A stretch of DNA of 62,146 nt, the filler included. It is 10 parts of 10 records of this genome, joined end to end, with 100 filler letters (N's around TTAATTAATTAA, not from the genome) between each part and the next. Parts side by side here need not be neighbours in the genome. Positions count along the whole stretch, not along the records: positions 35,091 to 47,548 come from SRR15195285_1702; 9 more parts are not named here. One strand, written 5' to 3'. Below the pieces are notes generated by a model. The model saw nothing but the letters and a program-made list of their open reading frames with translations. It had not been told where the DNA came from and ran no database searches. Positions within the stretch are counted from its first letter, which is position 1. Each line of letters starts with the position of its first letter. Of this stretch, positions 1 through 62,146 are shown in pieces. The position numbers were made by a program, and so were the translations under genes.

Positions 1-378
1 CAAGCCGCACGCGCAGCACCCCGAGCAGCATCACCTCCATCTCCAGCCCGTGCCTCTGCGCAGCATAGAAACATTCCGGCGCTCATTGATTGACTCCGTC
101 CAAGATGCGCGCCGTTGTGTGCATTGGCATGGATACTCGGCGGCGGTGCAGTGACCGTGTCCCGAGCTCGTGTGGACTGTGCACCGCCGCGGAGCGTCGA
201 TTCTCATTCACACAAAATCAAGCTCGGGTCACTTCTTTTTGTCTGTTCAATGTTTATGCAGCCTGCATTGAAAAGTCCTACCATTCTGTAGCACCCGTTT
301 CACTAGCTCATCGCAGGGAGTCGGAAGGGTGTGCATTATACACTGAGAATCTTCCTGCAGGCGCGTGGTGGAAACCAG

Positions 379-432
379 CCGTTATCAGCCGTTATCAGAC
401 CGTTATCAGACCGTTATCAGACCGTTACTGGA
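379..432. repeat. Tandem array of about 5 copies of the 11-mer CCGTTATCAGA upstream of the bicupin gene
   Basis: ccgttatcag/ccgttatcaga/ccgttatcaga/ccgttatcaga/ccgttactgga read directly; a degenerate copy acgttactgg lies at 441-450. Confidence 0.9.
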
Positions 433-489
433 GGTGGTGGACGTTACTGGTTGGACAGGGCTCTATCTATCTCAAGCTGCAGCTGCTGG

Positions 490-1529
490 ATGCACATCGC
501 GCGTGAGAGCCTGGTGGAGGTCGAGGGGGCTGATGGCGAGACGGTGCTCGCCTACCCGACGGCCGAGGCGGCCGATGTGCAGTCGCTCGAGCGCTTCCAG
601 ATCCGCACGCTCGCGCCGGGCGCCAAGACAAAAGAGGAAGTTGACGACGAGCGGGAGTCGATCTGGATGGTGATCCGCGGCAGTGGCACCGTGCACCGCG
701 GTGACGGTGGTTCGGCCCCACTCGGCGAGAAGGACCTGCTCATCTTCGCTGGTGGCGAGCCACACAGCTTTGAGGCCGGTAGCGATGGCCTCGAATTCTT
801 TGATGTTGCGTGGACCTCCAAGGTGCTGTCGATCGACGAGGTAAAGGAAGCGCTCCAGTCCGCGGAGGGCGTGGGCGAGCCGTACGAAATCGGTGCCGGC
901 CACTGGGAGCGTGACGGAGTTCCGCTGCCCGAGGAACGCAGCAACTACCACATCAAGGGTACCGTCATGCCTGAGCAAGCCGGAGACACGTGCTACCGCT
1001 TTCCGCACGACCGCGGGCACTCCTCTCTGGACCACTGGGACCAGAACAGCACGCTCCCAACTTGGCGCGCCGCCGATCACTCTCACAGTAAGTTTGGCAC
1101 GGCCTATGCTCCCTGTCCTGTGCGTCTTTCCGATGGGGTCTAGCGTGCCCGGCCTCGATGCGCGGAACGCTGCGGCACATCGGCCTCCCAGCTTCGTGCT
1201 GATTTGGATCGCGTGTGTCGGCTTACGTCGTAGTCTCCAACGAGGAGTTCTGGTACATTGTGGAGGGAGAGGGTCACGTCGAACACGGAGGGGGCCCTGG
1301 CGTACCTGGTACTCCATTCCCTGTCGGCCCAGGATCTCTCATCGGGCACCCAGTTGGCGTGCACCACACGCTCGTTGCGTCCGACCCAGAGAAGCCGATC
1401 AAGTGGTACTGCATCGCTATGAATTGCCATCTCACGGATCCGGACAAACCGTACCTTGCTTTGCTCGAGCCAGAGCTCGCAAAGACCATTTCGGAGGCCT
1501 CGGAGGCTGCCGTGACCGCACGGCTCTAA
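490..1529 (+). CDS. Bicupin (two cupin_2-type barrels), 2 exons (490-1087, 1234-1529)
   Basis: First barrel ESIWMVIRGSG...GEPHSF. Splicing GTAAGT(1088)..GTAG(1233) restores the second-barrel metal motif HSHISNEEFWYIVEGEG, followed by HPVGVHH. Stop TAA at 1527-1529. Confidence 0.8.
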
Positions 1530-1713
1530 GTGACTGCGGCTGGGCGAGCGTTTGCGATCGCGGAGAGCTGTTCCCTCTGTGTGGAGTGTGTGCATGATCA
1601 AAATGATGAAACGCTGTGTGTTGCATCTGTCAAAACGCTCTATTTTCCGGATCGATTTTTTTTGGTCTGTGGAGGTGGGGGCGCAGCATTTCAACTCTGC
1701 CACTGCGCCTCTT

Positions 1714-3929
1714 TCAAATGCTACCAGTCCCCGGCACGATGGATTCTTTCTCATCCAATGTTGGCTGTGCGGCCTTTGGCGGTTTGAAGCGTTGTAACTT
1801 CGCATCGATATATGCCTTGATGCTCGACGTCTCTTTGGCGTAAAATACCGCACCGAGCACCACCCCTGTGCCGAGAAGCGCCATTCCTGCGAAACGCAGT
1901 AGGTACGCAAAGTCGGACTCGCCTAGCACCGCGCTGACACGCCAGAAGGTGACAAACACGCCGATTGCACAGCAGAGCATCGGTCCAATGCTTTGGGACA
2001 CAGCTGCTACAACTGCGAAGACCAGCAGGATCATGTCATAGATCACGTAGCGCCATGGGTCGTCCATCATAGGTAGTTCGAGAACAAAGTGCAGCGTCAC
2101 GAAGACCGCCAGTGCGTTCACATTGAGCAGCCAGCTGACAGTGTCATCCTGCGGCACAGACACCACTGATATGCTCAGCAAAGTGATTCAATGGTCATTG
2201 CAGCGTCAATAAACCATGCAGCGAGCAGGTCTGGGATTGAAGCCAAGTACGTCGTAATATATGCGTACGTCTAGGCTCTCGCGTATCTTGGCAAATACTG
2301 CGCATGCGACTCCGATGGTGCAATACGTGGTGTAGAACAGCTTGAAAGGGAAGTCTGCCAACGTGTTGTCAATGAAGATGGCATACAGATTGATGAAGAA
2401 CATCGCGCCGCCTGCACAGCCAAGTGGCATTAAATGAGAAGATTCTAACTCCACCACCATACATGATCGTGGACGCTCATCCTAGGGCTGAATTAAGAGG
2501 CGGGGCAGTGTGCTTGGAGGTGTTTGTCGCGCGACCTTCAAGAGGTTTCATATAGCTACTCTGTGTATACTTACCGGTTGTAATGTTGAGCATGAGGCCG
2601 GGTGCCTGAGAAAGCTGGAACAACTTGCAGCTGCAAGCAAGGTAAGGTAGTACCGCAAAGAACAATCTGCGAGCCACGCAGGAATATATAGAGCGTTCAT
2701 ATGATCACCATCCTCACAGCTGCCAACTACAGCGTTAGCAAGCTAAATGAGGTCTCGGCAGCGTTCTAGTATGCGTACACGGTATGGATACGCACATTGC
2801 CGTCACGGGGGGCTCGTGCGTGTCAGGGGCAGCAACATCTTCTGGGATTGACTGTGGCGGAGTTTCAGATTCGGCGGCAACCAACTCATTCAATTCGCCC
2901 TCAGAGCTGAGCGACCATCCTCCCCAGTAATACAAGGTCCTCGACTGACTGGCCCGGGCCTTGAAATATAGTTTGTCACCTTCGACGATCAAAGCCTTCA
3001 CCTCGCCGGAGTCGGAGCCAGGGCGTACTTCAGGAGCTGCAGCTATTGTGCCACCCTGACGGCCGTGCGTTTAGTGTACACTCATAACAATTGCTCAAAA
3101 GAAATCATCCTTGGCTGTGTTTGGGCCGCACCGTGTCGACATAGAAGACCTCGCGACCAGTGTCATCGGTGTTCGCTGAGAAATACAGAGCGTCGTTGAA
3201 TTCTACAAAGGCGTACGCGTCATACAGAGGGCTCGACGTTGCGCCGACGGTCGCCGTCTGCGGGGAGCCGTCAATGACTTGTAGTAGTGACCTTCGCGAT
3301 CTGCAGCTACTGGAATTGGTCTCCGAGGAGAAGTACATGGCACCGTCGAACGTAGCCCAGCCTGGTGCCATTTCACTTGCGTAGCAACTGGACGGGGCAG
3401 CCCACTGGCGCAGCTCTACGCTCGCGTTTGCGGGTAGCGAGGCCAACAGCTGTTTCTCGCTGATGTGATCGCCTATGGGCTCAAGAAGCGAACCGGCGAC
3501 CCCGCCAGCCTCCTGGATCCCATTGAACACGTTGATCGGAATGTACATGCCACCGATGAAAAGGTAGATCATGGACGATATGTACAGCATCGAGCGACCT
3601 TCCTTGGCAACAGACGACGAGGCAACGCTTGGATCACGCTCGATGCGGCGCTCGAGGTACTTGGCGAGCCATAGCATGAGCCCTGCGTACACGTACGCGA
3701 AGATCATCCCAACCACCCAGCCCACCAAGGTGGAAAAGGACAGGAAGCCGACGGCCGCCATCTGGATGATGACCCCGCCACACCACGTGCAGCAACAGGG
3801 CGAGTCGCACTGCGTGCCGCCGTCCGCAGTCTGCGCGAAGGCCACCCTCGCCGGCTTGATGGAGTCACCCACGACCACACCTGAAACCGCTGTAGCGGCA
3901 GGTGCTGCTGGCTCAGCAGATATCTCCAT
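1714..3929 (-). CDS. Multi-exon polytopic membrane protein with ELWxxDGT-like beta-propeller repeats
   Basis: About 3 N-terminal TM helices, then repeats GAMYFSS / NDALYFSANTDDTGREVF / EVRPGSDSGEVKALIVEGDKLYFKA (joined across an intron at about 3131-3057), then several hydrophobic exons (2477-2677, 2206-2460, 1714-2181). Confidence 0.65.
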
Positions 3930-4061
3930 TCTGATGCACCCGCGTGTCGTGCCGCGGTCTCCACGCCACGCAGCAGCTCGATTTGGAACTATCGATGCCG
4001 CGCGCGCGCGCGCGCGCCCTGGTCCAGACCGAGACCCGCTCGATGGCCGATGCGTCCGTCC

Positions 4062-4161
4062 NNNNNNNNNNNNNNNNNNNNNNNNNNNNNNNNNNNNNNN
4101 NNNNNTTAATTAATTAANNNNNNNNNNNNNNNNNNNNNNNNNNNNNNNNNNNNNNNNNNNN
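4062..4161. other. Artificial contig spacer
   Basis: N44-TTAATTAATTAA-N44, stops in all six frames. Confidence 0.97.
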
Positions 4162-4345
4162 TGTGCTGTGCTGTGCTGTGCTGTGCTGTCGTTGGGCCGT
4201 GGAATAGTAGAGGTAGTGCATTGATGCTGGGGTATCGTCTATAGATTCCATCGACACGGTCCTTGTGCTGCGCCGCGCGCGCTGCGGAATAGCGGAGGCA
4301 GTGCATTGATACTGGGGTATCGTCTACGTATAGATTCCATCGACA
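4162..4345. repeat. (TGTGC)n microsatellite followed by two near-identical ~57-60 bp direct repeats (4201-4256, 4286-4345)
   Basis: ggaatagtagaggtagtgcattgatgctggggtatcgtctatagattccatcgaca versus ggaatagcggaggcagtgcattgatactggggtatcgtctacgtatagattccatcgaca. Confidence 0.85.
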
Positions 4346-4957
4346 GTGCCGCACACCCCCTACGGGTCCACTGGCTGGTTTGCGACCATTCGGGACGGTG
4401 AGGAGAGGCGTTGACGGCCGCGGGTCCCCCCCCCTCGCCGAGAGGTGCTGGAGGATGCGAGCGGCCAAGCTGGCGGCGGGGGAGTCGTGGGCGGGGCTGT
4501 CGACGGAGGAGGTGAGTAGTGCGGCGATGGGAGACGAGAGAGCGTCGGATCGTGTCCACGCCTGCATTGCGGGGCAGCGCCAGCTCCTTCGAAAGCGTCG
4601 CTGACAGTCAGTGTGCGTGCGCGCTACCGCAGAAACGGAAGCTGATCGCTGATGTGGAGAGGGAGAGGAACACCCCGCGGAAATCGGTATGCGTTGCCTC
4701 ACTCCCGCGTGCTCCACGGTCTCGCCTTGCCCTCCCGCCCCCTTCCCTTCCCATATCCCGTACGCCTACGTAGCATCTCACAGAATCGACTTCCATCGCT
4801 CTCGCCGTCGCTCATTCTGCCCCGGCTGGTGCTGTCTCAGCCTCGCTCGCCGCTGAGGCGCACAGCCCTGCACGTGGCTCAGGCGCGTAGCTTTTCGCCC
4901 CAAAGTGATGCGGCACGCAACGATCGTCGCCGTGCGAACGGGAGCACCGCAACTGGC

Positions 4958-7900
4958 ATGGACCCGAATGTGCGTGGCGGTCGTGACGCTCCCGACGCTC
5001 GCCGCCGCACTGCATCGAGCGCAAGCGCGATGGCAGACGTCCTTTCTGCGCCAGAGTCCGTGCCGCCACCGCAGCCAGCCACAACGGTCCCGGCGCACCC
5101 TAAGGCACAGGCGTCACCACCGGCACCGCTGCCAGCCGCACTGGCACAGTCACGCGCGCTAGATGAAGCGTCGCAGCATTCCGGAGTAGCGTCTGGCGCG
5201 GTGCCCGGGCGACCCCGGTTAATGTTCAATACTGCGGCCGATGATTCCGCTATCAAGGTGTCGGCGAGCAGCAGCGATGAAGAGCAAGAGGACCAGGACG
5301 GCATCGCTGCTTCGGAATCCGAATCCGATGCTGATTGTCCGCCGGAGCCCGAGCCTGAACCAGTCCGATCAGCCGTGAATCGGGTACTCCCTCCGAGAGA
5401 TCGTATTGCATCTACAATCCCTGCCCGGCAGATGTCGCTTGACTTCAGTGAAGCGGTCAGGGCTAGTGAAAAGGCGCCATTATTGATGGCAAGTGACACC
5501 CAAAATTACGAGCTCGAAGGTGGGGACCACATAATCAAAAAGCGGAGCTGGAGGATCGAACATGGCAGCGTAGCTTTCACGGATCTGGAAAGCAATCCCC
5601 GAGAGGTGTTGGACTTCAGCTCCGCGGCGTCGTTCGAGCACGCCCAACAGGGCAAGTTTTTGCGCATCGCAGGCGATGAGACGCTTGCCAAGCCTTTCAC
5701 TGCCCTGAAGCAACTCGAGGAACGTCAAGAGCGGGTGGAGCAGCTACTCGAGATTGTTCGAATTTTTGAGCAGGAATGGGGAATGTCGATGCCTCCGATG
5801 ATCTTGGGAGTGACTGGCAATGCAGCACCATTTCAGCTACGGCCTCAGTACGGAGACATTTTTGACAAGGCATTGCTCAAGGCGACCCAGGCCACTAACG
5901 CATGGGTTATTACCGGAGGCACGGACAGTGGCGTCATGAGATTGGTCGGGAACGCAATGAAGACAGCCAGTACACCTGTCGTGGGTGTTGCTTCGTGGGG
6001 AGTCATCAAGGGCCGTGGCAAGCTTGCACGGCCGAGCACAGCGAAACTAGCAGAGCGGATCACGACTAAGATCAAGTCGAAGCGGATCTTGCAAGCGGAC
6101 GAGCGTCCGAAAGATATAGGAACAGAGAAGGTTGTGTTGGACAACTTCAGAGTGTCAAATGCCGCGAGGTGGGCGGATCCAGACGAGTGTCCGAGCCACG
6201 TGGGCAAGCGCATTTGCTTTCTACGCGACCGTGGGCGCGCTAGCACGTTAGAGCAGCTTGAGTTGATCGATCCGGATACCCGACGCCCCGACATCAAGCG
6301 CCAGTATCCAGAGTTCTCAACTGGCCGGCTGGGTCGTGGCTTTCTCGGGCGGTGGGGACCGAACCAAGCAATTGACACAATCGTCACTCGACGGGTCGAG
6401 CAAGACGTCGGCTCTGACGGTGGTGCGACACTGCAGCTGCAAGTGCGTTTGACCTACAGGGAAGAGGACGATATGTGGGCGATCCCTGGCAAGTTCACTA
6501 CGAACGAGCAACTAAAGTGCCTGTCCAGTCTACCCACTGGCTCTCGACTGTTTGGACAGTCTGACGGAGGGCACGAGAATCACGGCGCGGACGACGTCGT
6601 GCGATACGCGGTGCGTGAGGTCTTTGAGCTCGAGGCCGTCTCAGACGGCAAGGCGCATGATTACAAAGATGTTTTTGAAGAAGTGTTCAAACGCAGTGAG
6701 CAGACGTTGATTTATCGCGGTTATTCTGATGATCCGCGGAACACTGACGAGGCGTGGGTCGAAACTTCAGTTTGGCATGTGCACGCTCCGCAGGAGCTTG
6801 GACACCAGCTTGACCATGATGACAGACACGGTGTGAAGTGGATGAACATGAAAGTCACTGGCAGCCGATTGGAGTTCTATGACGACGAGGGCGAATCTGT
6901 CGAACTCTTCGCGAGTCATGCAGAGTTTCTCGAAATGGCAGTATTCGGCCACATCCAGGGCAGCCCTGACATGCCGTTCGCGTACGATGGCAAGCCATCA
7001 CTAGAGCCAGGCAACAAGACTGAGATGGTAAACCTCAACCCGAACCATTCACACTACATCTGTGTCGACACTGGTCAAGACGGGCAGTTTGGGAAAGAGG
7101 TAGCCATCAGAAGCGAGCTTGAAACCTTCATCTCCATCTACGATTACGATCACTTGAGGAACGTAGCGGTCGCTGAGCTCACGGAACACTTCACCCGGAC
7201 AGTTGACATGGCGCAGATAATCGTCGATGGGGAGCGGGTAGAATCGGGAGTCACCTCAGGTGAGATCAGGTTGGACGCAGTAGAGACAGAGATCAAGATT
7301 GAACGCATCGCCAGCGATGGTGATACAAGACGCACTTACACGGTCAACGTTAGCAAAACTAAACAGCAGGCTCCAGCTAGAAAGGAGAACAGTGCAGCGC
7401 GAGACAGAGCTTTGTCGAACTTCCATGCTGTCGCAAACTTTGCTGCTCCGGGCTTCAAACTTAATCGCAGCCAAGATGCTGGATCGACAATTTTCACACC
7501 AGACGGTTCAGATATTGCTAGTGTAGATGTTTCTGAAGGATTCCTTTCACCCGACTTTGATCCTGATGTGTTTGAGTACCGCTTGGAAATCGCACCCACC
7601 GCTGAGGTCATCAAGGTGACACCTTACTTAACATCTGGACGGAAGCAACCTGTTCAAGTTACGGTGCCTGTTGTGACGGTGGCATACGGCGGCGGTGCGG
7701 TGACTCTGCGCACGCTGGAAGCGATCAGTGAAGACAGTGCGATCGTGGTCATTCAAGGGTCCGAGCGAGCAGCCCAGTTTCTGGAAGACTGGATTGCGCA
7801 TGAAGCAGAGAAGGATGAAATCGACCAAAAGGACTTGAAGCAGCGGGAACAAATCGATAAGCGCCAAAAAGATCACGCCGAGAAAAGTATCCGGTCGGAC

Positions 7901-10672
7901 TTTGCGAAAACGCAGAGACCGCCCACAACGTACGAGCATGTCTATCGACAGCCTCAAAAACCCCGGTGGTGGGATGTTCAAGTCTATGTCGACGCACTAG
8001 GCAAGCTTGGCCAGCATAAGCACCTAAACTTCTTTCGACTGGATCAGACATTTTCCATAGACTCGAGCAAGGAACAGCGCAACAATCCGCTGCTCCCGAC
8101 ACTGGTGACGAGCATCCTCGAGTCTGAACGAGTGAAAAACGGGGTTAAGCTTCCGCTGGCCATTCGGTTGAACGACAAGAACGGCGTACAGAAGCTGTGC
8201 GTGTCCGAAGGCATCGCTTTAAGATCAGACTTAGCTCAAGAGGTCACGATGGACTCAAGGATGCTGATCTACGCTGCTTACCATGACCAAGGAAAGGCCG
8301 TTGGTGCGCTCCTCGACGCTGGCTTTGACCAGTCGGCGCTTGATGCGCTGATTGCTCTAGAGATTCAGCGAGCCCTTGACATGCCCAGGTTGGTCAAGGA
8401 GGATGAGCCGCCATCTTGGTGGGCGAGACAGCAAATTGCAGCAGGGCTAGATGCCGCTCGCGTGGAGTCACGCTGGAAGAAGGTGGACTCACACTCCAGG
8501 CCAGGGCAAGCAGGAAAAGAGGATATCTACCGGTCTCTAACATGGGATATGATGCCTTCTCTCCCCGGCTGGACGTTCAAGGTCACATTCGTCGCTCCCA
8601 ACGTCCTTGCGAGCCAAGACATGGAGGAGGATGGAGCTGAGAGTCATCCCCCGCCGTATCAGCAAGGGATGATACTGCGGCAAACGAGCTGCCGCATCAA
8701 GGACTACCACTGGCGTGGGAATGATGTTGTGTACGAACGGGATTTCTTGATACTGTCACCAGATGAGCTCAGCGGCCAAAAATTCAAGGCGACGGACGAC
8801 AGCGTGGCAAACGAGGTGGACAGTGACGGCTTCAGCTGTTCTTTTCAACAGGGTGGATACGACTGGCGTGCGACCATTGTTCCACTTTGGAAAGACAATC
8901 TGACTGCTTGGCTTCCACTCGATTCCGAGTGCAAATTTCGCTTTTCTGCTCGACTGGATGGTCGCCTAGAGAAGCAGCTTGTGACTGAGTCGTTGTTTCA
9001 CTGGCTGCGTGACGACTCTGTTGAACACAACCGTCCGCAGAAGGAATGGAAACCCGGCGAATGGGAGTGTGACGAGTCATGTCCGCACCCCAATTTTGAA
9101 ATGCATGAGTTGCATCGGCTCTTCTGGGCCATTAGGAGCAATCGCCCAAAGCTTGCCGAGGTGCTCATGCACCGATGTCACCGCCCAATTGTTGCTGGTC
9201 TGTTCGCCGCGTATGTATACAAGAAGCAGGCCTTGCCTCGCAATTTCGTCCCAGACACTCAGTTCAAAGAGCGTCACATGCCGCATAATATGCGGCGCTC
9301 ATGCGAGCTGTACGCGTGTGACATCCTCGACAATGCCGACTTCCAGGGTTCTTACGCTGCGTTTGATGAGTTCGTTTATTGGGGAAAGGATGAAGAGGAC
9401 GACGAGCTGTTCAAACGGTTCAAATCGCTGCGGAAGGATCGCCGAGACAACGCCAATATTCGGGCTGCGTTGAAGCTCATGCATCAGGACGCTAACACTG
9501 AACCAACCAACATTGATCTCGCGCTGATGGCGAACTCCAAAGTTTTCATGGGCCAGCCAGGTGTGACGCAGTTTCTCACCAAGCTGTGGAGACTGCCCTC
9601 AAACAACGGGAAGTACACAGACGCGCTGTTCTCGCGCTTTTCCGCTCCGCGCGTCAAGTGCTACGTGTCCATCATCGGCTACCTGATCTTCCTCGGGATC
9701 TACGTGTCCTTCGTGCTATCAATGCCCTCGAAATCTGTAGAATTGTCGCTTACTTTCAACGAGGGTGTCTTCTGGTTCTGGGAGCTGGCCTCCGCGATGT
9801 CGGAGATCGGTGAGGCCTTTGGAGATTTCGACTCGTTTCATGGCTACCTGCGGGGGTCAGGCAACAAGCTAGATTTCCTGATCATGGTCATGTTTGGTTT
9901 GGCGTTTGGCGCACGACTGTGGTTGGCGGGCGCAACAGAGAACGTAGTTCCCATGACTGTGATGCTCGGGATCCTCTGTTTGAACCTCATCCTGTGCTTC
10001 ATCCGCTTGTTGATGATGCTGTCGATCAAGAAATCTATTGGGGTGATGATGATCATCACGAAGCTCATCATTAGCAGAGACGTGTTTCCCTTCCTCTGCT
10101 TTGCAACAATCATCATAGGCGCGTTTGAATTCGCTGCCTTCTACTTTTCCTGGTTGCGAGATGTCGAACACGTTGGTGGGTTCTTTTTCGACATGTTCAC
10201 GTCGTTGGGTGACTTCCAGCAGCTAAAAGTCGATTCCTACGACCTACCGTGGTGGGACAGGGAGCAAACAGGCTGGGCGATGTCCTCAGTATTCTTCGAG
10301 TTCATCTTTTTCGTGATCACTATGGTCATTCTGATGAACCTCCTTATTGCGATGATGACAGACACGTACTCATCCATTGCCAAGCAGGCCAACGCTACCT
10401 ACCAGATGGGGTTCGCGCGGCTTGTGAACGAGTACTACGAAGCTTGTGTCTTCCCTGTTCCCCTGAGCATCATTGAGAGAGCAGTGGACGCCTACATGGG
10501 CGACACAGAAGTGTCCACGATGGCCACAACTGGCATGCATTGGGGCAGGCACTACACGTGGCCCGCCTCGCAGCTGCAGTTTCGGCTGGATATGGCGCGC
10601 AGGAAGGTGCAGACCAAGAGAGAGACTGCAAAGGTGCTCAAAAAGGTTAAAGGAAAAGCCAACAAGATGTAG
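4958..10672 (+). CDS. TRPM-like cation channel (about 1900 aa, apparently intronless) with SLOG/MHR1-2 domain, nested NUDT9-like Nudix domain and cadherin-like module; start at ATG 4958 or 5030
   Basis: SLOG: ILGVTGNA, AWVITGGTDSGVMRLVG, VGVASWGVI, LNPNHSHYICVD, VPVVTVAYGGG, IVVIQGSERAA. NUDT9-like: GRGFLGRWGPNQAIDTIVTRR, WAIPG, YRGYSDDPRNTDEAWVET, LFASH. MHR4: LFWAIRSNRPKLA, IDLALMANSKVF..Q.LTKLW. FSAPRVK precedes S1, then 6 TM helices, S6 LMNLLIAMMTDTY. Confidence 0.92.
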   Translation: MDPNVRGGRDAPDARRRTASSASAMADVLSAPESVPPPQPATTVPAHPKAQASPPAPLPAALAQSRALDEASQHSGVASGAVPGRPRLMFNTAADDSAIKVSASSSDEEQEDQDGIAASESESDADCPPEPEPEPVRSAVNRVLPPRDRIASTIPARQMSLDFSEAVRASEKAPLLMASDTQNYELEGGDHIIKKRSWRIEHGSVAFTDLESNPREVLDFSSAASFEHAQQGKFLRIAGDETLAKPFTALKQLEERQERVEQLLEIVRIFEQEWGMSMPPMILGVTGNAAPFQLRPQYGDIFDKALLKATQATNAWVITGGTDSGVMRLVGNAMKTASTPVVGVASWGVIKGRGKLARPSTAKLAERITTKIKSKRILQADERPKDIGTEKVVLDNFRVSNAARWADPDECPSHVGKRICFLRDRGRASTLEQLELIDPDTRRPDIKRQYPEFSTGRLGRGFLGRWGPNQAIDTIVTRRVEQDVGSDGGATLQLQVRLTYREEDDMWAIPGKFTTNEQLKCLSSLPTGSRLFGQSDGGHENHGADDVVRYAVREVFELEAVSDGKAHDYKDVFEEVFKRSEQTLIYRGYSDDPRNTDEAWVETSVWHVHAPQELGHQLDHDDRHGVKWMNMKVTGSRLEFYDDEGESVELFASHAEFLEMAVFGHIQGSPDMPFAYDGKPSLEPGNKTEMVNLNPNHSHYICVDTGQDGQFGKEVAIRSELETFISIYDYDHLRNVAVAELTEHFTRTVDMAQIIVDGERVESGVTSGEIRLDAVETEIKIERIASDGDTRRTYTVNVSKTKQQAPARKENSAARDRALSNFHAVANFAAPGFKLNRSQDAGSTIFTPDGSDIASVDVSEGFLSPDFDPDVFEYRLEIAPTAEVIKVTPYLTSGRKQPVQVTVPVVTVAYGGGAVTLRTLEAISEDSAIVVIQGSERAAQFLEDWIAHEAEKDEIDQKDLKQREQIDKRQKDHAEKSIRSDFAKTQRPPTTYEHVYRQPQKPRWWDVQVYVDALGKLGQHKHLNFFRLDQTFSIDSSKEQRNNPLLPTLVTSILESERVKNGVKLPLAIRLNDKNGVQKLCVSEGIALRSDLAQEVTMDSRMLIYAAYHDQGKAVGALLDAGFDQSALDALIALEIQRALDMPRLVKEDEPPSWWARQQIAAGLDAARVESRWKKVDSHSRPGQAGKEDIYRSLTWDMMPSLPGWTFKVTFVAPNVLASQDMEEDGAESHPPPYQQGMILRQTSCRIKDYHWRGNDVVYERDFLILSPDELSGQKFKATDDSVANEVDSDGFSCSFQQGGYDWRATIVPLWKDNLTAWLPLDSECKFRFSARLDGRLEKQLVTESLFHWLRDDSVEHNRPQKEWKPGEWECDESCPHPNFEMHELHRLFWAIRSNRPKLAEVLMHRCHRPIVAGLFAAYVYKKQALPRNFVPDTQFKERHMPHNMRRSCELYACDILDNADFQGSYAAFDEFVYWGKDEEDDELFKRFKSLRKDRRDNANIRAALKLMHQDANTEPTNIDLALMANSKVFMGQPGVTQFLTKLWRLPSNNGKYTDALFSRFSAPRVKCYVSIIGYLIFLGIYVSFVLSMPSKSVELSLTFNEGVFWFWELASAMSEIGEAFGDFDSFHGYLRGSGNKLDFLIMVMFGLAFGARLWLAGATENVVPMTVMLGILCLNLILCFIRLLMMLSIKKSIGVMMIITKLIISRDVFPFLCFATIIIGAFEFAAFYFSWLRDVEHVGGFFFDMFTSLGDFQQLKVDSYDLPWWDREQTGWAMSSVFFEFIFFVITMVILMNLLIAMMTDTYSSIAKQANATYQMGFARLVNEYYEACVFPVPLSIIERAVDAYMGDTEVSTMATTGMHWGRHYTWPASQLQFRLDMARRKVQTKRETAKVLKKVKGKANKM

Positions 10673-11079
10673 ATTGCATCACAATGAGCTGGAAGTCGTC
10701 TCGAATGTAATTGTATCATCCGTTGGCCACGTGCGCACACATTCGCTGCGTTTATCCATCCGCATCCTGAGCTGAAGGAGCATCTTGGCGCGCGAGACGT
10801 CCATCGCGCGCGAGAAATCGCGATCTCGGACCTTGTGCGGTGAACTGCTCCGATGGGGAAGCCTTAGCACAGATGGCAGACCGGCGCACGACCCAGTATG
10901 GCCAAAGCTGCACAAGCTCGTGTTGGCGAGAGCGCAAGATTGCAGTTCAATGTGGGTCAGCGGAGCCTGCTGCCTCGTTTGTTCCTGGCTGAATGTCGTC
11001 GCGGCACATTGAGTATCGAGCACTGCGGCTCGGGAACGCCATTCGTATAGCTCAGACGGTTACATCCCAACCCACTGGC

Positions 11080-11529
11080 TCATTCAGCGTCTATGTCGTC
11101 GTCGCTGTCACCATCATCTTGCTTCGTGAGCGGATTGTCCACACTGAGGGACGATCGACTAGGGGACGTTCGCCCCGGGCTGCTATGGAGTGAGGATAAG
11201 AGTCCGGGTCTTAAATCGATGTAGATGTACACTATGGCGATGGCAACAGCAAGCACGACGACAACGGATGCGCCTATTGCAACATCTTCACCGCCGCTGT
11301 CATCGGGCGCAGCAGCCACCTCGCACCCGGGCGGGCATGGACCGGCTGCGTCATTAGGTGGGCATCGCTCACCGCCGTCGCCAAATGTACCAAGCCCAGC
11401 ACACCATGCAGTGGACGCCATCCATGCTTCATTTGCCAGGGTGAGCAGCACAAATGCTGCGGCGCACGGATTCCGAGCAGCCCTAGATGCTCGTCCGTCT
11501 GTGCCACAGCGCCCACCCCGCAGAGGCAT
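11080..11529 (-). CDS. Small putative single-pass membrane protein (hypothetical)
   Basis: Hydrophobic segment AAAFVLLTLA, Cys/Pro-rich stretch, TM-like VAIGASVVVVLAVAIAIVYIYI, acidic tail; no family recognised. Confidence 0.4.
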   Translation of the reverse strand: MPLRGGRCGTDGRASRAARNPCAAAFVLLTLANEAWMASTAWCAGLGTFGDGGERCPPNDAAGPCPPGCEVAAAPDDSGGEDVAIGASVVVVLAVAIAIVYIYIDLRPGLLSSLHSSPGRTSPSRSSLSVDNPLTKQDDGDSDDDIDAE

Positions 11530-11675
11530 GCTGTGCGGCGGCGGCACGCGTGTCAAAGACACGCGCTGGCTCAGTGTTTGGTTCCTGCCACCAAGTCATT
11601 CATTCGAGTCATGGCTGCCACAGTGCACTGGTAGTGTACACCAAGGAGTCACTATGGGTCCGCATAATGAATGAT

Positions 11676-12262
11676 TAGGACTATAGTAGTTAGTACACTA
11701 TTTTACGACTACTAGCTAGTACATGTATTCATAGCAATGATCCTGCCATTGTACTATAGGCACTATAATACTATCAGATCGGAGTACAGCTGTAGTTCTC
11801 TGAGTACAGCTGCATGTATGAAGACGGCAATTCTGAAAGTGCTATCGATGCGTAATGGCTAATGCTAGCTAGCCGGTAGCTACCATTTATGAATAGTAGA
11901 GAATTCGAATCGTAGCTAGCTAGCTACAGCTGTAGTACTGTACGGCGTACTAGTACAGTACTCTAAACTACTCTAGCTAGTACTACCTTAGGTAGTAGTA
12001 CTATTGATAGTACTATAGTATGGTAGTCTGAGTACGTGCTGGTCACATGAATGCACAACCGTACTTGAGTGCAGTACCGGTAATAGTACAATACGATTCC
12101 AACACATGTACTACTACCCAGGTAGCTATTGCTAGCTAGTACAATGCTCAGGTTAGAGTACTACCAGTACTACTGTACTACATACCGTACTAGTATACGG
12201 TAGGGTCCTACTAGTACTCTCATAATTGGTGATGCCTACGGTACCATTAACACCGGTGTTAA
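11676..12262. other. TpA-rich non-coding tract (dense in CTAG/GTAC/AGCT/TAGTA)
   Basis: Abrupt fall in GC, stops in all frames, no ORF in the track; ends in the perfect palindrome TTAACACCGGTGTTAA (12247-12262). Confidence 0.8.
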
Positions 12263-12330
12263 GTTAAAGGGTATCGCTTGGCGCTTGGGATAAGATTATA
12301 GGACGGAGAGTTGGGACAGGCATTGGAATT

Positions 12331-12430
12331 NNNNNNNNNNNNNNNNNNNNNNNNNNNNNNNNNNNNNNNNNNNNTTAATTAATTAANNNNNNNNNNNNNN
12401 NNNNNNNNNNNNNNNNNNNNNNNNNNNNNN
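12331..12430. other. Artificial contig spacer
   Basis: N44-TTAATTAATTAA-N44. Confidence 0.97.
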
Positions 12431-12464
12431 AGAGAGAGAGAGAGAGAGAGAGAGAGTGAGTGAG
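12431..12464. repeat. (AG)n microsatellite at contig edge
   Basis: agagag... x13 then tgagtgag. Confidence 0.9.
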
Positions 12465-13102
12465 TATACGGTGGGTGATTGCCAAGTTTTCTACTGCTCA
12501 TGGCCAACATCTTGACAGCGATCGATCGATCGACTCAGTTTCAGCAAGGTTCTTGGAGCGTAGTGAGCAGTTTGGCAATGGCTCCTCCGGCACTGGGGCG
12601 CAAAGGCTGAAGCGGCAAGGGCGTCAGTGGTCTATATAGCAGCTCCTACGTACTTTCCGACGTTGCCGGTCGCGCCGAGGAGGAGCAGCCTGAGCTCCGG
12701 CCGCTCTGCATTCTCTCGCATCGCATCCAGTGCAGCCCCCGTCTCCACATCCGACAGCATCCCCACTCGAGCGTACCCCGCCGACGCTTCGAGAGTCGCC
12801 GGAGTACAGGGTCAGGGTACACCCTGAGCTACACGCCGCGCGCGTCCTCCTGTATTAGCTCCTTACTAGCATTTAGCTAGTACGACACAGGGAACCAGCA
12901 CAAAACAGGGGCGCCGCACGCGGTGGCGGATGTGTATATGCACCTGCCTGCGGGGTAGATCTAGCCTGCCTGCACGCGTGCGCGCCGCGTGCGTGCTCGC
13001 GCCGGCGCGGCCGCGCGCGTACGACGTACTAGAGTACACTGTACAATGTATGATGCACTGTACACTGTACCTGGTACTGGCATCAGTAGCACAGAGAGAT
13101 CG

Positions 13103-15514
13103 ATGCTCGTGCTCACGGCAGCGGCGCTGCTTGGCTCAGCAGCTTCGGGCTCCTCTGCTGCCGCACGCAGCAAGCCCCACATCCTGCACGTCATCGTGGA
13201 TGATTTTGGCTGGGCCAATACGAATTACCACCGGGTGCGTCCATCGTGCATGGTCTCGCAGCCCAGCACCCACTTCGTCCGCCCGGCGAGCGAGGCGAAC
13301 CACCGCATTCGTTTTCCCCAGCTGTTTGGAGGACGCTACATAATCGATGTTGTTTGTTGTTCGTGTGCGCATCGACCTAATCATGTAGGCGGAGCCGACG
13401 CCGGAAGTGGTGACGCCACGCATGGACGCGCTTGTGAACGAGGGAGTCATGCTGATGCGGCACTACGTCCACCCCGAATGCACGCCGACACGCGTCAGCT
13501 TTCAGACCGGCCGCATCCCAATGCACAGCGGCCAAGGCGGGCTCTGCAGCCCCGGCGACGAGTCGTGTGGTGCGCCGTACGACATGGGCACCATCGCCGA
13601 GAAGATGGTCGAGGGCGGCATGCAGGCGCACTTCGTGGGCAAGTGGGATGTTGGCATGGCAACACCGACGCACGTGCCACACGGCCGTGGCTACAACACG
13701 TCGCTCAACTACTTCGGGCATGGCAACTACCAGTGGGGGATGGTGGAGTGGGGAGCAGACAGGGCGAGCCGCTTGAGCGGCCACACTCCATCCGCAGACG
13801 GCGAGTTGATCAGAGATCTGTACGACACAAACCGTCCGGCTGCAGCGCAGGCGAATCGCTCGCGGGACGAGGGGATATATGAGGAGATGATCTTCCGCGA
13901 ACGGCTCTACTCCATCGTTATGCATCACGAACCGACGGTTCCGCTCTTCCTAACTTATTGCGCACGCATCGCGCACTACCCGATCCAGGCACCCGCGGAG
14001 TACCAGCACCGCCCACACATTGCGAAGATAGACGTTCCACACCGGCTTGTATATCATGCGCAAGTCGAGTTCCTTGACGAGCAGCTTGGGAATCTCACAG
14101 ACATGTTTAAAGTCCGTGGTATGTGGGACAATACTCTGATGGTCCTGAGTAGTGATAACGGAGGCTACACTAAAAGCCTAGGGCCGTGCACCGACGGTAG
14201 CGACCCAGTGCGTGGCATCACATGCATGTCTGGTGAAGCTGGGGCGAACAATCACCCAATGCGCGGTGGAAAGTACAGCTTGTTCGAAGGTGGCATTCGC
14301 GCGAATTCTTTCGTCAGCGGGGGCTACCTGCCACAGGCTGTGCGCGGCACTGTGCTCCACGGTCTGCTTCACATATCGGACTGTGCGCTCATTCGCCATA
14401 GCCTGAAGAGTCGACTGGTATTATTCTGGGGTGTGATATGTCTTCTGAGGATTACTGGTATGCTACGCTTGCAGGGTGGGCGACCTACTGCAGCCTTCTC
14501 GGCGTGGATCCAACTGACACGAAGGCCACGAAGGCGTCGCGGTCTGTTCCACCAATCTCATCCCTCAACATGTGGCCGATGATCTCAGGTGAGAATTTGA
14601 CGTCTCCTCGTCAGGAGCTCTTCGTAACGGGTGACCTGCTGATACAAGGAGACTGGAAGCTAATTACTGGACGAGCGTCGTCGGCGTCGTGGCCTGGACC
14701 AACCTATCCAAACGCGACCTCGGTCAACAATACCCTCGACCGGTACACTGCAGATTGCTCCGCTGGGCCAGACTGGGCCCAAAATATTGCAGAAAGACTG
14801 GATGGCAGACCTGGCGCAGCAGGGCCATGTCTCTACAATGTCGGAAACTCAGGGCTCGGAGATTGGACTGAGCACCAAAATTTGGCGGCGGAGTACCCGG
14901 ATATCGTCAAAAAGATGATGGCGCGACTGGTTGAGCTTCGCCCAAGCATTTGGAGCAATCCGAATGGTTCAGTGGCTTACGACAAAGCGTGTCTCAACAC
15001 TAACTATGTCTGGTGGACTCTGTCTGGTGGATTTTGTAAGTAGAGCCGATATTGACCAACAGTGCTAATACTAGTCCTGCACATGATATAAATGCTGTGC
15101 ACCGTTGTCGTGTGGGCAGATGGACCATGGTGTGAAGTAGGGCCAGGGCCGACTCCACCCACACGGCCAGGGAATTTCACACCGACACCACTCTCAAATT
15201 GCACCTACATACCGGGAACATGGATCAACCCAGCGTCACAAGAGTATGTACAAGGTGTGGGCACCAAAGAGGCCTGCTGCAAGGCCTGTGGGCTCAGTTC
15301 GACTTGCGTCGCGGCCGTTCTAAAGTGTCCACTGCCACGTGGACCGTGCAAATGCAACTTGAAGCAGTGGAACGCCGAGAACTCCTTGCGGAGGGACGGG
15401 GGGGAGCATACACACACTGACATGGCGTGCTTGACTGGTCGGCAACACATTCCCGGTCCAGGACCGGACGATGTCGTTGATAACGAGGAAGCCTTGCTCA
15501 ACTGGTGGCCATGA
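13103..15514 (+). CDS. Secreted arylsulfatase (ARSB-like, S1 family) with C-terminal PAN/Apple-like module; 4 exons (13103-13234, 13389-14382, 14475-15035, 15120-15514)
   Basis: Signal peptide, KPHILHVIVDDFGW, formylglycine motif CTPTRVSFQTGR, VGKWDVG, SSDNGG, NHPMRGGKYSLFEGGIR, spliced HISDWWAT and GGFYGPWC; Pro linker, then CCKAC...CVA..C.LK. Confidence 0.92.
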
Positions 15515-16084
15515 ACCTAGCAACAAACAGAGTGATGGAGTCGGCTTGGTATATTATGCTTGCTGCATCTCGTGCTACAACCTACAATACAAGAAGCGTG
15601 TACGTGACGTCAAGCTGCTCGCATTGTCTGTCACCGGCGGCATGTGTCTCTCACGTGCACCCTGAAAATTACTGTAAAATGATATCAAGTACATGAGCAC
15701 TCATACAATGATTTCAGTCCATTTTTCCATGGCCATGAAGGTTCAGTCAGTATCTCACACGATGGCAGACGTGCTATTATGCCACCCACAGCACGCAAAT
15801 CTCACCTTACTAGTCCCTTCCTACAGCCCAAGCTCCACCTTAGTTAGTAACTGTCGGTACTTGATAACTCGGAGTACCTGATACAATTGAATTTTTCAAT
15901 TCCAAGCAGCAGGATCCTACGGTACTTTTTAAAATTGAAAAATAACTACGGTAGAGCGCGCCAGCGGCCGCGGGGGCGCGGACGGCGTGGAATGTGACGA
16001 CGGCAGGCTCCGGACCGTGAAACTTTTTTCCGGCACGCGCGCGTGACAGTCGATGGCACTCCAAAGAAAGCAATTCACGTGATT

Positions 16085-16849
16085 TCATTCAAGAATCACG
16101 TCAGCATGCTGCACTGGGTTCGTCAAGATGGAGTCTTCGAAAGCGGCGTAACAAAGGTTCATCTTGAAGCGAGCTAGCAAGTCAGCCTGCCGGAAGAAAA
16201 ACGGAGACGGCAGCGGGTGCTCGTTGGTGCCGCCACGTAGACCCTGCAACGTATATCCCCTCATGGTTACGTCGGGCCAGTCAGTAATGGTTACAGCCGG
16301 CGTCCGGTAGGTATCATGCTTGCTTGGGTCTGGGTTGGCCGTAGCGTTGATGAGCTGTGCAGCTGTGACAGTGGCGAAGAACACGGCGGAGCTGGTCGAG
16401 CCAAGACCTACCACGCCCGTTGCAGAGGTATCCAGCACGTAACCCTCGGGCTGATCGTTAAGGCTGATCAGCCTTGCACTGAGATTGCGTTCAGACGCGA
16501 GCTGTTCAAGGGTTGGTGTGACCTCAGGGTCACCGAATGCCAGGAACGAGGCCTTCGGCATAGGTGTGTTTGTTGCCAAGTCGATAATCGAAATGTTAAT
16601 GTGCAACGACTGCGACAGCTCCGACTGCAGCCGGGTCGCGGCATACGCGTCGCTCGCCACGCTCCCATTCACCACAATCACCCAGCTGCGCCCGTCGATG
16701 CGAAAGAAAGTCCCCTTGTCGTGGCACCGCTGCGGTGGCGGGAGCAGTCGCGACACGGCTAGAGGCACTGCCATGTTGAGGGGTTTGCCATGGCTGAATA
16801 GGATGTGACAAAGCGCAAGCAGCAGCCTTGCTCGTAACGCAACTGCCAT
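16085..16849 (-). CDS. Secreted GH20-like (beta-hexosaminidase domain 2 plus start of TIM barrel), apparently C-terminally truncated
   Basis: Signal peptide from ATG 16849; LLPPPQ, PEGYVL, VFFATVTAAQL, ITDWPDVTMRG, LLARFKMN; stop about 25 aa later. Confidence 0.7.
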   Translation of the reverse strand: MAVALRARLLLALCHILFSHGKPLNMAVPLAVSRLLPPPQRCHDKGTFFRIDGRSWVIVVNGSVASDAYAATRLQSELSQSLHINISIIDLATNTPMPKASFLAFGDPEVTPTLEQLASERNLSARLISLNDQPEGYVLDTSATGVVGLGSTSSAVFFATVTAAQLINATANPDPSKHDTYRTPAVTITDWPDVTMRGYTLQGLRGGTNEHPLPSPFFFRQADLLARFKMNLCYAAFEDSILTNPVQHADVILE

Positions 16850-17040
16850 GCGTAGACCGTCGGTTCTATCTTGAGCCTCTGCAGAGCGCAACAGTGACAA
16901 ACCCCTGCGCGCTCTGATGGTATACATGTATATATAGTAATACAGCGCGGCGTACGCGCGCGCCTCGAGGGCCGGCGCGCGCGTGCATGGGATTGATCGC
17001 CGGCGCGGACTCGCCTCGAGCGGCAACGAACGTGGTGAAG
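16850..17040. promoter_or_regulatory. Putative bidirectional promoter between the GH20-like and PhyH genes
   Basis: About 190 bp between divergent ATGs, containing tatacatgtatatatagta next to gcgcgcgc tracts. Confidence 0.5.
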
Positions 17041-18497
17041 ATGGGCCGCTTGGTTCTCGCGCGCACACTGGCCCATGTGAGACTTGAGCCGGAGAGCGAT
17101 CTGCCTTCTCCACTCGCACACTCTCTGGTGGCCGAGGCGGACGACATCTTCCCGCGATCGCATGGGCCAGAGCGCGATGTTGACCCAGAGGCGGCACGGC
17201 AGATGGGTCTAAGCAAACGAGAAATCGCTTTCTTCAAGGAATTCGGTTATATCATCAAGCGCGGCCTCATTCCGGCCGAGGATCTCAGGTCCTGGGTTGA
17301 CAATTTCTGGGACGAGATAGTGCCGCCTGGCGTCGATCGCTCCGACCCGGCGACGTGGATTGACCCTGCCCACACCGAGGGCTGGGGGCCAAGCGCGGAA
17401 ACCATTGCGGAGAGTGAGCGGATGGTCAACATTATGGGCAGGCCCCCGAACCGTGCGTATCCCGTGTCATACGGCGACGCAAACATCAACTGGACGCAGA
17501 TTGGTGGCCAGGCGGATTTCGTCGATGTCACCTGCGCCCACCCAAACGTACTGCGCACGGTTCAAGCCCTTATCGGTGGCCCTGTAAAGCGCCCACACCG
17601 CAATCGTGGCACGTACGTCCACTTCCCCAGGCAGGAGGTGGGACGCCTCGGTCCACACAACGATACGATGCCTGCGGAGCTCTTTGGTATGGTCTACCTT
17701 TCGGACGTCCCACCGCGGTCAGGAGGGACCACGATTTGGCCGACGTCGCCACAACGTCTGTGGTCGTGCCTCGAATCTGAGCATCGTTGCGGCTTCAATC
17801 CAAACGAGAAGTACTCGTCAGAGTTCGGAGCCATCCTGGACGAGGTCAAGCCTACGGAGTTCGTGGGGGCTACAGGGGACGTCATCTTCTTGTGAGGGCA
17901 CTGCCTTCTTCACAGTGGAACCTCCATGATCCGTGTTTGATTGCTTTCTCACAGTGTGCTTCGTGCCGTAGACACCCAGCGATGATACACTCGGCTGGCA
18001 TTAACTCTGCGATTCACGGCAGCGGGACACTACGTATTGCGACAGTCATGGAATGGCAGCGTGCACGGCCGCCTGGCAAACGTACGCTCTGGTGGACCCT
18101 CAACGATTCCGCACGAGCGGTGTCGCGAGGTCCACACGATCGGCTTGAGTACAACACAAGGGCGCGACCTGACGGGTTCTTTGCACCCGCAATGGATGGA
18201 CGCGACCCAATTGATGAGGCTGAGGATGAAGTGCAGCTCGTTTGGCACCACGATGCCGCCGAGTACTGGCCGTACGAACCGCGCCCAAGCGATATGTGGG
18301 ACCGCTGGGCGTTTGACCAAGCACCGGATGCGACTCCAGACGTTGTTGTCGAGGAGCCTTGGTGGGAGAGGCATAACATCGAGCCACCCGCTACGATCTT
18401 CAAGGTGAAAGACATCGCAAAGCTAGATGAGAATGGTGTGTGGCAAATCATCGATCGTGCTGGCGCGTTGGCGGAGGCCGTAGAGTCAGTAGCATGA
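17041..18497 (+). CDS. Phytanoyl-CoA dioxygenase-family (PhyH) Fe(II)/2OG dioxygenase; 2 exons (17041-17891, 17972-18497)
   Basis: EIAFFKEFGYII, HxD motif PHND, YLSDV..RSGGTTIWP, GDVIFL|HPAMIHSAGIN, distal R in LRIA. Confidence 0.88.
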
Positions 18498-18855
18498 GGC
18501 TCGAAGTAGGCTCGGCATTGTTCCTACCTGCGTGCCAATGCGATGTCATCCGGATGCGTGTAAAGTTTACCCACATTTTCATCTTACCCAATGCATTCGG
18601 AGACGGCAGCATCTCCTAGCGAATACTGTGGACCCAAGCAGTCAAAGTGAAGCAGAACACCAAAGAATCCGCAACACACCTGATTATCAATTAGCAAACT
18701 GAGCGGGCGCGCACACATTAGCGCGATCTGGAGTACATTTTTGATTTGTTTTGTCAGCGGGGCATTTCTATGAAGTGTGTAGTATCGATACACGTTTCCA
18801 ACCACACTGCACCCGGGCAGCTGCTAGGTTTGCTCTTTCACTTTTGCTCCTGTCA

Positions 18856-20794
18856 TCAGGGCAGTTTGATCGCGTCGAACACCTGGGCCGGTGGCTTTCC
18901 AACCACCTGCAGCGCGGTGTACAGATCTTTCGCCGGGTGCTTGCCGAAGCCAGTGATCATGTCGCCTAGCGATTTCTGGCCGCAGCGCGCTGCATGGATT
19001 GTGTCGGACGTCGCACCGCTAGCGATGCAGGCTCCACATGCTGATCCGCCTAGCAGAAAGCACTGGTTCCCAGGATTCTCGCAGAAATGGTCATAGATAT
19101 AGTAGTCAAGGCCGAGGCCTCCAACTGTCGTGGCAAGCCAGACCACAAGGAAGTAGTACTGACTGTCGCCAAGCCAGGCTCCTGCTCCCCACGGGCCAGT
19201 GCCGGCCCGCCTTACCACTGTCCCGAACGCGGCACTGATCGCATGGTTGTATGCAGCTGGGCTATATGCTGCCATCCATAGGCCAACGTCTTCGTCGATG
19301 TGGCGCCGCTGGAAATCGCAGCCATTGTTGAGCAGCTGGTCCGGCGTGCAAGCTGCCGGCTTGTGGCAGTCGATGCAGTAGCTGGCGACAGCGACGAAGG
19401 ACGACGGCACGATACTCACTTTCTTACTGCCGAGACTAATGGTCGCCCGGGAACTGTCTAAGATGGCAGAATTTAGCCAGTTAGTTGGCTGGATAGAGCC
19501 ACAGTCGGCTTGCTTGTTCGAGGTCTCTCCTGTGATGTTGTTAACAATCCGACGCGCGCCCAACAGAGTAAACGGCACGGGCAGCATCGGATTGCCCGCC
19601 TGAGTCGTAAAGAACGCGAAGGCTAGCACTTCGCTGTAGAATTGGACCAGCGATTCGTCCTGGGTGAACGCGATGTCACACAGCTGCGCGCCGCCGCCGA
19701 CGTCGCCTCCAGCGATATCGGTAAGGGCTTGGAACGGCGTTCCGCCGGTCATGAAGTCGGATACGTTGCATAGGGCCCCAAGCCCGGTCGAGCCTTTGCC
19801 ACAGATGACGGGAGGTTCAAGCGTTGTGTTGCTGAGGCTTTGTTTCCACAAAACGGGAGCTGATGTGGGTGTTGCACCGATGAGCATGGTCCCATCATGC
19901 AGCGCACCGTCACTAGAGAGCTCTACATAATTGACCGCAAGTAAAGAGAGGAGCGAGAGTAGGAAGGTGCTTTTGCCAGCCTTGGAGCACCTCTTCAGCG
20001 CCGCGCTCAGGCCCTCCGCCGTGCCGTTTACTGTGTTGCCCATCAGACTATTCGCAACGATAAAGGCTAGCTGTCGCTGAGAAATGGCGACGACCTTGTT
20101 GTCGGACGGTGCCTTCAAGTCAACGTACGGCAGTCTATTACCCATGCCGAAAGGGTCGCTAGCGAGCAGTGCCTCCATGAACCCCGCAATCTTTGATAAA
20201 GTGATGACTTGCCCCTTAATTGCAGGCGGATGGGTGAGCCAGCGCGATGCAACTGACTTGAATGTACTGTCTGGCACGCCTGGTAGTGAGCTGAGTGTAC
20301 CCACTTCGTGCGAGAGCTGCGTGGGGGAGATACGCCACTGCAGCGTGGCAAAGCTGTCACAGTCATCAGCACCAGAGCACATGAAGAAAGGCCAGCCGCC
20401 CGGCGGGGCGGGTGGCAGCGGCGGTGGTGCTGGCCCGGGTCCGGGTCCCGGGGGTGCGGGTGGCCCTGGCGGGGGCCTGAAGCAGCGCGGAAAAGGTGTC
20501 ATTCGAGTGTGCAAAACAGTCCACGGCATCATTTGTGATTTTGTATACTCACGCCGGGCCCGTGTTGCAGTCACAGGCAGCGCCACCGCAAGCGCAGCAA
20601 GCCACAGCGCCAGGGCACTGCTGTGGCGGCTTCGTCGTGGGATTGCAGCAGACTTTGCTGCCAGGGCCACACGCGCGGCACGTGCCACCTGCAGCCGTCA
20701 AGCCGCTGCTGCTGCTGCTGCTGCTTCTGGTGGTGAGCACCCGCTGCAGGAGTGAGAGCACCAGGAGGCAGCACAGCCCCAGTGCCAGCCGCAT
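18856..20794 (-). CDS. Secreted Cys-rich PARG-like (poly-ADP-ribose glycohydrolase macrodomain-fold) protein; 2 exons (20794-20553, 20476-18856)
   Basis: Signal peptide MRLALGLCCLLVLSLL. A GTGAGT..TTCAG 76-bp intron joins the Cys-rich exon in frame to a Pro linker. PARG-like motifs in order: ISQRQLAFIVANSL, TDIAGGDVGGG-x9-QDE..FYSE, LLGAR, TGPWGAGAWLGD..LVVWLA. Confidence 0.78.
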
Positions 20795-20919
20795 GTGGAG
20801 GATGGCCGTGCAGGGCGTGGGTAGGTGGGTGTGGGTACGTAGGTCGGAGCCTAGCTCGGCGCTTACATCACGCCGCGGGCGGCGTCACCTAGCGATACTG
20901 GCCGACGTGATACAGCGGT

Positions 20920-21019
20920 NNNNNNNNNNNNNNNNNNNNNNNNNNNNNNNNNNNNNNNNNNNNTTAATTAATTAANNNNNNNNNNNNNNNNNNNNNNNNN
21001 NNNNNNNNNNNNNNNNNNN
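20920..21019. other. Artificial contig spacer
   Basis: N44-TTAATTAATTAA-N44. Confidence 0.97.
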
Positions 21020-23425
21020 AGCAGCAGCAGCAGCAGCAGCCGCAGCAGAAGCAGAAGCAGGACCAGCACGAAGATAATGCCCGATCGCCGCGTAAGAAAG
21101 CTCGGCGGGTGTCATCTCGGTTGCCGCCGCAGCCATTCCGGCTCCTGATGACAAAAGGTATTTGCGCAAAGGCGAACACTGGTTGCCCCCGGCTGCGATC
21201 TTTGCTCAACCTGGACGGCATGGTTGATGCGGTTTTGAGCAACTATATGTTTGACTTTCCTTGGCTCCGGCGTGAGTGCCCGTACTTGGAAAAGCTGCGG
21301 CGCGTTACAGTCATACACGACGCGAGAGACTCAGAAAAAATGGAAGCCATACCTCCGAATGCGGTCCTCCACGCTCCTCCTCTCCCAATCCCATGGGGCA
21401 CAATGCATTCCAAGTTCGCGCTGATATTTTCTGCAACGCAGCTGCGTCTGATGATCACGACAGCAAACTACATCTCCATCGACTGGGAAAACAAAACCCA
21501 GGCAGTATGGAACCAGGATTTTCCGCTAAAAAGTGCAAGCGGCTGCGATGACAGAAGGAGTTCGGGCGAGTTTGAAGACTCCTTGGTGGAGTACCTCGAG
21601 GCGGTTGGCGGGTTCGACGTGGCTGCGCTGCGGAAGTTCGATTTTAGTTCTGCTCGTGCGCGGCTCGTGGCATCAGTCCCAGGCTATCATAGTGGCGGTG
21701 CGATGAACAAGTGGGGCCACATGAGATTAAGAAGACTGCTCCAAGATGTTTCGGTAGAACCGCGGTTTGACTCGGTGGTTTCACAGTTCAGTTCGATGGG
21801 CGCCGTCCCAGAGAAGTGGATCAGACAGAACTGGCTACCGTCAGTGAGCAGCTGCCGTGCAACTGGAGCTGCAGATCGACCTGTGCCGAAGCTTCAGCTT
21901 GTCATTCCAACAGAGACCGAGGTTTGCAACTCTGTTGAAGGCTGGGCGGCTGGTCAAGCAATCCCGATTAAAAAAAACAAGCATCAACCGTATGATAATC
22001 GCGACGCACCTGCATAATTATCTCTAGAGGATACCTTTGCCTCTCCTACGGTAATTGCTCACTGTTGGTTGTATTTGCAGATATATGCGTGAGTGGAAGC
22101 AGCCCACCGCGTTCACAGACCAAGGGTTTGCTGTGAATTATGGGCAAACCGTCGATCTCTACCATAGATGGAGCTCAAAGAGCAGCGTAGCACTCGTGCG
22201 TCACGGTGTGCCTGCATTGTTTAAGCGCAACTTGTGTTTCACAGTTGCTCGGTCTTGCAGGATAAAAATGGATGTACGAGTATGGATGATGGTTGCTCTG
22301 GACGCGCCAGGGCTATGCCACACATCAAATCCTTTGCACGTTACTGCAGCGATTCGACCGGTATGCCCCAACATGCTCTCTAATGATCCGCAGCAACGTA
22401 GGGAATCTGAAAGCCTTTTTTGGACCGAGCAGAACAACAGCCAACCGAACTCGCTTGGGTACTGGTCACTTCGCACAACTTCGGGCCTTCTCCGTGGGGC
22501 GATCTGCAAAAAGCTCAGACACAGCTGATGATTCGCTCCTACGAACTCGGAGTTCTTGTTACGCCGGAGACGGAGCTTGCAGCGCGAGCGGCGGTGGGTG
22601 CTGGAAATGTGATGTCAGTGCGGCTACTACAAGGTGTTGCTGGTCCTCCCGCCCCTGCGTCTGCTGGTCCAGATCACGACGATGCAGGACAGGTGCGCGC
22701 TCCTCACTTAACCAGCTGGAGTTGAAGCAGCCTGACATCTCGCTGTGTTCGACACTGCACTACAGGCGATCAGTTGGGTTCCACTGCCATACAAGCTTCC
22801 CCCAGCCCCATACTGCGACAAGGATATTCCCTGGGCGCATGACAGCGAACAACATCAACCAGACTGCCTTGGCAACTTCTTTATGGCTGGACAAACGTTG
22901 ACGATGCACGGCCCAGTACGTGATCGAGCTGCTGGTGGCACCAGTGCTGTTGCTAAGCGAGATTCGGGCGGATCTTACCCTAACCCTAAAGTGCACGAGC
23001 AGCAGTATAGACAGCAGCAGCTGCAACGTCAGCATCAGCAAAAACTCCAGCAGCAACAGAGTAGCCAAGCTGGGGCCTCAAACCAACACGTCAGCCAGGA
23101 CGATGCAGCCGGTAGCGTCAAAAGCATCGCTGCCCAATGGAGTTGGAAAGCGGGTGCTGGATGGCAAAAGTACGACAGTAAGACAAGTGCTACCCTCGAG
23201 CAGTGCCACGGCCGATTTTTTGCCTGCAAGCTCAGCGGCTCAGACCCTGGGGCTTTCGTTACAGTAGAGGTGGGTGGAGGAAGGCACGTCAACTTGGCAA
23301 CAATGCAGCAGGTCGTCACCGCTACCCCTGGGCGAACGCGGCATGTCCGTCGGCGTGGCCCAGCTCCAAGCGCGTATGGTGCGCGTGCCAATAATCCGGT
23401 CCACTCCCGAGACACTTGGGTATAA
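21020..23425 (+). CDS. TDP1: Tyrosyl-DNA phosphodiesterase 1 (5'-truncated, about 5 exons) with C-terminal WWE domain
   Basis: [57 protein letters not shown], second catalytic motif [32 protein letters not shown]...[14 protein letters not shown]. Confidence 0.93.
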
Positions 23426-23458
23426 TAGCAAGATATACATTTGCACGCCTGTATAGCC

Positions 23459-25072
23459 TTAGACTGGGCTCAATACAATCTCAGTCTCAATGCCGTCCTC
23501 ACGAGATGCCTCCACGTCAACTAGAACTGGAATATACCCACTTGCGGTAATATTGACCTGAAAAGTGCCTGTGGGAACCCACAAGTGAAAGCGTCCGAAA
23601 GCATTTGTTGTGACAGCCTCGTCAAAGTTCCAGGCAAAAGCCGTCGTACGCAGGGATGCGCCCTGCACAGCTTCGCCAGTGACAACGTCACGCACGTGTC
23701 CAAATGCCTGCAGGGCAGCAAGCATGGCACACGCATACATTGGATCTACAGCTGATCATCTCAGCGGGGAGACTGTACACACACAAATGCTCAACACGCA
23801 TGCACCATCATCCGTGCAGGTAGTACGGAAGCGCACCGGTATCGGGAGCTCAAAAAAGTTCAGTATACCAGGCAGGTTCTCTGTTTCAAGTTCCTCCATC
23901 TGTTGCCACGAAGCAGAAGCGCATCGACCAGCAGTCAGGCAAGGTGGTGCGGACCATGTTGAGGAATGGAACGCGGGAAGTGGACTCACTGTGTCCTCGT
24001 ATGGTGGCTGGAAGGAGCGCCCTTGCTCAAATAGAATCGACATGGACCCATGGCTAGAGAACGCGAAAGAAATTTCGCCACCACTGCAGCAAGAGCGGAC
24101 TGGAATGTATCCCATGTCACTCGCAACGACCGACACGATACCGGTGTACATAGTGTCAATCTCGTCCGGCAGCGAGGCGCAAGACGCGTAGTTCTGGCGA
24201 ACATCGCGACCAGACGAGTGCAAATCCACGATCTTGGCAAACTTGCGCGAAGCCTGCCACGCAATCATTGTCTGCATCTCTGGCTCTGAAGCGGCAGACG
24301 GGCCTCGATACGTGCCCGAACTCATTTGCGTTGAGCCGCCGCAGGAGAAGTCCCAGCCGAACGGGTAATTCCGGTTTAAGTCCACGCCAAACGAACCATC
24401 GGGATTTGGCAACCGATTTTTGCGCCAGTTGTTGTCCACGTCGAAGACATAGTTCCAGCCATCCGGGTTCCAGTCCCAGGCAAGATATACCTGGGTCCCG
24501 GAAAGAAGCTGTCGCACACGCGGGTCGTCGCGGCCATCTTCGAGCATGTATCGTGCCACAACTAGGACGGTCTCCGGCCCCATTATTTCGCGCGCGTGGT
24601 GCATGCCGACCAGGAGGACGTTCGGCTCGTCCTCGTCCTCCGCAGCGTTATCCGAGACCTTGAGCGCGTAGATGTGCGACCCGCCGGTGGTCGGTGGGGT
24701 GCCGAACTCCTCAGTGAGGTCGATGAGGCGAGAGCGCTCCGGGTGCTCCAGCGCGAGGATTTCGAAGATGCGCATCATCTCCGCTGGCGGAATGTACCCT
24801 TCAGGAACAAGGAACTCGCGACCGGGTCGGCCTTGGTGCCGTTCGATAACGGCGCACCCTGGGTGCTCCGCGAGCAGACCCTCAGTGTGGTTCTTGTCGC
24901 GGTGGTCAACGAAGAGGTCGCCGTGCGTGGCATTGATGGGAAGGTAGTCATCCGCACCGAGGAGCTCCCCACAAGACGCCCCGGCCACGGCAAGCCGCCA
25001 CGTCGTGTTCCTCTGCGTCGAGCCACTCGCCAGACCGAACAGCAGCGCGCCCGCGAATAGCGGAGCGATCAT
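23459..25072 (-). CDS. Secreted zinc carboxypeptidase M14 (CpT-like) with C-terminal carboxypeptidase-regulatory beta domain; 3 exons
   Basis: Signal peptide, KVSDN, HHARE, NPDG, WRKNR, GVDLNRNY, YRGPSAASEPE, DLHS; last exon GHVRD..TGEAVQGA...FGRFHL...ITASGY. Confidence 0.92.
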
Positions 25073-25319
25073 CGCCTCTCTCTCTCTCCCTCTCCCTATA
25101 GAGCGAGACTGCGATCCCACGGCGTATATTGCGCACAGGGAGGATCGCTGCGGCGCCGTCGGGGTCGCGACGCACCAACTCAGAGCGGAGAGGCGACCGC
25201 CCGACCCGGTTGGTATGTTCTATATGTGTACACCCGCGGTACCGTAGCGACAGTGTCCGCGCGGCTCGCGCTCGCGCGTCGCGCGCGCGGTGCCGCGCGG
25301 GTGGGATCGACGCGTGTGG

Positions 25320-25419
25320 NNNNNNNNNNNNNNNNNNNNNNNNNNNNNNNNNNNNNNNNNNNNTTAATTAATTAANNNNNNNNNNNNNNNNNNNNNNNNN
25401 NNNNNNNNNNNNNNNNNNN
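25320..25419. other. Artificial contig spacer
   Basis: N44-TTAATTAATTAA-N44. Confidence 0.97.
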
Positions 25420-25650
25420 GGCTCGCTGGAACCGCCTCGAGCAGCCCGATCAGACTGGCCAGACAGCGATCCAAACCGCGCCAGCGCGCAGCCGCCCTGA
25501 GGCATTCGCGCGCGTGCGGGCCATGCGCGTCGGTGGGTCACCCGCGCGTCGGTATTATAAATTTACAGATACAGACACTTACCGTACTAAATTGCTGTGG
25601 CCGGGCCGGGACGGCGACGCGCGCCGCCGGCACGCCATGCACGCAACGGC

Positions 25651-28093
25651 ATGGCGGTACACGTGACGCTGCTGGCGGCGGCAGCGTGGCTCTGCGCAGC
25701 GACTGAGGCCGTTCCCGTCGGCCCGGCGGGCTGGCCGTCCTTCCTTTGCGAACGAGTCCTGCCACGCCGCCACGCCGGCCGGCCGCATCATCCGCATTAA
25801 CAACGTCACGCATGCCCAGTGCGCCGCTGCGTGCGCTGCGCGGCAGTGCGGCTGCTTCGACATGACGGCCCAGGGCGGCTGCGACGGCACGGCGGAGTTC
25901 TGGGGCTTCCGCAAGAGCAGCGATCGCACGGCCTGGACCAACTCCACGGCTCCACGGCCGCCGCCGCCACCGCCTATACCGACGCCGACAGGACCGTTCA
26001 GCCTCCACCCGACCCTCGGGGACAACGTCGTCCTGCAGCGCGCACCTGCCCGAGCCGCACTGTTCGGGTGGGGGCGGCAGGGGGGCGTCACGATCACTGT
26101 TCATTTTCGCGGCAAGGCCTATGAAGGCACAGTCGCACCCAACAGCAGCAGCCTCGGCGCCTTAATGTGGCGAGTTGAGCTGCCGCCGACGCCGGCCTCA
26201 GCAGCGCCCGAAAACATTACTCTCGAAGCCGCGGGCACAACGTTGACGCTCGCCAACGTGCTGTTTGGCGACGTCTGGACTTGCGGCGGCCAGTCTAACA
26301 TGGCTGTGCCACTGGACGAGACGTTCGAGTGGTTTCACCCGCACGTTTCCAACGACACTGACTATCCAATCAACGTCATGGCATTCCCTCATGTGAACGG
26401 CCTCAACCACAGTACAATCCACGTCGCGAAAGGTAGGACACGCTGGACTGCAGAACCACGAGCGGCTTTTTGAGCACACATTATGGGGGGAAGGTGACTT
26501 ACTACGTCTGGCGATTGTATTGTGTGCAAACAGATGATCCGATCCCGTGGCTGACCTCCAGCTACGATAGCCTGACGCCGTTCTCTGCCGTTTGCTACTA
26601 CTTCGGCAAGGCACTGTACAAGCGCATGGCGGAGGAGGGTGACGCTGTCCCAATCGGACTCATCAAAAACGAGTGGGGAGGGTCGCTTATTGAGTCCTGG
26701 GTGCCAGACAGCAATCCTGCAACGGGCGAGACCTATTGCACTGAGCGTGAGAGCCGGGAAGGACGCACGCCAGGGAAGTTGTACAACTCGATGATCATGC
26801 CCATGTCCAACCTAACGATCAAAGGAGTGCTATGGTACCAGGTGTGCCTCCTGGTCGCTGTCTGTCTAGGTGGCTGTGGCACTGCATTGTGAGTTCTTTG
26901 CTTGGTTTTCACCTTCAAAACTATGCCGATTGCTGTACGCGTCTCTACAGGGAGAACAAAACGGCGCGAATCCTGGGTGCTACGAGAACAAAACTGGGTA
27001 TGCTTGTCTCTTACCTGCCCTTGACGACTCGTGGCGATATGCATTCAAAAAGGGCTCTGCCACAGATCCGGCATTCCCGCTTGGTGTAAGAACGCGAAAC
27101 ACTTCCTAAACAGTTGCAGCAAGTTGACCGCAATCGAAACTAACGGCGTTTTCGAATGAACAGGTGGTCTCTCTTCATGGGTGGTGTGGCGAGGAAGAGG
27201 CACAATGTACGATGGACCCTGAGAAGCGCACAGACAACACAGCGAGAATAAGATGGGCGCAGACCGCCGACTGGGGTTTTCTGCCAAATCCTCGCTTGCC
27301 ACACACGTTCGTTGCGATGGCTTACGACCAACCAGACCCACGCAATGGCTCGCACTGCTTCTGGAACACTACAGCCAACAAGTGTGAAAACGTACCGTAT
27401 CCGGGATCATGCGTGGCGGGCAAGGAGATCTGCCCGCCGCCAGCTGGACTCATGGGGGGCAACATTCACCCCAGAAACAAGCTATTGTTAGGCGATCGCA
27501 TCGCGCGTGCTGCCAAGGCGATGGCGTATGGCGATAGCAAGATCACATTTACAGGACCCGTAGTGACTGGATGCACGGTGGCAAAAGGCACTACTAGTAG
27601 TAAGGTGACCTTCACATTCGATGGGACACTGATGCGAGGAGAGGCGCTGCGCGTGAAGGTCGCCCGCGGGTTTGAGGTCAGAAACGCCGCCACAGGGAAC
27701 TGGACCTGGGTGACGATAGCCACAAAACTCGGGGTACAGGCTGCACCGAGAGTTGCAATCGACATACCTGCCGGGATATCTGTGGATGCAGTGCGCTACA
27801 ATTGGCTAGACAACGTCGCGTGCCCTGGCGCCTACTGCGACTACACCAAGCCTACTGTAAACCAATCGTGCGACATGGCGCACCCACACAACCGCGGGCT
27901 CACGGAGCAAAACTTTTATTGGTGCTTCAACCCGACGGAAACAATTGCTCTCTACACCAGCGAATCGGATCTCCCAGCCCCTCCTTTCGTGCTTGAGGTC
28001 GAAGGTGGTGGTTGCGTGATGCCACACGGTGTGCACGCGATGGGGCGCAGAGAAGATGGCCAACAACCGTTGAACCACCTACAGCAAACGTAA
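25651..28093 (+). CDS. SIAE: Secreted sialate O-acetylesterase-like SGNH hydrolase with N-terminal PAN/Apple-like module; frameshift near the 5' end; about 4 exons
   Basis: GDNVVLQR, FGDVWTCGGQSNM, FSAVCYYFG, PIGLI..WGGSLIESW, LYNSMI.P, IKGVLWYQ|GEQN, IHPRNK, AVRYNW. Confidence 0.88.
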
Positions 28094-28469
28094 TTCCAAC
28101 GCACAACGGTGGGGCCGTCCACAGTGACACACAGGCGCTGTGTATTTGTACAGCTGCATGTATTTTGATGCATTCGAGTACGTCCACTCACTCGTGAGCA
28201 CGCGAGCACAACCAAACACGCGTGGCGGCTATCGAGCTTGCCAATCTCAAGCGCGTGATCACATCTGCTCCCTCAACGGAGCCAAAGTAGTAGTGAGTGG
28301 GTCCACAGCGCTGCCTGGCCTTGTTGGTGACGTAGCAGCAGTATCTCCATCGTACTGTGCTCGCTGCAAGTGACAAACCGGCTCTCCATGGTCCCGATTG
28401 GCTGCAGGGTGGGGGCGTGAGGAGCAGCTGCTGGAGCCACCCCAACCACCCCCAGTGCGCGCCGTCCAA

Positions 28470-28569
28470 NNNNNNNNNNNNNNNNNNNNNNNNNNNNNNN
28501 NNNNNNNNNNNNNTTAATTAATTAANNNNNNNNNNNNNNNNNNNNNNNNNNNNNNNNNNNNNNNNNNNN
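28470..28569. other. Artificial contig spacer
   Basis: N44-TTAATTAATTAA-N44. Confidence 0.97.
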
Positions 28570-28599
28570 CTGCTGCTGCTGCCGCCGCCGCCGCCGCCG

Positions 28600-31074
28600 A
28601 TGGCTGCGGTAGGGCCGGTCGTTGCCCACGCGTCGGCGTCTGAATCGCCGTACCTGCGCAGGTTCACGTTCATTGAGCAGCAGAATTTGAAAGTGGTCGA
28701 GATGTTTTTCCAGGTCGACACGGACGGCAACGGTGAGTTGGATGTCTGGGAGTTCGAAGATGCGCTGGTGCGTCGCTGCAATCCGCTCTTGATTACGGCC
28801 GCCGAAATTTGTTGCGCTGATTCTGGCGGGCGTTGCACAGGCGCTGATGGGACTCACCATGTCCAGCAAGGATATGCAGCTGGCGTTTGATGAGCTCGAC
28901 GAAGACGCGGGCGGTACCGTCGAGATTGAAGAGTTCATGAGCGAGTATCGCCGCTTCAAGCGCGCCCAGAAGGACGCCCAGCGTGCATTGACAGGGCAGA
29001 ACCCCGAGGACGAGCTGGCGAAGGAAGCAGGCCTGGCGGCGAAGTCCACGCTCCCCGCCTGGAAGATGGTGGGCTCTGATTCGTTTCGCATCCAAAACGA
29101 GGGCTCCAAGGAGTGGGACCTCGCCGTGATGCGGCAGACCATACGGATTATGCAGAAGTCCGAGTTTGAGGGCGGCGAAATGAGCGAGGCGAAAAAGAAG
29201 GCCATGCTGGAAGAGGCACAGGCGCGGATTGCCGAGGCGGCAGCCAGTAAGGAGGAAGAAGAGGCCGAGGAGGCCGAGGCTGCCGCTAGTAAGGAAGAGC
29301 TTGAAGCGCAGCAGGCGGAGGAGGCAATGAAGAAGGAAGAGGCAGAAGCGCTGCAGGCGAAGGATGCTGCTGCACGGGAAATGGCAGAGGCCATCGAAGC
29401 GGAGGAAGCGGCAGAGAAGGAGATGCAGGAGGCCGTCGAGGCGGAGGCAGAAGCGGCCGAGGCAGAGGCATCGGCGCACGAGGCGCTGCAGGATGCGCAG
29501 CGCGAGAAGGAGGAGGCCGAGCGAGCGGCGGACCTCGCTGCGATCAAGGCGGAAAAGGCCGAGGAGGCGCTGCAGAAGGCTGAGGAAGAGGCCGCCGATG
29601 TGGAGGAGCAGAAGCTCGTTGTGGCGGCGGTGGAGTCGGATTTAGACGATGCACTGGAAAACGGTGATATGGCCACAATCAAAGCGAAGGAGGAGGCGTT
29701 GGCCAGCGCAAAGGTTCTGCTAGACAAAGAGATCCGTGAGGCAGAAGAAGCGAAGGCCCAGGCCCAGGAAGCACTGGGCCGCGACCAAGCCGCGAAAGCA
29801 AGTGCGGAGAAGGAGAAGATCGAAGCAGACTTTGCGACGGAGATTGCAAACAAGAGGTTAGTGGAGGTGGCGGAGCTGCAGGCGGCGGCAGCGAAAGAGA
29901 GAGAAGAGGCGGAGGAGGCCAAAGAGGTTGCCGCCAAGGAGCGGCAGGAAGCGGAGGAAGCACAGGCTGCAGCACAGAAGGAGTGGGACGAGCTGACCGA
30001 AGCGAAGGAAATTTATGTGAGTATACCATCATCATTAGCAGCAGTGGTCTTTGCCTCGTTCGCGTACATGTTCACGTGTGATGTCTAGTGATGCACTCTT
30101 TCTGACCATTTGTTTGGTCAAAAACTCGCTGGGCTGTGATGTGGCAGGAGCGTGAGAGGGCAGAGGCTGACGAGGCGAAGGCAATCGCGATTCGTGAGCG
30201 GCAAGAGGCTGAAGAGGCGCGCAAAATAGCTGAAAAGGAGCGAGCAGAAGCGGAGGCAGCTAAAGAGGAATGGCGGAAACAGTGCGCTGCGGAGGCGGCA
30301 CGAAAGATGGCTGCAAATTTACGAGGGCATCACACACCGCAGCCGCCAAAAGATGACGCGTAAGCTTGCTGTGCCACTTGCAAACTAGTACCAATTACTG
30401 TGCCGCCCTGCGGCTCGCAGCGCTGCATGCTGGGTTAAGAGCATCGGAACCCCGTCAACTCAATGTCACTGCATGTGCAGCAAAAAGAAAAGATACAAGC
30501 GCATCCAGCAGATGGAACCGAAAGTCAAGATTGGCGACTACGAGGCAAAGCTGAAAGCGAAGCGCGAGAGGGCAGCACAACTCAAAGCACAGCTCGACAC
30601 TATGGAGGTCTCTTTTGCCAAGCTGCCTGCTTTGACACCTCGGATATCCCGCGCGAACAGCCCGCACTACCTAACGCAGCATGGCGCAAGAGGTAATAGA
30701 AGCGGACGACGGCGACGGCAGCAGCAGCAAGCGGCATCTGGTTCGGGCGCTGCCCAAGCCACTCATGCAACTCCGCGGGCTGTGAATAGCGGAGGCAGAA
30801 GCAGTAGTGGTCAAAAGGGCAGCAGCGACAAGTCTTCAGGCAGGAAAAACGTGAGAGCCACCCACCCTTCACACAGGCTTTCCTCCGCGCAGCCAGCACT
30901 CCCATCTGCAGTGCCAAATCATGCGCGCACATTTCTCACACTCTCGCATACGCCTACTTGTGTGTGCAGCGGAAGGGATCAGAGAGGCAACCGAAGAGCG
31001 CTAGCGCCAGGCTGCCCCAAATTGGCAGGCGGCCCGAGGTCTTCGTCACCGAGTATTTCACCTATCGGGTGTAG
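28600..31074 (+). CDS. EF-hand pair plus long Ala/Glu/Lys-rich coiled-coil protein (about 5 exons; may start in the gap)
   Basis: EF loops DTDGNGELDVWE and DEDAGGTVEIEE joined over intron 28768-28840; about 400 aa of EAEEA-type helix; last exon ends ...LPQIGRRPEVFVTEYFTYRV*. Confidence 0.8.
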
Positions 31075-31253
31075 CAGCAGACAGCAGACAAGAGGCAGCT
31101 AGCTGTTGTCTGCATGGACCGTTTTCGCGTGGGCGAAGTCTCGGTCTGATGACTATGAGTTGCTTGGTAGCTGAAAATGTCGTCATGGAGTTCGCCGTGT
31201 GACCATCAATACAAATTTCTGTTTACGATCACGTACAACCACGCCCCCATGTT

Positions 31254-34200
31254 TCAACTTGTGAGCTTTTTCAGCATTTGTATTATTGTCTGTTGCTGGG
31301 CTTGCAACGCATCAATCTTATTCTCCATGCCCTGTTGTGCATTGGACAAAGTCTCAACCTTCCTGGACAGCTCGCCCACTTGGCGCGCGACACGGCCACC
31401 TCGGGCTGGACCTTGTTCCTCTTGGCCGCCACCTTTGCTAGTGGCGTTTGGACTCTGTCCCTCATAGCGGGAGATATCGAATTTGGATCTGCTTGTGCCG
31501 GCAGATTGGTCTGAAGGTGAACTGCTGGTAGACTCATACGCGTCCGCAAGCGCTGGGCCGGCAGCGAGACTAAAATATTGGTCAAACATGTCCCAGTAAG
31601 TGTCCGTTTCAACTGGGTGCAGCCGATTCAACGTCCGCTCTGCCAAGATAGTCGGCTTAGTCGCGTCTGGCTTGTCAGGGTGCTGCTCACTGCGCAACAT
31701 ATCCGCCGTCAATCAGCATAGCGAGCAGCCCAGGGGATATCAAATCGTTGATCTATGTGATGTCCTTCCCAGCCATGATCCAAAATGCGTTCGCTAACGG
31801 TGCTTACTTGGAGTGTCTGGAGAGTGCCCCGATGCCTGTGCGCTTCGCCTGCATGAATACCATCGTGAAAAAGTGCGACGAGTCGTTCGCATCTGGGTTC
31901 TCGTTTACCACCTGTTCGTATGATTTCAAGATGATCGCAACTGGGGCGACATGTCACGATGGGCACTTTTCAGTCCAATGCTTGCAGAGCGAATGTACAC
32001 CTAGCTAGATATGTACTAGCATGATGGCAGTTACAGCAGAGAGGATCACACGTACCGAAGATGTTGACCAGCGTGAACACTATCAGAAGTGCTGTCATCC
32101 AAAAGAGACTGACCGCTGTAAGTGGCCGCAGCGAGTAAATCTCTTCAAAGTTAAAATCACCCATAGAGACACGCAATACTGAATTAAAGCTCTTCCCAAT
32201 TGTAGAGTATTCGTACAGTACTTGTCCAAACGCTGCGTGATAGCTCAGGGCTAGGCCCATGCATGGCATAGCCGCCATGATGGCGAAGACCATAATTGGA
32301 CGACCCGCCGCGCTGATCACCTTGGTGAGCAGACCCATCTGTGGAATGATGTCAAAATATTTAAAGAGCTTCACCCACATTATCAACGAATTCGGAACCA
32401 GAGTCCGCAAGTAATAGGCATTGTACAAGGAAAAGCGCGATATGCCTCCCTCAAGTGCATCAAGAGTGAGATCGAGCTCCCCCCGCCCTTCCAGCGGCAA
32501 TGGATGAGTGCGATTCGTCCCCACCATACTCGCGAGGAACCGATTGTAATGTGACTGTAGATCATCAGATTCCCCGAAGTACATTTGGAGCTTGCAGTAG
32601 AAGGCAGCCATAAAAGCGACGTAGCTGATCATTTCCAGCCCGTTCCAGCCGTCGGACAGATATGTATTCAAGCCAGTCTTGATCCATAGCCAAAGCGGAT
32701 AGATGGCACTGCGGGCCAAAATCTGATTCTTGCGACTCCGCTGGAAATCTTCTGTCTGCACGGTCATGAATTGGCCATCATAACTGAATACACCGCAGGC
32801 AATGTGATGTTAATGATTTTCGACCAGGTGCCGATACAAAAGAGGATTGGCGCGCCGTACTTGATGCGCTTCCAGATGGGACCTGTGATCAGCTTGCGCC
32901 AACCTGGAATTCCAGGCGACACGTTGCCGACTGCTGCGTTTCTCGCCTGCTCAATTGCCTTGTGCCTCGCATTGTAGGCCAAACCTGACAGGTCGTCGTG
33001 TGTCAGCGTCGATGCTGATCGAGATCTTGGCGAAGCAGTAGGTGAAGAGCTAGGCGAAGCGTCGCCGGAGGCCTAAATGAGACATCACCGAGTTCAAATT
33101 AGCTCAGTTGCGCACATGATACAGCTCGTGGCTCAGCAAAAAGCAAGCCATGGAAGCAACAGGGCTCACAAGCATTGGGTTCGCTGTGTGCACGACATTT
33201 TTGCCCGACAAAGACTTGTCTTTCTTCGAGTCTCGTGTTTCTGAATCTTGCCTGCCCATGTACATATCCATGGAAGTCGAGGACACCATACCCCAGTCGA
33301 GGTTCTGGAACGACGCGAAGAAACCGTCCGATTGCTTGTAGAGGCCCTCTGCTCGGAGATGGCGACGTGTCTCCCACATTGGCGATCCTGGGAAAAAGAA
33401 GCCGAGCAACCCTGCGACGTTGAGCAACTCGATTAAATCCTGGTGCATAGCCTGGCCCATCGTACGTATCACATCTGCCCTGACGGCGTTCGGCATGGCG
33501 AAACCTTTTTGCACTTCAGCCGGAAATTTGGCCATCTGCTTGAGCATTTCAACTCCAGTTTTATTGTACTGTTTGATCCCATCCTGGTAGGCGCGTTCAA
33601 TTGTGTTTGAGCGGTCAACTCCGCGTGGACCGTCCCAGTGCTGAATGTTGAAAGAGATCATCATACGGTCATGCAAATCGATCAAGTTCTTAATGACATC
33701 CAAGTAATTGACATGCCTCTCCAACTCGTAGAAAATCCAGTGCTGTGGATCTTTACGCGCTGCTGCCAGATGCTTGACGAAGGTGCTTGACATAGGCTCC
33801 TCCTCGAAGATGCTCAATGCAGCTGTGCCGCCCGTTGCTTTGCCCGTAAAGCTCTCATTCCATGCAATGTAGTCCCGCGCCACATCAATCCAATCAACTT
33901 GTGCGAACTTCTCGATGTTGATATGCGACGTTGAGACGTTGCGCTCGATGTGCTTGCGGCGCTTCAAATGTCTGGAGGCCTGGCCAGCAAGAGCAGCAAG
34001 ATAGCCTGGCTCAAACTCGTCCTGCCAGTGGTTTTTCCACATCACCTGCGCAAACAAGTACAGCAGGGAAGATTAGATACATCTGCCCCCTCCTCGGAAA
34101 ACGAAATGTATAGCAGGTCTAGTGTTCCTGAAAACTTACCGCGAGCTGCAGCATTGTTGCCATCTGTCCGACGTAAATTTCGTCCTGCATCTGGAGCTCA

Positions 34201-34990
34201 GCAGCTATCAGATCGACATGGATTGCCCGCATCTCATGGTGGAAAGCAAGGTACTCGCTGCTTGTTTTCGGCATGGGTGGTGCTTGCGCCATTTTCATCC
34301 TCATCGCTCTCATCTTCGTTTCTAGCCGGCTTATCGTCTGCTTCGACGGCGCAACAGACGTATCGAGATGGCTGCGCAAATCGTCATGGTCTGGAAACGC
34401 GAACGCCTCCCCTGTCGTGGGATCTCGCGGGTCGTACACTTCCGCGGACTGTTCGTGAAAGTACTGTATCTCTAGCAGCGATAAGTGCAAGGAGCGCGTG
34501 ACTATCTGCAGCGGCACGAGCATCTCAGAGTGAAAGACGCAGTCCACAATGTCTGCAAGCTCCAGAATGAACAGAAGGCACATGATGATGTAGAAGATCA
34601 GCTCGAGCGCGAAATCAAGCGGCCAGGACGCGTCGCCGCCTACGCCCTTGGCGAAGGGCTCGTGCGTTTGGATATCTAGCGTTCCAAGCGTCACGCCTCC
34701 TGAAGGGTCCAGATGAACTGTGAGACGCGCGACAATGAAGCGACGCTCAGAAGGGATGAATATTGTGAAATGGTGGCCCAGCTCAACCGTATACGGGTCC
34801 ACCCAGAGCTTTGGCGCCCAGTCGATGGTACCGCTCAAGATTCCATGCGAGACGTTGTATGGCAGGTAAAATTCGTATGCACCGCTGTTGAATCGCGTGT
34901 CCGTGTAGCACGCGCCGCCGACGCCTGAGTCCCAACGGCACGCCGAACCATCCGCATTAGAGAACCCTTGTGTGGGGTTCTGCTTCATTC
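31254..34990 (-). CDS. Polycystin-2/TRPP-like channel (5'-truncated, multi-exon) with very large S2-S3 insertion
   Basis: TOP-domain end WVDPYT...ARLTVHLDPSGGV, S2 LELIFYII..LFILEL, YLSDGWN, WVKLFKYF, FGQVLYEYST, pore MGDFNFEEI, LVNIF, C-terminal coiled coil. Confidence 0.85.
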
Positions 34991-35090
34991 NNNNNNNNNN
35001 NNNNNNNNNNNNNNNNNNNNNNNNNNNNNNNNNNTTAATTAATTAANNNNNNNNNNNNNNNNNNNNNNNNNNNNNNNNNNNNNNNNNNNN
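34991..35090. other. Artificial contig spacer
   Basis: N44-TTAATTAATTAA-N44. Confidence 0.97.
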
Positions 35091-36098
35091 CAGTACGTCC
35101 TGAACACGTCGCTCCACCAGCTTCACATCGCCTCCTCTACAGTTTAACTGGCAGTTGATCGATCTTGTATGCTGGGGGGATGTAGAGGCTGCAAAGGCCG
35201 ATGTCAAGACTTATCTGTATGACATCCGGGCGACATACGACGCAGGCTATCAGATAACCAGCTGGCCGATGGCTGCAGAGATTGGTCTGGCCGGTATGAT
35301 CTCTACGGCTGTTTGTCATGTTCTACCATGTTCTACTCCGGATTAGCTGATTGAATTAAGTACAGTGACGTATCACCTGATGATGAGCTGATTGCGACCA
35401 CAGATATGCCGAGCTACTATGGGCTTGAGAACGGACTGGACTACCTGGCGGCAAAAGTCAAGACCGAACGCCTGGCAGTCGGCACAGCTACAGAGCTAAT
35501 CCCTTGGCTCACGCCGGGGCAGACAGGTGGTACAGGCGGTCCGCACTCCGGCGATCCCGGGATTGCATTTTTTAACATGCTAATCCAGTGCTTCGCGAAT
35601 GGTGCCACTGGCTTCAACGTATACACAAGCATAGGTGAGATTCTCTACAGCTACATTCATCTCACTCACTCAGCTACATTCATCTCACCGTGATCTATCG
35701 CTCAAACATGTATAGGTGTGTACGACATGTCGATCTGGCTGGCGATGCGCGACTCGATCGCGCTTGTCACACCCTTCGAAGATATCATTGTTGACGGCAC
35801 GCCTGTAGCTTCCGTGGCGTTTTCAAAAGTGAAAGAAGCGGCCGTTGTGTCAGCAATGGTCTTGCCTTGGCAAGGTATGCTGATTGCTTCCTCTACGCTG
35901 CCGCATGGAGTGCAAACGTCATTCACGGTGACAGCGCCCAGTCATGTGCTGGACGTTGCGGCAGACTGGCTGTTGTGTGACCTCGCAACACTAAAGGCAG
36001 TGACACCAGGCTCAGACGATACTGTGACCTGGGCCGCGGAGAGCGAAAACGGCAGCGTGTTGTTGCTTGCGCAGCACACTCCTTGCCACAAAGAGTAG
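35091..36098 (+). CDS. C-terminal exons of an uncharacterised protein (possibly a glycosidase-like barrel plus beta domain), 5'-truncated
   Basis: Three coding-like segments separated by GT-AG introns (MPSYYG, IPWLTPG, FANGATGFNVY, YDMSIW); family not recognised. Confidence 0.55.
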
Positions 36099-36157
36099 CT
36101 TTGCAATACAACAGTTGTTGATAGTGTTGAAACCCACAACTGACACTATCAGCCAGG

Positions 36158-39100
36158 CTAGTTGGGTTTCAATACAGGGGCAAGGTGCGGCACAGCCTCC
36201 ACAAGCTGGCCGACGGCCCGCGGCGGCAAGCCTATCAGCGATTCCGGGCTGAGCGCTCCTGCGAGTTTGTTGATGACGGCCACCATCCTCTGATTCCTAG
36301 TTATACCGAAACCTGCATCGCCTACATCGATGCCAGCACCACGAGCTTGTGCTTGCTGCGATATAGGTTGCTGGTTAGCCACTGATGGGTGCCGCGATCC
36401 AGAACTTTTGAAGTGGGCGCTCAGTCGACTTCCACACAGAGCCAGCGCAACCTGTCCAAATTGCGCCATCGTAGGTCGTGCTGAATCACTTTGGGTGCTG
36501 CAGAGCTCATCCAAAGATATCCACTCTGCCAACGTAAGAAAGACTGCTTCCGTCGCTGCAGTGTCAGAAATTGCAGTGGAAACTGCTGAAACAGTGGCTC
36601 CAGAAATGCTCGCTGCCGATGGAAAGACCTGTGCACCAGACGGGTCGTACAGTGATGACTCTCCTCCCACAGCTAGCAGCAGCCAGGGTGCGGTCTCGAC
36701 TAGAGATGCGAGCAGCCGCCAACATAATGCTCCAAGCCAAGCCTCAGGGTCAAGCAAACCTGCTGCTGTGTACGCAAGCGACTTGAGCTGCTCTGGCTGA
36801 ATGGTCGGCAGCGTCGCACAGCGAGATGCCAACAGCTGCACAAACGTCACGGCTGCGCGCTGCCCTGGTGCTAGATTGTGCTGGAGTTCGTACATGTGAG
36901 TACTACTAGGGTCAGCCTCGCATCTGTGTGGATCGATTTGGCCTTTTATCGCCCGGAAGTATGGCACAGCAACTGAATCGCCAAATATTTGTTTGACGAT
37001 TCCAACTATGGTATCAGCAGCTAGGATCCTTTCGGCGGAGGCTTCGCCCTCAAGCTCAGAGACATCATCTTGCGTGGGGAGACGCAGGCAGACAGTGTAA
37101 AGTGCAACTGCGGCGTTCACTGGATCCTCGGTCACACTTGAGAAAAACACGCCCAGTGTCTCATCTGGATGTGGTGGGCATGGAGTAAGCGCACCCTCAG
37201 CCGCGTAGAGAGCGGTTTCCCAGTTCCCTAGCAGTGCTTCTTTGCAGTTCTTTCCGAGCATGGCTTCTGCCGCAGAGAACACGAGGCGCCAGTGCGGCGT
37301 TAACAAAGCAGCTATCAATCGGGGCCGAGCACGAAGCCACTGTCGCACGGTCTCGATCACGCCACCGGAACGGCAGTGATGAAACAGACCCCTGCAGACA
37401 TGTGTAGCCATTGCTGCGCTCCATTGGCTACATATGCGTGAGTTGTGGTGACCAGTACGCTGGAGTAGAGCTTGCTCGATAAAATTCCAGACTGTATCCA
37501 GGCCACGCGTTGGCTCTGCTTCCGTAGCACCGCCGCCCCAGAGCAACACAGGTGGAAGCAGCAGACAATAGCTCATCAGCTCGTCCAGCCTCCGAGTGTC
37601 GCGTGATGCAACATCGGCTGCGCCCGTTCCATGATTCCGCCTCAACGTTTGATGCTCGGCCACAACGAATTGCAGCAGCCACGGTGTTCCCACTTCTGCG
37701 AATTCTTCTGTCACAGCAGCAGAGAACGGTGCGCGAGCGGCCACCTGTGCAGATGGTACATGCACTGACAGAGATGCAAGCTCCTGAACGAGAAGAAGAA
37801 AGCAGTGAATTGTCTCCGGCGGCAATGGCACGGCTGCCGCTGCACTTTCTTTGACTGTTGGACCTGGAAAGGCGTGGTGAGCGGAGTCAAGCAAACCACG
37901 GAGGACAGCCGAACATATTGCGGAAGCCCCATGCTCCGTAAGATACACGTCAAACACTTGAGCTCGTAAGTAGTCAAGTTTCTGCGGTGTGGAGAATTGG
38001 TCAGCACAGATACGTAGCCTCGTTTCATACTGAATCCAGGACTCCATTGGCAACATGTTCAGTGAAAGGGGTGTTCCAAGAATCGTAAGCACATTAATCA
38101 GCTCCGTCCAATCAGCAACAAGCCACCGGTAGGCAGAAGTATCGGTGACCACAGCCTGGTCAGCACCGCTTGATGCAGCGCTACCAACGACTGATACCTG
38201 TTCCGTCAAGCAAAAGCAGCTGATTAGCAGTTCGCATAGACCAAATGTTGACAACATCAGGCTTGACATGATGAACAATGGGAGTTTGTGTCGAGTACCG
38301 AGGTATTCTGAGGAGCGCGTGACAGTACCCGACTCGGCGGTGCACCTGAAAGCCACGATCGTGTACGCTCCACCAGCCATATGCTCGGATGAAGCAACGT
38401 CGACATTGGCAAATATGCAGCACATTCATCTGCGGCCCTCGCTCGAAGCTCTGCTTGCACAGGTGTTGTGTGGAGCGCATTGCATGCAATCAGGACAGCA
38501 CGTGTGTACGATGCGCCGAAGCGCAAAAACCAGTGTAGCCACGCTCGCGATTTCCACCACGGAATTGCAGTGAACAAACTGTCTAATGCCTGCAAGCTGA
38601 TCTCTACGCCATCAGCCTTATCAGCTGGATGATCCTGATCAGCTGTCAGATCAAGATGTTCCTCAGTATCGGTGGCTCCAAGCGTTTGGCAGGAATCTAG
38701 TGCAAGATACAGTGCGACACCATCACAGGTATTTTGTTCGATCTCTGAGGCTCCAATTACGGTGACAATCCGCACCGCCTGACTGTAAATCTGACTTCGA
38801 AGCCTGTGTGTGGCTGTACAGAACGCTGCAAACTGTTCATACACGGTCCGCGCGCCATCATCTTGCGAGTGCGCTGCCTGTCCAGTCAATGCATGGCCAT
38901 ATGAAACACAGAACGACTCTAGCACTCTAGAAGCCACGGCAGCAAGATGATGTTCAGAGTCGGGCCCTGTGATGGGTCCACTAGCAGACTTCGCATCGCC
39001 CTCAACTACCTGTGCGATATTCTTTTTGATCCTGCCGCACAATTTGCTGATTTCGGAGAATTGACCAGCATTAGTGCGGTCCGCATCAGGACTCCCGCGA

Positions 39101-41162
39101 TCTGAAGACCACTGCTTCCAGTTCTGTTCGTGCTGGGCAAGCAACTTGGTTAACCGTGCACCTGGGCCATCCCCACTTGTATCGTCGTCATCATCTCCTG
39201 CCACGCATGCCAGGTCAAAAGTCTCCAACGCACCCTCTCGCACAACTTTTGTCTTCCTATCTTGCGCCAACGCTTCGATCAGCTGCCGCTGCGCAGATCG
39301 TGTTTCAACATCAGCTGAGATGGGAACTAATAGTACTGGCTCGGCAGAAAGCTGCCACCAATTTTTACGAAACATGAACCTCGAAAATATTGCCCGCGGC
39401 GCCGCGCCCGTTCGTTTAAATTCTGCAACATAGCCCTGTATCTCCTTTCTCACGTCGTCGACTGAGCCGGCTTGGTCTTGGTCATCTGCCCGTTTTCCAA
39501 TTGCCACTGATGTCTCCCCTAGATCGGCTAGTCGGGTCTTCGCGAGAGCAATATAGGCTTTGATCGCCTCTCGACAACCAGCAGGTGTTGGGTTGTTTCG
39601 TGGATTGAGTGCTGCGATATGAAGCTTGAGATATTGACTCCCTTCCCGCGGAACCTGGACTGTTAGTGCACGCACGAGTGCGAGGACCGATTTCTTGACT
39701 GAACCTCCTGCACCTGATACCACAAATGTATCGCGGAAGCACTCGAGGTAGCGTTTGTATTGGGCCTGCATGTCGGGTTGCTCCTCACTCTGCAGCCCAA
39801 AAGTAATGAAGCGCAGCAGCGTTATCGACGATAAAACTCGCCCTAATGGTCCGCTCTGTTGCTCGGCTCCTTGAGATCCCAGTTCGGCGGTTGCTTCGGT
39901 AAACACTATACGAAGGTTTTCGAGCAAGACAGGCACAATGGATGGATCCGCACCGATGACCTTCGGTATCAGCATTACAAGAAAAGTCCAATCTGTCTCC
40001 TCGCGGCGCACTACCCGGTCGATTGCGATAGCAACGTTGGCCGCGCTCAGGTGCGGGTGGGCAACGAACAGCGAGACAACATCATTCTGCAGCCGCGTCG
40101 ACATCGCAGTAGAATCATGCGCTACAGTCACAGCTTCAGTCTGCGCACAGGCTGCAGACAACACTGACAGAGAGCTGCCAACCCCGGTCACTTCTGGATG
40201 CGGATGAGTCAAACAGTGCAGAAAGTGATCCTGAAGCAGCTGATGGGCTGGGGCTGAGCCGGCCGACATCGGTTCAGAGGCCAGGTTACCCGCCACACGG
40301 AGTAGTTTGAGCTGTATCAGAAGGCTAGGATCGGGCTGCATAGAGAACACTTGATCGCTGGTGGCCAGCGCGTTCAGGAGCTTGCCAGCGACATCTGGTG
40401 CCTTGCTGCTGCTGAAGCTACCAGCACAGAAGTGATCGCCTGTGTGCACAATTGCCAGAAGCTCACGGAATAGCCCCGGTAAAATCATTGCGTCTGCGAA
40501 AACAGTGACGTGCCCGGCTCAGGCTAGGCAAAATCAGTGAGGGACGCGAGTGGCTACTTATACTGTACTACTGTAGGTTCCGCACCGTCGCGACCGACGC
40601 GCAGCTCATCATTGGCAAGACTGCGAATTCCTTGAACAATAGCATCGAGCGACACATCGGAAGCCGCCTCGAGAAGCTGTTCAATCGGCACTACACGTGC
40701 TGTATGCAGCCGCCAAACTGCTCGCAGGGTCGGCCGGCTCCTGACGGCGACTAGAAAGTGTGCAACAAAGCGGGAGCGGTTGAACTCGCGCGACCCCTGA
40801 AGCTGCTGAATCACGGCGAGCACCGCCTCAGCCTCACGGGGTGCGGAGGTATCCAACGCAGCAGTAGCGCTCTCGACAGCCGCTAGCTGCGTAGCCAGCA
40901 CCGTCGCTGCCACCTCCGGAAACTGTGCGCTCGTGTGCTGCCGTCGGACCTGGTTCACCTGCCGTGCAATCTGCTCCCTCGTGGACTGCTGCTCGGCGCC
41001 CGTCTGATCCACTTGAAACACAGGCAGCTCGGCGTCTGCGGCGTCACGCTCGCGCTCCAGCCGAGCACCAAGACCACACGGCACGCCATCTGCGGCAGGC
41101 TCGAAGAGCCGTGCGCGCTTCTGCGCCCTGTCAATGAGTTCCAGTGCGCGCTGCCGCAACAT
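36158..41162 (-). CDS. FANCA: Fanconi anaemia group A (FANCA)-like alpha-solenoid protein, at least 3 exons
   Basis: Colinear matches to human FANCA motifs: LRAVWRLHTARVVPIEQLLE ([20 protein letters not shown]), KKSVLAL..LTVQVPREGSQYLKLHI (KKALVFL..LSELVPFESPRYLQVHI), YIALAKTRLADL (YISLAKTRLADL), EFKRTGAAP...FRK (VFEHTGNIP...FRR). Confidence 0.8.
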
Positions 41163-41679
41163 GGATCCCCCAGGCTGGAGCAGACGTCGCAAAGGCGACA
41201 ACCAGTACCTGCTGCTGGACGGCGAGCAACAGCAAGGGGGGCCGCCCGCGAGATCCACGTGACGCTTCGCGCCTCCTGCCAGTGGTGTTACTGTGTAGAT
41301 GACGGTATACGCCTGTATCGGGTTGGATGGGCTATTCCTACCCCTGCTAAGCTACAAGAGGGGGAGAGGGAGCGAGGCTAGGCGCTGTACGTATACTGTA
41401 GCCCAGCATCGCGGTTTGAACTTCAAGATGAGCTCATAGTCAACCTGGGCACTGCGGGGGTCAGCTTGTCGCAACTTTGTCGCTGCCCCAGCACTTGAAC
41501 CACCGGAGGGTGGACGAATTACGACTGTGGTGTGCGGAGTTTGCAACGCAGATGGGTCGAAAAGACTACGAGTTTCCAACACGCACCACACGAAGAGTCT
41601 CCCACTCAACCGTATGGGGGTCCTCATACGAATGACTGATAAACTAAAGTTCTCCATTAGTAGATCGTCGACGTGGCCG

Positions 41680-43752
41680 TCATCTCCTGCCTTTGCCATG
41701 AGCGACGTGGTCACACTCATTGCCGTCGAAGCCAGGAGAACAATGACACACGTAGCTTCGCACAACGTCGTTTAGGTGCCCGTTGATAGCCGTATCTAGT
41801 GCCACCGATTCTTCACAGATCCCACCGTTCTGACACGGAGCGCTCGCGCAGCAGCCATCCAGGCAAGCATTTGCCACTGGATCAGTGTGGTGGATGTGAC
41901 CGGCTTCCCCTTCAATTGCCGCGCCACCATCTTCATTTGAGTAATGATCAGCCAGGTACTCGTCCTCCACATGCCAGACTTCCACGTCAGTTGCTCCCCA
42001 GTCACCTGGGGCACCACAGACGCCATTCATGGGGTCTGCACCCACAGTATACGTGGAGCCAGTCGCGTGACTGCAACTGCCGCCGATTCCTGGAGCGCCA
42101 CCCATGCCGATACTGAGATCGCCACCCTCAGACGCGCCAAACGCCGGCCACGTGTCGTAATTTACGTAGACGTAGTGCGTATCTGATCCAGTGGCAGTGT
42201 AACGCGTGGGCTCACGTCCTGCTCCAACGAGGCTGAAAACAAAGCTGCTAGTAGCGGTTGAGTCGTAGCAGTAGGTGATGGCTTCACTGCCGACACATTC
42301 GTTGCCAGGGGTGAGGCAGCACTCCGTCACACCGAACGGGCGCGACGAATAGCCACCGAAAACGTCTCCCCGGGAAGTTCGCGCAATGGTCAGTGTACTA
42401 CCATACCCTGCACACACGATAGTGCAGTGCTTAGTTCTTCGATGGTACATGATATCATGGGTAAGACATAGCAGGGGCTCTGTTGCTGTGGCACAGATAA
42501 TTATTGAAGCACAGGCTGCTCACCATCGCAGGCGTGATGGAAAGCGTGTGGCGTCTGTTCGTCCGTGAGAGAGCTGTAGCATCTCTCCCATGTTACTCGC
42601 TGCCCTGGGAAAATCCACTCATTTATCTGATCGCCCTCGGCGGAGGTGATGATCTGGGACCCATCGAACATCACGTCCACAGTCACTTCTTCTGCCTCAC
42701 ATGCCACGATCGCCGCCTCGAAGAGCGGGTCAGTGGACGGGTCGAGTTTGAATCCACAGTCCTCGACGAAAGGAAGCAGCACTGCTGCACATTGTCGGGT
42801 ACACGAGGTTGGAACTCCATCGACGCAGGCACCGGGGGTGGAGCAGCATGCAGCTTCCATCGCTGCGGTTCTCGCGCTGAGGCAGCGTGGATCGCTGTTG
42901 TCCTCTTCACCGCACAGCCGCTGCGCCCATGTATCGTCACCATGGTCAGGGCATGGGCCGTAGGCATCGCGGCCTGAGATCGTATGCAGTCGAGTCAATA
43001 AAGGACACGTGCTACAGAACACTATGTTGGGGAGACAACACTGGGATGAGTTGATTACCGAACATGCAGTGGCAATCGAACCCTTGCTTCTCGCAGTCGT
43101 CTTCCGAGTGCCCCTCGACTAGACACATGCAACACGAGCATCTCGGCGCACACCCAAAGGCTCGAGGGCAGTCTCCGCCGTCGAAGCCGCATTCTGCAGT
43201 GCTGCATTCATCGTCACACACTCCATTGTGCGATTGGTCTTGGCAGTGCCCAAAGAACTCAAACTCAGCGCTGGATCCCCCTTTCTCGTCAACAGGCGCG
43301 TCATTGGGAACGTATGGTGTCCCAATGCCACACTGTCGCGTGGGGCGAAAATCGTCGGCGCTAGGAATGTGGATGACGGGTCCGTTTGACACCGACCTGC
43401 ACGTGGGATCAACGCAGCTGCTGCAGTCTCGTCGCATGAAGCCCTGGCAGCACTCGTTGAATTGCTGATAGTCGTGAAAGGGAAGCCCTTCCGTGCTGAC
43501 CAGAATGGGGTTACACTGCTCGAAAAACTCGCCGAACACGTCCGCGCAGAATTCTGAGGGGCATGTGTCAGGCAGCGTGCAGCCACTCTGCGTGCGCCGG
43601 TGGCCTCCGCCGGGCTGCACAGCACAGCATGCGTCGTTGACCTCCTGTGCCCGAGCGGCAAACTCGCTCACGCTGCATTCGGCGTCCTTCTGTGCTCGGC
43701 TCGACGAGACCGAAAGGAGCCATGCCGCTACAAAGCGCACCGCAACTCCCAT
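41680..43752 (-). CDS. Secreted Cys-rich protein: two helical Cys-rich repeats, LNR/Notch repeat, TLDc domain, EGF domain; 3 exons
   Basis: Signal peptide; LNR NGVCDDECSTAECGFDGGDC; TLDc WERCYSS..D...AFHHACD..GSTLTI...GDVFGGYS..SFVFSL..PAFG..DL..DVEVW; EGF CASAPCQNGGIC...YVCHCSPGFDGNEC. Confidence 0.85.
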
Positions 43753-44109
43753 CCTGGTTTCGTTGGGGGGGCGGGGGGGCGGGCACCGCGCGACGACAGC
43801 GCGCGTGCTAATGCTGTCGCGCTTGATCGTCGTCGCCGCGCGACGCGCGCGCGACGATGCGCGCGCGCGCCCGCTAGATACTAATCCATTTGTTGTATAC
43901 CGGTATGGTACAGAGGTACACGCGCACGAGCCCTCCTCGCCTAATCGTTTTCCGCCGCGCTTGCCACCCCTCCTCCGCGCGTGGCTACAGCTGGCTCAGG
44001 TAGTAGTGCACTTGCTTGCCACGCTGTCAGCGCAGTCTCTCTGATCTAGCCTGTTCGCCGCCCGCCACATCGAATTATCCAGCCTCTGCTGGCTCCAAGT
44101 TGGGCTCCG

Positions 44110-45289
44110 ATGAGACGTTTCAGCGACCTAGGCGCTCTGCGCGATTGCTGTAAGGCAAACGGGGGACAGTTTGTGGTCTACAATCGGTGGGTTCTGGACG
44201 TGCGTGGATTCTCGCACCCGGGGCCGCAGCAGCTAGTGTTGTCAAATGTAGGTGAAGATGTGACGAAGTTGTTCGACGAACGTGGGCATTCATCTTACGC
44301 GCGCGAGCTGTGTGAGCAGATGGCCGTCGGATATATCGGCGAAGCGGAGAGTAAGCCGGGCCAGCTGCTGAGTCATGCGAGGGAAACCATGACGGCTAAG
44401 GAGGAGGCGATCCATAAAAAACTGGACAGTTTCATCGATATCACAAAGCCCCTCGTACCACAAGTGAAGTTGCTCACCAACGAGGAGTACCTGGCGTTCG
44501 TGAGGCGGCCGCGGTATCTGCAAGACACAGACGGCATCAAGCTGCATGCTGACGAGGCAACCGAAAGCGCGAGCAGGTCTGACTACGGACTCAATTTGCG
44601 GCTGGTGACGCCGGTGGTGGCTGTTGAGGTCTTGGTGGCTGCGGCTTGGCATTGGCATGACTATGGACAAGGGAACCGTCATTCGCCAGCATTGCAGTTC
44701 GTCGTGCAGTTTGTGCTGTTTTTCTGCATGTTGGGTATAGGTTTCATATGGACCCTTACGGAGTACTTCTTCCACGCGTTCGTGCTGCACGACGAAATTC
44801 GCCTAGATTCACAGGCTCCCGCAGATGGAGAGAAGAACGCCAACTTATTTGCTCGGCACCTCCATCACCATGTCTTCATGAACCAAAAGCACCGTGTTGT
44901 GTTGAAGCTCAAAACCTACGGTAAGGAAACCATAGATCCACGGTCCTACCAAAGGCATTTGGGTGATTTCGTAGCGTGTGAATGTAGGCACATACGTGCC
45001 GCTAGGCTTTGCATTGGTCATAGTATTGGCCAAATTGAACGTGCTTAGCGGGACCAGCGGCTTGCTGGTACATGCTGGATGGCTCGGTGGCTCGCTTCTG
45101 TACGACGGTATGCACTACTCGTTCCATCATGGACCTGATCTCAAGTTTCGCTGGTATGCGAAGATGAAAGCACAGCATATGCGGCACCACTTTCGCGACA
45201 ATTCGGTGGAGTTCGGGGTCACAAATCCGTGGTGGGACGTGGTATTCGGCACATCGGGTCCGAAACACACGGCGCCAAAAGTGGCCTGA
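44110..45289 (+). CDS. FA2H: Fatty acid 2-hydroxylase (cytochrome b5 plus hydroxylase); 2 exons (intron 44921-44987)
   Basis: b5 motif HPGP and GHS; WTLTEYFFHAFVLH, HLHHH, YDGMHYSFHH, HMRHHF, FGVT..WD.VFGT. Confidence 0.9.
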
Positions 45290-45353
45290 CAGTCTCGAGA
45301 CCAACGCAATCGTATCGTTAAGGGCGTCGCCGTTTGTTCATTCATGCCCTTGG

Positions 45354-47253
45354 CTACTTAACTGCTAGCATACCTGACGCTGATCTCGCCGCCCGTCCGC
45401 GCCGCCTCACAATTACCATACCCAACGCCACTCCAACACCAAACACGCCAGCCACAAATCCTGCAGGCAAGCCTGCCACTTTCAATGCGTGGTTGGAAGG
45501 CTGGCGTTGCGGCGGTGCTGGACAGGGCGCGAGTGGACGAGCAGAAGTAGCGGGTCGAAGAGTGTCAAGCTGCTTGCGCAGCCGCTCCCCAACCTCCCAG
45601 CCCTGCCATAGCACAGCATTGTCAGCCACGGCTCTGGTGCATGCATAGCCTGCGTTGAGAATGCAATGGAGCTGCAAAGTTGAGTTTGCCTATTCAGTTG
45701 CATGACAAGTAAACGCACCCAGTGTCCCCAAGAGAGACCATATGCTAGAGTTGTGTCAAAACCGACAAAGTAAAGCGTCGGCTCCGCCACGCTCTGACAC
45801 CGACCGTCTGTCACAGGCAGCCGCTCTTGGGTAGAGGGCGACAACTTCGTAAGCACTATATCTGCAAGCGTTGGTTCCAGCAGCTGCATCAAGCCGTGAC
45901 GGTAGCCTGTCCCAAGGACCACCGCGTCGCAAGGTATCAAATCACTGCCATGACTGGCGCTCTGGAGCCGCAGCCCATCTCGGTGGATCGCCTCAACAGG
46001 CCCTTGCTTCACCATCACTTGCCCCTGAGCTCACAAACAAAGAGTCACATCGGTAAGCATTCCCACCATTGTTTCAAACGAAACCAACACAATTTCACAC
46101 GTCTATGCATGGTAGCGAGCGCACGAACGTTTGCAAGCAGAGGCGCAAGCCCGACGTCCAGGGTTGGCATTCGCGGCGGAGCTGTGGTGACCCTACTATC
46201 TAGATTGCCGTTGCCTTCACTCAACGAGTACGCCGGCCCAACCTGCTGCAGCCGAGCCCGCTCCGTCTCTGGGCCTAGCTCAGGCCGCTGGATGCCATAC
46301 CGACCTAGATCAAGGGAAAAGTACTGGAGAACTTGGTCGACCTGTGATGCATTTGCTGCCCACTCAGGTGAGCCCTGGCCGATGTGCTGCAGCTCGGACA
46401 GCGTTTCTTGAGGGCTGCATGGGCTCGTCGCGTACCAGGCAGACGCGCGCACGTTCAGATCTTATGTGCAATGAGAGAAGCACGAAGCAAAACAGTACGA
46501 GTTTCTACTGTATAGCTCTCACTCCGTAAGAGCCTGCTCGATCCAGTGCACCCAGCTGAGCTTCCGCAGGTCGAGAAAGTGCCGTGGTCCAGATACAACC
46601 ATCGTGACTGACCTCGCGCCATGCTCGACCAAATCCACGCATATCTCTGCAGCAGAATTGCCCGACCCGACAACTGCCACATCCTTGTCTACGAACCGTG
46701 CTCCGTTTGCATAGTGGCGGCTATGGACCACGTCCCCACCACGCTGCAGAAATGCCGACGTACCAGGCTGCTCGTGGCTCGCAAAGCTGGGCACGTGCGG
46801 CAGCCGCGCTGCACCGGTACAGAGTGCGACTGCCTTCGCGTGGAAAATCCGCCCAGTCTCGGTCGTTACCGTCCAGCCGGATGGCCAGTCATCGCGCGGC
46901 GGCGCTCTGGCGATGGATGCCACCGGCGTCTCGTAGTGCACCTCAACACCCGGACGCAACCTATGCAGCGCGCAGTACTCGTTCAGGTAGCGGACGAGTT
47001 CAGACTTGCTCTTGTACATTGAGTAATTGCCGCGGCTTTCGAGGTCGCCATCGTGTAGCAGCCGGTGGCGTGGCGTGTGAAGCCGCAGCCGGTCGTAATG
47101 GCCGCCGAAGCCAGCGCCGGCCTCGGGTCCTGCCTCAAGCAGCGCGAAACTGACGCCGAAGTGACGCAGCGCCGCCGCCAGCGCCACCCCGCAGAAGCCC
47201 CCACCGACGACCACGACCTCTACCTCGTCCGTCGCGCCCGTCGCGTTCGTCAT
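45354..47253 (-). CDS. Flavin-containing monooxygenase (class B, YUCCA/bacterial-FMO-like) with C-terminal membrane anchor; about 4 exons
   Basis: FAD motif VVGGGFCG, YDRLRLH, ALCTG, FMO motif VVHSRHY, NADPH motif VVGSGNSAAEI, LGTGY, LYFVGF; C-terminal TM GFVAGVFGVGVALGMVIV followed by RRR. Confidence 0.88.
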
Positions 47254-47548
47254 CTGGGACGGGCTGCACCAGCTAGCGCAGCTTTGTACGCAGCCAGCTG
47301 ATTCTACGTACACCTCCAGTGGTTCTACGTATATCGTCTAGGGGCGCGCGCCCACCGAGCTGACGCCGGCGACGCGACCCGGCCGGCGCACGAGGTACCG
47401 GTGTATGCTGACTACCGTTCGTTCTTTTGTATGATTTTTTTTTAAATCGTAATAACAATGAACTTAGTATATGTACCAACATTTTTGTACGGAGCGAGCA
47501 CGCACGCGCAGGGTCGGTAACGATCCGGTCTTCAAATGCATGTGCCCA

Positions 47549-47648
47549 NNNNNNNNNNNNNNNNNNNNNNNNNNNNNNNNNNNNNNNNNNNNTTAATTAA
47601 TTAANNNNNNNNNNNNNNNNNNNNNNNNNNNNNNNNNNNNNNNNNNNN
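47549..47648. other. Artificial contig spacer
   Basis: N44-TTAATTAATTAA-N44. Confidence 0.97.
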
Positions 47649-48717
47649 ATGGGTGGTGGAGCAGAGATGATGCCTCGGCATGACGGTCACAGGGACGAGC
47701 TGTGTCAGTATCATATGGCAGGTGCGACTTGTGGTTGCCGATGATTGACAGCCCATCTTGCAGACCTGACTGTGTCGGCACATCGTCACCGCTCTTGCTT
47801 GCAGGCTACTGTGCGAACGGTCTGAGCTGCCCTTTCATCCACGGGGATATCTGCCCGACTTGTGGTATCGCGTGTCTTAACCCGTTTGACGAGAAGGCGA
47901 GGGAGGAGCACATGGAGATGTGCATGGAGGCAGTGATGGTCCACCAGGAGTCAGAAGCGAGCCGTGGTCTGCAGTGTGGGATATGCTTGGAGACGCCCTA
48001 CGAAGCTGGAATCAAGTTCGGCATCTTGCCTAATTGCGTGCACGTCTTTTGCCTGGACTGCATCCGCTCCTGGCGCACGAATACAGATGCTTTCGGCTCG
48101 GATGCTGTGCGGGTGTGCCCGGTCTGCCGCGTCGAGAGCTACTTCGTAGTACCGTGCGAACGGTTTGTCGATAACTCTGACCCTGCGCGCAAGCAGAAGG
48201 TGCTCGACGGCTATAAGGAGAGCCTTTCGCGGATCCCGTGCGCAAGCTGGCCACCACCTCATCCTAATCCGTGAACCTCCACCCGACAAGCCTGCGATCG
48301 GCTGGCGGTGCTGAGTGATGGCCATCCACATGATGCTTGTTGCATTTGTAGGTGCCGGTACTTCAAGTTCGGTGAGGGCACCTGCCCATTTTCTGTTGGT
48401 GGGACGTTGTCGGGGTCGGGCGGCTGTATGTACGCCCACACCGCACGGGATGGCAAGCCAATTGATGGGGACAGGCTGTACATGGGACAGGATGGCGAGT
48501 TGCAGCGCGTTAAAACGTACGTGATGCTGCCCCTCGCGTTGTGCCCTCTGGACGCTGCTAACACCCACGGACAGCCCGTTGCTGCTGATGCTCACTCTCA
48601 CTTGTCCCGTGCTTGTCCTGGCTGTGTGCTGCGTCTCGCACGCGTGCGTGCAGGTACGATCTCTGCGACTTCATCGCCCCAAAGCCCAAGCAAGGTGCAA
48701 GAAAAAAGAAGAAATAG
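47649..48717 (+). CDS. MKRN: Makorin-family CCCH/RING E3 ubiquitin ligase (5'-truncated, multi-exon)
   Basis: CCCH GYCANGLSCPFIHG, makorin Cys-His motif CPTCG.ACLNP..H...C, RING CGICLE..FGILPNCVHVFCLDCIRSWR..CPVCR..SYFVVP, last CCCH IPC|RYF..G.GTCPF..CMYAH. Confidence 0.92.
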
Positions 48718-48870
48718 TCTGATTCTTTTCGAGAACAAGAAATCATGAGTAGTACACAGGACGCTTTGTTTTCAAATGAAAACTCTACAATTGAATGAGC
48801 AGCATGCTCCCATCGCCTGTTGCTGCAGGCTTCGTCTCCAATTAGTGTACCATCATTATCGTATTGTATG

Positions 48871-51226
48871 CTAGTTGTCCTTCATATTGAAGCTCGCTTC
48901 GTAGGTGTTGCAATCGAGCTCGATTGTCGCCTTGGTCCACTCTCTTCTCCACACGCCACTACCTGAGCTCGTCTCATGGCACACGCTGCCTGATTGCGGC
49001 TCCCCAAAATCAGTGTCCAACGCTACAATCAGGCAGCGTGGTTGAATTCAATCAGCTGCGGCACAACTTGAAGGGCGATGTCGAGTGCTCAATTCAGGCT
49101 AGAGTCGAGCTTCGGTGCTCAAGGACCAGACAATCTTACCGTCGGGGCGAGGGAACGGGTGCGAATCGAAAGGTTTAGGAAAGCGGCACGGCTTGCAGTC
49201 GTCTTGAATGCACATTGGGTCACAGTGGCCTACCATGATTGTATGCCAACAAGGTGAGATGCAGATGCAGGGCAGGACAGAGGGCGCCAAGATGCCAGCA
49301 TTGCTTAGCACTGCCAAAAGAACACAATCATGGCAAATCAAACATTTGTTGAGATCGAGCAGAAAGGCGTACCGTGAGGACCACCAACAGCCGGTGTCCC
49401 TGAGTCAGTGCATCCGCTCCACACGTATCCTAGCCAAGCGTAGCGTCCCCGTGCGAGCAAAAATGTCGCGCTAGTTCACAGCAAACGAGTCCTCAGATTC
49501 GCGTACACATGCAGATTGTAAGCATGCATGCAGAGCGCGTGCTATACCGCAATCAATTGTCGGTGGCCGTTGTGGGTGATTGTCGAGCAACTACTCACAG
49601 GTCCTGTTCAAAATAAGGCAGTGTCGCGTTGGCATGCCAAAGCTGCGTGTGGCTAAGACGCGTGAACTCAAGCAAGAGGGCCTGATCGTGAACGTTCGGT
49701 CTACCAGTCGTTGCATTTATCTTGCAAATTGCCGCCATATCTTTTGCGCAGTGCGTTTTAGGATCTGATTCCTGAAACAAGCAAAGCAATCCAATAGCAC
49801 GAGCATCATGAGTTCAAGGCGAGGAGGCACCACCACTAGTCCACCAGACTGAGATGCATACCCAGATAGGCATGATTGGAGATCAATCTACTGAGCGCAC
49901 ATTCCGTGGCATGCCGATGAAATAGGGCACTGCGAAACCACCCTTGGCAAGCACGGCCTCGCCTACAGCAGCAGTGTTCACTCGCCAGGCATTCTGCATG
50001 TCCTCCTGCTCAGCAAGTGTCAGACCAGTATCCTCTACATTGTGCAGATCCATTTCGCTGGCCCCGGTGCGCCCCCAGTTGTCATCAAAGACTGCAAGAT
50101 GTTGAGCTGGTCAGAAAGGTATCAAACTCGATACAATGTACACCACAGAGCAAGCAGCGATCGATCGCCGTCAGGATGGTCAAGTGTTGATGAACGCACA
50201 GAAGCCGTCTATGTAGGGCGAATCGATGCCATCTTCCCCACCAACGAAGTCATCAATGAACCATTGCCTCAACATCGAGCCGTTTCGGTGATCGAATACA
50301 TCTGTGGCAAAACAGACAAAATTCTTGTCACTGTTGTCCCCGATAATCATTGCCATGTGTGGGCTGGTCATCATGAAGTCTCCATTTCCATGAAAGTCTC
50401 CATGATGACCAGAGGCAATCTAAAATCACGATTTTGCTACAACGACGCTGGGAACGCCTACATTCGCCACAAGGCACTCCACAGCACGCTTGTGAGCCCG
50501 TGCCATTTGTGGGGCATGTCTTCCCGTGGATCGTCTGTTCTTGGTCATGATACAAGGCGGTACCTTGTCGAGGCACGTGGCATCCATCCTCGCCAGGAAT
50601 TACATTCGGGTCGGAAGCAGAAGCATTGCATTTGAAGGGAAGGAAGAACCCAGAATATGCTGGGTCAACCAGTTTCTCTCGTACACTTTTGTACCAGGGC
50701 AACGCCTTCACCATGTTTCGGTAAACGAAAACCTTGGTGTTGTTGTTTGCAGCTTTCGTCATTGCAGCCTGGACGCGAAGGTTTTGTTGGCATGTCTCTG
50801 GGACTTGCTCAGAGTAGCCACCATACTGCTCGCCGTCCCACGTTTGGTTGGCCCCGTGGACCCAGTTGCTCCAATCGAAATCCGCGATACCCCACTTGGC
50901 TGCGAACTCAGTAGTGAAGGGTCCTGTGTTATTGCAAGCCATCAGGAACTGCGCCGCACCGCACAGGGTCAGCTGGGTTGGAAAGCACGCCGCGGTGCAT
51001 TGCATTGAATTGATTGCAGCGCACTGACAGTACGAGTGCATCATGGAGGCAGTGGCATGATAGGAACGGCTGATCAGGAGATAGCTGTGGTCGTGCTTGC
51101 CGTGCTCTGATTCATCTGATATGTTGGCGTCCACTTCGGGAGCTTCGTACCGTGGATCATCTGTGCGCTGACATGATGAGCTGCAATGCTCAGCAGCGCC
51201 AACGTGCCTGCAAGCAAGGAAGCCAT
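48871..51226 (-). CDS. Secreted putative glycoside hydrolase (GHL15/GH168-like TIM barrel), about 10 short exons
   Basis: Signal peptide MASLLAGTLALLSIAA; WGIADFDWSN, KVFVYRN..KALPWY, DHRNGS..WFI..YIDGF; last exon LDTDFGEP...GVWRREWTKATIELDCN. Confidence 0.65.
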
Positions 51227-51650
51227 CGTCCCGCCCCAGCAGCAATGCCCAGCAGCCACGCCCGGTGCCGCGTGCACCGCGCAACTGGTGCACCGGCCGC
51301 GCCGGCGCCGGCGATCGCGATCGCGGCGGCACCGTGGCATCGGTACGCACGCACGCGCGCGCGCGCGCGCAGGCGCGCGCCGCGCCGCTGGGCACAGCTA
51401 TACACGAGCTAGCTAGCTAGACTATACCGGTATGTATCTAGGATATTAAAATTGTAGAATAGTACCCGAATCGTTTCGTCGGGGGCAGAATTACATGCAT
51501 ACTATGAATAGTATGGCAAACAGGTGTCACCGTTGAGTACTATTATTTTAAGCTACAATTCGAATGGTAGCACGGCGCGCGCGGCTTCGAATTCGACCCG
51601 GAATCAGATTACCTCCTTTTTCCATACTTTTCGATGGGTGGGTGGGGCGG

Positions 51651-51750
51651 NNNNNNNNNNNNNNNNNNNNNNNNNNNNNNNNNNNNNNNNNNNNTTAATT
51701 AATTAANNNNNNNNNNNNNNNNNNNNNNNNNNNNNNNNNNNNNNNNNNNN
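51651..51750. other. Artificial contig spacer
   Basis: N44-TTAATTAATTAA-N44. Confidence 0.97.
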
Positions 51751-51998
51751 GTGTGTGTGTGTGTGTGTGTGTGTGTGCGTATCTCTGTGTCTGTGTGTGT
51801 GTGGGTGTGCCTGTGGCGTACGCCTCTGCAGGCCCTCAGCTTAGCTCCCTCGCCCTCTCTATCGCGCGCGCTCTCCCTGTCTGTCTCTGCGTGCGTGCGT
51901 GCGTGCGCGCGTTGTTCGTGTGCGTGTGCGTGTGCGTGTGTGCGTTTGAGTCGCATGTCTGTGCCTGCATGACGCGCGCTCTGCGTGCGTGTGTGCAG
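51751..51998. repeat. (GT)n / (GTGC)n-rich intron remnant at contig edge
   Basis: gtgtgt... and gcgtgcgt tracts ending at acceptor gtgcag (51998). Confidence 0.85.
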
Positions 51999-53573
51999 GG
52001 TCGCGATGAGGATATCGACCCGGCGCAGCTCTCGGGCAAGCTCGGCTCCTGCGAGCTCGGCGAGGCGAGCCTGGCGCAGGTCCTCCAGTCCTGCGGGTAT
52101 CTGCTCAAGCAGGCGGGGAAGGGTGGCGGCCACGACAGGGACAAACTGACGGAGAAGCTCGATCCACTGGGTTTCAGCGCTGAGCAGGTGGACAAGCTCG
52201 CGGAGGTGCTGCAGTGGGTCAAGGACGGCGCCACCGTCGAGCCCATCCCTCTGCCCCCTCACGTCCTGGACGCGCCGGACTCAGACGAGGAGGAGGGCGC
52301 TGATCTTGACAGTGAAAGTCTACACTGGTCAGCCATTGTCGGAGAGAAGGCGAAGCTCGAGCGCATGCTGGCGAAGCCTGGCATTCAGATCGACGGCGTG
52401 GATGAACGTGGCTACACAGCGTTCCATCAGGCTTGCGGCAACGGTCATGTCGACTGCGTCAAGGTGCTTGTCGACGCACAGTGCGACACCACCAAGCGCA
52501 ATGCCGTGCGTCTGACTGGGTGGCAGCTTGCGAGCTCGATGAAAAAGGCGGAGGTCTGCAAGCTGCTCGAGAGCTACGCAGCCAACGGCCACGCAGGGCT
52601 TGTCGCGGAGAAGGATGGCACACTCGCCGAGACCGACGACGCCGCAACCGACGACACCGCGGCCAAATCCAAAAAGGAGATGTGGACCGTCAAGATTGAG
52701 GCCGCCGACAAAGACATGACGGGCAAGTTCTCGGTCTACGTGGTCGAGGTCTGGGGCGAGTCCAAGCGTCTCGCAGTGACCCACCGGCGCTACAGCGAGT
52801 TCGACCGGTTGCGCAAGGAACTTCTCGCCAGCCTAGGCGAGGCGAGCGAGGACCACGATAAGATTGAGAAGCTGCCCTTCCCGAAGAAGACCCTCCTTCC
52901 TACTTCGAAAAACTCGAAAGCGGTGCAGGACAAACGCTCGGTCGAGCTCATGAAATGGTTGAATGCTGCCCTCGGTATTGTCGGAAAGGCGCCAGAGCTC
53001 TGCTCTTTCCTTGGTCTCTCTCCGGAGTTCATTGGCATCACGATCGTGAAGGAGAAGAAGATAGAAGCATACGAATGCCTGTTCAAGGTGGAATCCATGC
53101 CGCCCGCCAAGGGGCTTACGACCGTGGCTCTGCCGGACCAGATTCTCATGGGCGTTGACATGACTGGGGTGCAGCTCTTTGATGCGAAAACCCGGGCGCG
53201 TATTGACGGCGAAGGTTACCCATACCATCTGATCCGCTCATGGTCATGGCACCAGCCGTCTGAGGACGACTGGTACGTGGTGCTGACGTTCGGTGAAGAC
53301 CAGAAGGGATTTAAGCTGCAGTTTCAGACCGACGAGGGCAAGGATATCTGCGCGAAGATGCGGGCTTTTGCCACAGAGCTTGCTGTGAATCTCCGCAAGG
53401 AGTCGCTCGAACAGATGGCCACGCCGGCACTGCACACAAAACTTGCAGAGCTGCAGGCGAGGTTGCGACGCGCTGAGGCGAGGGAGTCCGGATCGTTCAA
53501 GAAGCACACGAAACTGCAAGCAGAAATCACTGCGGTGGAAGAGGTACTTGCCAAGAGGGGCGAGGGGGCGTAA
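51999..53573 (+). CDS. Ankyrin-PX-PTB/FERM-F3 protein (sorting-nexin-like), 5'-truncated, with COMMD-N-like helical region
   Basis: Ankyrin DERGYTAFHQACGNGHVDCVKVLV; PX VYVVEV...RRYSEFDRL...LPFPKK...R..EL..WL; PTB-like MGVDMTGVQLFD..YPYHLIRSW..FQTDEG.DI; C-terminal coiled coil. Confidence 0.82.
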   Translation, partial: GRDEDIDPAQLSGKLGSCELGEASLAQVLQSCGYLLKQAGKGGGHDRDKLTEKLDPLGFSAEQVDKLAEVLQWVKDGATVEPIPLPPHVLDAPDSDEEEGADLDSESLHWSAIVGEKAKLERMLAKPGIQIDGVDERGYTAFHQACGNGHVDCVKVLVDAQCDTTKRNAVRLTGWQLASSMKKAEVCKLLESYAANGHAGLVAEKDGTLAETDDAATDDTAAKSKKEMWTVKIEAADKDMTGKFSVYVVEVWGESKRLAVTHRRYSEFDRLRKELLASLGEASEDHDKIEKLPFPKKTLLPTSKNSKAVQDKRSVELMKWLNAALGIVGKAPELCSFLGLSPEFIGITIVKEKKIEAYECLFKVESMPPAKGLTTVALPDQILMGVDMTGVQLFDAKTRARIDGEGYPYHLIRSWSWHQPSEDDWYVVLTFGEDQKGFKLQFQTDEGKDICAKMRAFATELAVNLRKESLEQMATPALHTKLAELQARLRRAEARESGSFKKHTKLQAEITAVEEVLAKRGEGA

Positions 53574-53711
53574 TATCGTAGCTCTGGAGTCAGTAGAAGC
53601 GAGCTGGTGCAGGCCGAGGCGGCTCGTTTTCCCTCACTCCACATGCATTCTTTTTCGAATACCTGATATGCAATTATTTATATCTTTACAACAGATTACA
53701 TGGTGTGGCAT

Positions 53712-56700
53712 TTAGGTTTGGTCGCCAGATATCATCAGGGTGTCCTGCGGACCTCCACTTGCGCCCCCGTCGGTGCTGTCGGCCAGCGCTGTTGCCGTCT
53801 CAGCCTCGTCCGCAGCGCCAGATTCCTTGGCGTATTCGAGGAACCTGTATCAGCAAGATATTCCGGTCAACAATCGAAGCGCATAGCCACGCTCCTGTGC
53901 AAATTAGACCTGTTGCACATAGCTGCTAGCAGAAGGAGACTCTGATGCGTTGGCGCCAGCTTCGTTTGGCTTGCGGGCGACTAGCGACCCATTAGGGTCA
54001 ATCCGCCTGAGCATTCTGCGAAGCCCCAGAAGTGGAGCCATGGATGAACGTGCGAACCGCAGTGAGTACCCAAGTTAGTCAGTGTCACCGCTATCAGCAA
54101 AACAGCAGGTTGATAGTGGTGTATGAACAGCCGCTGGTAGGGGCAAATTGGACAATCGCGAGCGTGACCTGTGTGCCCATCAATTTGATGAGGATACGGT
54201 ACTAAGAAGGGCGTGCAATGGTTTCTCACCGGTCCCGAACTGCATTATCTACCTTCTCCTTGTAGTCCTCGAAGATGTCTTGGACCAGTACCATGTGTAA
54301 CCCGATCAGCAGTCGTGCCTCTGCAACAACATCGTTGTCTGCTGGCATTGGTTTGCCGACCTTTCGCTCGCACAGTCCATATCTGTTGCCGAAACAACGG
54401 GAAAGTGCAAATGAGCTAGACACGCACAAGTTACTCGCGCACGTGCACAACTCACAGGACCGAGAGAAAATCGACTGTGTGGTCCTCTGAGAGTTGATCC
54501 CACATGTTTTCGAGCGGTGTCTCGAACGTTGGGGCCTCGGTTGAGTCGACTGCAAACGCGAGACGCGGTCACGCGTGAGCACATCGCTAACATCTACATT
54601 GGCAGGCCAGATATATGCAAAAAGGGTGGCGAGTGTCATCTCACCCAGGAACCGCGAAAATTTACCATCGGGCAACTCAGGCAACCGCAGCTCGCGTGGG
54701 TCAATTTCCTCCTCCCCAGCCATCTCCTCACGCGCAAGTGCCCGGACGTGCGGCACGTCATCCTCTGGGATTCCTGTCTCCAGCAGCTTCAGCAATTTCG
54801 GCAACTGCTCCCTGGTGTTGATTATGCCTGTAGCATCTTTGTCGAATGACTGCCAACAAGCAACGAAATTGTCGCAGTCCTCTTTCGTGATAGGCAACCC
54901 AGCCAGCTCTGTGAGATCATCGAACTTAGACATGACGATGTTCACCGTCATTTCAATTGTAGAGAACATGATGATCAACGAGAAAACCATGAAGAAGATC
55001 TGGGCTGAACCCTTATTGCCACAATTTCCAGCCTCCTCGGTGCAGACAGACGGAGAGTACAAGTCTTCACTCACCATGCACGCATGTGTCATGCACGCGA
55101 AGCCGTCTGCCGTCGCGACACCGAAAAGTGTCATCATGGCAACTGGTGCGTTTTCGAAATTTCGGTATTTGCCAAGGCAAGGGCCGTGATGAGCAACTTT
55201 ACCAAACAGGTTCATCCCGAGAATCGCAAAGATGTAGAGGATGAGGAAGACCAACGTCGCAATCGAGAACAGACTTGGAAGCGCATTGATGAAAGTATCA
55301 AAGATGATCTGCAGTCCTTTTAGCTGCTGACTTGCCTTGAAAAGGCGACCAACCCGGCCGACGATACGCGCAATTCGGACAATGCGAAAAATCGCGTAGT
55401 TGACGCCTGTCATCAACTCGAAAACACGTAGCAAGATATCTACCCACGACCCGGCCACGACAAAAAAGTCGAATCGATTCCATGAATCTCGGAAGTACTC
55501 GGAGAACCCGAACGCGAAAATCTTGATAACTGCTTCAGCCGTGAAGATGATCGTACAGATCAAGTTCACACCTTCTTGAAAGTCCGCCATGGCCTCGCTC
55601 TCGCCATGCGTTTTCATTCCCATGACAACGCAATTCACCATGATTGTACACATGATGAATGTGTCGAACTTCGGACTGCTGGCAATCTTGAATGCCGCCT
55701 CGCGGTCCGCACGGGCAGGTTCGCGCTTCTTTTCTGCACGAACATGCTGCAGGTGCCGCATGATGCTAAGCCACTGCATCTGGTCCTTCGTCAACTTCTC
55801 CATTCCCGCCATTCGAATGGCGAGGTATTTCTCGTAAATGACACCCACGAACAAATTGAGCAAGAAAAAGTTGTTGATCACAACGAAAATTATAAAGAAG
55901 AAGCCCCACAGCGGGTTCGTGTCTCGCACAGGCGACCGACCGACTTCCGTTGCGTCCATGGCGTAGTGCGCCTTGACAATCCAGTCGTTCTGCGAAGATA
56001 TTTCAAAGAGTGCATACATGGACGTCATTGTGTCGTCGAAGTGGACGGGTGGGTTTTTCCATTTGGCTGCACGGATTTCGCCTCCGTCGATCCACGTTCC
56101 CACGCAGTCCTCAATCCCAGCGACCGAGTGGTCAGTGCATGACCAAAACCTTCCTTTCAGGAACATCATCGCCATCAGCGCAAATACGAGCCACATGAGA
56201 AACGTGACGCCAATGACATTCGACAGAGAGATCATGGACTGGGCCAAAGATGCCGCAAGTTGCTGCAGGCTCTTCACCCGGTTGAGCATACGCAAAGCGC
56301 GGAAAGCGCGTAGCAAGCGAAGTGATTTTAAATACCCAATATCTGCCGCTTGTGCAAGATAGTCGACCCAGGAAATCACGACAATGCCGAAATCTAATTT
56401 GTTCCAAACGTTCCAGGTGAGATACGCATCCTGTCCGCCGATGAAGCCAAACGCAACGGTCTTTAGCGCAGCCTCTGCTGTAAAGATCACTGAGAATGCC
56501 AGATCAAGCACGTTCAGCATGAACTTTTGGTCTGGATTGTCGCGTTCCAGGTAAGGTGTGTCCATGCCCATCGTGATACAGTTGCAAACGATGACGAACA
56601 GGATGAAGGTGTCGAAACCACTGTGAAGAACGAACTTGATCGAAAATCGCCGAAACGGATGATCTATAGCGAAAATGCCGAGCGACTTTCCAGGTTTCTC

Positions 56701-58296
56701 TTCAATTGCGGACTCGGCGCCTTCATCTTCGAACGGCAAGGCACTTCGTCGGACAGCCGGCTCCTCTGCGGGCAAGGTAAGATCATCCTCGTCACCTTCT
56801 GCGAGTGGATTGACCATCTCAGTTTCGGCTTCTCTGTGTGCCTCTCTGGCTGCGAGAGCTGCTTCCTGTGCAGCAGCCTTTTCGGCTGCAGCCAACATCT
56901 CGCCTTCCTCCGCGACGTACGACTCCAGGATGATGACCAGCAAGAGGTTCATAAGGACAAGCGCCCCTGCGAGAATCCAGGCCACGAAAAAAGACATGGC
57001 CCACTTATTTCCGACGCGAACAGTGTCGACCATGACTGAGTTCCAGGAGTCGTATGTCATGATTTGGAACGTCGTAAACATCGCGACCTCAAAGGAGTCG
57101 AAGTTCCACCTCGGCACATACTCTTCCTCCATATAGAGCCCGCCGAACATCTGCATCCCAAGAATGGTGAAGATGAACACGAACATCAAGAGCAGCAGCA
57201 AGATGTAGACGAGATCCCCCAACGTTGCTATCATTACGGTGAGGACAGTGCGCAGCGGCTCTAGCCAAGATATGATCTTCAACACCCGCAGCACGCGGAA
57301 CAGCCTGAAAATCCGGAACACCTTGAACGCGCGCACACCAACACCTGCCCATCCGACGAACTCTAGTACTCCAGCCACCACAACCACAACATCGAAGAGC
57401 GTGAAAAGGTCCGTCCAAAATTCCTTTGCTGTTTTGCCCATCTGCTTGATCACAAGCTCGCCAAGGAAAACGAAGGTGCAGACGTGATTTGCGATCTCCA
57501 GGTGATGCAGCCTTTCCGGTGTGATGTTATGCTCATCCATAGCCAGCGCAATGATGTTTAAGATTATCCACACCGCGAAGAACAAGTTGAATGCCGGATG
57601 CGTTAGGACCCTTTCTCTCACCCACTTGCGATAATCACCCAGCTTCACCAGCTCCTGGTACTCCACGCCTCTACTCACGTAGTCACCCTCAATCACTCTG
57701 CTCGCTGTGAACTCGACGGCATTCCCGACTAAGCATTCTTCTTCGACAATTCGTCGCAAGTAGATCCGCTTCAAACTTTTGGTCACACCGTTGTCCAAGG
57801 CCACTGTGAGCTTTTGCTTATCGCCCAGCTTCCCATCCTGCACAGTACCTTGCTGATTGTTGAACTCCATCGCCTCTCCTCGGCCTTTGTACACAACCAC
57901 TCGCTCGCCCTGCTCCAGCACGCCGCTGTCGTCGTGCATCACAACTCTTTTCTGTGTCATCCGTTCGTTCCAGATGGTGATGTATGACTTTCCCTCAGCT
58001 AGCATTTCTCCGTTGTCGTGCTGCGTTACCTTCGGCTGGTTGTAAACCACCAGCCTGCGCTCGGTATTTCCCCATGCAAACCCCTCGAAAATGTCGTCGT
58101 ATTTTTGGATGGCAGCCTCGATTCTTGAGTGATCCTGAATATGCATGACGTCTGACACGACACGGATGACGTAGGACATTGTGCTTTCCTTAGTGTGCTG
58201 CAGCTCCTGCAGAAACGCGAGAACAGAGGCGGGTCAGGCCAAAACAGTTCTGGGCGACGGTTGTGAAAGCAAGGATGCGCGGGACATACGGCGAGT
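53712..58296 (-). CDS. Four-domain voltage-gated Ca2+/Na+ channel alpha subunit (domains II-IV present; domain I lost in the gap)
   Basis: S4 segments RAFKVFRIFRLFRVLRVLK, KSLRLLRAFRALRML, RIVRIARIVGRVGR; P-loops FQIMTYDSW, FEISSQNDW, FGVATADGF; LLNLFVGVI..LTKDQMQW; EF-like WQSFDKDATG; 3' exons spliced to a stop at 53712-53714. Confidence 0.92.
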
Positions 58297-58396
58297 NNNN
58301 NNNNNNNNNNNNNNNNNNNNNNNNNNNNNNNNNNNNNNNNTTAATTAATTAANNNNNNNNNNNNNNNNNNNNNNNNNNNNNNNNNNNNNNNNNNNN
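58297..58396. other. Artificial contig spacer
   Basis: N44-TTAATTAATTAA-N44. Confidence 0.97.
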
Positions 58397-59237
58397 GGCC
58401 GATTCTTTTGTTCAGCAGCGTCTCATTTTTCATGATGATCTGTCTCTCGGCTGCGTCCGCCTGGACTTTGTTCTCCTTTTTGCTGTGTGGTCAGAGGTCT
58501 GAAATTTCTCACTCGTGGCGTGCTCCTGCCTGCCTGGCTGGTGCAGGTACTACACATTCAACTTCTGCAAGGCCGTCATCATCGCCCGAGCTGCTGTGCC
58601 TCGCCCGGACGGCCTCCTCACGGCCCTCGAGTCGTTCATTGTCGGGTACGCTCTTCGGATGTTTGCCTTTGCCCCGCCGAGTGCTCTGTCTCCTCTGCAA
58701 GTAGCTCGAGTGGCAGGTGAAGTTTCTGCCACGCTGACTAGTGCATTTGTGCTGCCGGCTGTTGTCGGTGGGCCGCACAGGCTGATCGGTCGCGCTGTCG
58801 CGACCATCCTGACCTTCCCGGCGCAGCGAGCAAATGTCATGGCAAAGGCTGGAAACAGCGGTGCGTGAAATGTCCTCTTTCTGCGATGACGAGCCAAATC
58901 GCCTGTCTTCCAAACTTGACGTGCGCGATTCTTGGACGATCTCATGAATATGCAGATAGCAGCAAAGGCCTCATCGGGACGCTGATCGAAGTGTACAAAC
59001 AGGATGGCATTGGCAAGCTCTACTCCGGCATGCAGCCAGAGATCACGCGTGGCTGCCTCTCGGCGGGTCTCGTGCGTGCCAGCTGGCCTCATCCATGCGG
59101 TCCCACTACGCTCTGTCCATTCGGGCCATTCCATTGTTCTAATTGGTTTGGAACGGTGTGTGGTGTTGTAGATGATGATGGTAAAGGAGCGGATTGGCGC
59201 CCTATGTTACGCGATGGTTGTACGCAACACTGCTTAG
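58397..59237 (+). CDS. Mitochondrial-carrier (SLC25) family protein, peroxisomal PMP34/ANT1-like; 5'-truncated, multi-exon
   Basis: AVATILTFPAQRANV, EVYKQDGIGKLYSGMQPEITRG.LSAGL|MMMVKERI. Confidence 0.75.
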
Positions 59238-59386
59238 CGGACGCGTCCGACCTTGTTTCATCAAATGCTCTTGCCGTGGCAGAAGCAAGAATATATGCAG
59301 GAAGGCTGTTGGGGTGGAAAATACAACAGACAGCGCGTGGAACAGCAGCTGCCTGCTTCTGCATGTGGAATAAAGATCTGATTCTC

Positions 59387-62146
<2,760 letters not shown>

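Follow-up and report, generated by a model that had tools for sequence, protein, structure and literature searches.

The window analyzed here is a stretch of 62,146 nucleotides, in which 10 parts of 10 records from an uncultured marine protist are joined end to end. On its minus strand, which carries all features described below, lies a gene of two exons (20794–20553 and 20476–18856). The coding part of exon 1 (20553–20794; translation P0002) comprises 80 codons and two bases and provides the start codon, a putative signal peptide, a poly-Ser run and a Cys-rich module, while that of exon 2 (18856–20476, with the TGA stop at 18858–18856 included; translation P0001) encodes 539 aa, by which residues of the catalytic domain are numbered. 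The ATG is preceded by an in-frame stop 30 codons upstream (ORF 20549–20884), and an RNA-run contig spanning 20682–20831 (X16 record 11) defines a 5′ untranslated region of at least 37 nt (20795–20831). The intron (20477–20552, 76 nt) is of the GT-AG type (gtgagt...ttcag) and lies in phase 2; checking by hand on the sequence confirmed that the junction (gc|g, Ala) carries the frame into exon 2. Since exon 2 aligns end to end with its relatives (94–99% query coverage), no further intron is needed. The translations reproduce the signal-peptide exon, Cys-rich module, Pro/Gly linker and four motifs that the initial annotation of this DNA had described. Tdp1 and WWE genes next door were dismissed as gene context because they lie across an artificial linker.

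Splicing was examined with RNA-derived contigs. X16 record 10 stops at 20552 with a loose end, GGCGGGGG, which is identical to + strand 20468–20475 and thus gives the exact spliced junction 20553|20476; this support consists of one metatranscriptome contig (151 nt, depth 2), in which 8 letters hang loose and another fits either side. X7 record 18, which is from an RNA library that may include DNA or pre-mRNA, spans 20209–20695 and runs unspliced through the intron. The intron proposed earlier at 20552–20477 is therefore found removed in one contig and retained in another. RNA mapping skipped 20696–20739 as a repeat, and gaps in RNA coverage (e.g., 19714–19941 in X7 and X15) were rejected as evidence of anything.

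These data bear on the possibility that the signal-peptide exon is outside the mature mRNA and that translation starts at an internal Met (MCSGADDC...), yielding a divergent PARG of the cytosol or nucleus. The unspliced X7 contig and the low depth of the single spliced contig are consistent with such a start, as is a database protein 95% identical to the window protein, P0003, which is called from the internal Met. The same start in P0003 is, in turn, what would be expected from the earlier proposal that ORF callers overlook exon 1. We regard the internal start as very unlikely, given the exact junction in X16 record 10, the possible DNA or pre-mRNA content of the X7 library, the anchors and signal peptides of relatives and the 16 mostly conserved Cys of the domain; it would also cost the protein a Trp four residues before the Met that is a family consensus residue.

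Exon 1 translates into MRLALGLCCLLVLSLLQRVL..., followed by seven Ser and then by 10 Cys within residues 39–76, and it contains 12 Cys among its 80 residues. Its N-terminus (approximately residues 1–22; 20729–20794) resembles a signal peptide, with Arg2, a hydrophobic stretch from L3 to L16 and the polar sequence QRVLTT. The most hydrophobic 17-residue window of the exon is LALGLCCLLVLSLLQRV (residues 3–19), with a mean Kyte-Doolittle value of 2.14. The seven-Ser run is encoded by (AGC)7 at 20705–20725, and the Cys-rich module has 10 Cys in 38 residues (C39–C76; 20567–20680). No Pfam family matched exon 1 at E≤1. The Cys-rich N-terminal modules of the window protein and of its relative P0137 showed no significant similarity (best E 0.25); their architecture is alike, with homology unsupported. 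Exon 2 begins with a Pro/Gly-rich linker of 27 residues (A PPPGPPAPPGPGPGPAPPPLPPAPPGG; 20395–20476), in which pLDDT is below 50 at residues 1–5 and 10–20.

The linker leads into a PARG-like domain of 512 residues (P0001 28–539; 18859–20394), consisting of a helical accessory part, a macrodomain core and a Cys-rich C-terminal part as judged with AlphaFold2, VIA and Foldseek. The AlphaFold2 model, produced template-free from an alignment of 54 family members only, has a pLDDT of 89.7 and a pTM of 0.91. Foldseek returned 42 matches at E≤0.001, with canonical PARG throughout the matches listed and 4epp as the best (E 3.2e-11), and 26 of 30 ESM Atlas hits fell in the PARG set (score 0.92). With VIA, model residues 34–539 matched Tetrahymena PARG 4epq at Z 22.6 (374 of 439 residues aligned, rmsd 3.7), and human, mouse and rat PARG gave Z 20.2–21.1. 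Both the accessory domain and the macrodomain core of canonical PARG are matched by the model. Thus, the PARG fold suggested earlier from motifs is borne out by structure, and, as described below, by a relative that reaches fly PARG with its motifs colinear.

Canonical PARG has a macrodomain core and a mainly helical accessory domain, the latter being lacking in microbial PARGs (PMC7050489). The window protein shares the architecture of the canonical enzymes (PF20811 and PF05028; Tetrahymena 4epp, 4epq and 4l2h, human 4b1h), with 374–393 residues aligned at Z 20–22.6. Bacterial PARGs, in contrast, score at most 12.7; microbial PARGs align just to model residues ~166–476 or 134–512 (Z 9.8–12.7). 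Those of the DUF2263 type from Thermomonospora curvata (3sig) and Deinococcus radiodurans (5zdc) share the core and a GGG...QEE-type loop over ~210–224 residues (Z 11–12.7), whereas the window protein has the accessory domain as well and reaches Z 22 with canonical PARG compared to 12.7 with the microbial type. Plain macrodomains are at Z ~8.3: MACROD2 (6y4y), Getah virus (6qzu) and SARS-CoV-2 (6z6i) have the macrodomain core alone in common with the model, at Z ~8.2–8.4, a level common for unrelated models, and MacroD-type and viral macrodomains have neither the accessory domain nor a QEE-type loop.

The motifs of canonical PARG that had been quoted in the initial annotation were located in fly and mouse chains (sqqqisCllanafl, vdfankylggg..vqee and tgnwgcgafggd), and the window protein shares the colinear series SQxQ.A..(L/V)AN, D(F/I)A...GGG...Q(E/D)E and TG.WG.G..GD with canonical PARG. 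Mapping of residues onto canonical PARG is confined to these three motifs, which were aligned with PARG chains. The first, ISQRQLAFIVANSL (residues 131–144; 20044–20085), aligns through the relative P0136 with fly and mouse PARG as the counterpart of SQxQIAxLLANAF; in the alignment of 54 family members, Q135 is kept in 53, A137 in 51 and N142 in 48. The second is the catalytic loop TDIAGGDVGGG-x9-QDE, TDIAGGDVGGGAQLCDIAFTQDE (residues 252–274). This GGG-x9-QDE motif is present as described earlier, but translation places it at 19722–19654 rather than at the 19654–19720 given then. D253, G260, G261, C266 and Q272 are invariant (54/54), the GGG glycines are kept in 54, 54 and 49 of the 54 sequences, Asp occupies position 273 in 52 sequences and Glu in 2, and E274 occurs in 53; QEES is present in 5 of 78 further members. 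This conservation is suggestive of selection for catalysis. The P0136–fly alignment pairs QDE with QEE and bears out the earlier reading that the second, catalytic Glu is retained, this residue being equivalent to human Glu756.

Compared with the literal GGG-x{6,8}-QEE, the loop differs in its spacer and first Glu and keeps the catalytic-equivalent Glu. Alignments to PARG chains additionally place G256 at the canonical Asn that precedes GGG (DIAG-G versus DFAN-x), a column with 50 G and 4 A among the 54 sequences. According to PMC7050489, this Asn (Asp in microbial PARGs) contacts the 3''-OH, the spacer of canonical PARG is x{6,8}, and the hydrophobic patch of its diphosphate loop is G[A,V][F,Y].

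An LLGARR....TG strand and loop (residues 304–316; 19528–19566) aligns with LGAERY / TGTEQY of canonical PARG, and its G306, R308 and G316 are found in all 54 sequences. The predicted diphosphate-binding loop, TGPWGAGAWLGD (19165–19200), is included in the sole PF05028 match of the window protein (residues 424–461); together with the following ..LVVWLA it covers residues 426–448 (19200–19132). The sequence TGPWGAGAW in this loop is nearly invariant, with W434 in 51 of 54 members at a position where canonical PARG has F/Y. Given that the four motifs form the most conserved columns of the family alignment, chance matches are excluded. The C-terminal part (18859–19092) contains DHFCENPGNQC and five Cys (465, 472, 480, 483 and 498) that are kept in 49–54 of the 54 sequences, and its pLDDT is mostly >80. 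Overall, the catalytic domain has 16 Cys, 10 of which are shared by 49 or more of the 54 members. Neither the Asn-to-Gly change, the F/Y-to-W change nor membership in a large family had been mentioned in the initial annotation.

At the sequence level, the window protein is connected to canonical PARG through an intermediate: it matched P0136 at E 5.5e-44, and P0136 matched Drosophila PARG at E 1.9e-12 over three colinear stretches with QDE opposite QEE. A phmmer search of PDB sequences with the window protein gave no match at E≤1, the 54-sequence family profile had no match in the PDB, and a 22-sequence profile recovered PARG chains at E 0.9–1.9 only. When P0136 was used to search for canonical PARG sequences, 22 family members were returned and nothing else. 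The Pfam model PARG_cat_C (PF05028) scored 18.4 bits on the window protein (E 0.0018), below its gathering cut-off of 26.3 bits; it was detected at E≤0.01 in 44 of the 54 family members, and the cut-off was passed by P0136 (43.2), P0117 (29.0), P0129 (27.3) and P0179 (27.3) among 37 scanned relatives.

The family comprises 130 representatives at E≤0.001 and at least 130 sequence clusters, and its named members are all dinoflagellates. In a tree constructed by a quick method from 61 rows picked from the hits and trimmed to the domain, the window protein clusters with P0003, P0063 and P0024 at 100; the forks between this group and the named dinoflagellate sequences are open, and the tree supports neither vertical descent nor transfer. 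An ordinary canonical PARG orthologue that has evolved rapidly would account for a fold match covering the whole canonical catalytic domain, and UniRef labels some of the relatives poly(ADP-ribose) glycohydrolase. However, the window protein is 11–15% identical to solved PARGs and falls below the Pfam cut-off, and none of the 37 scanned among the 130 representatives scores like canonical PARG, the best reaching 43 bits and four passing the cut-off. Species of named dinoflagellates have several of these proteins each (e.g., five in Prorocentrum), and canonical orthology, which we consider extremely improbable, is likewise at odds with the predicted signal peptide, the anchors and the arrangement of Cys.

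We surveyed the N-terminal regions of 41 relatives that look full-length, in that their first residue is M and the domain is preceded by no fewer than 20 aa. A hydrophobic 17-mer with a mean Kyte-Doolittle value ≥2.0 was found upstream of the domain in 28 of them, compared with 39 among 820 shuffled sequences and 3 among 41 catalytic parts used as controls; no hydrophobic segment at this threshold was present in the other 13. The flanking K+R residues favored an N-in topology in 17 cases and the opposite in 1, and 9 cases were ties. Starts resembling N-terminal signal peptides were recognized by eye in P0111, P0114, P0124, P0137 and P0138. The catalytic domain shares its side of the membrane with ricin-B lectin, PAN, somatomedin-B and carboxypeptidase-regulatory-like domains, the ricin-B lectin repeats being C-terminal in P0059, P0070 and P0093. 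Domains typical of cytosolic proteins occur in two relatives (C2 in P0038, DnaJ in P0086), and a WWE domain, which is a PAR-binding module, is carried on the same polypeptide by two relatives. The anchors in 28 of 41 relatives and the five signal-peptide-like starts, together with the junction in one RNA contig, the conserved Cys and the extracellular-type domains, support the secretory routing put forward in the initial annotation.

Taken together, the window protein is probably a secretory-pathway protein with a catalytic domain of PARG architecture, situated in a lumen or outside the cell and belonging to a third PARG-like branch. A cleavable signal peptide would direct it into the secretory pathway, ahead of the small Cys-rich module and the Pro-rich linker, and its catalytic domain, with the helical accessory part and macrodomain of canonical PARG, may be stabilized by disulfides. 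The branch would stand beside canonical and microbial PARGs, with the catalytic domains of its members in the endomembrane lumen or extracellular. It differs from nuclear or cytosolic canonical PARG in the predicted signal peptides or membrane anchors of the family, in a domain with 16 Cys and an extra Cys-rich C-terminal part, and in having Gly for Asn, x9 for x6-8, QDE for QEE and GAW for G[A,V][F,Y]. As for the activity that we infer, the GGG loop and the diphosphate loop TGPWGAGAW would hold an ADP-ribose-type ligand, Glu274 (equivalent to human Glu756) would serve as the acid/base that cleaves the O-glycosidic ribose bond, and Asp273 would stand in for the first Glu. The distal-ribose pocket appears to be remodelled by the Asn-to-Gly change, the x9 spacer and Trp in place of Phe/Tyr. 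A pocket of this kind may accept PAR or some related ADP-ribose conjugate, so that PAR need not be the substrate, and altered or lost activity is also possible with these changes. Digestion of prey PAR, reversal of ADP-ribosylating toxins or a role as another glycosidase, the uses put forward in the initial annotation, are speculative.

The same pocket would fit a PARG fold repurposed as a secreted or lumenal enzyme for a glycosidic substrate other than ADP-ribose, such as a surface or prey glycan or a nucleotide-sugar-like polymer. Loss of the Asn for the distal-ribose 3''-OH, where 50 of 54 members have Gly and 4 have Ala, the longer x9 loop and Trp for Phe/Tyr are compatible with this, as are the C-terminal ricin-B repeats of P0059, P0070 and P0093 and the lack of reports of extracytoplasmic PAR in protists in the literature searched. 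The near invariance of the ADP-binding TGPWG.G diphosphate and GGG loops argues against repurposing, and so does the WWE domain on the same polypeptide in two relatives; we consider it unlikely. Less likely still is a non-catalytic module, in which the PARG fold would act as a secreted or surface reader or receptor for ADP-ribose-like ligands. Readers without hydrolase activity occur among macrodomains (PMC7050489), and the missing active-site Asn, the altered loop length and the occurrence of the domain alongside PAN, somatomedin B and ricin B in adhesion-type architectures would suit such a role. A pure binder, however, would have no need of the Q-D/E-E residues, which are kept, the catalytic-equivalent Glu included, in 53–54 of 54 members.

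PAR turnover is regarded as nuclear, cytosolic and mitochondrial. An undescribed family that combines the full PARG fold and intact catalytic Glu with conserved Cys, anchors or signal peptides and lectin-type partner domains points to chemistry of the ADP-ribose type in an unexpected compartment. ENPP1 is a pyrophosphatase, and its fold and chemistry are unrelated to those of PARG. This extracellular enzyme, with which no relation of the window protein is expected, offers a precedent for ADP-ribose processing outside the cell, as its in vitro processing of protein ADP-ribosylation has been reported (PMC5030157). Reviews of 2020 and 2026 describe two PARG-like subtypes only, canonical and microbial (PMC7050489, PMC13720257). 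In our literature searches, PARG combined with dinoflagellates or Symbiodinium and ADP-ribose gave no paper, with subscription journals and bioRxiv supplements outside the scope; extracellular protist PARG macrodomains gave just one unrelated Legionella paper; secreted signal-peptide PARG macrodomains gave no such family by title or abstract start; and, by title, none of the matches listed for 'PARG-like' had a protist subject.

More tentatively, and with considerable doubt, we suggest that marine alveolate-like protists have a third, extracytoplasmic class of PARG-like enzymes, working at the cell surface, in secretions or within endomembrane lumina, which would imply an unrecognized extracytoplasmic pool of PAR/MAR or of a ribosyl polymer. 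If so, the pool might be derived from prey, from dissolved organic matter or from the surface proteins of the organism itself, and a WWE domain opposite a membrane anchor might couple the sensing of cytosolic PAR to lumenal hydrolysis. With its Asn-to-Gly and Phe-to-Trp replacements and its lengthened loop, the family further serves as a natural experiment in PARG active-site variation. It is abundant in dinoflagellates, an ecologically important group, and the window's own gene was detected in marine metagenomes and metatranscriptomes from 15 studies.

The gene at 18856–20794 (minus strand) consists of two coding exons, and sequence reading and translation of both confirmed the overall observation of the initial annotation for this region, all four of its quoted motifs lying within 2 nt of where it had placed them. 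The coding part of exon 1 (20794–20553, minus strand) begins with an ATG at 20794, with an in-frame stop 30 codons upstream, and encodes MRLALGLCCLLVLSLLQRVLTT, a run of seven Ser specified by (AGC)7 and, after it, a 38-residue stretch with 10 Cys. The 76-nt intron (20552–20477, minus strand) starts with gtgagt and ends with ttcag; the junction is phase 2 (gc/g, Ala) and keeps the frame, as checked by hand on the sequence. Exon 2 (20476–18856, minus strand) is a single open frame of 539 codons ending in TGA, and its first 27 residues form a Pro/Gly linker.

The gene stretch was found in 19 listed public marine sequencing runs from 15 studies, six of the runs being RNA libraries, and four runs, all as assembled contigs, were compared with the gene region. 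A contig of the RNA run X16 (record 10; 151 nt, depth 2) aligned to 20552–20694 and had a loose end, GGCGGGGG, which is exactly the plus-strand sequence of 20468–20475, base 20476 being identical to base 20552; thus, this contig contains the junction proposed in the initial annotation, with the intron removed. A second X16 contig extends to 20831, so that the 5′ UTR is 37 nt or longer. A contig of X7, another RNA-library run (record 18), is continuous over 20209–20695 with no gap at the intron and is therefore unspliced; RNA libraries such as X7 can contain DNA, and this contig could represent either such DNA or pre-mRNA. The contigs thinly support splicing of the signal-peptide exon onto exon 2, and we consider it very likely that the two exons are joined. 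Contigs from other samples also showed small insertions behind 18805 (7 nt, 3′ UTR; X7 and the marine run X1), 19447 (3 nt, in-frame, coding; X7) and 20830 (2 nt, 5′ UTR; X1), which look like population variants.

The only Pfam match of the window protein was to PARG_cat_C (PF05028) at residues 424–461; it scored 18.4 bits (E = 0.0018), below the 26.3-bit cut-off, and a phmmer search of the PDB with this protein gave no match. Template-free AlphaFold2 modelling on the 54-member family alignment gave a confident structure (pLDDT 89.7, pTM 0.91). Foldseek returned 42 PDB matches at E ≤ 0.001 (best 3.2e-11), and those listed at this threshold were all canonical PARGs (Tetrahymena, human, mouse, rat and Drosophila), with bacterial PARGs at E = 2e-3 and weaker. 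VIA-align gave Z = 22.6 against Tetrahymena PARG (374 aligned residues, rmsd 3.7, 11% identity, model 34–539 on chain 14–449), 20.2–21.1 against mammalian PARGs, 19.5 against fly PARG, 12.4–12.7 against T. curvata PARG, 9.8–11.3 against Deinococcus PARG and about 8.3 against ordinary macrodomains. These matches indicate that the modelled protein has the whole canonical PARG architecture, accessory domain included. PARG also accounted for 26 of the 30 nearest ESM Atlas clusters (score 0.92). The PARG fold claimed in the initial annotation is thus, as modelled, almost certain.

A bridge to canonical PARG at the sequence level was provided by the family member P0136, which matched the window query at E = 5.5e-44. 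P0136 also matched Drosophila PARG (E = 1.9e-12) and, less strongly, mammalian PARGs (E about 1e-4); its search listed 25 sequences at E ≤ 10, of which 15 were PARGs and the other 10 had E ≥ 0.8. The alignment of P0136 with canonical PARG comprises three colinear stretches: msqkqvayllanafl over lsqqqiscllanafl, vdiagstlggg..mqdes over vdfankylggg..vqeei, and vgtgpwgagvwwgds over vatgnwgcgafggds. In the second, QDE falls on QEE, so that the equivalence of these motifs, previously proposed, is borne out by the alignment with the fly enzyme. PF05028 was detected at E ≤ 0.01 in 44 of the 54 aligned members (best 2.6e-10).

According to passages of Rack et al. (2020, PMC7050489), canonical PARGs use Glu756 as the catalytic residue, contact the 3′′-OH through the Asn preceding GGGx{6,8}QEE, and have a diphosphate loop with a G[A,V][F,Y] patch. 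In the family alignment, D253, G260, G261, C266 and Q272 (exon 2 protein numbering) are invariant (54/54) and E274 is shared by 53 of the 54. At position 273, 52 members have D and 2 have E; QEES occurs in 5 of 78 further members. These counts indicate strong constraint on the catalytic Glu as well as on both nucleotide-binding loops. In contrast to canonical PARGs, the Asn column holds G (50) or A (4), the loop aromatic residue is W in 51 of 54 rather than F/Y, and the GGG-to-QDE spacer of the window protein is 9 residues instead of 6–8. The alignment thus points to a distal-ribose pocket that is altered across the whole family. The protein probably still cleaves an ADP-ribose-type glycosidic bond, using Glu274; we somewhat favor the prediction that the protein is catalytically active, and regard PAR as a doubtful candidate for its natural substrate.

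A word-indexed search found 114 proteins at E ≤ 0.001, and an exhaustive search found 130 representatives at this threshold (100 at ≤1e-10 and 57 at ≤1e-30). The best match, P0003, is 95% identical to the window protein and begins at an internal Met, where an ORF caller would place the start, in line with the earlier remark that ORF calling misses the signal-peptide exon. Organism names attached by the sources were all dinoflagellates (Polarella, Prorocentrum, Symbiodinium and Durusdinium), and one partial family protein was labelled as a proteobacterial MAG. Among 37 distant members scanned, none had a canonical-PARG-like profile; PF05028 was found in 11 at E ≤ 0.001 and in 4 at or above the cut-off. 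In a quick tree of 61 hand-chosen rows, the window protein grouped with P0003, P0063 and P0024 (support 100), and this clade had no settled place among the named dinoflagellate sequences.

Location was judged from Kyte-Doolittle hydrophobicity, with a 17-mer mean of ≥2.0 as the threshold; residues 3–19 of the window protein average 2.14. Of the 78 relatives carrying all three motifs, 41 begin with M and have 20 or more residues preceding the domain. A qualifying 17-mer lies in this upstream region in 28 of the 41; in the controls, one occurred in 39 of 820 shuffled versions of these regions and in 3 of 41 catalytic parts. The segment is internal (signal-anchor-like) in 27 and N-terminal in 1. 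Of the 27 internal segments, 17 have more K+R on their N-terminal flank than on the other, 1 has fewer and 9 have the same number, a bias that predicts an N-in topology with the catalytic domain outside. The 13 relatives lacking a qualifying segment include P0113 and P0114, with N-terminal hydrophobic starts just below the threshold. By eye, P0124, P0137 and P0138 have signal-peptide-like starts, and P0137 shares the layout of the window protein (signal peptide, Cys-rich piece, Pro-rich linker), the two Cys-rich pieces showing no similarity. The domain has 16 Cys, and 10 of these recur in 49 or more of the 54 members. On the catalytic side, relatives carry ricin-B lectin repeats (P0059, P0070 and P0093) and somatomedin B (P0157). 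Two further partner domains on this side score below threshold: PAN in P0117 (22 bits, cut-off 27) and a carboxypeptidase-regulatory-like domain in P0145. Counter-examples are P0038, with an inserted C2 domain, and P0086, with a DnaJ domain and no hydrophobic segment; these two may be genuinely cytosolic or may reflect faulty gene models. Taken together, the N-terminal hydrophobic region, the relatives' anchors, the conserved Cys and the extracellular-type partner domains support the secretory routing proposed in the initial annotation, and an extracytoplasmic location of the window protein is likely.

WWE is a poly(ADP-ribose)-binding module. P0009 and P0019 have a WWE domain N-terminal of the predicted anchor (P0009: WWE 142–205, anchor about 238–254) and thus on the opposite membrane side from the PARG-like domain. 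This connects the family with PAR biology, and a reader and a hydrolase facing different compartments pose a puzzle.

The window protein is best read as a putative PARG-like hydrolase that is extracytoplasmic, is stabilised by disulfides and belongs to a third branch of such enzymes. Passages of reviews from 2020 (PMC7050489) and 2026 (PMC13720257) distinguish two PARG kinds only, canonical and microbial, and our literature search found nothing on this PARG-like family. UniRef already gives some relatives the automatic name PARG, so the fold assignment as such is not new; what is new is the predicted location, together with the Cys pattern, the altered pocket and the size of the family.

Nine artificial linkers, N44-TTAATTAATTAA-N44 (4062–4161, 12331–12430, 20920–21019, 25320–25419, 28470–28569, 34991–35090, 47549–47648, 51651–51750 and 58297–58396), join ten separate pieces, and gene neighbourhood across them is therefore not physical. 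The PARG-like gene lies at the end of the piece 12431–20919, 125 nt from its edge, and the artificial linker rules out the Tdp1 and WWE genes beyond 21019 as its physical neighbours. The same piece holds fragments of a sulfatase (13389–14582, plus strand) and a GH20 hexosaminidase (domain 2; 16085–17233, minus strand), enzymes that in eukaryotes are usually lysosomal or secreted. On the following piece, a tyrosyl-DNA phosphodiesterase (Tdp1) ORF (21040–22017, plus strand; E = 2.4e-56) is followed downstream by a WWE-domain ORF (22736–23425, plus strand; E = 2.7e-10), and the two may form one gene tying Tdp1 to PAR recognition. A 2008-codon open frame (4646–10672, plus strand) encodes a cadherin-like beta sandwich as well as a SLOG domain of the TRPM type (LSDAT_euk, E = 1.2e-39). 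A 1335-codon open frame (54226–58233, minus strand) encodes an ion-transport channel with multiple repeats (Ion_trans, E = 4e-146); part of it matches the EukProt protein P0218 at 100% identity, and it has environmental relatives at 82–93%.

Follow-up and report, generated by a model that had tools for sequence, protein, structure and literature searches.

The window, that is, the whole stretch of DNA analysed here (62,146 nt), was found on spacer inspection to consist of ten contigs separated by artificial spacers (N44-TTAATTAATTAA-N44). On its minus strand, from 41162 to 36158, lies a gene of three open frames which, joined through two putative GT-AG introns of 92 and 101 nt, gives a spliced frame with zero internal stops and a protein of 1603 aa (Table 1). 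The initial annotation had read this region as an apparent FANCA orthologue of about 1500 aa; the gene model revises the size, while the orthologue claim is supported across the whole length by Pfam, phmmer, profile, hhalign and fold matches. Because the ten contigs were joined artificially, the FANCA gene is physically linked only to positions 35091-47548, where the neighbours listed in Table 1 are also encoded. It was noted that other contigs of the window encode TRPM-SLOG and IRS-type PTB domains.

Table 1. Features of the FANCA contig, in coordinates of the whole stretch.
Feature	Position	Strand	Description or basis
Gene-bearing contig	35091..47548	.	12,458 nt; spacers at both ends
Convergent 3-exon gene	35104-36098	+	FANCA contig neighbour
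TLDc+EGF gene	41680-42519	-	FANCA contig neighbour
LNR gene	43012-43995	-	FANCA contig neighbour
Cyt-b5 gene	44050-45048	+	FANCA contig neighbour
FMO-like gene	46522-47337	-	FANCA contig neighbour
Open frame, 265 aa	40554..41351	-	ORF scan
Open frame, 753 aa	38257..40518	-	ORF scan
Open frame, 755 aa	36158..38425	-	ORF scan
Exon 1	40586..41162	-	Residues 1-192 and first base of codon 193
Intron 1 (putative), 92 nt	40494..40585	-	GTGCGG...CAG, phase 1; GT/AG sites, frame change
Exon 2	38299..40493	-	Residues 193-924
Intron 2 (putative), 101 nt	38198..38298	-	GTACTC...CAG, phase 0; splice sites
Exon 3	36158..38197	-	Residues 925-1603 and stop; arcC solenoid equivalent
Basic motif QKRARL	41123-41106	-	Exon 1
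Motif AVWRLH	40721-40704	-	
Motif VVPIEQLLE	40694-40668	-	
Motif VPREGSQYLKLHI	39654-39616	-	
Motif YIALAKTRLADL	39555-39520	-	
Motif WIQYETRL	38038-38015	-	
Motif ADQFS	38005-37991	-	

The model begins with an ATG at 41162, whose Met lines up with the first residue of the full-length relative P0002, and the final base of the stop codon is at 36158. Intron 1 was placed where the exon-1 frame stops at 40554 and the next frame begins at 40518, and the spliced text across the junction (..RVGRDDAMILPGLF..) agrees with that of P0002 (..GISDEVMILPGMF..). Intron 2 was placed where two frames overlap at 38257-38425; across it, the joined text (APQNTS/VSVVGS..AYRW, the slash marking the junction) equals in length the unbroken text of the relatives P0001 and P0002, which, unlike the window gene, read straight through this position. 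In the relative P0003 (73-75% identical), non-homologous text was encountered directly past APQNTS. One RNA-library contig (40511-40736) partly keeps intron 1, and among the public RNA and metagenome sequence matches no spliced reads were seen for either intron. Exon 1 holds an N-terminal helix, the QKRARL basic motif and AVWRLH..VVPIEQLLE (40721-40668), while exon 2 carries the rest of the N-terminal domain, the conserved core (VPREGSQYLKLHI / YIALAKTRLADL / FMFRKNWW) and the putative equivalents of the helical subdomain and arcN. The motifs of exon 3 comprise WIQYETRL..ADQFS, LLLVQELASL and LLPPVLLWGG. All of the motifs initially quoted as colinear matches to human FANCA are present in the same order, and the Pfam and phmmer scores place the resemblance beyond chance.

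We found that the protein is a genuine orthologue of FANCA from outside animals, divergent and full-length, and thereby a newly found member of a known family. A HMMER search with Pfam Fanconi_A_N (PF15865), which the initial annotation had proposed as a check, gave 30.3 bits on the middle frame, corresponding to exon 2 (E 3.9e-7; gathering cut-off 27 bits), with the 355-position model matched in part only (profile positions 275-352). The exon 1 frame scored 12.2 bits (profile positions 8-36) and the full-length relative P0002 scored 40.9 bits. When the middle frame was compared by phmmer with 177,635 distinct PDB sequences, both matches at E<=1 were FANCA (6lhs_B of Xenopus, E 3.6e-10; human 7kzp_A, E 2.1e-9), exon 2 aligning to PDB FANCA 442-637; the first frame matched human FANCA 129-203 weakly (E 0.056), and the last frame alone had zero PDB matches. 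The reverse search, with a profile of six protist sequences, likewise returned two PDB matches at E<=0.01, both FANCA and in three colinear stretches (6lhs_B, E 5.6e-23; 7kzp_A, E 3e-22), so that the suggested reciprocal comparison returned only FANCA in both directions.

Profiles extended this similarity over the remaining exons. Built from 32 animal-type FANCA proteins, one profile gave 167.3 bits on the spliced protein, against a maximum of 0.0 bits in 300 shuffles, with one domain in exon 1 (42.9 bits, model 2-212) and a second in exon 2 that runs as a single domain across the helical and arcN regions (119.6 bits, model 438-1304); on exon 3 alone it gave 57.4 bits (exon-3 residues 45-380). 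The hhalign comparison of protist-clade and animal profiles (Prob 100, E 2.9e-41) paired Q 2-1600 with T 35-1425 of 1444, and homology to animal FANCA was colinear end to end through the N-terminal domain, the LAKTRL core, a probable arcN and arcC. The hhalign confidence was 4.8-7.9 over the helical and arcN regions and 0.1-2.4 over the last ~300 residues, where sequence similarity to animal FANCA is absent (animal-type profile, 1.1 bits on the final 400 aa). Pfam FANCA_helical (PF24781) reached 12.4 bits on exon 2 (cut-off 28), and neither FANCA_arcN (PF24783) nor FANCA_CTD (PF03511) matched the protein. Searched against 1.84 billion representatives, exon 2 recovered 77 proteins at E<=1e-3; in a Pfam scan of 20 of these, all 15 outside the protist group carried Fanconi_A_N, FANCA_helical and FANCA_arcN. 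The CTD match was missing in 8 of these 15 bona fide FANCA proteins, and domain-gain reconstructions based on the CTD model are therefore unreliable.

The C-terminal region was also compared by predicted structure, using AlphaFold2 models of exon 3 (pLDDT 74.9 and 69.5). For the model built from a protist-only alignment, in which the input held no animal sequences, the best of 48,161 PDB chains was 6lhs_B, the FANCA CTD (Z 14.3; rmsd 5.4 A over 434 residues, exon-3 45-679 against chain 903-1402), and the runner-up chain reached Z 8.0. The model from a mixed 38-sequence alignment again had 6lhs_B as its top match among the 48,161 chains (Z 11.1). FANCA was absent from the 50 best PDB matches given by Foldseek. 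As modelled, the C-terminal arc fold of FANCA is kept in the protist protein.

Marine and seawater metagenomes yielded copies of the gene at least 99% identical to it (19 rows, 15 studies). Marine data also hold relatives at 78, 73, 71, 65 and 48% identity; the protist-type relatives comprise a nearer group of 48-78% (P0001, P0002, P0003, P0112 and P0113) and a more distant one of 23-37% (P0005, P0007 and P0008). In a FastTree analysis of 45 long sequences, the window protein, P0001, P0002, P0005, P0007 and P0008 fall together on one side of a long branch (length 1.27, support 100), with 39 animal-type sequences on the other; by its sequence, the gene belongs to a deep protist-type FANCA clade separate from the animal-type sequences. 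The blocks FDLAC, FMFR(K/R)NWW and LLWGG are common to the window protein and its protist-type relatives, and just after the first helix a K-R-x-R basic motif is shared by the window protein, P0002, P0005 and P0007, with P0008 having KKRAL there. P0005 and P0008 had no Pfam match at E<=0.01, and no EukProt-labelled protein was found among the FANCA matches.

FANCA serves the Fanconi anaemia core complex as its large alpha-solenoid scaffold. By analogy, the protist protein would enter the nucleus, possibly by its conserved N-terminal K-R-x-R motif, which differs from the vertebrate bipartite NLS; it may form a homodimer via the outer face of the C-terminal arc and act as a scaffold or chromatin-targeting module for a FANCL-type ubiquitin ligase, which in turn would monoubiquitinate FANCD2-FANCI in interstrand-crosslink repair. 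Alternatively or additionally, the protein might anneal single DNA strands on its own. These roles are proposed because they are established for vertebrate FANCA, whose dimer interface, according to PMC7102982, takes in arcN plus arcC from each of the two chains (about 770 residues per chain) and whose FANCG contacts lie in the N-terminal domain and the arcC end.

It is also conceivable, although rather unlikely, that this true FANCA homologue works without a vertebrate-style core complex, as a stand-alone solenoid (for example for strand annealing or scaffolding) beside at most a minimal FANCL-FANCD2-FANCI pathway. Such a role would accord with the minimal pathways described without FANCA in Dictyostelium (PMC2730050) and in plants and fungi (PMC4132730), and with the intrinsic strand-annealing activity of FANCA that PMC11061109 and PMC7102982 cite. 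It would accord as well with the vertebrate N-terminal ~35 residues, holding the bipartite NLS recognised by FANCG, which have no counterpart in the protist protein (hhalign from T35), and with the finding that Pfam identified no other FA family gene among 51 ORFs of at least 140 aa in the window, the three FANCA frames excepted. However, 62 kb is no genome sample and its lack of FA genes is uninformative on the whole genome, and both of the regions that contact FANCG according to PMC7102982 are kept in sequence or fold.

With regard to the host, a 4-domain channel on another contig shares 99% identity with a EukProt protein that bears the label COSAG02, given as Picozoa sp. COSAG02, Archaeplastida, in two papers (PMC10268365; bioRxiv 10.1101/2025.05.06.652364) and thus a non-opisthokont. 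The GC of the ten contigs is 0.533-0.594, the tetranucleotide correlation of the FANCA contig with the other nine is 0.76-0.91, the best of all contigs, and in codon usage (RSCU) FANCA correlates with the channel at 0.58. From the shared assembly and similar composition we infer a tie between the FANCA contig and a Picozoa-like lineage, the label-bearing channel lying on a separate contig. These grounds, namely the COSAG02-like channel on its separate contig, the composition and the assembly, indirectly make it probable that the host falls outside the relatives of animals, the premise from which the initial annotation had reasoned. Further non-animal signs are the gene's position in the FastTree analysis, its near-identical copies in marine metagenomes and the presence of only two short introns in 4.8 kb.

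An improbable alternative is that the FANCA contig is a stray holozoan contig, for example from an uncultured choanoflagellate, co-sorted or co-binned with picozoan contigs, in which case the Fanconi_A_N lineage would be one already reported and nothing would follow on the age of FANCA. This is favoured by the unlinked nature of the contigs, by animal-looking domains (LNR, EGF and TLDc adjoining the gene, TRPM-SLOG and IRS-type PTB elsewhere) and by the absence of EukProt Picozoa proteins from the FANCA matches. Precedents are also described, as uncultured marine choanoflagellate SAGs are reported with Fanconi_A_N (PMC6792448) and one picozoan SAG is reported as heavily contaminated by a cryptophyte (PMC8599508). 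Against it stand the uniform composition of the ten contigs, with which the FANCA contig correlates best, and the long branch separating the sequence from all 39 animal-type sequences. Sequenced choanoflagellates are intron-rich, whereas this gene has two introns and other contigs of the window carry long unbroken ORFs of 2008 and 1335 aa. Horizontal transfer of the gene from an early opisthokont into the protist lineage, under which its presence would say little on the age of FANCA, fits the patchy known distribution and the almost entirely animal origin of named FANCA proteins, but it is very improbable in view of at least four mutually very divergent protist-type lineages (the window clade, P0005, P0008 and P0007; 23-37% identity), a protist-type group lying outside rather than within the animal-type group, and introns and composition that are host-like. 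Our preferred reading, to which we give a probability of roughly 0.7, is that an intact gene of three exons here encodes a 1603-aa FANCA orthologue in a non-animal, uncultured marine protist, probably picozoan-like and on the Archaeplastida side.

FANCA is the most often mutated gene in Fanconi anaemia, and on the usual view its module, FANCA-FANCG-FAAP20, joined a minimal FANCL-FANCD2-FANCI pathway late. Finding the full FANCA in a protist suggests that the scaffold, a DNA-repair protein, long predates animals, and an origin before the opisthokonts is plausible. Should the host lie outside Opisthokonta, the FANCA module would have arisen hundreds of millions of years earlier than that view implies, and plants, amoebae and yeasts would owe their minimal pathways to secondary reduction. 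The earlier suggestion that FANCA is "much older and widely lost" still stands as a conjecture. Its full form, which we regard as tentative and somewhat less than an even prospect, holds that the ancestor shared by Opisthokonta and the Archaeplastida-affiliated Picozoa, at or near the last eukaryotic common ancestor, already had FANCA with its N-terminal domain and complete C-terminal arc, and that the gene was lost many times since; the multi-module core complex would be ancestral and reduced in most model organisms, and the "vertebrate acquisition" of the CTD would be an artefact of profile sensitivity. The losses named under this ancient-FANCA reading are those in land plants, Dictyostelium, Dikarya, flies, worms and dinoflagellates.

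The view of FANCA as late and mostly animal, from which the initial annotation had started, agrees with its listed absence from Arabidopsis, yeasts, fly and worm (PMC4132730, Table 1), but is somewhat outdated, as the gain of Fanconi_A_N has been placed at Choanozoa, and that of the C-terminal Fanconi_A domain in vertebrates (PMC6792448), and FANCA is listed for Mucoromycotina fungi from profile searches (PMC11061109). In the literature searched, which leaves out ~1.7 million PMC articles as well as subscription journals, no paper was found that mentions FANCA along with Archaeplastida or Fanconi along with Picozoa, nor one that speaks of a FANCA homologue or orthologue in a protist. As described in PMC6792448, the uncultured choanoflagellate proteins likewise come from non-animal marine protists, are known from fragmentary environmental or single-cell data and are recognised by Pfam; unlike that case, the host here probably belongs outside Opisthokonta and a C-terminal arc is recognised from the predicted fold. 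The FANCA listed for Mucoromycotina in PMC11061109 is likewise claimed from outside animals, yet inside Opisthokonta.

The closest comparison is with the solved FANCA structures of Xenopus laevis (6LHS/6LHU) and human (7KZP and related entries), which are similar in size (chains of 1437 and 1477 against 1603 aa here), the protist protein being about 130-170 residues longer by insertions. They have the same order of conserved blocks and share VP.E..QYLK.HI, YI.LAKTRL.DL and F(R/K)..(W/Y) with it. Across the hhalign alignment, identity to vertebrate FANCA is ~17%, a value that climbs to about a third solely in a core of ~170 residues, and yet the arc-shaped HEAT-like solenoid of Xenopus FANCA (6lhs_B 903-1402) superposes on the protist C-terminal model. 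A natural FANCA this divergent that keeps the modelled arc fold would show which surfaces are truly constrained.

All of the motifs on which the initial annotation had based a FANCA orthologue were found across three minus-strand open frames between 41351 and 36158. AVWRLH and VVPIEQLLE fall in frame 1, VPREGSQYLKLHI and YIALAKTRLADL in frame 2, and WIQYETRL..ADQFS in frame 3. The first methionine lies at 41162, the end coordinate assigned by that annotation, and the protein begins with MLRQRALELIDRAQKRARL, aligned with the start of P0002, a full-length protist-type relative from the protein searches. Because frame 1 hits a stop at 40554, an exon join is needed, and we infer a gene with two short introns. 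The first junction reads ..RVGRDDAMILPGLF.. compared to ..GISDEVMILPGMF.. in P0002. Across the second join, the stretch from APQNTS through VSVVGS...AYRW equals in length the uninterrupted text of P0002 and of another protist-type relative, P0001. In a third relative, P0003 (73-75% identical), homology breaks off directly behind APQNTS, as would be expected with an intron shared at this point. The spliced frame of 4812 nt contains no internal stops and would yield a product of 1603 aa.

Positions of the features discussed, counted along the whole window
Feature	Position	Strand	Remarks
Spacers 1-5	4062-4161, 12331-12430, 20920-21019, 25320-25419, 28470-28569		
Spacers 6-9	34991-35090, 47549-47648, 51651-51750, 58297-58396		
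FANCA open frame 1	40554..41351	-	phase differs from the other two frames
FANCA open frame 2	38257..40518	-	phase differs from the other two frames
FANCA open frame 3	36158..38425	-	phase differs from the other two frames
FANCA exon 1	40586..41162	-	predicted
FANCA exon 2	38299..40493	-	predicted
FANCA exon 3	36158..38197	-	predicted
FANCA intron 1	GT at 40585, AG ending 40494	-	inferred; 92 nt, phase 1
FANCA intron 2	GT at 38298, AG ending 38198	-	inferred; 101 nt, phase 0
Convergent gene	35104-36098	+	three exons; two short GT-AG introns, about 35287-35357 and 35637-35716
TLDc+EGF gene	41680-42519	-	Pfam
Notch LNR domain gene	43012-43995	-	Pfam
ORF with TRPM-type SLOG domain	4646-10672	+	2008 aa; Pfam, LSDAT_euk, 136.8 bits
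Tdp1	20968-22017	+	spacer interrupts 5' part
Polycystin-type channel	31973-32809	-	Pfam
Ankyrin-PX-IRS-type PTB protein	51699-53573	+	Pfam
Four-domain voltage-gated-type cation channel	54226-58233	-	1335-aa open frame, Ion_trans 485 bits

No spliced joints were reported at 36000-41500 in two metatranscriptomes, one RT-PCR library and one DNA run. Contigs from the RNA libraries (two metatranscriptomes and one RT-PCR) match each of the three exons in part, at 99% identity or higher. Because intron 1 is partly retained in one of these contigs (40511-40736), and DNA can be present in such libraries, this coverage demonstrates neither splicing nor expression. It was also noted that two stretches upstream of the ATG (41316-41369 and 41429-41465) are covered by many small, partly matching contigs from both DNA and RNA runs, with a depth of up to 21 and loose ends on both sides. 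They resemble a short dispersed repeat, or else an upstream element that is shared. Rfam returned nothing above gathering on the FANCA contig, these stretches included (GlsR19, 24.3 bits compared to 100).

We then assessed the identity of the protein by sequence. Exon 2 carries a Fanconi_A_N match of 30.3 bits (Pfam cut-off 27), accompanied by a colinear piece of the same domain in exon 1 (12.2 bits) and a FANCA_helical match under its cut-off; exon 3 had no match in Pfam. When compared to all PDB sequences with phmmer, exon 2 matched Xenopus and human FANCA only (6lhs_B, E 3.6e-10; 7kzp_A, E 2.1e-9; residues 442-637 aligned). Residues 129-203 of human FANCA aligned weakly with exon 1 (E 0.056), and exon 3 gave 0 matches. 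In the reciprocal direction, a profile of six protist-type sequences likewise matched no PDB sequences other than the two of FANCA, along three colinear stretches (E 5.6e-23 and 3e-22).

Among 1.84 billion representative proteins, 77 matched exon 2 at E<=1e-3, and 20 of these were scanned with Pfam. All 15 of the scanned matches from outside the protist-type group, here called animal-type FANCA, possess Fanconi_A_N, FANCA_helical and FANCA_arcN; FANCA_CTD (PF03511) is present in 7 of them as well. The protist-type relatives P0005 and P0008 have no Pfam match, yet they match exon 2 at E 4e-29 and 1e-18, respectively. Domain-based surveys will undercount FANCA.

Against a local profile of the 32 longest animal-type matches, the spliced protein scored 167.3 bits in two colinear domains (model 2-212 with profile 31-239, and model 438-1304 with profile 425-1198). 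Exon 3 alone reached 57.4 bits, the maximum of 300 shuffles being 0.0 bits. The hhalign comparison of the protist-clade and animal profiles (probability 100, E 2.9e-41) spanned query residues 2-1600 and template residues 35-1425 of 1444, with per-column confidence moderate to high until approximately residue 1300 and poor beyond. Orthology to FANCA is well supported, and we place the probability of homology at about 0.9.

As the final ~300 residues are out of reach of sequence methods, exon 3 was folded twice. The first model, from a 38-sequence alignment including animal FANCA, had a pLDDT of 74.9 and a pTM of 0.75. Foldseek against the PDB found no match to it at E<=0.001 and no FANCA among the best 50 rows, the best being generic solenoids (RRP12, SYS-1, RyR and karyopherins; TM about 0.15). 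The ESM Atlas clusters for exon 3 were generic solenoids only (MEI1, LINES and Nup188; 0.90-0.91, low recognition) and were set aside as uninformative. In an exhaustive VIA-align search over 48,161 chains, the top-ranked match was the C-terminal domain of Xenopus FANCA (Z 11.1, rmsd 4.3 A, 382 residues), and the second row aligned only 96 residues.

Since animal FANCA in the alignment might bias the fold, a second prediction was made from the six protist sequences only (pLDDT 69.5, pTM 0.74). The same FANCA chain again ranked first (Z 14.3, rmsd 5.4 A, 434 residues; runner-up Z 8.0), on a scale where the arrangement of helical repeats alone can give about Z 13. The superposition pairs exon-3 residues 45-679 with chain residues 903-1402, the whole C-terminal arc (arcC) under the definition in PMC7102982. 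As the expected family is on top, in a register matching the sequence alignment and 6 units above the next, we conclude from the models and alignments that the predicted protein is a full-length FANCA orthologue. The presence of a FANCA-like gene, as first annotated, is confirmed by motifs, Pfam, PDB, profiles and fold. The FANCA_CTD domain has been described as a vertebrate acquisition (PMC6792448); because its model misses 8 of the 15 undoubted FANCA proteins, that inference may reflect model sensitivity.

The host was approached through the make-up of the window. Because of its nine identical 100-nt spacers (N44, TTAATTAATTAA, N44), the window consists of ten unlinked contigs of 3.0-12.5 kb, so that gene neighbourhood across spacers is meaningless, and several ORFs are cut by them, such as Tdp1. 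Only 35091-47548 is physically linked to the FANCA gene. The stops of FANCA and of the convergent gene on this contig are only 60 nt apart, and their 3' ends must therefore overlap or abut. Other genes on the contig encode TLDc+EGF, LNR, cytochrome b5 and FMO-like domains. Tdp1 (tyrosyl-DNA phosphodiesterase 1, a DNA repair protein; Pfam 192 bits, E 1.4e-31 to human TDP1 structures) was noted on a different contig than FANCA. No tRNA gene was detected anywhere in the window. Several animal-looking signalling domains are encoded in the assembly, including SLOG, a polycystin-type channel, LNR, EGF+TLDc and an IRS-type PTB, which would be notable for a picozoan lineage if the host is picozoan.

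The sole taxonomic handle of the window is the four-domain cation channel, which lies on another contig than FANCA and is 99% identical to a EukProt protein labelled COSAG02, 89% to a second COSAG02 protein and 38% to one labelled SAG31. Some of its more distant relatives contain EF-hand and PKD-channel domains. 'Picozoa sp. COSAG02' is listed as a heterotrophic archaeplastid represented by a single-cell genome (PMC10268365), and the COSAG and SAG labels are described as picozoan SAGs and co-assemblies grouping with red algae (a 2025 preprint and PMC8599508). The best DNA matches of the FANCA region came from metagenomes of marine and seawater origin (19 rows, 15 studies), and both genes show a ladder of uncultured marine relatives (FANCA: 78, 73, 71, 65 and 48% identity; channel: 89, 79, 78, 77, 64 and 49%). 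GC content ranges from 0.533 to 0.594 across the ten contigs, the tetranucleotide correlation of the FANCA contig with each of the other nine from 0.76 to 0.91, and the codon usage (RSCU) correlation between FANCA and the channel gene is 0.58. Word-based protein searches (about 8000 candidates scored, close relatives only) returned no EukProt-labelled FANCA, which is weak evidence because so few candidates were scored; BUSCO completeness of the published COSAG02 genome is 32.1%, roughly one third (PMC10268365).

A FastTree analysis of all 45 sequences of at least 1100 aa, unrooted and by a method prone to joining long branches, grouped the window protein first with P0001 and P0002, next with P0005 and P0008, and last with P0007, a further protist-type relative. 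That the gene derives instead from an animal or other holozoan contaminant, a reading that draws its main support from the signalling domains, is hard to reconcile with the branch of length 1.27 (support 100) that parts this group from the other 39 sequences, and with an identity to animal-type FANCA of only ~17% overall. The four protist-type lineages also share features absent from animals, namely a basic K-R-x-R motif that follows the first helix, together with the FDLAC, FMFR(K/R)NWW and LLWGG blocks. Furthermore, the FANCA gene has only two short introns, and other contigs hold very long uninterrupted ORFs; sequenced choanoflagellates are intron-rich. A picozoan-like, non-opisthokont host for the FANCA gene is the considerably likelier reading. 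The initial annotation had raised a host that is not an animal relative; the channel label and composition make this probable but not proven, as the tie to the FANCA contig is indirect.

One published table marks FANCA as lacking in Arabidopsis, both yeasts, Drosophila and C. elegans (PMC4132730, Table 1), another reports that it was not recovered from three dinoflagellates (PMC6680887, Table 9), and a minimal pathway without it is described for Dictyostelium (PMC2730050). Outside animals, Fanconi_A_N is assigned to the base of Choanozoa in the only evolutionary paper naming this domain that our literature search found (PMC6792448), and Mucoromycotina are among the taxa listed with FANCA (PMC11061109). 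The search found no paper combining FANCA with Archaeplastida or Fanconi with Picozoa, and none among the matches listed linked FANCA, FANCG or FANCL to diatoms, haptophytes or stramenopiles. The further suggestion that FANCA is ancient and was lost many times is plausible but tentative, at somewhat less than even odds.

The protein retains the N-terminal domain, the conserved core and the arcC fold, and probably also the N-terminal arc (arcN). By analogy with vertebrate work, it would serve a FANCL-type ligase, which monoubiquitinates FANCD2-FANCI, as its scaffold or its chromatin-targeting module (PMC7102982, PMC10085685). On the same vertebrate model it would be nuclear, with the conserved basic motif as a candidate NLS, could form a head-to-tail dimer by way of the C-terminal arc's convex face, and may also anneal single-stranded DNA. 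The ~35 N-terminal residues of vertebrate FANCA, containing the bipartite NLS to which FANCG binds, are without an equivalent here, and the partner-binding mode may therefore differ from that of vertebrate FANCA. The gene adds a new, very divergent member to a known family, from an unexpected part of the tree, and does not represent a new kind of system.
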